DNA from: Cupriavidus necator
GTDB lineage: Bacteria; Pseudomonadota; Gammaproteobacteria; Burkholderiales; Burkholderiaceae
Direction of reading: 5' to 3'
DNA length: 32,000 nucleotides
NCBI RefSeq assembly: GCF_016127575.1
Contig: NZ_CP066020.1
Location: 390,001-422,000, forward strand
Part shown: piece by piece, positions 1-32,000 of the stretch
Layout of the letters: each line of letters begins with the position of its first letter
Numbering within the stretch: the first letter of the stretch is position 1
Position numbers and translations under genes: made by a program
The notes under the pieces: generated by a model
What the model was told of the DNA's origin: nothing
The model's database searches: none
Seen by the model: only the letters and a program-made list of their open reading frames with translations

Positions 1-399
1 ATTGATGGCCGTACCCTGGCTACGGACCCGGAACCACGCGAGACTGCCTTGCGTGCTCCCAAGCAGCGCGGCGCCGGCGCCTGACTTAACGCGGACGTAG
101 CCGTACACGTCGCGCCCGCCACCCGGGTTGGCTACGGCCATGCAGCCCGCACCAGTCGGCGCCGCCATCCCGGAGGGCAGCGCCGGGATCAGGCTGGCAC
201 CAACGAGGCCAGGCGTTGCGTCGGCGGTCGACACGCACGCCGCCCCATAGGCCTGGGCCTGCTGCGCGGTGACCGTTGCGACGGAGTCCATGCGTCCGGG
301 CACGCCGGCTCCCGGCGCTGCTTGTGATAGTTGCCAGCTCTGCGCCACGATGCCAAGGCTGAACAGGACCGCCGCGATCGGCAAGATGAGATAGCCCAT
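1..399 (-). CDS. Pilus-associated membrane-anchored protein, 5' part only (runs off the left edge); PilV/PilM-like candidate
   Basis: ATG at 399 (complement of cat 397-399), preceded by AGGAGGAG (complement of 403-410). The frame is open to base 1 (133 codons). The N-terminus MGYLILPIAAVLFSLGIVAQSW has a very short leader ending in Gly followed by a hydrophobic helix, like the two pilins just upstream. It lies immediately downstream of pilS in the pilus operon. Confidence 0.5.
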   Translation of the reverse strand, partial: MGYLILPIAAVLFSLGIVAQSWQLSQAAPGAGVPGRMDSVATVTAQQAQAYGAACVSTADATPGLVGASLIPALPSGMAAPTGAGCMAVANPGGGRDVYGYVRVKSGAGAALLGSTQGSLAWFRVRSQGTAIN

Positions 400-435
400 A
401 GTCTCCTCCTCAGATAGTGGCGATAGCGCCGGAGA

Positions 436-936
436 TCACTGGAAAGTGAGGGTGAAGGTGGCAGTCGCGCTGCACACGGCGCCAGCGGTCGCCTGATCCG
501 GCAGGTTCGCCTGAGTGAACGTGGTGGTTCCCACGGCCAGCGAGACGTAGTCCTTTAGGCCCATGGCCGTGCTGACACACTGCTTCGCAGTTTGGGCATT
601 GCCTCCGCCGAATCGGATCACGCCTTGTGAGCCGGCACTTGCGGCAGACAACGTCACCGCGTTGCCCCATGGATCCAAGAGCGTGGTGCCGCGCACCATG
701 TCGGACGGGAACATCCCGCCGGTGATCATTGCCGGAATGTTGGCAGTGGTGAAGTTGGTGTACCCGTTGCTCCCCTGAGAGAAGCCCGCGCGGGCGTTCG
801 TGATCAGCTGCGAGATGTTGGTGGCCACCACGCTTGCCTTGTGGTTCTGGAAGCCGTTATAGCCTGCATAGGCGATACCAGCGAGCGCGAGCAGGCCCAG
901 CACGATGGCAACGATCCGCCCGAGAATCCCATCCAT
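436..936 (-). CDS. pilS: Type IVb (PilS-family) pilin, tandem copy 2 (166 aa)
   Basis: Internal ATG at 936 of track ORF 436..1074. The N-terminus is MDGILGRIVAIVLGLLALAGIAYAGYNGFQNHK (hydrophobic helix), and a C-terminal Cys pair (KQCVST...AVCSAT) is typical of the pilin D-region. It has the same length as the copy at 1028-1528, with 21 substitutions over 166 residues by my manual alignment. Confidence 0.75.
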   Translation of the reverse strand: MDGILGRIVAIVLGLLALAGIAYAGYNGFQNHKASVVATNISQLITNARAGFSQGSNGYTNFTTANIPAMITGGMFPSDMVRGTTLLDPWGNAVTLSAASAGSQGVIRFGGGNAQTAKQCVSTAMGLKDYVSLAVGTTTFTQANLPDQATAGAVCSATATFTLTFQ

Positions 937-1027
937 GTCATTTCCCCAAACAATGCACGCCCTGATTTGCGACGCTTCACCATCGTGGACGCGATACCGC
1001 TGGTGGAGCGTAGTTTCCGATGCCTGG

Positions 1028-1528
1028 TTACTGAAACGTGAGTGTGAACGTCGAGGTGGCGCTGCATGCCGCACCTGCGGTGGCCTGGTCGGGCAGGTTG
1101 GTCTGATTGAAGGTCGTCGATCCGATCGCCAGCGTCACGTAGTCCTTGAGGCCAAGGGCGGTGCTGACACACTGTTTTGCCGTCTGCGCATTGCCGCCGC
1201 CGAAGGTGATCACCCCCTGCGATCCGCTATTGGCCGACGCGAGCGTGACCGCATTTCCCCAGGAGTCGATCAGCGTGGTACCGCGCACCATGTCGGACGG
1301 GAACATGCCGCTCGTGATCATCGATGCGACGTTTGCCGTAGTAAAGTTGGTATAGCCGTTGTTGCCCTGCGAGAACCCGGCGCGAGCGTTTGTGATCAGC
1401 TGCGCGATGTTGGTCGCCACCACACTGGCCTTGTGGTTCTGGAACCCGTTGTAGCCCGCATAGGCAATTCCAGCCAGTGCGAGAAGGCCCAAGACGATGG
1501 CGACAATGCGCCCGAGAATGCCATCCAT
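1028..1528 (-). CDS. pilS: Type IVb (PilS-family) pilin, tandem copy 1 (166 aa)
   Basis: ATG at 1528 with AGGAG (complement of 1535-1539) upstream. It has an N-terminal hydrophobic helix and a C-terminal Cys pair. It follows the GspF-like pilR gene, as pilS does in R64-type clusters. Confidence 0.8.
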   Translation of the reverse strand: MDGILGRIVAIVLGLLALAGIAYAGYNGFQNHKASVVATNIAQLITNARAGFSQGNNGYTNFTTANVASMITSGMFPSDMVRGTTLIDSWGNAVTLASANSGSQGVITFGGGNAQTAKQCVSTALGLKDYVTLAIGSTTFNQTNLPDQATAGAACSATSTFTLTFQ

Positions 1529-1564
1529 GTGAAGCTCCTAAATGTGTATGAATAACGGCGATTG

Positions 1565-2605
1565 TTAGAACTGGCCCGTCGAGGACGTGAGGATCGATGA
1601 GAGTGAGTTGGAGCCTAGCTGCAGCACCACGAAAGCAAGGAACATCAGGCCGGTGAAGATCGCCGACATCACCATCCCTTTGGCGAGCAACTGGCGTTCG
1701 ATGACTTCGGCGTTCTGACGCACTGCGACCGTGATCTTTTCGGTGAAGTCATCAAAGCCCGCATACGCGCCGACCTCGTCGATCAGGTCCAGCGACGGAA
1801 ACCCGTTCCCGGTCTGCCGCATGGATTCCGCCAGGTCCAGGCCATCGGCCAGTCCGAGGCGAATCGGTCTCAGACGAGAGGCCAGCCATGGCGATGCCGA
1901 GCCGATCTGTCCCTCCAGCGCGGCAATGTCCGGCACCTTGGCCCGCAACAGCGCCACAAACGACATCGCCCAGGTGAAGCCGGTGATTTCGCGGTACGCC
2001 GTGAACGGGAACACGTGCTGGTCGCAGAATCGCCGGCCCGGGCCGGTCCAGCGCGGCAGCGCCCACCAGCTCCAGACGGCATAGGCGCCGAGACTCCCGA
2101 AGATCACCGGTGCAGGCCATCCCACCGCCAACTGGCCCATCCAGTACATGGCATAGGCCCAGTCGGTCCACTTCCCGATCGGCAGGATGTCGAGAAACTG
2201 CGGCACGATGTAGCCACCGATCAGCAGCAGGACGACATACAGCGTGGCCAGATACACCGTTGGCGCAAAGAAGCTCGCCTGCAGCTTCCGGCGCAGCCGC
2301 GTCGTCAGCTCGCGCACATCCAGCACCAGCCGCATGGCGTCCGGCAGTTGCCCTGCCTTCTCGCCGGCGTCCAGCACGCTGCGTTCCAGATCGCTGAGAC
2401 TCGTGCCCATCGCCGCCATCAGCGCCTTGCCGTCGCGCACCTGGCGCCCGACCTCGTGCGCGGCCTCGGCTGCGCGCTTGCGGCCTCGCCTGTCCTGCCG
2501 CTCCCGGAAGTCCTCAATGACTTGCGCGAGGGTCAGCCCGTTCTCCAATTGGCTCGATGCCTGTTGATACAGGCGCCGGCGCATGGCCCAAGACAATCCG
2601 CTCAT
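1565..2605 (-). CDS. pilR: Type IV pilus inner-membrane platform protein (GspF/PilC family; R64 PilR-like)
   Basis: 346-aa polytopic membrane protein with GspF-like soluble segments (ERSVLDAGEKAGQLPDAM...). Its ATG at 2605 overlaps the pilQ stop (ATGA). It lies between the ATPase and the pilin genes. Confidence 0.8.
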   Translation of the reverse strand: MSGLSWAMRRRLYQQASSQLENGLTLAQVIEDFRERQDRRGRKRAAEAAHEVGRQVRDGKALMAAMGTSLSDLERSVLDAGEKAGQLPDAMRLVLDVRELTTRLRRKLQASFFAPTVYLATLYVVLLLIGGYIVPQFLDILPIGKWTDWAYAMYWMGQLAVGWPAPVIFGSLGAYAVWSWWALPRWTGPGRRFCDQHVFPFTAYREITGFTWAMSFVALLRAKVPDIAALEGQIGSASPWLASRLRPIRLGLADGLDLAESMRQTGNGFPSLDLIDEVGAYAGFDDFTEKITVAVRQNAEVIERQLLAKGMVMSAIFTGLMFLAFVVLQLGSNSLSSILTSSTGQF

Positions 2606-4404
2606 AGGTGCTCCCGCATCGGAATCGCGTCAACGCTTCCCTCAGCGTCGACCGGGCACAGACGACCGGCCAGCACGAGATCCATCGCGTGCGCAATCAT
2701 GGGCTTGTCCGATCCCTCCCGGCGCCGATGATTGCGCCGCGCGGCCAAGACACCGTCGTCGATGAAGTCCTGCATCAGTTGCTCGCTGGTGACGACCACC
2801 TCGGCAACCGCCTGTTGACCAATGATGGCTTGGCCGTGGCAGTGATCGCATCCGCTCCCGCGAACGCGCACCTCAGACAGATCCCCCCACGAGCGCATCG
2901 CATTGAGCATGTAGTCCGGCAGCGGCTCAGACGCCTTGTCGAGGGTGACCGAGCATTTCGGGCAGAGCAGCGGCACAATCCGCTGTGCAATCAGGCCGAT
3001 GATCTGGGTGTGATTGGCGATCACGTCCATAGCCAGACGAACGTGGTCCAGCATCACCAGTCGGGAGAATGTCTCGAACGGGTCGGTCACGTGCAGCGTC
3101 GTGAGTACCTGGTGCCCGGTCGCCGCCGCCTGCAGCGTCGCGATCGCCTCCTCGACGCCACGGATTTCGCCCAGAAGCACCGCATCCGGGTCCATCCGCA
3201 GCGTCATGCGCAGCATCTCCGGGAACCGTTCGCTTTCCGTCGTGAGCTGGATCGCCCAATCCATCGGATACTCGGTCGGGTTCTCGATCGTGATGAGCCG
3301 CTTTTGAGGGAAGAGGCGCGCCTGGTGCCGCGTGCACTCAAAGAGAGTCGTGGTCTTGCCGCTCCCGGTCGGGCCGGTCACGACGATCACGCCCATGGGG
3401 CGGCGCAGCAGCTGCGAGATGAGTTCCACCTGCAGCGGCGTGTAGCCCATCTGGCCGAGCTTGAATTCGCCGCCCGGCACCTTCGGCGTGCGAAGGTCCA
3501 GCCGCTTAGCCGCATCGATGGCATCCGCCTTCAGTGCGCCTTCGTGGTGCTCCCGGTATTGCAGCCGCGCAACAAGGAAGCCGCCGCCGCTCTCCACCGG
3601 GTAGGCCGGTCCGCGCACGATCCGAACACTCGACAGCCCCGTGCCCGGCAGCGCGTCGCCCGCGATCTGGGCGTCCTGCACGTCCAGTGGGTTGTAGGTG
3701 GCCGCCTTCACCGTGGCGAGACCGGTGTATATGGCACGGATCAGGCGTTCGCCCTCCTCGCGGCGCATTGACTGGGCGGAAACTGTCCGTAGATCGCCCT
3801 TGATTCGTACCTGGATCTCGGTATGGTCCTCGCGCACCAGGATGTGAATGTCCGAGGCAACCAGAATGGCGCAATCCGCGATCAGCCGGCGCGCGAGGGT
3901 CAGGGTCTGCAGGTCGGTGTCCTGCTGCTGGCCGGCGCCGCGCTGCTGACGCAGCACGGCAAGCTCCTGCGCGGACACCTTGCGCACTTGCGGAGCCGCA
4001 CCGCTGCGCCGCACCTTGGCTTCCCAGGTCAGAAGCCGCGGCGTGCCGAAATGCCTGGCATCCACGTAGATGTCGCAGCCGTGCACCGCCAGCACTTGCT
4101 GCACGTTGTCATCGGTCAGGCCCAGCTCCCTGGCGACATCCTCCACGTGCAGCCCGCTTTCCGCGACGCGTTGACGAAGCGCCGCCGCTTGGTCAGCCGT
4201 CAGATGGTCGAGGTTGCAGGCAACACGGTCGAAGGTGGCCGGCAGGTTGCGGGGATAGAGGATATGAGGCTCAAGCACCTCCGGAGGCTTCGGCAACGCG
4301 AGCGCATCGGACTTCACCGACGGCTCGGCCCGGGTTGCAAATGCGGTGCCTCGTGCCGACTTACTGCGTGGACTGCGCCACAGACGAGAGATCGTCGCGA
4401 TCAT
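2602..4404 (-). CDS. pilQ: Type IV pilus assembly ATPase (GspE/PulE family; R64 PilQ-like)
   Basis: Motifs: Walker A VVTGPTGSGKTT, DPDAVLLGEIRG, His box LTTLH, and a tetracysteine CPKC...CDHC. I place the start at ATG 4404 (MIATISR...), which overlaps the upstream gene's stop as ATGA. The track ORF extends to 4596, but that would overlap pilO by 196 nt. Confidence 0.9.
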   Translation of the reverse strand: MIATISRLWRSPRSKSARGTAFATRAEPSVKSDALALPKPPEVLEPHILYPRNLPATFDRVACNLDHLTADQAAALRQRVAESGLHVEDVARELGLTDDNVQQVLAVHGCDIYVDARHFGTPRLLTWEAKVRRSGAAPQVRKVSAQELAVLRQQRGAGQQQDTDLQTLTLARRLIADCAILVASDIHILVREDHTEIQVRIKGDLRTVSAQSMRREEGERLIRAIYTGLATVKAATYNPLDVQDAQIAGDALPGTGLSSVRIVRGPAYPVESGGGFLVARLQYREHHEGALKADAIDAAKRLDLRTPKVPGGEFKLGQMGYTPLQVELISQLLRRPMGVIVVTGPTGSGKTTTLFECTRHQARLFPQKRLITIENPTEYPMDWAIQLTTESERFPEMLRMTLRMDPDAVLLGEIRGVEEAIATLQAAATGHQVLTTLHVTDPFETFSRLVMLDHVRLAMDVIANHTQIIGLIAQRIVPLLCPKCSVTLDKASEPLPDYMLNAMRSWGDLSEVRVRGSGCDHCHGQAIIGQQAVAEVVVTSEQLMQDFIDDGVLAARRNHRRREGSDKPMIAHAMDLVLAGRLCPVDAEGSVDAIPMREHL

Positions 4405-5648
4405 TGTTGTTGACTCCCAGCAGGCGGCACTGCGCCATCCCGCATTGCATATAGCCTTCCGGTTCCTTTCCATGCCTGGGCGGCCCCGTCGTAGCTGACT
4501 TCCGTCAGTCGCAGACCCGCCACCGCGTCCAACCCCTCGCCCAAGCCCAACCACGGCGGTGCACCGAAGCCAAAGTCCGCCGTCATTGCGAGCCACGGAT
4601 CAACCGGCGTGTTGCCATCGGCCGGAAGCAGAGGCGGCGGCGAGGTCAGCTGCAAGCCCACGCCGGTACCCTGTGCATACGTCCACATCGAACGCTGCGC
4701 TTCGGCAGGCCGATTCACCGCGCGCGACGAAGGCAGGAAAGCCGCCGGCGCATTTCCGGTCGCCGTCGCTTGATTTCCGTCGGCGGAAAGCGCGCCCGGC
4801 GCGTTGGCTGCCAAACCGCCCTCCCGCTTCCAGGTAATTTCGATCGTCAGGGCCGTCGACGTGGCCGGCTTGCAGCGCCAGCTGGAGAGCGTCCAGCCCG
4901 CGTCCGCGAGGGCCTGGCGGTCCCACGCGCGGCGGCACGCCTGCAGGAAGGCGGTCGGCGTAGCTTCATCAACCCAAGGTACCGCCCGTTGCCGAGCAGC
5001 CTCATTGGCACGCTGCGCTGCAGCGATCGCGCGCTGGCGCATCAATTGCGCCTCGCGCTCAGCTTCCTGCTGCTGGTCGTACCAGTACCACCCGCCCACG
5101 AAAAGGGCCGCCACGCCAGCCGCCGCAGCGACGGTATAGGAAGTCGACTTCCAAGGGCCGGTCAGGACGTCTCGCATAGCTGACACGCCCTTCGACGCCC
5201 GCGCCATGTTCGCGAGATCCCGAACCGTTCCCTCAACCTCCGTCCATTCGCCCAGGGCACGATGCCGCTCGCGGACCGGTGCCAGTTCCTCGAGCGTGCC
5301 AACCCGGTCGCCACCGGCGATGACGGCGTGCCCCTGACGGACGGCGATGTACCAGTAGAGGCTGCCCTGCAGATGAAAGAGCCCCCTCCAAGGCTGGCGG
5401 TGCTGGCCCGCCACGATCGCCGCGAGCGGCTTCAGCCCGGCCGGCTTCGCGCCGGCGATCGCTTCGCAGAAACCGGTCTGGATGGCGCCTTCCGCGCTTT
5501 CATGCACGACGCCCCAGCGCACATTGCGGCCAAGTTCCAGCGCCCTCGCGCGCAGGACGCTTTTGCTCGGCTGCTTTTCCTCGTGATGCCAGGTCAGCCC
5601 GATGGCAAAGCCACCTTTCAGTCCGGGGAATGACAGGATCTCCGCCAT
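4401..5648 (-). CDS. pilO: Pilin accessory protein, PilO (R64/PilO2) family candidate
   Basis: 415 aa with a central TM segment (YTVAAAAGVAALFVGGWYWY) followed by a coiled Q/A/R-rich stretch. Its size, and its position directly upstream of the ATPase, match R64/ICE-type PilO. The family call is from recollection only. Confidence 0.55.
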   Translation of the reverse strand: MAEILSFPGLKGGFAIGLTWHHEEKQPSKSVLRARALELGRNVRWGVVHESAEGAIQTGFCEAIAGAKPAGLKPLAAIVAGQHRQPWRGLFHLQGSLYWYIAVRQGHAVIAGGDRVGTLEELAPVRERHRALGEWTEVEGTVRDLANMARASKGVSAMRDVLTGPWKSTSYTVAAAAGVAALFVGGWYWYDQQQEAEREAQLMRQRAIAAAQRANEAARQRAVPWVDEATPTAFLQACRRAWDRQALADAGWTLSSWRCKPATSTALTIEITWKREGGLAANAPGALSADGNQATATGNAPAAFLPSSRAVNRPAEAQRSMWTYAQGTGVGLQLTSPPPLLPADGNTPVDPWLAMTADFGFGAPPWLGLGEGLDAVAGLRLTEVSYDGAAQAWKGTGRLYAMRDGAVPPAGSQQQ

Positions 5649-5651
5649 CGC

Positions 5652-6317
5652 TCACGGCCTCAGCGTGCGCACGCGCTTGCCGTTGGCAAGCTTTACCCCG
5701 CCGTCGTCGATGCTCACGACCTTCCAGCCACCGTCCAGCGAGTCGCCAGCCTGGACCGGCACCGTGCGGCCGCTGACATCCACTACGGCGTTGTAGTGAC
5801 CATCGAATGCGCGCAACGACACCAGCCGGGGCGCTTCCGGCGCGAGCCGCGGTGCTCGCTCTGCGACGCCGCCCGTCGGCATTGGGCCGCCCAGCGAAAC
5901 CGACGGCACGCCCGCTCCCGGCGGCGCCCCAGCAGGAGCTGCCACCATGGAATCCTCGGCACGCTTCACTTCCGCCTTGAACTTGGCGATCTCGGCGCGT
6001 GCCTTCCACAAGGCCAGTTGGGACTGCAACGCAGCGAGTTCGGGCGCGTCAGTGGTGCGCGACGGTTGTGCCGTCTCCGCGGCAGCCGCTGTGGGTGTCC
6101 CATTGGCCGCCGCTGGGCTACCAGCCACCGGCTGCGCCGCCGAGCCGGTCCCCGCTTGCGACGTCACTGAGCCGCCCCCCGCCGATGCGATCGCCGCTGC
6201 AACAGGGTTCGACATCGTCGACGCCCCATGGGCAGGGACGGTCACCGAGAGGCCGATGGTAGCGGCAATGGCCAGCGCGGCCGGGGTCCAACGAAGATTG
6301 AATGAGCGATTCTGCAT
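5652..6317 (-). CDS. pilP: PilP-like pilus biogenesis protein (signal peptide, A/P/G-rich linker, C-terminal beta domain)
   Basis: ATG at 6317. The signal-like N-terminus is AALAIAATIGLSVTVPAHG, and the C-terminus is LVSLRAFDGHYNAVVDVSGRTVPVQAGDSLDGGWKVVSIDDGGVKLANGK, which is PilP-like. It sits between the secretin and PilO. The O/P order is swapped relative to R64. Confidence 0.5.
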   Translation of the reverse strand: MQNRSFNLRWTPAALAIAATIGLSVTVPAHGASTMSNPVAAAIASAGGGSVTSQAGTGSAAQPVAGSPAAANGTPTAAAAETAQPSRTTDAPELAALQSQLALWKARAEIAKFKAEVKRAEDSMVAAPAGAPPGAGVPSVSLGGPMPTGGVAERAPRLAPEAPRLVSLRAFDGHYNAVVDVSGRTVPVQAGDSLDGGWKVVSIDDGGVKLANGKRVRTLRP

Positions 6318-6332
6318 GGAATGGTCTCTCTG

Positions 6333-8003
6333 TTACAGCAAGCGGGCCGAGATCATGATGGCGATGACCGTGTCTCCCTTGAGGGCACCAACCCCGCCGC
6401 CGAGCGCAGCCATCCACGGCTCACCCACGCCGTTGTTGGTCGTGGAGGCCTTCTGGTTGCGCAGGCCGGTGAGTACCAGCGATTCGCCGGGCTTCAGGGT
6501 GATCGACTGCGTGAACCGGTTGGTCGGCATGGTGCGCAGCTGCACGCTGGTCTGGTTCGCATCGCCGCCCGAGTTGAATCGCTGCAGTGGCAGCAGGTCC
6601 GACAGCGTCATGTCGAAATTCATCAGGATGCGGCCATCGACAACCTTCGGCAGGAAGTTGCTGGTGAAGCCGTAGGTCACCGTTCCGGTCTGTATGGAAC
6701 TGGTGGAACCCACGTTGGCAGCCAGCGTTGTTTGCGACTGCGCGACATAGTCCTGCAGCGTGGCGGTCTGCAGAGCCAGCACCTTGCCGTTCTGCGTCAC
6801 GCCCGAGCGCGATACCACCTGTGACACATTGCCGAGCGTCGAAAGCGCTTGCACCACGGCCTTGCTGCCGGCGAAAGGACCACTCATGATCGTCGCGCCA
6901 AGATTCATGGCGGTGGCGCTCCCTGAAATCGTGGGCGTGCTGACGGAACTGAACGAGACGTCGGGCTTACCGCTAGAGCTTTGATAGGCAAGCGACAGGT
7001 TCAGGCCAAAATTGTCCTCGCGCGTGACGCGCACCTCGTAGACCTGTACGTCGATGGCGACCTGCTTGCCATACATCGCCACGAGGCTCTTGACGAACTG
7101 CTCAATGCGGTCGCACTGCACGGGGTCGCCGGTGACCGTCAGGGTGCCGAGATTCTTGTCCACCACGACGTCGGCGCTCGCGCCAGCGACTGCCTTAGCG
7201 GTCGCCTGCAGCGTCTCCCAGGGCTTCATCTCGGTCGACATCGTCATGGACTGACCGCTTCTTCCCGCCCCGCTTCCACCAGACCCGCCATTGCCTCCGG
7301 CGCCGGCCGTGCCGCCGGAACTGCTGTCCGACGTCGTGATCGAGCCATTCATGGAGGACGAATCCGCGAGGCTCGGCAGCATGAAGGTCCGGGTTTCCGT
7401 CCTGAAAAACGAGACCGTGCCGTCGTTGTAACGAGACCAGACCCCAAAGTGCGCCTCGACGGCATCCAGGAAGCCCTTGAAGCTGCCTTCGTACCTAAGG
7501 GTCAAGGGCACAGACAGCGCCATGCCAGCACCCTGGCCCGACGCAGACGTGCCGGCCAGCGAGGTGGCCAGGTCCACGCGGGGCGTGCCACCCATCGGGA
7601 TAGGACCAGTCGGCCGCGCAGCGCCGGCCGGCTGGGTCGGCGCGGTGCCAGACACAGAGGTTGCGACGGCGGATGCGTCTACAGTCGCACGCACGCCGAT
7701 ACTCTGTGCGATCCAGCTCGCGGCTTCGGTCAACGAGCCCAGCGTGCCCCTGAACACCACATGCTTGTTGTAGATGTCCGGCTGCGGCTTGCTGGCTCGG
7801 ATCTTCTCTCCCATCAGCCAGGCGCCTTCATGCACCCGGAACACCGGGCGGCTGCGTGGTGCATCGGCGTAAGCCGCGTGCGCGTCGCTGCCGATGGTGT
7901 CCTGCAAGTTGCGCGTCTCCATCACACCGCAGCCGGACAGCAGTGTTGCAGCCGCAACGATAGCCGCCGTGTAGCGCGCCGTATTCCTCATCATTTGCAT
8001 CAT
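6333..8003 (-). CDS. pilN: Type IVb pilus secretin lipoprotein (R64 PilN-like)
   Basis: Lipobox LLSGC at the N-terminus, an internal G/S-rich linker (SSGGTAGAGGNGGSGGSGAG), and a large C-terminal beta-rich domain. Alternative starts (GTG 8006, ATG 8003/8000/7994/7991) overlap the upstream stop. Its size (about 555 aa) and position fit PilN. Confidence 0.75.
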   Translation of the reverse strand: MMQMMRNTARYTAAIVAAATLLSGCGVMETRNLQDTIGSDAHAAYADAPRSRPVFRVHEGAWLMGEKIRASKPQPDIYNKHVVFRGTLGSLTEAASWIAQSIGVRATVDASAVATSVSGTAPTQPAGAARPTGPIPMGGTPRVDLATSLAGTSASGQGAGMALSVPLTLRYEGSFKGFLDAVEAHFGVWSRYNDGTVSFFRTETRTFMLPSLADSSSMNGSITTSDSSSGGTAGAGGNGGSGGSGAGRSGQSMTMSTEMKPWETLQATAKAVAGASADVVVDKNLGTLTVTGDPVQCDRIEQFVKSLVAMYGKQVAIDVQVYEVRVTREDNFGLNLSLAYQSSSGKPDVSFSSVSTPTISGSATAMNLGATIMSGPFAGSKAVVQALSTLGNVSQVVSRSGVTQNGKVLALQTATLQDYVAQSQTTLAANVGSTSSIQTGTVTYGFTSNFLPKVVDGRILMNFDMTLSDLLPLQRFNSGGDANQTSVQLRTMPTNRFTQSITLKPGESLVLTGLRNQKASTTNNGVGEPWMAALGGGVGALKGDTVIAIMISARLL

Positions 8004-8506
8004 CACTGAACCATCCCGTTTTGGCTGATAATCACCGTGCGATTGCCGCGCCAGCTATCGCCCACCACGTCCGCACCGTTGTTGGCCAGCTCTTCGACCA
8101 CGCGCTTGACGGCGCTTTCGAAGTCACTGCCGTAGTCCTTGTCGCCGGGCACAATCCAGCCGTCCGGGACATTCCATGCGACGGTCCAACCGGCCCGATT
8201 CGCCCAGTTCTGTAGCTGCTGTTGCAGCGCCTCCCCTTTGACAAGCCGGAACGCCGCACCGACCGTTGGCGCGGCACCCGGCCCTGCCGGCGTGCTCGCC
8301 TTGTTAGGTGCCGCGGCGACCACGGAGGGCGTATTCGCGGCCAGCATGGTCGGGTTGACGGCAGCCTTGGGGGCACGAAGCGGCTGCAGGTGTTGCCAGC
8401 CGTCGTTCGAGAGTTGCGAGGCGTGCACCGCTGGCACAAGGATCAGGCCGCTCAGCAACGATGCTGCGGCGACAGCAATGCGGGTGGTTCGGTTGGATTG
8501 GCACAT
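8003..8506 (-). CDS. TcpQ/PilL-family periplasmic protein (secretin-associated)
   Basis: I use the internal ATG at 8506 (MCQSNRTTRIAVAAASLLSGLILVPAVHA, a signal peptide), because the longer track ORF would overlap the upstream transglycosylase gene. The C-terminus LQNWANRAGWTVAWNVPDGWIVPGDKDYGSDFESAVKRVVEEL...NRTVIISQ resembles the TcpQ/PilL C-terminal domain. Confidence 0.6.
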   Translation of the reverse strand: MCQSNRTTRIAVAAASLLSGLILVPAVHASQLSNDGWQHLQPLRAPKAAVNPTMLAANTPSVVAAAPNKASTPAGPGAAPTVGAAFRLVKGEALQQQLQNWANRAGWTVAWNVPDGWIVPGDKDYGSDFESAVKRVVEELANNGADVVGDSWRGNRTVIISQNGMVQ

Positions 8507-8534
8507 AGCTATGCGTTCGATTGAGGTGAAGGAA

Positions 8535-8969
8535 CTACCGCAAGGCGGCGCGCTGCAGCGCCTGCCACCGCGCATGAATCTGGTTGGCGTAGCGCAACTG
8601 CTTGTCGGGTGAGGAGGCGTTGTAGGCCCCGACCGCTTTCCACGTCGGCCCGAAGCGCTGGATGTTCTCGCGCAGAATCCACGCGCCGACGTAGGCGTTG
8701 ATGCATCCATCAAACAGGTGGGCGCGCGTGATGCCGTACCGGCTCAGCCGCGGCAGGTGGATCGAATTGATCTGCATGAGCCCGATATCCTCCGACCCGT
8801 TCGCGTTTCGACTCGTCACCCACGGCCGCATGGTGGACTCCTGCATCGCGATACTCCGCAGCAGAGATGGGCTGACGCCGTGAAACACCGCGGCATCGTC
8901 CAGGCAGTCGGCATGGGCGACGCCGGTCAGCAAGACCGTGCAGACGACCGCGATCGCGCCTATCCTCAC
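8535..8969 (-). CDS. Lytic transglycosylase (SLT domain; equivalent of R64 PilT / IagB-type)
   Basis: GTG start at 8969 overlaps the upstream stop (GTGA). Signal peptide MRIGAIAVVCTVLLTGVAHA. SLT motifs: AMQES (catalytic Glu), GLMQIN and GAYN. Confidence 0.85.
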   Translation of the reverse strand: MRIGAIAVVCTVLLTGVAHADCLDDAAVFHGVSPSLLRSIAMQESTMRPWVTSRNANGSEDIGLMQINSIHLPRLSRYGITRAHLFDGCINAYVGAWILRENIQRFGPTWKAVGAYNASSPDKQLRYANQIHARWQALQRAALR

Positions 8970-10234
8970 AGCGCCACCTTTCCAGGCTGCTCTTTGAACC
9001 GGACCTGCGGCACACGGTCAACGTAGACCACACTCCCATCCGCGATCACGGTCAGGCGTGCGGCGATGCCGTTGAACCTGTAGTAGCGGTCCTTGAGTTC
9101 GCCGTTGCGCTGGTGTTCATCGCCGAACACCGACACGCTCACCAACGACTTGGCAAAGCTGAGATAGGTCGCACCGTCCTTTTCGAAGACCATTTCCAGA
9201 CCGGCGCCGTTCTGGTTCGGGAACTCATAGTCGATCTCCGGGGTGCGCGTCACGTCGACAGACTTGCCATCCGCCGTCGCCGTGAAGCGATCGACCGTGG
9301 CGAAGGACAGTACGCGCTGGGCCTCGTCCCACCGCGTCCAGATCTTGCTGTCGGATGCGTCCCGCAAGACTAGATCCTTGGGCTCCTGCTCGAATCGGAT
9401 TTCAATGCGGCCCTGCTTCGTGTCGCGAATCGCCAAGGCACCGAAGGCCGATGCCAGTGTCGGGCCGTCAGGCAGCGGTGTCCCGGCTACCGGCGTTACC
9501 GCATCTACATGGCCAGCAGGCAGCGTGTCAGCTGTCGGCGCAGCGGCTTGAAGCTTCCCGTCAGGGGTTGCGGCCGCGACGCCGCCCTCGACCACGGCGA
9601 AGCTCTTCGGCGGCCCGGCGCGCAGCGCGATATTGCGGCGGCTGAAGTCCACTTCCGCATAGAGATTGCGCTGCTCGAGCACGCGGGCGAGTGCCTGCAG
9701 CCAGTTCTCGCCGTCGCGCGTTTCGAGGGTCACCTCTTCGGTCAAGGGGATATCCTTCTGCGCGGTGCCGCTCCAGCCTGCCGGCGCAATCGACTTCACC
9801 AGCTGCGCGAGCGGCAGGTTCGAACGGCCAGCGCGCACCAGGGGCTGGCTGGCATAGCTGCCGATCAGTGCGAGGCGCCCAGAGATTGCGGCGGGGCTAC
9901 GGGCCATCTCGCCCACCGGACTTACTGGCTCCGAGGTAAAGCCGTTCGCACGCTTCCAGCGTGCGACCACCGGCTGGCCGCTGACCGAATAGCGGACGAC
10001 GTCCGGGACGCCGTCGATCACCCAGTATGGGCCACTCTGGATGGCGCCATCGGCCTGCACGGCCTGGCCATGTCGCGGCTGGATGTAGGTCGACAGCCCA
10101 TCGTTAAACACCATGGCAGGGCGATCGGCGGCGCGCGCGACGACCTGATAGTCGAAGTCCAGCGGGTCGGTGTCGGCCGCCATGGCGTGCGTCGCCACCA
10201 GTGCAAGTGCGGAGAGGATTAGCGGCCTGATCAT
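8966..10234 (-). CDS. Periplasmic hybrid protein with two VirB9-C-terminal-like domains flanking a TcpQ/PilL-like domain (422 aa)
   Basis: ATG at 10234 overlaps the upstream stop (ATGA). Signal peptide MIRPLILSALALVATHAMA. N-terminal DFDYQVV...PAMVFNDGLSTYIQP and C-terminal EIDYEFP...LEMVFEKDGATYLSF mimic the VirB9 motif (NFEYSISG...PETAFDDGKALWLRL in the real VirB9 here). The middle segment, LAQLVKSIAPAGWSG...WLQALARVLEQRNLYAEVDF, is TcpQ-like. Confidence 0.6.
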   Translation of the reverse strand: MIRPLILSALALVATHAMAADTDPLDFDYQVVARAADRPAMVFNDGLSTYIQPRHGQAVQADGAIQSGPYWVIDGVPDVVRYSVSGQPVVARWKRANGFTSEPVSPVGEMARSPAAISGRLALIGSYASQPLVRAGRSNLPLAQLVKSIAPAGWSGTAQKDIPLTEEVTLETRDGENWLQALARVLEQRNLYAEVDFSRRNIALRAGPPKSFAVVEGGVAAATPDGKLQAAAPTADTLPAGHVDAVTPVAGTPLPDGPTLASAFGALAIRDTKQGRIEIRFEQEPKDLVLRDASDSKIWTRWDEAQRVLSFATVDRFTATADGKSVDVTRTPEIDYEFPNQNGAGLEMVFEKDGATYLSFAKSLVSVSVFGDEHQRNGELKDRYYRFNGIAARLTVIADGSVVYVDRVPQVRFKEQPGKVAL

Positions 10235-11052
10235 CGGAATTGCGCGACGTGTTTCATGAATCGGGAGAAGTACGGCCCACCGCGCTCCGGGTTCGCGCTG
10301 TGGTACCACGCCACCGCCTTCATGGCGGAGCCGCTGCGTTGCAGGTTCTCGGTCAGAATGTCTTCCGCCACGCGAATGTTCGTGGCCGGCGCAAGCGCCT
10401 CCCATGGCGAAGCGAACCGTTTGCCGTGGTAGCACCAGTTCACCTGCATCAGCCCGACATCGAAATCGCAGCGCTGATTGGCGAGCAGCCGGTTAATGGC
10501 CGCATACGCTTCCTCGCGCGTCGAGAAGAACATGCCGCGACCGGCCACATTGAGCGTCCACGGCCAGGGGCGGCCGCGGTAGGACGACTCGTTCATGGCA
10601 ATGCCCGCCGTGATCCTGGGGTCCACCCGGCTTCCCATCTGCGCGAACGGCTCCGTCTTGGGTGCACACGCCCAACCGCCGCGTCGCTCGGCCAGCGCTT
10701 CCTGTGCGGCATCATTCAGCACGGGTGGGCGCAACCAACCCTCACGCACAAACAACGCGGCGATCGGTACGGTCTTGCCGGCAAGCGTGACGACTGGGCC
10801 TGCCTCCGCACCGGGATCGATCTGCGCACCGAGCAGACGCGCCGACCACCCGAGGAATGGTTCGAGTCCGCAATACAGGACCGGTTTGCCTTCGAGGGTG
10901 TGCACCCGCGCCTGGCCGTCCACCTTCACCACAATGGCGTTCGGGCTAATGACCGCGTCCATCGTTGCAGCTTGCGCGGCAAGCGATGCGACGGCGCAGA
11001 CAACGAATGCTGCGAACCGTTTAGTCACGATAGGCCTCCAGCACGATGTCAT
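10231..11052 (-). CDS. virB1: VirB1-like lytic transglycosylase with an extra N-terminal domain of about 130 aa
   Basis: SLT motifs in the C-terminal half: AMNESS, GLMQVN and AWYHS. The start is either ATG 11052 (32-nt overlap with virB10) or GTG 11028 (giving MTKRFAAFVVCAVASLAAQA, a cleaner signal peptide). Confidence 0.8.
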   Translation of the reverse strand: MTSCWRPIVTKRFAAFVVCAVASLAAQAATMDAVISPNAIVVKVDGQARVHTLEGKPVLYCGLEPFLGWSARLLGAQIDPGAEAGPVVTLAGKTVPIAALFVREGWLRPPVLNDAAQEALAERRGGWACAPKTEPFAQMGSRVDPRITAGIAMNESSYRGRPWPWTLNVAGRGMFFSTREEAYAAINRLLANQRCDFDVGLMQVNWCYHGKRFASPWEALAPATNIRVAEDILTENLQRSGSAMKAVAWYHSANPERGGPYFSRFMKHVAQFR

Positions 11053-12262
11053 GCTTGACCTGGACCATCATCCTTTGCCCGGGATCGGTCGTGATGGTCG
11101 GCCGGATATTCTGGTTGCGGTTCAGGATGGTCTGTGCCGTCTGCGTGGCAATTTGACCCGCGGCGTTTCCATAAGCGACCAGACCGGCCGGCCCGACGGT
11201 GGTCGTCGTCGGGTTATCGTTGAAACGAAGCGACAGCGCACCGATCACCAGCGCACCGCTGAAGATCCTCAAGAAGTGGTTATTGACGTCGCCGCTATTA
11301 CCGGCGGTCCCATCTGGATCGGCACCCTGCATCCCCAGGAGCGGCACGGTTTTGCCGTTGGGCAGTTGCATGCGCACGAACGCCGTGAGAAGGCGCTCCT
11401 GCCCGACAGCAATGTCCGCGCTATACATACCGACCAGCGTGCTGCCGGCAGGGATCACCTTGCAGGTACCCTGCACGGTGTCGTAGATGTCCTGGGATAC
11501 GGTGGCGCGGAACTCGCCGGGCTTGTCCGAGTTCAGGCCACCGGCGAACGTTGCGGGGATGACGAAGCCTCGGCTGACCGTGCATTTTGGCAACTTGCCA
11601 TCGAAGCCGGTTCGCAAGGTGCTCATGCTGCCGGCGTCGCGCAGGAACTGCCGGTCACCGGAGACTTGCTGTGGCGTCGCGTTGTCCTGTGCAAGCGCGG
11701 CCGCATTCGCCGCGCCCTGGCGAGCGGCCACCGCTTGCTGGATCGCACGCATTTGCGCAGGGTCCGAGACATCCGCAATCCCGGCAGGCACACGCCCTTG
11801 ATTCAGTTGAGACTTGCGCGCGCCGGACTTGAACACCGGCGCCGTGAATAGATCATCCTCCTCGTTCTTCTTGGCATCTACCGTGGGCGCAGCTTTTCCA
11901 CCGCCGTTCAGATCGGCAGCAGTTAATACCGGCTTCTTGGTGTCCGGCACAATGGCTTCCTTGCGCTGCTTGTCGGCTTCCTCGCGGGCCTTGTCCGCCT
12001 GAGCGCGAATCGCCGCCTCAAGGCTTTGCCCAGTGTCAGCATTGCCCGCGCGCTGCTTGATCTGATCGGCACGCGCCTGTTCGGCCTTCGCTTCAAGCTG
12101 CTCGTCCGTGATGGTCTGGAAGTAGTAGCCCAGGACGCCCACCAGCACCGCCGTGATGCCGCCGAGAGCGAACATCACGTTGCGGGGCAGCTTCCCTTTC
12201 ACGGTTCGTACTTGCACATCGCTCACGGAAGCTGCATTCGGATCCATTTTCGAGGCGCGCAT
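11021..12262 (-). CDS. virB10: T4SS VirB10/TrbI family protein
   Basis: N-terminal TM (VMFALGGITAVLVGVLGYYF), a charged coiled region, and a conserved C-terminal beta-barrel region (...GTAGNSGDVNNHFLRIFSGALVIGALS...). The ATG shares one nt with the virB9 stop (TGATG). Confidence 0.9.
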   Translation of the reverse strand: MRASKMDPNAASVSDVQVRTVKGKLPRNVMFALGGITAVLVGVLGYYFQTITDEQLEAKAEQARADQIKQRAGNADTGQSLEAAIRAQADKAREEADKQRKEAIVPDTKKPVLTAADLNGGGKAAPTVDAKKNEEDDLFTAPVFKSGARKSQLNQGRVPAGIADVSDPAQMRAIQQAVAARQGAANAAALAQDNATPQQVSGDRQFLRDAGSMSTLRTGFDGKLPKCTVSRGFVIPATFAGGLNSDKPGEFRATVSQDIYDTVQGTCKVIPAGSTLVGMYSADIAVGQERLLTAFVRMQLPNGKTVPLLGMQGADPDGTAGNSGDVNNHFLRIFSGALVIGALSLRFNDNPTTTTVGPAGLVAYGNAAGQIATQTAQTILNRNQNIRPTITTDPGQRMMVQVKHDIVLEAYRD

Positions 12263-13182
12263 CAGAACAATCCCAGAACGCGACGACGGCCCCGCTCGAT
12301 CTTGATCTCATCGTCACCGGAGCGCAGGACGATGGTATCGGCGAGGCGCTGCACCACCAGATAGCCGCCGCGGCGGATCTGGTTGACCACGACAAAGTCG
12401 CTGCCGTCCTTCACCAGCGCGACCGGCCAGCTCTGCAACGCGGCGGCAGGCAGTCGTAGCCAGAGCGCCTTGCCATCGTCGAACGCGGTCTCCGGCTTGA
12501 AGCTGGCGGTGCCGGAAATGGAATACTCGAAGTTCAGCTGGTCCGGCGACACCCCGACGGCGTCAGGGTTGCGCGCTTCGGCCCCGGCTGACCTGGCATC
12601 CTCCCCTTGCTCGTCGCGCGCATCGTTGCGCGCCTTGACCTTGGCCGAGATGGAGGTCGGAATGCGGAAGCGCACTTTCTGGTAAAAGATGCCGCCCAGC
12701 GGCGAGGACACCAGCGTGAACTCGTAGCTACGCTTATTCGTGTTCACCGACAAGGTATTGACGAGACCCGCCGCCTGCGGCTTCACATAGAGATGGTTGG
12801 CGCCATCCGTGTCGTAATCCCAGCGCACGTTCTCGCCCCATGCCGGGTCGCCAACGATCTGCTCATCGTCCGGGAACTCGATCGTTGTGACTTTCAGAGG
12901 CGCGCTCAGCACGCGGAAGATCTGGTCGCGGCTGTACGTGAATACGACGAGGCGTGAATCACCCGGCAACGCGATCGGATCGACACCGCCGTTGAACGGG
13001 TTGCCCGGGTTCATGGCATCGCTCAGATCGCCGATGCCAAGGCCGGCGACGCCTGCGCCGAGGCGTCGCCCATTCTTTTCCGCCGCGTTGCCATCGGGGA
13101 TGGAGAGCAACAGTGCCAGGCCAAGGGCGATGGCCAGCGGGAGAAGTCGGGAGGGGGTGCGCGCTTCCATGGGCATTTGCAC
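12262..13182 (-). CDS. virB9: T4SS VirB9/TrbG/CagX family protein
   Basis: Signal peptide. Motifs SRLVVFTYSRDQIFRV, TTIEFP, NHLYVKP and RSYEFTL, plus a C-terminal domain (NFEYSISG...FDDGKALWLRL...LVVQRLADTIVLRSGDDEIKIER). Possible starts are GTG 13182, ATG 13176 or ATG 13170. Confidence 0.9.
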   Translation of the reverse strand: MQMPMEARTPSRLLPLAIALGLALLLSIPDGNAAEKNGRRLGAGVAGLGIGDLSDAMNPGNPFNGGVDPIALPGDSRLVVFTYSRDQIFRVLSAPLKVTTIEFPDDEQIVGDPAWGENVRWDYDTDGANHLYVKPQAAGLVNTLSVNTNKRSYEFTLVSSPLGGIFYQKVRFRIPTSISAKVKARNDARDEQGEDARSAGAEARNPDAVGVSPDQLNFEYSISGTASFKPETAFDDGKALWLRLPAAALQSWPVALVKDGSDFVVVNQIRRGGYLVVQRLADTIVLRSGDDEIKIERGRRRVLGLF

Positions 13183-13185
13183 GGC

Positions 13186-13893
13186 TCAGGCCGCAGATTT
13201 CTGGATGGAGAAGAAGATGGGGAAGACACCAAAGGGGTTCGTCCCGAGCATGGCTTCCTTGTCCGCCGGCTTGACCTGATAGCGGAACGTGATCGCGTAC
13301 CGCTGCTTGCGCGGCTTGTACCCATCCTCGGTGGTCGTGGTCACGAATTCCACAACCACGGTGCTATCGGGCAGGCTGGCAATATTGGTGAACTTCGGTT
13401 CCCGGGTGAGCGTCGGCGCCGACATCACCTGCCGGAACGGCTCGTCTTCATCCACCCATGCCTTGAACTGCTCCTTGGCCGATCCCAGCATCTGCTCTCG
13501 CACCGACCGCAGATTCCCCGCCATGCGCGACGACTCGATCTGAGGCGTCAGAATGGGCTCGATCGTGAACCACCGCTGCACGAGGTCCTTGAGCGCAACC
13601 TTCACCTGTCGTTCATCCGGATGGAATGCGTCCAGTTCACGAGTGATCGGCTTCCCGGTCGCATCCGCCGAAACGCCAACGACCTTCACCACCGACGGCG
13701 GCGGCTCGCGGGTCAGAATCGCCGCGAGTGCGACGCACGCGGCGCCGACCGTTGCGAGCTTCCAGTGATTGCGGTCCACGGTGATGCGCGTGGTCCGATC
13801 GAAAATGACTTGCTCTGGACGCTCTTCGCCATACATACCTGGCGCAACGGTCAGGGGCTTGGCTTTGTCGGTGGATCTGCGTAGGAATCGCAT
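13186..13893 (-). CDS. virB8: T4SS VirB8 family protein
   Basis: I use ATG 13893 (MRFLRRSTDK...), because the track start at 13968 is a TTG. It has a single TM (WKLATVGAACVALAAILT) about 45 aa in, followed by a periplasmic NTF2-like domain. It is the first gene of the leftward operon. Confidence 0.85.
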   Translation of the reverse strand: MRFLRRSTDKAKPLTVAPGMYGEERPEQVIFDRTTRITVDRNHWKLATVGAACVALAAILTREPPPSVVKVVGVSADATGKPITRELDAFHPDERQVKVALKDLVQRWFTIEPILTPQIESSRMAGNLRSVREQMLGSAKEQFKAWVDEDEPFRQVMSAPTLTREPKFTNIASLPDSTVVVEFVTTTTEDGYKPRKQRYAITFRYQVKPADKEAMLGTNPFGVFPIFFSIQKSAA

Positions 13894-14271
13894 GATGCGG
13901 CGGGCTTTTGGGATGCCGCTAATTGAATCAGCGAAATGGCATGCATCTGCCCTCGAAAGCTGTGCCAATTTGCTGAGCTTTCCAATTTTCCTCTCGCTTC
14001 ACCTCAATTTGATACCTCCACAGCCGTCGGGATGGCTCGCCCAGCGCCAGCCGCTATGCCGCCACCCGATTCCCCGCGGCGAAGGGCGCCAGCGAGGTGT
14101 CTACCTTCGAAAGCTCAGGATTTGACCGCGTCATTCGCTATCCTGAGAAGGAACATGTTCCTCTTGCTACGACTTGAGCGGACCGGCGCCGCACGACTTC
14201 GTCAAAAGCTCTTGAAAATCGCCTAGCTTTCAGTCGACTACAGGACCGTTTGCCCGCCAACAATAGCGGGC
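13894..14271. promoter_or_regulatory. Divergent control region between the virB8-to-pil operon and the virB11-to-tra operon; contains candidate operators
   Basis: 378 bp with no convincing ORF. It holds a perfect 14-bp palindrome AGGAACATGTTCCT (14149-14162). Directly beside it is an 8-bp inverted repeat, CTCAGGAT (14114-14121) / ATCCTGAG (14140-14147). I cannot call clean sigma70 -35/-10 hexamers. Confidence 0.55.
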
Positions 14272-15321
14272 ATGGAATCAGCGTCCACCAACCACCCTCT
14301 TCTGCAGCTCACGCAGCTTGCCGACAGCGCCGTGTCGATGTTCTTCGAATCGCTGGCGCCGTTGCACGATGTCATTCATGCGGATGACGTGGCGGAGGTC
14401 ATGATCAATCGCCACAACAGCATCTGGGTCGAGCGACGCGGCATCATGACCCGACTCGAGATCGAGATCGATCCGTTCAAGATCGAGGGGGCGATCCGTT
14501 CCTTGGCGTCGTCGGTAGAAAAGTCCGCGGTGCGCGGCACGGCCCAGGGCATCATCAACGCCGGTCAAAAGGGCCTGCGCATCGCCGCCGTGATGCAGCC
14601 AACGTCGATCGACGGCCACGCTCTGAGCATCCGGCGGCATCGCGAGAAGAACATGCGCCTGTCGGACTATGTGAAGGCCGGCGCGTTCTCATCCCGGCAT
14701 GCGCGCACGGAAACCGAGACGCCCATCTTCTGCGGCCCTGTCGAGGACGACGCACTCGCCCAGGCGCTCGGCGAGCTAGTCCGCCTGCGCAAGAACATCC
14801 TGGTGGCAGGCGGTACGTCTTCAGGCAAGACCACGCTACTCAATGCCATGGTCGGCGAGATTCCACCGGAGGAGCGGGTCATCACCATCGAGGACACGAC
14901 GGAGCTCAAGCCCAGCGTGCCGAACGTCGTGCGGCTCCTTTCCAACGCCGACAAGGGCGTGACCACGCAGCATCTCGTCGCGCTCTCTCTGCGCTTCCGG
15001 CCAGACCGGATTCTCGTGGGCGAAGTCCGGGGCGGCGAAGCGTACGACATGCTCCAGGCCTTTAACACCGGCCACGACGGCGGCATGGGATCGCTGCATG
15101 CGCCCAGTCCCCGCATGGCCTTGTCCCGTCTCGAAAGCATGGCGCTGCTCGGCATCCCGCCCGGTTCCGGCTGGAAAGTCGAAGACATGCGTCGCCTCAT
15201 TGCCGACTGCATTCACTACGTTGTGCACATGAAGCGTTCGGGAGACATGCGCGTGCTCTCCGAGATCATTGAGATCAAGGGCTTTCGCAATAACGACTAC
15301 GAATACCAACGCGTTTTCTAA
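14272..15321 (+). CDS. virB11: T4SS ATPase VirB11 family
   Basis: Motifs: Walker A GGTSSGKTTLLNAM, ITIEDTTEL, RPDRILVGEVRGGEAYDMLQAFNTGHDGGMGSLHA. Confidence 0.92.
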   Translation: MESASTNHPLLQLTQLADSAVSMFFESLAPLHDVIHADDVAEVMINRHNSIWVERRGIMTRLEIEIDPFKIEGAIRSLASSVEKSAVRGTAQGIINAGQKGLRIAAVMQPTSIDGHALSIRRHREKNMRLSDYVKAGAFSSRHARTETETPIFCGPVEDDALAQALGELVRLRKNILVAGGTSSGKTTLLNAMVGEIPPEERVITIEDTTELKPSVPNVVRLLSNADKGVTTQHLVALSLRFRPDRILVGEVRGGEAYDMLQAFNTGHDGGMGSLHAPSPRMALSRLESMALLGIPPGSGWKVEDMRRLIADCIHYVVHMKRSGDMRVLSEIIEIKGFRNNDYEYQRVF

Positions 15322-15340
15322 ACCTCAGGAGTCTTTTCGC

Positions 15341-15688
15341 ATGACCTCCCCGTTCTCACAGCGCGCCCGCGCAACAGCTCGCAAGTACGCCCCGTCCGCC
15401 TTGCTGCTCGTCGGCATGATGGCAGTCGCCACCTCCGCCGTCGCCGCGGACGATTCGTTCCTCGGCAATCTTGGCAACTTCATCTGCGGCATCGCCACCT
15501 TCATCAACACGAAGTATCTGTTCGTCATCGGCCTGATCGTCATTGTGCTGGGCGCCTATGCCTATGCCAATGCCGAATCGAGCCTGTCCAAGTTCATCTC
15601 GGGGGCTTGCGTTGGCGTCGGCCTGGCCGCAGCGGCGCCGTCGATCCTGAAGACGCTGAACATCGTCGCCGCCTGCACCGGCTTCTAA
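15341..15688 (+). CDS. virB2: T4SS pilin VirB2/TrbC family (115 aa)
   Basis: ATG 15341 with AGGAG at 15327-15331. It has a long signal peptide ending AVA/ADD, followed by two hydrophobic helices (ICGIATFINTKYLFVIGLIVIVLGAYAY and ISGACVGVGLAAAAP). Confidence 0.8.
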   Translation: MTSPFSQRARATARKYAPSALLLVGMMAVATSAVAADDSFLGNLGNFICGIATFINTKYLFVIGLIVIVLGAYAYANAESSLSKFISGACVGVGLAAAAPSILKTLNIVAACTGF

Positions 15689-15691
15689 GAG

Positions 15692-16021
15692 ATGAGAAAG
15701 CACCATGTGAGCATCGGCCTGTCGATGCCTCGCCTGATCGCAGGCGCGGTACGTGGCCTCGCCATCGCCAACGGCACCATCGTCGCGCTGCTGATCTATG
15801 TGACCTACCGCAGCGGCTGGGAGATCCCGGTGTCGATCTTCGTCATCGGCCTTTGCACCCATGCGTTGCTGGCGTGGCTGACGAGCCGAGATCCGTGGTG
15901 GAACCAGATCCTCAACGTCTACAACATGTACGGCGACCTGTACGAGTCGGTGCCCTGGCACGGCAAGTCCGACGCGGTGTTCCGCCGCCCGTACGGCTTT
16001 GACAGTGACTTGCCATGCTGA
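15692..16021 (+). CDS. virB3: T4SS VirB3 family protein
   Basis: 109 aa. GLSMPRLIAGAVRG resembles the VirB3 'gLtRP...Gv' motif, followed by TM helices. The stop overlaps the virB4 start (ATGCTGA). Confidence 0.8.
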   Translation: MRKHHVSIGLSMPRLIAGAVRGLAIANGTIVALLIYVTYRSGWEIPVSIFVIGLCTHALLAWLTSRDPWWNQILNVYNMYGDLYESVPWHGKSDAVFRRPYGFDSDLPC

Positions 16022-18471
16022 AACTCAAACGCCGGCCGCTGGCAGAGATCGTGCCGTGGCTCACTTCCCTCACCCCGGAGCTGATCCTGAACAAGGACGG
16101 CTCCCTTCTTGCGACCTACGAGTTTCGCGGCGTCGATGCGGACAGCGCCGACGCCAGTGACATCACATCGGCCCGAGACCAGCTCGACCAGGCTTGCCGA
16201 TCCTTCGACAACCGGATCACAGCCTGGTGGCGCCTGTCCCATCGCCGAACCACCGGCTTCATTGACGGCGAATTCAGTAACGCTGCGGACGCGCGCCTCA
16301 ACGCGCTCAACCGCACGCACATGACTACGGGCCGATACTTCCGCAACACGCACGCGCTCAGCATCGCCTATACACCCGAATCGGGCATCGCCAAGTTCTT
16401 TGAAAAGATCGGTTACCACATGACGGTGGGCGGACGATCGGTCTACGGCGCCATTGTTGAAGCCGCCAAGGATACTGTGCTCTCTCGCAGTGCGTTCGCC
16501 TTCGATATGGAAAAAATGCGCGCCGATACCCGCCGTTTCGAGGCCATGCTTGACGCGTTTGCCGGCGGCATCCCGCGCATTAAGCCGACCCGGCTCACGA
16601 TGCAGGACAGCTATGCGGCGCTCCACCAGGTTGCCAACCCCAGCGTGCCGCCGCGTCGCATCCGCTATCCGGTCACCTTGCTCGACACGCACCTGACTGA
16701 ATCCGAGGTCACAGTGGGCGCCGAGCGACTGTTGTTCGAATCTGCCCACGGCAAGCGCTATGCGGCAGTGGTCGCGGTGAAGGAATGGATGAGCTTTCAG
16801 GAAGCGGCACTAGACAGTCTCCTGCAGGTCGATGCCGAACTGGACATCTGCATCATGTACCGCTTCCTCGACACTGCACGCGCGACCGCCTACATCGAGA
16901 AGGTTCGCCGCTTCTACAAGATGGCCGCGGTGAACCTGCGCTCCATGATGAAGCAGTACGTCTCGAAGGAGGAAAGCGAGAACGACGAAGGCCGTGAAGA
17001 GCTCGCCAAGGAAGCGGGTCACGCCCTCAAACGGCTCACCGCCGAGGGCGTGCAGCACGGCTTTGCCAACATTTCGGTGATTATCTACGCGGATTCGGAA
17101 AGTGAATGCGAGGACGCCGTCAGCGAGGTGGTCGGCGCATTGACCAACGCCGGCTTCGGGGCGATCCGCGAGAAGGCCAATCTGATGCCTGCCTGGAACA
17201 GCACCCTGCCCGGTCGCTGGGACAAGCAACGGCGACTGCAGTTCGTCGAAACGCCTGCCGTGTCCGATATCGCACCCGTCCGCTCCGTTCTGGAAGGCCC
17301 AACCTTCAACGCATGGCTGAGCGAGAAGACCGGCGCCGAGGTTCCCCCGCTCACCTGCCTGCCGACCCGCCACCGGACTATCCAGCGCGTCGACATGCAT
17401 CAGCGGGGCGGCAATGGTCATTTGTTCGTGATCGGCCCGATTGGTGCCGGCAAATCCGTATTCCTCAACTTTCTGGTGTCGCAGGGCGACAGGCACAAGG
17501 CGCGTCGGATTCGCTTCGACAAGGATAGATCTACCCGCATTCCCACGCTGCTCAGTGGCGGCACGTTCATCGACGTGACGGGCAAGTTCCAGACCGGCAC
17601 GCCGGTCAATCCCTTGTCGCTGCTGGCCGATCCCGCGAACTTCACCTACGTCACGGAATGGCTGACGCTCGCCCTCGAAGACGATGACTTCACGCTGTCG
17701 CCGCAGCAAGTCCAGGACCTCTTCGAGGCCGTGAAGCTGGTCGCTGGATACCCCCGCGAACGCTGGACCCTCAGTTCGCTCTCGACGATGCTGCATGCTG
17801 ATCTTCGCGCGCGGCTTCAGATCTGGCTCAAGGGTGGTCAATACGGTCACTTCTTCGATCACGCCGAAGACGCATTCGCCGTCAGTGACAACCTTTGCAT
17901 CGAGATGGGTGAGCTGTTCCAGAAGTATGAACGCGCAGCGGTCCTGTTCACCGACTATGCCTTCCATCGCATCAGCCAGTCGATGGACGGTATCCGCTAC
18001 ACGATCATCGAGGTGGAGGAATGCGGCTTCTTCTTCCAGAACGAACGCTTCTATCGGCGCTACGAGGATTGGATTACCACCATTCGGAAGCTCAACGGCG
18101 CCATCTGGTCCGCGACGCAGTCTCTTCGCCAGATTGCACGCGTCGCGAACTTCGAAATCCTCAAGGAAAACATCGCCAACTGGGTCTACCTGCCTAACGG
18201 CCAGGCCAAGACCAGTCCGGAGCTCTACAAGGACAAGTTTGGCCTGACCGATGATCAGGTTCAGCTGATCTCTGAGGCGGTGCCAAACCGCGACTACCTC
18301 CTGATCACGAACACCCAGACCCGGATGCTGCAGACGGCATTTTCCGACGAGATGGTAGCCATGCTGCGCTCGGACGGTGTCGCACAGTCCATCTGCGACA
18401 AGCACCATGCATCGGGCGGACCCGACTGGCAAGACCGCTACGTGCGCGAAATGCTCGCGCGCGCAGCATAA
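16015..18471 (+). CDS. virB4: T4SS ATPase VirB4 family
   Basis: 818 aa. VirB4-type N-terminus (LILNKDGSLLATYEFRGVD), Walker A VIGPIGAGKSVFLNFL, and Walker B region YTIIEVEECGFFF. Confidence 0.95.
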   Translation: MLKLKRRPLAEIVPWLTSLTPELILNKDGSLLATYEFRGVDADSADASDITSARDQLDQACRSFDNRITAWWRLSHRRTTGFIDGEFSNAADARLNALNRTHMTTGRYFRNTHALSIAYTPESGIAKFFEKIGYHMTVGGRSVYGAIVEAAKDTVLSRSAFAFDMEKMRADTRRFEAMLDAFAGGIPRIKPTRLTMQDSYAALHQVANPSVPPRRIRYPVTLLDTHLTESEVTVGAERLLFESAHGKRYAAVVAVKEWMSFQEAALDSLLQVDAELDICIMYRFLDTARATAYIEKVRRFYKMAAVNLRSMMKQYVSKEESENDEGREELAKEAGHALKRLTAEGVQHGFANISVIIYADSESECEDAVSEVVGALTNAGFGAIREKANLMPAWNSTLPGRWDKQRRLQFVETPAVSDIAPVRSVLEGPTFNAWLSEKTGAEVPPLTCLPTRHRTIQRVDMHQRGGNGHLFVIGPIGAGKSVFLNFLVSQGDRHKARRIRFDKDRSTRIPTLLSGGTFIDVTGKFQTGTPVNPLSLLADPANFTYVTEWLTLALEDDDFTLSPQQVQDLFEAVKLVAGYPRERWTLSSLSTMLHADLRARLQIWLKGGQYGHFFDHAEDAFAVSDNLCIEMGELFQKYERAAVLFTDYAFHRISQSMDGIRYTIIEVEECGFFFQNERFYRRYEDWITTIRKLNGAIWSATQSLRQIARVANFEILKENIANWVYLPNGQAKTSPELYKDKFGLTDDQVQLISEAVPNRDYLLITNTQTRMLQTAFSDEMVAMLRSDGVAQSICDKHHASGGPDWQDRYVREMLARAA

Positions 18472-18486
18472 CTTTGGAGAAGCAAC

Positions 18487-19245
18487 GTGAAGAAGTGGAT
18501 CGCCAACATCGCCATCGCCACCTCGGTATTCGGGGCTTCTTCGGCCCATGCCGCGCTGCCCGTCACCGACTGGGTGGGACTCATTCAGACCACCATGACA
18601 GCAATGCAATCGCTGAAAACGGAGGTTTACGAGAATACCAATATCGCCTACCAGTACAAGATGATGGCCAACCAGCTTCTGCAGTCCACGGGCCTGGACG
18701 CCGCCTCCCTGACGGAGCAGCTGGACGCGATCAAGGATGACATCGGCAAGTACGAGGTTTATGGCACTACGCTTAAGGACTTGTATGGCACTGTCTCCGA
18801 CAACGCCGACTATTTGAAGAAGATCCAGAGCATGGTCGTCGCCTCGGGCAAGACCAAGGAGCAATGGTTCCAGGACCAGCGCCAGCTGCTGAGCAACGGC
18901 GACAAGACTGCCAAGAACCTGTTTAGTCTGGGCGAGCAAATCTTCAAGAACACTCAATCTGTCGCGCAGCGCCGCCAGAAGATTCAGGCACAGGTCAAGC
19001 TCTCGCCGACGGCTCAGGCGGCGGCGCAATCCACCAATCAGATGCTGGACGTTCTTGCCAGCCAGAACTCGGATTTGCTGCAGCTCATGAGCGTGCGGGC
19101 CCAAGCGGACGCGGATAAGGACCAACAGAGCGTCGCCAGGGAAACGCAAAGCGCTGAGGCTATGCGCGCGATCACGACTGCGCAGGATGAGGAGCTCCGG
19201 CAGTTGCGTGCCCGGGTGTTCTCTCGCAAGCTGCAAGCCGACTGA
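18487..19245 (+). CDS. virB5: VirB5/TrbJ family minor pilus / adhesin-like protein
   Basis: GTG start at 18487 with GGAGA 7 nt upstream. Signal peptide ...GASSAHA, then ALPVTDWVGLIQTTMTAMQSLKTEVYENTNIAYQYKMMANQLLQ, a TrbJ/VirB5-like helical N-terminus. It lies between virB4 and virB6. Confidence 0.7.
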   Translation: MKKWIANIAIATSVFGASSAHAALPVTDWVGLIQTTMTAMQSLKTEVYENTNIAYQYKMMANQLLQSTGLDAASLTEQLDAIKDDIGKYEVYGTTLKDLYGTVSDNADYLKKIQSMVVASGKTKEQWFQDQRQLLSNGDKTAKNLFSLGEQIFKNTQSVAQRRQKIQAQVKLSPTAQAAAQSTNQMLDVLASQNSDLLQLMSVRAQADADKDQQSVARETQSAEAMRAITTAQDEELRQLRARVFSRKLQAD

Positions 19246-19262
19246 GCGGGTGCCAGGAAGCC

Positions 19263-20306
19263 ATGCTATTGCGTCTATTGATTCTACTGGTCACTGCTGC
19301 GCTATTGCACGCAAACGTGGCTTTCGCTCAGACCGAGATTCCCCCCTTGATGATTGGGTCGCAGGCGGAAGAATCCACCAAGACCCCGCCGTCATTCTCC
19401 GGACAGAAAGGGACGATCGCCGAATCTCTCAAAAGTTGGGTCGGCCAGTTCGAGTCGTTTCGCAGCGGCCTGATCGCAAGCGCTACACCGCTGAGTCAGA
19501 CCATCCGATCGGAGACCGACAAGGTGGCTTATGGCTTAGCACTCATCACGCTGACTCTGGCCGGCATCCGATTCGCTGCAACGAACGATCCGACCACGGC
19601 GTGGACGGACATTTTTGAGGCGTTCATGCTCTTGGGGATCTTCGCAGGGATCTATTTGGGGTACGACAAGTTCGCACCGGGAATTTTTGACTGGTTCAAA
19701 ATGCTCGGCGACAAGATCGCCGGTACTCGCTCCAGCAATCCGGCCTTGACGCTCATCTCGGTAGGCACCGGCTTCCTCGACACCTACAACAAGGCTATGG
19801 ACGCGGCAAGCGGCCTCTCCGTCCTTAGCGTAGCCCTTTCCGGGATCGTCCTCATCATTACATTTGTGGTCTGTGCGGTTGCAGCGCTGCTCTACAGCTT
19901 CTTCATCGCTTTAGGGGAGGTTCAGGCCGCCGTCGGCATCGTCGTGGGCCCTCTCGCTGTCGCGCTCGCATTCTCGGATTATTCGCGCCGCTTCTTCGTC
20001 TCTTGGCTCGATTTCATGATTAGCGCCTCGATGTACACGGTCGTTGCCTCCGTCATGGCGCGACTCGTCTCCAGCGCATTCACTTCCACCATGGTCGATC
20101 AGACTGACATCGGCACCCAGTCCCTTGCGGGCGCTGCCTATGCGCTCGGCGTCGCGATTTTCATGCTGCTTGTCGCACTGGAGATCCCCAAGATGGCGGG
20201 CGCAATCTTCGGCTCCGGAGGCGGGCTGAGCGGGGGTGCGGCCGGGCGTCTGGGCATGAAAGCCGCTAGCGGAATCGGCGGGTTCCTGGCCAAGAAGGGC
20301 AAGTGA
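19263..20306 (+). CDS. virB6: T4SS VirB6/TrbL family polytopic membrane protein
   Basis: 347 aa with a signal peptide, at least 5 hydrophobic helices, and a Gly-rich C-terminal tail (GSGGGLSGGAAGRLG). Canonical position after virB5. Confidence 0.8.
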   Translation: MLLRLLILLVTAALLHANVAFAQTEIPPLMIGSQAEESTKTPPSFSGQKGTIAESLKSWVGQFESFRSGLIASATPLSQTIRSETDKVAYGLALITLTLAGIRFAATNDPTTAWTDIFEAFMLLGIFAGIYLGYDKFAPGIFDWFKMLGDKIAGTRSSNPALTLISVGTGFLDTYNKAMDAASGLSVLSVALSGIVLIITFVVCAVAALLYSFFIALGEVQAAVGIVVGPLAVALAFSDYSRRFFVSWLDFMISASMYTVVASVMARLVSSAFTSTMVDQTDIGTQSLAGAAYALGVAIFMLLVALEIPKMAGAIFGSGGGLSGGAAGRLGMKAASGIGGFLAKKGK

Positions 20307-21562
20307 TGACGGACCATCACCACCTGACTCCAGCGGCTTTGCTGGCATCCCACGACAGCCGCCTGGCGTTGGTCCGACAGTATGCCAACGAATCGGATGA
20401 CGGAGACTTCCGCACGAAGTGGCTGAGCGTCCTGGATCGATGTGCCGCCTGGTTCTCCAGCATGCCGCTTCGGCCGACAGAGCACGCCGAGCCTGGTGGG
20501 GCATTCCGCGCGACGGTCGAAGCCGCGTACTTCGCCATGCGACTGTCCGGCGCCCAGAAGTTTGCCGCAGACCAGACCTCGGAACGCCGGCGCAAGCTCG
20601 AGCCTCAGTACCTGTATGCGCTGTTCCTCGCCGCGTGCTGTTCGCGGCTGGACGAGCCCTGCCGCCACTTCCAGTTTCACCGGATGCGCGATGGAGCGGA
20701 ATGGGTTCCTGCCGCACACGGGGCATTCGGCGCGTGGCTTGGCGATGACACCTACCGGGTCACCCGCCGTGAGGCACCTCTTCCGAGCGAGCGGATGCGC
20801 ACGGCACTACTCGCGCGGGAAATTCTGGGTACGGAGCGGTTAGGCGCATTTGACAGCCAGGTACTGACCGATTTGTTCGGCGCCATCAACCCAGATCCAC
20901 GGCCAGCCGGCCTGGAAACGCTGCTGCACAAGGTGGTGCGTCAGGCCATCGAAACCGTCACCCAGTTCGAGTTGAAGGCCCGTCGGGCGGCATTTGCCCC
21001 GGACACAACGCCTGCCCCGTCAGCACAAGCGCTGGCTGTTGATGCCATCACCGGCGCGTCGACGCCGCCCGCGCAGGCGAGAACGGAGACGGCGCCCGTA
21101 CCCGAGACGGGGACGGCGACGCCCGTGGAAGTGGAGCAACCGGAGACTACGACCGAGGCGGATCCAAGCTCCCCAGCCGGACTCCATCAGGCCGGCAGCG
21201 ATGCGAGCGCGCAGCACCGTGCGTCGCCTAACGCCGTACAGCTCGACGGTGCCCGATCCTTACGCAAAGAAGCACCGGCCGAGGATCCATTCAAGGCGAT
21301 TGCAGGCACCTCGAACCTCATGCGCGAATTCTTCAAGGCGCTCTCCCAGGACGCGGCCGCCGGCAAGACGAAGGTAACCCGGGTTGAGGGAAAGGTTGCC
21401 ATCAGTAAGCGCTCGCTCGGCAACTATGGCATTGCCTCCGAGACGCTCATCGAAAATCTGCGCAAGTTCAAGCATCTCTACAAGATCGTGGGGCAAGACA
21501 TCCTGCTGGTCAACGAAGTTGGCGACCTGATCCTGCCTGCCTCCCAAGCCCCTGAAGCATGA
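20306..21562 (+). CDS. TraI_2 (MOB_H-type relaxase family)-like protein, unusually short (about 418 aa)
   Basis: ATG 20306 overlaps the virB6 stop. The N-terminal part (LDRCAAWFSSMPLRPTEHAEPGGAFRATVEAAYFAMRLSG...RRKLEPQYLYALFLAACCSRL) parallels my recollection of the conserved N-terminal region of SXT/ICE TraI. A P/T/A/E-rich linker follows, then a C-terminal segment (FFKALSQDAAAGKTKV...ISKRSLGNYGIASETLIENLRKF) resembling the TraI_2 C-terminal domain. It lies directly upstream of traD with an ATGA overlap. Confidence 0.45.
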   Translation: MTDHHHLTPAALLASHDSRLALVRQYANESDDGDFRTKWLSVLDRCAAWFSSMPLRPTEHAEPGGAFRATVEAAYFAMRLSGAQKFAADQTSERRRKLEPQYLYALFLAACCSRLDEPCRHFQFHRMRDGAEWVPAAHGAFGAWLGDDTYRVTRREAPLPSERMRTALLAREILGTERLGAFDSQVLTDLFGAINPDPRPAGLETLLHKVVRQAIETVTQFELKARRAAFAPDTTPAPSAQALAVDAITGASTPPAQARTETAPVPETGTATPVEVEQPETTTEADPSSPAGLHQAGSDASAQHRASPNAVQLDGARSLRKEAPAEDPFKAIAGTSNLMREFFKALSQDAAAGKTKVTRVEGKVAISKRSLGNYGIASETLIENLRKFKHLYKIVGQDILLVNEVGDLILPASQAPEA

Positions 21563-23424
21563 ACCAGTACATTAACCACTTCCGTCCCATCTACGAGTTC
21601 CGCGCGGTCGTCGGTTGGGCATTGGCTGTCCTGCTGCTTCTGGTGAGCGGCATGCCCAACAGTGGCTACTTTGCGCTGGGTGGCATGGCATTCCTGCTCT
21701 TTCGCTCCAGCCAGGTGTGGCGTGCGCTCAGGTTCCGTCTTTCCATCTCCACGAAGTGGCTAACCCTCGTCCGGATCGATGATCTCCTGACACAGAGCCG
21801 CAAGTTGCGCTCGGATGACAAGGACGACGATGCCATGTATTTGGGTACCGGCTACGAATGGACCCAGAAGCATTGTCAGATTGCCCACGACATCCTGCGT
21901 ATGCCGTCGAGCGACATCCCGGGCCTGCCAAAGTGGCTGCCGAAGGACACCGTCAAGGCCATCGAGAAGACGTTCGCCCCGGAGAACAGCATTGCCGACC
22001 GATCGCCCCAGGGCAAATCCTGGATCGGTGGCATGGAATCCCTGCGCATTCCCGTCCCCTTTCACTACAAGGCAATGGGCGGCCACACCTCGATCAGCGG
22101 CACGACTGGCTCCGGGAAGACCCGAACGTTCGAACTCATCTCGACACAGGTCATTCACAACCCGAATGACATTTTGATCGCGATTGATCCCAAGAATGAT
22201 CCCGACTGGGTCGCCAGGTGCAAGCGCGAATGCGAGCGGACCGGCCGCAAGTTCCTGTACTGGAAACAGGCCGCACCATCGCAGTCTATCCGGTTGAATC
22301 CGCTGGAAAACTGGTCTCAGCCCTCGGAGATCCCAACGCGTATCGCCCAACTGATGGAGGAAGGCCCTTTCCGCCAGTTCGCCTTCCTGTTCATCGACCG
22401 CGCCGTGAAAGGCGAGCTCTATGTCGGCGACAAGCCGAACCTGCGATCGATCCTGCAGTACGCACAGAACGGCATCAACAATCTTCTTGAGCGTGGGCTG
22501 GAGCGCTTCTTCCCCGAAGCCGGGAAGCCGGATTGGGAAGAGGAAGCCGCGGGATATATGCAGAAGGTTGCACAGAAGGCGGGTGGCACCCGGCTGGACG
22601 CCATGGTCAGCCTGTACATCGACCGATTCTCGAAGCTCGGTAACGGGCATGAAGCGATCGACGGCCTCATCTCTACCTATCAACACGACCGCGATCACTA
22701 CGGCCGGATCATCGCATCCGCCCTGCCCCTGCTGCAGATGCTGGCGACCGGCGAGACCGGCTTGATGCTTGCGCCGAAGGCGGACGATTTTGAGGATGAC
22801 CGCGAGATCTGGGATATCGACAAGGTCATCAAGCAGAAGGCCGTGCTGTATGTTGGGGCGGACTCCCTATCGAATTCGATGGTGGCCCAGGCTGTCATGT
22901 CGATGCTGCTTGCGGACATCGCTTCTGTCGCGGGTGCGATCTACAACTTCTACGCCAAACCACCTGAGATCGTCCTGGTGGTCGACGAAGCGGCCGAGGC
23001 CATCAACGAGCAATTGCTTCAGCTGTTGAACAAGGGCCGCGGCGCCGGCTTCAAGGCCTTCGTTGCCTACCAGACCCGCTCCGACTTCACGGCCAAGCTG
23101 GGAAACGTGGCCAAAATGCAGCAGGTTTTGGGCAATTTGAACAACCAGATCGTCTTACGATTGGAAGACATCGACACGGCGCAATGGTTCTCCGAAAAGG
23201 CCGGTACCACCGCTATTCGCAACCTGGTCGTGTCGAGCAGCACCAGCACCGGAACCGAGGCCCACATCGGCGAGTTCAGCGGGTCGGTGTCCCGTTCGGC
23301 CCAGCTTGAGAAGGTACCCCTGATTCCGCACGACCTTGTCATGCAACTGCCGAACCTGCAGTACTTCTTGCGAATCTCTGGGGGCGCTGTCTACCAGGGC
23401 CGAATTCCCATCATCAAAGACTAA
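21559..23424 (+). CDS. traD: Type IV coupling protein, TraD/TrwB-type
   Basis: 621 aa with two N-terminal TM helices. The Walker A is SGTTGSGKTRTFE (TraD/TrwB style, not the PTRSGKG of VirD4/TraG). Walker B region is IVLVVDEAAE. Confidence 0.88.
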   Translation: MNQYINHFRPIYEFRAVVGWALAVLLLLVSGMPNSGYFALGGMAFLLFRSSQVWRALRFRLSISTKWLTLVRIDDLLTQSRKLRSDDKDDDAMYLGTGYEWTQKHCQIAHDILRMPSSDIPGLPKWLPKDTVKAIEKTFAPENSIADRSPQGKSWIGGMESLRIPVPFHYKAMGGHTSISGTTGSGKTRTFELISTQVIHNPNDILIAIDPKNDPDWVARCKRECERTGRKFLYWKQAAPSQSIRLNPLENWSQPSEIPTRIAQLMEEGPFRQFAFLFIDRAVKGELYVGDKPNLRSILQYAQNGINNLLERGLERFFPEAGKPDWEEEAAGYMQKVAQKAGGTRLDAMVSLYIDRFSKLGNGHEAIDGLISTYQHDRDHYGRIIASALPLLQMLATGETGLMLAPKADDFEDDREIWDIDKVIKQKAVLYVGADSLSNSMVAQAVMSMLLADIASVAGAIYNFYAKPPEIVLVVDEAAEAINEQLLQLLNKGRGAGFKAFVAYQTRSDFTAKLGNVAKMQQVLGNLNNQIVLRLEDIDTAQWFSEKAGTTAIRNLVVSSSTSTGTEAHIGEFSGSVSRSAQLEKVPLIPHDLVMQLPNLQYFLRISGGAVYQGRIPIIKD

Positions 23425-23430
23425 ACACCA

Positions 23431-23937
23431 ATGCGCAGCAGCCTGTTCCGACAAATCGTCAAGGATTACAAGCTCTCGGCGAAGCTTTCGCCGGTGTTTT
23501 CCCTATCGCCGGACCTCGATGACATTTGCACGCGAGTGGTCGACTACATCGGTGTCAACTTCCGCGTCCGAGAGGAACCTCTGGTCAAGGAAATGCTGGC
23601 TGATGGCATCGCCGCCTGGCGTGCCGCGCGCAAGCAAGGCGATCCGAACGTCGCCTTCATGAAAGGCCTGTTCTCCCGCGCACATGAACTCTATGGCAAG
23701 CGGTACGCGGCATTCAAAGGCGAGAAGTACAACGTCTGGTACCCGTTTCACGAGTCCATTCCGGCGTTCGAGCTGCGCCAGCCCGAAGGCTATGTCTGCC
23801 GGGTCGTCGACGAACCAGCGCCAGGCGCAATCACACAACGCTGCGCTGCGTTTCAGCTCGCCGCCCGCGTGCTGACGGGCTACACCTTTACCCGCTACTT
23901 CGAGAACTACGATGTCGCTGGCAACTTTGCACAATGA
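23431..23937 (+). CDS. Hypothetical protein (168 aa), conserved-position orf between traD and the traJ-like gene
   Basis: ATG 6 nt after the traD stop, on the same strand and operon. No motif recognised. Confidence 0.6.
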   Translation: MRSSLFRQIVKDYKLSAKLSPVFSLSPDLDDICTRVVDYIGVNFRVREEPLVKEMLADGIAAWRAARKQGDPNVAFMKGLFSRAHELYGKRYAAFKGEKYNVWYPFHESIPAFELRQPEGYVCRVVDEPAPGAITQRCAAFQLAARVLTGYTFTRYFENYDVAGNFAQ

Positions 23938-24208
23938 CGCACGCCGGCTTGCGATCCGCCTCAAGCAGGTGCCGGCGCGCATGGCTGCCAGACTTTGCGG
24001 CGTAGACCCGGCGCTCGCCCTGCACATGCACGAGTGGTTGACGGCTCCGCCTCCGGGCGCGCCGGCAATGCCGCAAGCCTTCACCACAGAAGCGGCGGCA
24101 GCGTGCTTTGCGCTCATCAAGATCTCCGTGGTGAAGCCGGCTGTCTTCTGGGGCGCGTTGGTCGCCTTTCTGAGCCTGCCGGTATTGCTCGCCCTGCGAT
24201 GGAGTTGA
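23912..24208 (+). CDS. Hypothetical small protein (98 aa) with a C-terminal TM helix
   Basis: ATG 23912 overlaps the previous gene by 26 nt. The C-terminus VVKPAVFWGALVAFLSLPVLLAL is hydrophobic. The stop lies 1 nt before the next ATG. Confidence 0.5.
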   Translation: MSLATLHNDARRLAIRLKQVPARMAARLCGVDPALALHMHEWLTAPPPGAPAMPQAFTTEAAAACFALIKISVVKPAVFWGALVAFLSLPVLLALRWS

Positions 24209-24209
24209 C

Positions 24210-24827
24210 ATGGCAAATAGCCGATTCGCGTCGCACGTCCGTCTGTGGCTGATCTTTTCGCCGCTGATGATCTGCACGCTCGCTCCGTTCATCCAGGACG
24301 AAAGCGCCTTCGAAATCAGTGAAGCGGAACAGGCCTCGGTTGAGCGCGTGCTCGGCCAGGAAAAGGCCGACGTCGCCGTGACACTGGCCAATGCCCGCTT
24401 TCGCCAATGGTTCATCGAGAGCGGCGTTGTCAAGTCGTCGTTCTCCGGCTCCGACGCCCAGACCGGATTTGCCGATAACGGCGCGTCTGACTTCGGTAGA
24501 AGTTGGATGCAGCACTTCTGGCTAACGATCTACCGCGCACTGTATCGTGCCGCGGTCGGCCATTATTGGCTCGTTGGCGCAATCGTGCTGTTCCTTGCCC
24601 TGTTCAATGATGGAACCGTGTCGCGCAAGATCCGCGCTGCGGGCGCCGGCTTTGCCAATCCGGTGTCCTTCCATGTGGCGGCACACGGCTTGATGCTCTG
24701 CTTTGGCTTCGGCGCGTCCGCCCTGCTCTTACCCCTTCCCATGCTGGCGACCTGGTGGACCTTCGGGGTCTGCCTGGTCGGCCTGCTCTGCTGGCGCCTT
24801 GCAGCGTCATTCCACGTCGGCAAGTAG
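24210..24827 (+). CDS. Integral membrane protein, TraJ/DUF4400-like candidate (ICE/SXT traD-associated membrane protein)
   Basis: 205 aa with hydrophobic helices at the N-terminus (VRLWLIFSPLMICTLAPF) and in the C-terminal half (HYWLVGAIVLFLALF, GLMLCFGFGASALLLPLPMLATWWTFGVCLVGLLCW). Its position after traD plus small orfs mirrors traI-traD-orf-traJ of SXT/IncC elements. Confidence 0.45.
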   Translation: MANSRFASHVRLWLIFSPLMICTLAPFIQDESAFEISEAEQASVERVLGQEKADVAVTLANARFRQWFIESGVVKSSFSGSDAQTGFADNGASDFGRSWMQHFWLTIYRALYRAAVGHYWLVGAIVLFLALFNDGTVSRKIRAAGAGFANPVSFHVAAHGLMLCFGFGASALLLPLPMLATWWTFGVCLVGLLCWRLAASFHVGK

Positions 24828-24849
24828 CCGGCTCCGCAACGACTAACAA

Positions 24850-24865
24850 GGCCGGGTGTCCGGCC
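24850..24865 (+). promoter_or_regulatory. GC hairpin between the traJ-like gene and the next gene (GGCCGG-gtgt-CCGGCC), no U-tract
   Basis: 6-bp perfect stem with a 4-nt loop, followed by the GGAG Shine-Dalgarno (24873-24876) of the 24882 gene. It may be an RNA stability or processing element rather than a terminator. Confidence 0.3.
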
Positions 24866-24881
24866 TCCTATAGGAGAAATC

Positions 24882-25733
24882 ATGACCACGACCGATCTGA
24901 CCCCTGCAGATGAGCCGCTCCAGGAAGTTGGTCCGACCGACGATACTGTTGCACTGCTCGCTGAACCGCCTACCACGCTTGGCTCGATTGATAGCTCCGG
25001 CGATGTCGAGACAGAGCTCGCGGAGATGGAGCAGTCGGCCGACGTATTGCGCAACGAGGGTCTGATCTCGACAGCGGACCATGAGGAGCGCAAGGCCAAA
25101 GTGGAACGTACTCGCAAGTTGTTTCGTGATCTGCCCTCCGAGGACCGCCAGGCGATCGTTCGCCGTCGTCGCGAACTCGGTCTGCTGATCCTCAATCGCG
25201 AGCTTGCCGGCGCGGCAGTCGTTCCCGTGGCGCTGAAGCTCAATCACACGCGCCTGCGCCCGCTCTTCGAGCAGTGGTGGCCATACATGAACCGCATGTC
25301 GCTGAACCTGCAGCGCTTCGGGGCGGCTACTTTCTCGCGCACCGAACTGTCGACGCTCGAGAACTACCTCGAACGCGAGCTCTCGAAGATCGAGGACTAT
25401 GTGGACGAACAGCTGCGTGTGGCGAAAGCCTACCGCGAGCAACGGGAACAGGAGATGCGAGCGAGAGGCGAGATCGTGTTCGTCCCGACGATCCAGCGCC
25501 CGTCCCTTGCGCTCGAGGTCCAGGCCTACTCGCGCTTTTCCGTGCGTGCCCTGCAGGTTCTGATCAAGTTCGATCAAACCATGGACCAGTTCGACTTTAT
25601 GGTCTGGAACGGCATCCGTGACCAGAGCGACGTCAACGATGAAGTCACGCGCTTCCTACGCAAGTTCCAGCCGCTGGGCCTGCGCAGCTACACCACTCAC
25701 CTGAGGTTGATGACGACGGTGCGCTGTATTTGA
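24882..25733 (+). CDS. Acidic N-terminus protein, DUF1845/AcaB (PFL_4669)-like candidate regulator
   Basis: 283 aa, ATG 24882 with GGAG upstream. The N-terminus is disordered and acidic, and the C-terminal 200 aa are helical. The length and its association with traI/traD/traJ-like genes fit AcaB-family activators. There is no direct motif proof. Confidence 0.35.
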   Translation: MTTTDLTPADEPLQEVGPTDDTVALLAEPPTTLGSIDSSGDVETELAEMEQSADVLRNEGLISTADHEERKAKVERTRKLFRDLPSEDRQAIVRRRRELGLLILNRELAGAAVVPVALKLNHTRLRPLFEQWWPYMNRMSLNLQRFGAATFSRTELSTLENYLERELSKIEDYVDEQLRVAKAYREQREQEMRARGEIVFVPTIQRPSLALEVQAYSRFSVRALQVLIKFDQTMDQFDFMVWNGIRDQSDVNDEVTRFLRKFQPLGLRSYTTHLRLMTTVRCI

Positions 25734-25746
25734 CCACAGGAATTGA

Positions 25747-25885
25747 TGTGACATGGTGTCACTTGGTGTGAGCTGGTGAGACCACGTGGGACATGATCTC
25801 ACTTCCGAACGAATCAATAGGCGTCGACATCTGCCCCGAGGTACCACTTCGGGGCACTTGCTGTTTTGAACCGGCACCAAGTGCC
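25747..25885 (+). promoter_or_regulatory. Cluster of inverted and direct repeats upstream of the helicase gene (candidate operator, oriT or terminator)
   Basis: - TGTGACATGGTGTCAC (25747-25762, containing the palindrome GTGACA-tgg-TGTCAC).
- A related TGGGACATGATCTCAC (25787-25802).
- GTGAGA (25776-25781) / TCTCAC (25797-25802).
- Palindrome CCACGTGG (25782-25789).
- Hairpin GCCCCGA-n9-TCGGGGC (25833-25855).
- Hairpin GGCAC-caa-GTGCC (25873-25885). Confidence 0.45.
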
Positions 25886-25910
25886 ACTTACTGCCACACT
25901 GCGATCCGCC

Positions 25911-27638
25911 ATGTCGCTCGAAAAGGTATTGGAAGGACTGAACCCCGCCCAGCGCGAGGTGGTCGACCTCCGTCAGCACTGCGTCGCCGTGGCCGTGCCA
26001 GGCGCCGGAAAGACAGCGACGATTGCGGCCAAGGCAGCAGTGCTGCTCGCCAACCCAGACGTGACGGTGGGCGCGGTAACGTTCAGCAAGGACGCCGCGG
26101 TCGAATTGCGTGACCGGATCCTGGCGCTAGCCGGTGCCGATGCCAGGAAGCGACTGCTCGCGGGCACCTTTCATTCGCTGGCCTATAAGCAGCTCGGGAA
26201 GGGAACCGGCAAGCTCACCGATATCGTCCACGACGGCGTTCGATTCGCTATCGTCGGGCAGATCCTGCAGGAAGGGGGATTTGATGGGAAGGTCGAGGAC
26301 GCGATCGCCGCGATTGAGCGCGCCAAGATGCAACTGTCCGACCCGCCTTCAGGAACCGTGGAGGCTCAGTTGTATGAAGCCTACCAGAGTGCTCTGGCCC
26401 GAAACGGCAAGATCGACTTTCAGGACATGCTGCGGTTGGCTGTAGCTGGAATGCAAAGCGGAACAATTGCGCCCTACCGTATGACGTACCTGCTTGTCGA
26501 TGAGTACCAGGATTGCGACAGCTTGCAATCACGCTGGACGGCGCTGCACGCGGCGGCCGGTTCGATAGTGACGGTGGTCGGGGACGATGATCAGTCGATC
26601 TACGGATTTCGAAGTGCGCTCGGATTTCGAGGCATGGAGGCATTCATCAAAGAGTTCGACGCGCGGTCAGTCATCCTCGGGAAGAACTACCGCTCACATG
26701 CCGAGATCCTGGACGTCGCGGATCGGGTCATTCGAAACAACGAGGACCGTATCCTGAAGGAGCTGGTAGCCCATCGCGGGCCTGGCGGCGCTATCGAGTT
26801 CAAGCGTTTGGAGGACGAGTACAAGGAGGCGGTTTCGGCCGTTGAGGCGCTGACACCGGTTTTGCGGGCTGGCAAAACGGCGGCCGTGCTGGCGCGGACG
26901 AACCGCATTCTCGATCCATTGGAGGCCGTCTGCCGCTCGCACGGTGTCAAGTATTACAGGGCAGCCGGCCGCTCTATTCTCGATCGCCCGGAGGCAGCGT
27001 TGATGGGGGACCTACTGGAACTGATTCAGAAGTCCAAGGACTCTGGCACCGATGCCCTGCTAGGTTTCGCCGGAATTGGCTCGCATGAACTGCAGCTGCT
27101 ACACACGCAGACTGCGGCGAAGCCGGAGGGATCGATTCCGCGAAAAAAGAACCTGGTGCAGGCCGGGATCGCAGAAGCAACAGTCGACAAGTATCGCGAC
27201 TTCCTAAAGAAGCTGGCGGAATGGCAAGCGCTCTTTGAGCGCCAGTTCTTTTCCCTCGTTCTCGATGGCGTGCGCGAATGGATGCTCAAGTTTGTTGCGG
27301 ACGACCCGGGCAAGCGCGCTATCAATACCGCGTTTGACGTCCTGACGCGGCTGAACGGTCCATTTTCGGAACGACTCTTGTTTCTGCGCCAAAAGAATAA
27401 CGAACCGGCCGACGACGCCTTGGTGCTGACGACCATGCATGCCTCCAAGGGACGCGAATGGTCGGCTGTTGTTGTGATCCGGGCCGAGGAAACCATCGTT
27501 CCGGACGAAGCCAGTCCGGAGAGTGAGGAGCGTCGACTGTTCTACGTTGCCCTCACGCGCGCGCGCGACTGGCTGCAGATTTCTACGGCAAAGAAGAACC
27601 CCACGTCCCGGTTCGTTATTGAAGCCGGGCTAACTTGA
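25911..27638 (+). CDS. UvrD/Rep/PcrA-family (SF1A) DNA helicase, short form (575 aa)
   Basis: I use ATG 25911, because the track start at 25866 is a TTG. Motifs: AVPGAGKTAT (Walker A), LLVDEYQDCD, VVGDDDQSIYGFRSA, KNYRSH, LTTMHASKGREW, RRLFYVALTRARDWL. Confidence 0.9.
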   Translation: MSLEKVLEGLNPAQREVVDLRQHCVAVAVPGAGKTATIAAKAAVLLANPDVTVGAVTFSKDAAVELRDRILALAGADARKRLLAGTFHSLAYKQLGKGTGKLTDIVHDGVRFAIVGQILQEGGFDGKVEDAIAAIERAKMQLSDPPSGTVEAQLYEAYQSALARNGKIDFQDMLRLAVAGMQSGTIAPYRMTYLLVDEYQDCDSLQSRWTALHAAAGSIVTVVGDDDQSIYGFRSALGFRGMEAFIKEFDARSVILGKNYRSHAEILDVADRVIRNNEDRILKELVAHRGPGGAIEFKRLEDEYKEAVSAVEALTPVLRAGKTAAVLARTNRILDPLEAVCRSHGVKYYRAAGRSILDRPEAALMGDLLELIQKSKDSGTDALLGFAGIGSHELQLLHTQTAAKPEGSIPRKKNLVQAGIAEATVDKYRDFLKKLAEWQALFERQFFSLVLDGVREWMLKFVADDPGKRAINTAFDVLTRLNGPFSERLLFLRQKNNEPADDALVLTTMHASKGREWSAVVVIRAEETIVPDEASPESEERRLFYVALTRARDWLQISTAKKNPTSRFVIEAGLT

Positions 27639-27793
27639 TTTGTTAAGCAGCCGGTCATTCGTGGTGTCTGCTGGTTGCGAGCTCCCTGCCATCGTGTGTG
27701 CCACAGCCGTCCGGCACGTCATTTTTGTGCGTAGCGGTGGCACTCGGATTTCAAGGAGGGGTTGTTGAGCCCGTAGGCATCCTCATAAGCGAA

Positions 27794-27824
27794 AAAAGCC
27801 TGGAGTTGCAGCTCCAAGGCTTTT
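27794..27824. terminator. Bidirectional intrinsic-terminator-like hairpin
   Basis: AAAAGCCTGGAG-ttgcag-CTCCAAGGCTTTT forms a 12-bp stem with one bulge. An A-run lies on the left and a T-run on the right, so a U-tract follows the hairpin on either strand. It sits about 155 nt after the helicase stop. Confidence 0.55.
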
Positions 27825-27957
27825 AATCGGCATTGACAACAGGCGTAGCAGGCTTCGAAACCCTCTTGACTCGTCCAACAACAAGACAGTCCGAGTTTAT
27901 GAAGCCCACCCTTCGTTGTCAATGCTCCCCCACAAGTTTGCGCATTGACCGAAGAAG

Positions 27958-29148
27958 ATGAGCTATCGCTTCGACGGGCTTCCTATTGCCCCAAGAACAA
28001 CAACGTGTGGCGGTGCGCCGCACTCTCCGGCCCCTATCGAAAGCGAAGCTTCGAAACGCAAGGCAGCCAGGTGCGATGCCCGCCGGCTGCCCGAGCGGGT
28101 TCTCAGAGCGATCGCGTTGGTCTACGAGTCCGATGGGCTTCGGGCTTTGCACATCACCAATCGCCAAGTCTTGGCAACGCTCATCCGCTTCGCTCTGAAT
28201 CAGAAGGATCCTACCTCGCTCGCCTTCATAAAGAAGGCAACGATCGCGCAGCACCTCTCGATTAGCGAGGCCACTGTCTATCGGGCGCTTGGCACACTTG
28301 AAGATGCCGGGCTTATTGAGCGTGAAAGGCAGCAACGCACGAGGGCGCAGCTCGAGGTCGTTGGGCGGATCGGGTTCACCGCAAAGTTGCTACAGTGTAT
28401 CGGGCTCGCCGGCAGGGAGCTTGGGTACCCAGAACCTCAAACGGACTCCGACGAGTCGCGGTCCCGCTCCGCATGTCTCGCACCAGTGAGTGGCGTAAAC
28501 AACCCCAAGCAGTCTTCTACGAAGAAACATTCGGGCCCGAGAGAGTTTGTGCAAATTCACGATCGGGCTGTGCCCATTGATCTAGCGCCTCTCGTGCGCG
28601 ACCAAGAGCTGACGACGTCCGCCCTCTTCCTTCTGATGCGGCTCGCGAGAGAGGCCGGCCACAGACTGTCGGACGTTGTCTCGGCGGCGGGTCATGTTCT
28701 TGGGCCGCTGCGGGGACGAGAGCTGTTCGCCTACCTCAAGTCGCTCCTCGGAAAGCCCATAGACTATAGCTATGTCGTTCAAACTCGGAAGGCCCAAGAA
28801 GACGAGAGGCGCGCAACCGCCGCGCAGGCGGCGCAAGACCGGCTGGAGGTTGCCCAACTCGTTGAGCGATACCGTGGGCAACGGGTGTCCGCACCTGACG
28901 GTCGGATCTACGAGGTCGACTCGGCCTCGATTGTGATCACCGAGGCCAACGGTCGGCGGAGTTCATTAGGGCACGACCAGGCGCGCGCCTGGCTGATCGA
29001 GATGGACAGAGCAGCGACTGGGCTCTCGCGTGCCTTGGCCCAGCCGTCGTCAGCGACACGGTCATCGTCGGCCATGGCACAGGCCGCTATTGAGCAACTT
29101 CGCAGCATCCTCGGTGGCAGACCTGCACCCAACATGGTAGGTGGCTGA
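27958..29148 (+). CDS. Winged-helix/HTH DNA-binding protein (396 aa), function unknown (regulator or auxiliary replication protein)
   Basis: Contains an HTH: KKATIAQHLSISEATVYRALGTLEDAGLIERE. A second helical region (LTTSALFLLMRLAREAGHRLSDVV) suggests tandem winged helices. The start is uncertain because the Shine-Dalgarno is weak. Confidence 0.65.
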   Translation: MSYRFDGLPIAPRTTTCGGAPHSPAPIESEASKRKAARCDARRLPERVLRAIALVYESDGLRALHITNRQVLATLIRFALNQKDPTSLAFIKKATIAQHLSISEATVYRALGTLEDAGLIERERQQRTRAQLEVVGRIGFTAKLLQCIGLAGRELGYPEPQTDSDESRSRSACLAPVSGVNNPKQSSTKKHSGPREFVQIHDRAVPIDLAPLVRDQELTTSALFLLMRLAREAGHRLSDVVSAAGHVLGPLRGRELFAYLKSLLGKPIDYSYVVQTRKAQEDERRATAAQAAQDRLEVAQLVERYRGQRVSAPDGRIYEVDSASIVITEANGRRSSLGHDQARAWLIEMDRAATGLSRALAQPSSATRSSSAMAQAAIEQLRSILGGRPAPNMVGG

Positions 29149-29308
29149 GCTCGGAGGTCTAGTTACACGCTCCAACGTGCTTGCAGGCCTTGAACCACCC
29201 GCTTGAGAGCGCTTCAACTCGCTTGGGGGCGCTATGGCGCGCTCGAAGGCGCTAGACCGAAACAGCTGGGGCGGCAACGCGCCAAGTCAAAGTCCGTGAC
29301 CCGCGAAA

Positions 29309-29342
29309 CCCCCGCTACGCGTCGACAGCCGCTTAGCGGGGG
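29309..29342 (-). terminator. Possible terminator of the rep gene
   Basis: 9-bp GC-rich stem CCCCCGCTA (29309-29317) / TAGCGGGGG (29334-29342) with a 16-nt loop. On the minus strand it is followed by TTTCG. It lies about 200 nt downstream of the rep stop. Confidence 0.3.
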
Positions 29343-29538
29343 TGGGAGAGTTCATCCCACGGTGTCCTCTCGGAGGCGGATTTTGAGTCCGCTGCCTGCA
29401 ACCAGCACGGCAAGACCTCGGGCATTCTCGGGAGCAGTCCGCAATCAGACTTGTACACTGGCTTCGAATGGTTAGATCGACGCAGCGGGGCTTTGCTTTA
29501 GCTGGCGTTGAGTTTGTGGTGAAGTAACGCTGGTGTGC

Positions 29539-30906
29539 TCAGATCAGACTTGCTGAGGCCGCTGCACCTACTCGCTTGGCGGCCTTCGCCGCCTTGTGCA
29601 CGCGACTGGCCACGAAGCCTCCAAACGTGCTTCGAACATTAGGGTCATTGATGTACTCATGCACGTTCAGGATCGCCACGTTAAGTCTTCGCGCAAGAAG
29701 CTTGGCAGCCTGAGACTGACAAAATTCGGAGATCATGTCCGATTGCTGCTCAGTGGACAGCTTGTTGTAGGCTTCCCAACCGAAATCAGCTTCTCGTTGG
29801 TCGCGCTCGGCGCCAGCAGCCTTCACGCGGGCCTCGCGCTCAGCCATCTCCTGGTCAGCAGCCTTACGAGTTGACTCTACAATGGCCGACTGATGATGAA
29901 TCTGCTTGTCGAGTTCACCAAGCAAGTAGCCCTCGCGAAGGGCCTTCATGAAATAACCACCTGCTCGCACCTTCACCTTGCCAACTTTCACGTTGTGCCG
30001 GGTGTACTCCATGGCCTGGTGGATTCGCTCGTCGTTGTACAGGTCGCGGTTGGTAATAATCTCGTTGAATTCGGACTGGTTGAGGGCGAACTCTTTGCGC
30101 AACGTCTCATAGACGTTGCGAAGCACGATGAACGCGGTCTTTTGCTCGTTGGGCTGCTCGGTAACGTTCAATCGGAATCGGACTTGGCCGATTTTTTTTG
30201 AACCGGGCACATTAAGTGTAAGCATCTCAATGTGGAGTCCGGTCACTTCGCGAATTTCGGAGATGGCTACCTCAAGGACTTTACTTCGGAAGTGCTTGAA
30301 GAGATCGTAGGTTTTCTTCTCGCACTCTAGCCAAGCTCGTAGGGCTTGAACTTCGAACCAAGGGGTAATGCCCTCAACCATGAATTGTTGTAGTCGGTCG
30401 TACAGGACCTTAGAGTGCACCGACTTGAATACATAGCGCAGGCTAAGAAAGTGGGAAGATTTTGGGTTCTTGATGGCGCGCTGTAGCCGTTCAGGAAGCT
30501 CGAAGATGAACTCCCCTTTTTCGATGAATGCTGAGCCCATTAGGGGCACTGCACCCCAGCGATCTTTGGAAGGGTCTTCGACGTCGATCTCGTTAAGCTC
30601 GATAGCCGCTTTCTGGGCTTCGCGAACGAGCTTGCTTAGGTGGCGTCTGTTGTTGCTCGTTGTGGCCAGAAGCCACTTGAACAAGCCGACATCGACCCGG
30701 TATTCGCGCCGGACTTCTTGGTCTTCAGCTACAAGAAAGTAAGCAACATCGATAAGGCGACGGCCTGCCAGACTGAGGTCGATGATTTTGACGAAGGCAT
30801 TGCTGCGACGGAAGCCCAAATCCTTGGGTGCTTCCGTGACGCTCTGGCCTCGAGGAGCGAAGTCCTCGAACAATGCCAAGGCTAATTGTTGCGATGCGCT
30901 TTCCAT
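29539..30906 (-). CDS. repA: Plasmid replication initiator, Rep_3 (iteron-binding RepA/RepB) family, with a C-terminal extension (455 aa)
   Basis: ATG 30906 with GGAGGG 8 nt upstream. Rep_3-like features: NAFVKIIDLSLAGRRLIDVAYFLV, LSLRYVFKSVHSKVLYDRLQQF and FRSKVLEVAISEIREVTGL. The adjacent iteron array supports the call. The gene has about 50% GC, against about 63-65% for the transfer genes. Confidence 0.85.
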   Translation of the reverse strand: MESASQQLALALFEDFAPRGQSVTEAPKDLGFRRSNAFVKIIDLSLAGRRLIDVAYFLVAEDQEVRREYRVDVGLFKWLLATTSNNRRHLSKLVREAQKAAIELNEIDVEDPSKDRWGAVPLMGSAFIEKGEFIFELPERLQRAIKNPKSSHFLSLRYVFKSVHSKVLYDRLQQFMVEGITPWFEVQALRAWLECEKKTYDLFKHFRSKVLEVAISEIREVTGLHIEMLTLNVPGSKKIGQVRFRLNVTEQPNEQKTAFIVLRNVYETLRKEFALNQSEFNEIITNRDLYNDERIHQAMEYTRHNVKVGKVKVRAGGYFMKALREGYLLGELDKQIHHQSAIVESTRKAADQEMAEREARVKAAGAERDQREADFGWEAYNKLSTEQQSDMISEFCQSQAAKLLARRLNVAILNVHEYINDPNVRSTFGGFVASRVHKAAKAAKRVGAAASASLI

Positions 30907-30939
30907 ACCACTTCCCTCCTTCGGGCAGGAGGTTGCAGG

Positions 30940-30980
30940 GGAAAGGTCGAAAAGTCAAAACATTTCTTGTGACTTTGCCT
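30940..30980. promoter_or_regulatory. Putative rep promoter/operator: a head-to-head pair of iteron-like half sites overlapping a TTGACT -35 box
   Basis: AAAGGTCGAAAAGTCAAAAC (30942-30961, direct orientation) abuts ACATTTCTTGTGACTTTGCC (30960-30979, the reverse complement of an iteron). On the minus strand, TTGACT (30958-30953) sits about 45 nt upstream of the rep ATG. This is the classic arrangement for Rep autorepression. Confidence 0.45.
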
Positions 30981-31058
30981 TCCCTGTCGTCTGGTCGGCG
31001 TCCCAGCGATGGTGTGGCCGAATTTGGTCAACGATAGGAATTTGCGGTCGCGGTTCGG

Positions 31059-31078
31059 GACAATTCTGGTGACCGTTC
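31059..31078 (-). repeat. Isolated inverted iteron copy
   Basis: GACAATTCTGGTGACCGTTC is the reverse complement of GAACGGTCACCAGAATTGTC, which closely matches the iteron at 31672-31691. Confidence 0.6.
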
Positions 31079-31157
31079 TTGGAGTCGGATGCTTGGTTCC
31101 TGCGGTGGGGGTTGTTCGACGTGCCCGGCTTTAAGATCTGTCTATAGGAGCGCGGGG

Positions 31158-31202
31158 TGGGTTAGTTTGTTGTTTTTATAAACAGAACACCACTTACTAG
31201 AG
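31158..31202. other. A+T-rich stretch between rep and the iteron array (candidate DNA unwinding element)
   Basis: GGGTTAGTTTGTTGTTTTTATAAACAGAACACCACTTACTAG is the most AT-rich segment of the window. It sits next to the iterons, as in theta-type origins. No perfect DnaA box was found. Confidence 0.4.
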
Positions 31203-31241
31203 GCAGCAGGCTTGTCAATAAAATCAATGACTTAGTTTGGA

Positions 31242-31825
31242 AAGGTCACTTTTGTGGTTCCAAAGGTCGCCGATTTTGTCGGGCAAGGTTACTAGATGTG
31301 GTCGAAAGGACACCGGATTTGGCCGGGTCTCCCAGATCGATGGACTGTCGGCTCTGACAAGGTCACCAAAATTGTCCTCAAGGTCACAAGATTTGTTCGA
31401 TTCCGGTCCTAAGCCTAGCCCCACAAGGATCTGCGAGCGGTTTGGCCGACGCACGGTCACAGGAATTGTATTTCTGCGGGGAAGGGCTTGGTACGCAGCC
31501 ACAGATGGAGCAAGGTCACCAAGATTGTCCGTAATTGCGGCAACAACAGGCTCGCTGAGATCGCTGGATTGACCCTACACGGGCAACAAGGTCATCAGAA
31601 TTGTCTGTCCGGTTGCTGGAGTGGGAGCCAAGGTCACAAGATTTGTACGATCTGGGCCTCTAACCATCTGGCAAGGTCACCAGAATTGTGCGAGCTACCC
31701 GCGGGTTACTGGCGGAAGGCACATTGCGCAGCAGTCACCTATGGAGTTGTCAAGAAGTTGGTGGCCTTTTTTTGCCAGTTGCCGGTGATGAGTATTCCGC
31801 AGCAGCCAAAGTCGCCGGTCTTCAT
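31242..31825 (+). repeat. Iteron array (oriV / copy-control): about 13 direct copies of a roughly 20-bp repeat, consensus CAAGGTCAC(C/A)A(A/G)(A/G)ATTGT(C/T)C
   Basis: The GGTCAC-type cores lie at 31244, 31265, 31287, 31308 (four contiguous units, 21-22 bp period), 31361, 31382, 31455, 31514, 31590, 31632, 31675, then degenerate copies at 31733 and 31809. The best copies are CAAGGTCACCAAAATTGTCC (31358), CAAGGTCACCAAGATTGTCC (31511) and CAAGGTCACCAGAATTGTGC (31672). Confidence 0.85.
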
Positions 31826-31860
31826 CCGTTGTTTTAAGGGATAGCAACGCCCGTAGGAAC

Positions 31861-32000: not shown

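Follow-up and report, generated by a model that had tools for sequence, protein, structure and literature searches.

A VirB9- and PilL-type composite protein at the seam between virB and type IVb pilus genes in Cupriavidus necator

Mating pairs formed by conjugative plasmids of the R64 type are stabilized in liquid by a separate type IVb pilus, and the locus described here raises the question of how pilus and DNA-transfer channel are coordinated. In the 32,000 nucleotides of Cupriavidus necator DNA that we analyzed (the window), both machines are encoded in one gene string, and the protein encoded at their conserved junction combines β-sandwiches of the VirB9 C-terminal domain (CTD) type with a domain of PilL. 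We examined the composition, conservation, and neighborhood of this protein, here called the seam protein, and weighed which of the two machines it may serve.

The seam gene and its neighbors

The initial annotation had proposed a 422-aa secreted product for the seam gene on the reverse strand, and the translation, the Sec signal peptide, and RefSeq all agree with it. The gene is H16_RS33220 (WP_041688744.1) of the megaplasmid pHG1 from C. necator H16, with identical RefSeq coordinates. A longer, 489-aa open reading frame from the GTG at 10435 was rejected, since translation from the ATG at 10234 yields a proper signal peptide and agrees with all homologues and with RefSeq. The signal peptide, MIRPLILSALALVATHAMA followed by AD (…THAMA/AD), contained no Cys, and a lipobox-like motif was present in only 4/97 members of the seam family. 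The seam protein is predicted to be Sec-exported, non-lipidated, and periplasmic, with four folded modules (N, M, C1, and C2) joined by flexible Ala/Pro-rich linkers that differed in length between homologues.

RefSeq places the seam protein in the “TrbG/VirB9 family”, while the original pHG1 annotation called it PilL. With one module captured by each name, the family is annotated, though not characterized. No curated Pfam or NCBIfam model spanned the full-length protein, and none covered M or C1-C2; profiles of the whole family and of M gave chance matches only against PDB sequences, and our literature search found no published description. The earlier suggestion that this architecture was undescribed holds in that no paper and no curated whole-protein model was found, but must be softened by the two existing names, each covering one module. 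The seam protein is an uncharacterized variant of known building blocks.

Table 1 Features of the seam gene and surrounding genes in the window.
Feature	Coordinates	Strand	Evidence and remarks
Seam gene, N-M-C1-C2, 422 aa	8966..10234	-	Translation, RefSeq, 96 homologues
Sec (SPI) signal peptide, residues 1-19	10178..10234	-	Direct reading and lipobox scan
Module N, residues ~22-100, VirB9/TrbG C-terminal β-sandwich homologue	9935..10171	-	hhalign, CagX, HMM, AF2
Second, shorter linker, residues 95-116
Module M, residues ~117-208, PilL-type α/β domain	9611..9886	-	HMM, BLASTP
Disordered Ala/Pro-rich linker, residues ~210-256	9467..9607	-	AF2 pLDDT <50
Module C1, residues ~257-335, β-sandwich, always paired with C2	9230..9466	-	AF2, Foldseek
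Module C2, residues ~336-418, divergent VirB9-CTD-like β-sandwich	8981..9229	-	hhalign, HMM, Foldseek
VirB8/TrbF	13186..13968	-	Pfam VirB8 E 1.2e-33; RefSeq start 13893
Canonical VirB9/TrbG	12262..13182	-	Pfam CagX E 1.8e-48; RefSeq start 13170
VirB10/TrbI	11021..12262	-	Pfam TrbI E 2e-50
Lytic-transglycosylase-like gene, upstream, ATGA-coupled to seam gene	10231..11052	-	Weak Pfam SLT, SLT_3; kept in subtype-i loci; RefSeq start 11028
IagB/SLT-type lytic transglycosylase, downstream, GTGA-coupled to seam gene	8535..8969	-	Pfam SLT E 7e-20
167-aa exported TcpQ-domain protein	8003..8506	-	Pfam TcpQ E 1.5e-23, residues 85-162; BLASTP to R64 PilL 234-326
PilN-family type IVb pilus secretin, lipoprotein (LLSGC)	6333..8006	-	TIGR02520 E 6e-78, lipobox scan
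Further pilus operon: PilP, PilO, PilQ-type ATPase, PilR-type platform	1565..6317	-	Pfam, NCBIfam, RefSeq

The seam gene is the first of the pilus block, in the position of PilL and just upstream of (SLT-)tcpQ-pilN (Table 1). The translational coupling noted on both of its sides was found at ATGA (10231-10234) and GTGA (8966-8969). The gene for canonical VirB9 is the third upstream rather than the second as first counted, with the SLT-type gene and VirB10 intervening. A lipobox scan of all open reading frames in the window returned PilN only and no VirB7-like small lipoprotein, in line with the absence of VirB7 reported initially. As negative controls, M, TcpQ, N, and C1-C2 were compared with a PilN alignment, and nothing was found (E 0.02-0.7).

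Modules shared with VirB9 and PilL

Module N. A VirB9-CTD signature had been proposed for the N-terminal part of the protein, and profile comparison bore this out. An enriched N alignment matched a VirB9 alignment with 99.1% probability (E 1.6e-18, 81 columns, VirB9 residues 208-299; hhalign). Weak Pfam CagX matches at profile positions ~111-150 occurred in 20/20 family members tested, and the N HMM matched the window’s own VirB9 at residues 214-243, the start of its CTD. AF2 predicted N as all-β with a pLDDT of 73-86. Judged by sequence comparison, N is a true homologue of the VirB9 CTD, far beyond chance.

Modules C1 and C2. The second VirB9-CTD copy proposed for the C terminus stood in part. 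N and C2 aligned in the proposed register (95%, E 3.4e-8, 71 columns; hhalign), and the HMMs of N and C2 matched each other’s domains in several proteins, but the direct alignment of C2 to VirB9 reached only E 0.008. Residues 256-422 were modeled by AF2 at pLDDT 93, with VirB9/CagX C-terminal domains among the best Foldseek matches; those of C2 included 2n01_B, 5h3v_A, 8cb2, and 7o3j_B, with a probability of 1.00 for each listed chain. Alignments and models point to C2 as a real but divergent VirB9-CTD-like copy that is related to N. The three-part architecture of the initial annotation had overlooked a fourth folded module, C1, which was seen in the AF2 models. C1 had no sequence similarity to VirB9 or to N (hhalign). 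In the models C1 and C2 form a rigid β-sandwich pair, and the pair best matched full-length VirB9 (6gyb_B, 8rt6_B; X. citri, R388) over 178-200 columns with a probability of 0.99-1.00 and E values of 5e-3 to 2e-2, a range that generic tandem-Ig proteins also reach (Foldseek). We do not claim an internal C1-C2 repeat: the match of residues ~313-335 to ~390-412 (E 1.8e-5, 78%; hhalign) covered only ~23 columns and was absent with enriched alignments, and a stronger match (E 7e-11) was an artefact of compared slices that overlapped at residues 330-335.

Like VirB9/TrbG/TraO/CagX (PF03524), the outer-membrane core subunit of type IV secretion systems (T4SS), the seam protein has a homologue of the CTD β-sandwich (N) and a second module of the same fold (C2), and the modeled C1-C2 pair may be laid out as the two sandwiches of full-length VirB9 are. 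Unlike VirB9, it has two CTD-like modules plus a PilL domain, its C1 lacks sequence similarity to the VirB9 N-terminal domain, and it scored far below the family cut-offs, with 18.8 bits for the whole protein against 34.2 for CagX (PF03524) and 13-20 bits against 180-388 for the TrbG/VirB9 NCBIfam models (TIGR02781, TIGR02775). With these scores and the extra modules, we rejected an ordinary VirB9 paralogue.

Module M. The center of the protein had been read as TcpQ-like. Instead, the M HMM matched residues 92-185 of R64 PilL (E 4e-17, 50 bits; R64 plasmid sequence NC_005014), upstream of PilL’s own TcpQ domain, and BLASTP aligned the seam protein to PilL residues 94-263 (E 4e-7). TcpQ (PF10671) had no Pfam match at E<0.1 in the seam protein or 20 homologues, M against a TcpQ-domain alignment gave ~1% probability in local and global modes and no similarity in a permissive mode either (hhalign), and BLASTP of M against the TcpQ domains of the 167-aa protein and its relatives returned nothing. 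A word-indexed homologue search with the M alignment gave no scored matches. In TcpQ-family proteins with two domains, M also occurs as the first, preceding the TcpQ domain, and weak Pfam STN matches overlapped M-type domains in relatives. Its AF2 secondary structure was β-β-α-β-β-α-β-β. These matches identify M as the counterpart of the middle domain of R64 PilL (residues 117-208 of the seam protein).

The relation to TcpQ/BfpG proteins (PF10671) is one of company and perhaps of fold: they share the operon neighborhood, N is fused to TcpQ domains in other lineages, and the β-α-β-β-α-β-β pattern in the AF2 model of M, expected of an N0/STN-like domain, may point to such a fold. M differs in that neither profile nor pairwise comparison relates it to the TcpQ domain itself.

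PilL has been given as a lipoprotein of unknown function (PMC6232867). Its gene comes first in the R64 pil block, before that for the PilN secretin, as does the seam gene here. The two proteins differ in that PilL carries a lipobox (LLSGC) and a C-terminal Pfam TcpQ domain at residues 264-350, whereas the signal peptide of the seam protein is an ordinary one and the TcpQ domain is left to the separate gene at 8003-8506. The seam protein also adds the N, C1, and C2 β-sandwiches; in PilL, a short “PALVFVDG” stretch is the most that remains of N. Lacking both lipobox and TcpQ domain, the seam protein is not an ordinary full-length PilL. Together, it and the 167-aa TcpQ protein supply the two domains that R64 PilL carries in one chain.

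Conservation of the seam and shuffled relatives

We surveyed species genomes with a motif-based scan that used a 7-sequence N alignment as query and recovered 36 Burkholderiales loci, in which the seam gene lay between virB8-9-10 and tcpQ-pilN. VirB10 was encoded no more than two genes upstream in 33/36 loci, and PilN downstream in 27 of the 31 loci with at least 4 kb of flank. Two subtypes were distinguished. All subtype-i loci kept the order SLT-seam-SLT. Subtype-ii loci had the seam protein without the SLT genes; their seam proteins were N-C1-C2 (346-381 aa) without M, and the adjacent TcpQ protein lacked M as well. The VirB9-like portion thus forms the conserved core. The family was also found on ~95 sequenced Burkholderiaceae plasmids, including pHG1, pMOL28, pRALTA-type megaplasmids, and plasmids of the Burkholderia cepacia complex. 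The initial view of a T4SS/type IVb-pilus hybrid at the gene seam is upheld by the VirB9-CTD and PilL modules and by a position kept in the 36 loci and on more distant plasmids.

Relatives in Hydrogenophaga, Thioalkalivibrio, Azonexus, and Pelomicrobium occupied the same position with modules shuffled, commonly with N fused to TcpQ: N-…-TcpQ-TcpQ in Hydrogenophaga, N-TcpQ in Thioalkalivibrio, and N-…-TcpQ in Pelomicrobium. A tblastn search of plasmids with distant N-domain proteins recovered only the Burkholderiaceae family. Four relatives had other settings. On a R. insidiosa plasmid (locus L010), a C1-C2 protein was followed by SLT, TcpQ, and PilN with no adjacent virB genes. In a Betaproteobacteria MAG (L020), an N-domain protein was encoded directly upstream of a secretin, preceded by dehydrogenase genes and again with no adjacent virB. 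An N-…-TcpQ protein, P0150 (L014), belonged to a virB operon, and no secretin was encoded within 10 kb of it. Lastly, in P0112 a DotC-like T4BSS cap protein was fused to C1-C2. OmpA-like matches occurred in other relatives only.

Candidate roles at the outer membrane

The reading that we favor, as plausible though still short of probable, casts the seam protein as an equivalent of PilL, a structural accessory of the PilN/TcpQ secretin complex that uses VirB9-type sandwiches as building material. It would act at the outer-membrane end of the conjugative type IVb pilus machine and assemble, together with TcpQ, around the portion of the lipoprotein secretin PilN that lies in the periplasm. By analogy with T4SS caps, the sandwiches may build rings and bind partner strands by β-augmentation, and the lipidated N-terminal linker of PilN is a candidate for such a strand. 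The homology of M to the PilL middle domain and the frequent presence of PilN downstream are consistent with this role, as are the L010 and L020 relatives, which open pilus/secretin operons with no virB genes next to them. The N-TcpQ fusions of other lineages point the same way, given that the N0-like TcpQ/BfpG proteins make up a 17:17 ring with a lipoprotein secretin, whose lipidated N-terminal linker they bind by strand addition (PMC12531336). Several sequence features count against an accessory of the secretin: the strongest homology, that of N, is to a T4SS cap protein and not to a pilus protein; subtype ii lacks M; P0150 lies in a virB operon and P0112 is a DotC-like fusion; and the seam gene is translationally chained to virB10 via the upstream SLT gene.

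Several of those features could instead suit a subunit of the T4SS cap, either one more VirB9 paralogue or a functional substitute for the absent VirB7/TrbH, in or around the VirB9/VirB10 core complex and with the PilL-type domain acquired secondarily. VirB7 proteins are small lipoproteins, and the VirB9 CTD clamps their extended tail. We consider a cap subunit unlikely, with N a genuine VirB9-CTD homologue and C1-C2 best matching full-length VirB9 on one side, and on the other scores far below the VirB9 family cut-offs and a canonical VirB9 already present. The gene order cuts both ways. The seam gene follows virB10 in nearly all of the surveyed loci, and no VirB7/TrbH-like lipoprotein is encoded in the window, while trbH follows the more distant TrbG genes on Ti-type plasmids; yet in the motif-based scan of species genomes the seam gene was found only where the PilN secretin follows, contig reach permitting and a few rearranged loci excepted, and relatives head pilus operons that lack virB genes next to them. 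An N-C1-C2 architecture is viable in the absence of M, and both P0150 and the DotC-like fusion would fit a cap. Precedent also exists, as X. citri VirB7 and DotD are N0-like domains paired with VirB9-CTD-like domains in T4SS caps (in part PMC12531336, in part general knowledge). The seam relatives likewise combine a VirB9-CTD-type sandwich with an N0-like TcpQ or DotD-type domain. In X. citri VirB7-VirB9 and Legionella DotD-DotH, however, these are separate lipoprotein and periplasmic T4SS subunits, whereas the seam modules are fused, non-lipidated, and encoded beside a pilus secretin. The VirB7 replacement proposed in the initial annotation is poorly supported and unlikely in particular because the seam protein has no lipobox; at 422 aa it is also ten times the size of VirB7, and VirB7/TrbH is a small outer-membrane lipoprotein.

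A physical adaptor, the other role initially proposed, is equally doubtful in our view. Here M, with TcpQ, would rest on the PilN secretin and N plus C1-C2 on the VirB9/VirB10 cap, tethering a mating-pair-stabilizing pilus beside the DNA-transfer channel. In a coupler version, which we likewise hold improbable, the VirB9-type modules would insert into or dock onto the cap and make the channel and the type IVb pilus one outer-membrane supercomplex throughout this widespread group of hybrid virB-pil conjugation modules. “Rosetta-stone” logic speaks for an adaptor, with T4SS-type and pilus-type modules in one chain on long flexible linkers, as does the conserved position at the virB-pil junction within a single string of co-oriented, overlapping genes. 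The plasmid clade with this VirB9 type (81 records at ≥80% coverage) is also about as large as the set with the seam protein (77-95). Against it, subtype ii has no M, and relatives with one kind of neighbor exist, pilus-only in L020 and L010 and virB-only in L014, so the modules do not need both machines.

It is very improbable that the seam protein serves as a scaffold for cell-wall remodeling, placing the two lytic transglycosylases encoded beside it where the secretin or the T4SS needs an opening in the peptidoglycan. The translational coupling to SLT-type genes on both sides and the SLT-seam-SLT order of subtype i speak for such a scaffold; against it, subtype-ii loci keep the seam protein without SLT genes, and the seam protein itself has no peptidoglycan-binding domain.

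If the seam protein is an accessory of the secretin, as we favor, VirB9-type sandwiches would have been co-opted into secretin complexes; if it is an adaptor, a T4SS and a conjugative pilus would for the first time be seen to be linked directly. Relatives with shuffled modules are found at the equivalent site in further Beta- and Gammaproteobacteria. The analysis also defines M, the middle domain of PilL, and C1-C2 as two domains for which no curated model exists, and it provides a first functional handle on PilL.

The seam gene and its neighbourhood on pHG1

The window was 100% identical to the megaplasmid pHG1 of Cupriavidus necator H16 (NC_005241.1; record coordinate minus 358856 gives the window coordinate), in which the seam gene is H16_RS33220 (WP_041688744.1). 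Its database names follow one module or the other: 'TrbG/VirB9 family P-type conjugative transfer protein' in RefSeq and 'pilus assembly protein PilL' in older records. The translated N-terminus, MIRPLILSALALVATHAMA/ADTDP, is a Sec signal peptide without a lipobox. We took ATG 10234 as the start because it is annotated, yields the signal peptide, and agrees with all homologues, in preference to GTG 10435, which begins the longest mechanical ORF.

The minus strand carries a single co-oriented string of genes with the seam gene inside: VirB8, VirB9, VirB10, an SLT-like protein, the seam protein, an IagB/SLT-type lytic transglycosylase, the TcpQ-domain protein, the PilN secretin, PilP, PilO, a PilQ-type ATPase, a PilR-type platform protein, and prepilins. 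VirB11, B2, B3, B4, TrbJ, VirB6, MOBH TraI, and TraD are encoded on the plus strand. The initial annotation was right about both four-base overlaps with the flanking genes (ATGA at 10231-10234 and GTGA at 8966-8969) and about VirB7: when all ORFs of the window were scanned for lipoboxes, PilN was the sole carrier and no VirB7/TrbH-like lipoprotein was detected.

The two lytic-transglycosylase-type genes flanking the seam gene differ from each other, and the N-terminal ~130 aa of the upstream product had no family match. The TcpQ gene has an alternative longer ORF, and the annotated form, with a plausible signal peptide at its start, is probably the correct one. Two tandem genes annotated as type IV prepilins had no Pfam match at E<0.001. 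A replication initiator, a helicase, and a regulator lie beside the transfer region. Rep3 and parAB likewise flank virB8 in relatives from Caballeronia and Pararobbsia, and the transfer module therefore belongs to a shared plasmid backbone.

Coordinates and composition of the seam protein, neighbouring genes, and compared loci
Feature	Position	Detail
Seam gene	8966-10234 (-)	422 aa
Module N	residues 27-94	all β (AlphaFold2)
Module M	residues 120-206	β-β-α-β-β-α-β-β (AlphaFold2)
Module C1	residues 259-335	β (AlphaFold2)
Module C2	residues 336-417	β (AlphaFold2)
Upstream SLT-type gene	10231-11052 (-)	273 aa; 4-base overlap
Downstream IagB/SLT-type gene	8535-8969 (-)	144 aa; 4-base overlap
TcpQ-domain gene, annotated	8003-8506 (-)	167 aa
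TcpQ-domain gene, alternative ORF	8003-8713 (-)	236 aa; TTG start
Tandem annotated prepilin genes	436-936, 1028-1528 (-)	166 aa each
UvrD-type helicase	25866-27638 (+)
Winged-helix regulator	27958-29148 (+)
Rep3-type replication initiator	29539-30906 (-)
R64 PilL	L007:44592-45659 (-)
Azonexus junction (L012)		N-…-DotD-like, then M-TcpQ protein
Pelomicrobium junction (L013)		N-OmpA-like-TcpQ
Hydrogenophaga pPBL-H3_B4-1 junction	L051:8123-14782	N-…-TcpQ-TcpQ
Thioalkalivibrio pTK9001 junction	L052:8111-14914	168-aa lipobox protein with N domain, then N-TcpQ protein
Metagenome contig k141_1802477	L014:10001-13237	N-…-TcpQ-like (323 aa), lipoprotein (247 aa), TcpQ-like (246 aa)
Rearranged-looking metagenome locus	L006:8296-12297	VirB8, SLT, seam protein, then integrase

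A four-module exported protein

The seam protein is exported, not lipidated, and built as a string of four folded modules with disordered linkers at 95-116 and 210-256 (AlphaFold2, 20-sequence alignment). Two modules are of VirB9 C-terminal domain (CTD) type and one is of PilL type. We compared the modules using enriched domain alignments, for which 1.84 billion representative proteins were searched with profiles. As negative controls, the N, M, C1-C2, and TcpQ-domain alignments gave E 0.01-0.7 against unrelated alignments.

Pfam matched CagX to residues 20-54 below threshold (E 0.0015), as in 20/20 diverse family members (best E 3e-6). The N alignment matched the VirB9-family alignment with an hhalign probability of 99.1% (E 1.6e-18, 81 columns), spanning the whole VirB9 CTD (residues 208-299 of the window's VirB9). 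Given this strong match and the controls, the sequence comparison identifies N as a genuine VirB9-CTD homologue, and the N-terminal copy proposed initially is borne out. The proposed C-terminal copy is confirmed as a more divergent one. N and C2 matched in the register first suggested (hhalign 95%, E 3.4e-8, 71 columns), and their HMMs each matched the other's domains in several relatives, but C2 compared directly with VirB9 gave only a weak match (E 0.008). A separate model of residues 256-422 had a pLDDT of 93.2. Foldseek matches of the C1-C2 model included the CTDs of X. citri VirB9 (2n01_B, TM 0.54), CagX (5h3v_A and 8cb2, rmsd 3.9-4.7 Å), and TrwF (7o3j_B), each with probability 1.00 and modest E-values (5e-3 to 9e-2). 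C2 did not arise from N by recent duplication; it is a VirB9-CTD-like domain that has diverged. Alignment comparisons found no sequence relative of C1 outside the C1-C2 module. The model aligned over 178-200 columns with full-length VirB9 (6gyb_B, 8rt6_B), and tandem Ig-like proteins reached similar E-values; this predicted two-domain likeness is the sole hint to the nature of C1.

The centre had been read as TcpQ-like, which the comparisons contradict: M had no Pfam TcpQ match, an hhalign probability of ~1% against the TcpQ-domain alignment including the 167-aa neighbour, and no BLASTP match to the TcpQ domain. The M profile instead matched residues 92-185 of PilL, the type IVb pilus lipoprotein of plasmid R64 (50 bits, E 4e-17), and target residues 119-276 aligned with R64 PilL 94-263 (BLASTP E 4e-7). 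The Pfam TcpQ domain of R64 PilL lies further downstream (264-350), and the 167-aa neighbour aligned to that part by BLASTP. pHG1 therefore divides the two domains of PilL over two genes. Neither Pfam nor NCBIfam offers a model for M. Its predicted secondary-structure pattern is compatible with an N0/STN-like fold, and a few relatives have weak STN matches that coincide with their M-type domains. BfpG/TcpQ is N0-like (PMC12531336), so M and TcpQ would share a fold class if M has this fold; they are different families in either case.

M begins many two-domain 'TcpQ' proteins, with M first and Pfam TcpQ second in those of 190-280 aa. Besides R64 PilL, examples of proteins with M are P0191, P0205, P0216, P0223, P0235, and P0241, and the domain is present in two copies in 440-850-aa proteins that also bear FimV_N or weak STN matches.

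Distribution of the seam family

Close homologues (40-100% identity) were confined to Burkholderiaceae (Cupriavidus, Ralstonia, Paraburkholderia, Caballeronia, Burkholderia, Robbsia, and Pandoraea). Tblastn matched 95 plasmid records, among them pMOL28, plasmids of B. vietnamiensis G4 and B. cepacia ATCC 25416, and one Azonexus plasmid matched by the N domain only; a similar number carried this VirB9 clade (81 at ≥80% coverage). An N-motif scan of one genome per species gave 36 loci, with N-M-C1-C2 in 28 and N-C1-C2 in four. VirB10 lay at most two genes upstream in 33/36, and PilN followed downstream in 27 of the 31 loci whose flank reached 4 kb or more. The position where T4SS cap genes meet secretin genes is thus conserved. 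N-C1-C2 loci lacked a flanking SLT gene, except that B. gladioli kept the downstream one. Some loci looked decayed or rearranged: L006 is missing VirB9 and VirB10, and in L019, L026, and L034 no PilN was detectable in ~9 kb of downstream DNA.

In distant hybrid virB-pil modules the same junction is occupied by module-shuffled proteins. The fused virB8-9-10/tcpQ-pilN module reaches well past Burkholderiaceae, and its junction often holds N fused to one or two TcpQ domains. Modules also occur beside a single machine. On a Ralstonia insidiosa plasmid, the pil operon headed by a C1-C2 protein has no virB genes next to it, and in a betaproteobacterial MAG the gene of an N-domain protein lies ahead of a secretin operon that has dehydrogenase genes upstream. 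A 480-aa metagenomic protein (P0112) combines a DotC-like domain (Pfam T4SS_TraI, E 1e-60) with C1-C2 in one chain, joining a type IVB cap lipoprotein homologue to the VirB9-like pair.

Possible roles at the junction

We infer the location, partners, and ring formation of the seam protein. Our tentative preference is for a structural accessory to the PilN/TcpQ secretin complex, equivalent to PilL, because the protein has PilL's middle domain and PilL's place, other lineages fuse N covalently to TcpQ domains, relatives open pilus operons without adjacent virB genes, and the genome scan placed the family only where a secretin follows, a few rearranged loci apart. It is established that TcpQ/BfpG proteins form rings with lipoprotein secretins (PMC12531336). 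By analogy with T4SS caps, the VirB9-type sandwiches would assemble into a ring and take up strands from partners; one such partner could be PilN's lipidated N-terminal linker, gripped as VirB7 is by the VirB9 CTD. Unlike PilL, the seam protein lacks a lipobox and a TcpQ domain, both defining features, and it falls outside the TcpQ family.

A T4SS cap subunit or VirB9 paralogue is unlikely. The seam protein shares homologous modules with VirB9 as it does with PilL, but it falls under the VirB9 family cut-offs and its VirB9-type N-terminal domain is only putative. In L014, the genes for the N-…-TcpQ-like protein, the lipoprotein, and the second TcpQ-like protein are placed between virB4 and virB6, and the nearest 10 kb contain no secretin gene; a T4SS without a pilus may therefore also make use of accessory proteins of the N0-like and VirB9-CTD-like kinds. 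A true adaptor joining both machines, as first hypothesized, would fit the conserved junction, and is similarly doubtful beside the relatives without neighbouring virB genes. A scaffold for the flanking lytic transglycosylases is very improbable, with such genes mostly absent from N-C1-C2 loci. The other initial proposal, that the protein strictly takes the place of VirB7, is unlikely given its large size and lack of a lipid anchor.

The literature searched held no description of this architecture or of any function for it. PilL itself appears there as a lipoprotein with no function assigned (PMC6232867), and the pMOL28 genome paper describes this 'pil' region as only weakly like known pil genes and as possibly a distinct type of conjugative system (PMC2864759). 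Judged by sequence, the novelty of the seam protein appears to lie in its combination of modules that are themselves of known kinds, and its interest would be much higher if it did join the two machines.
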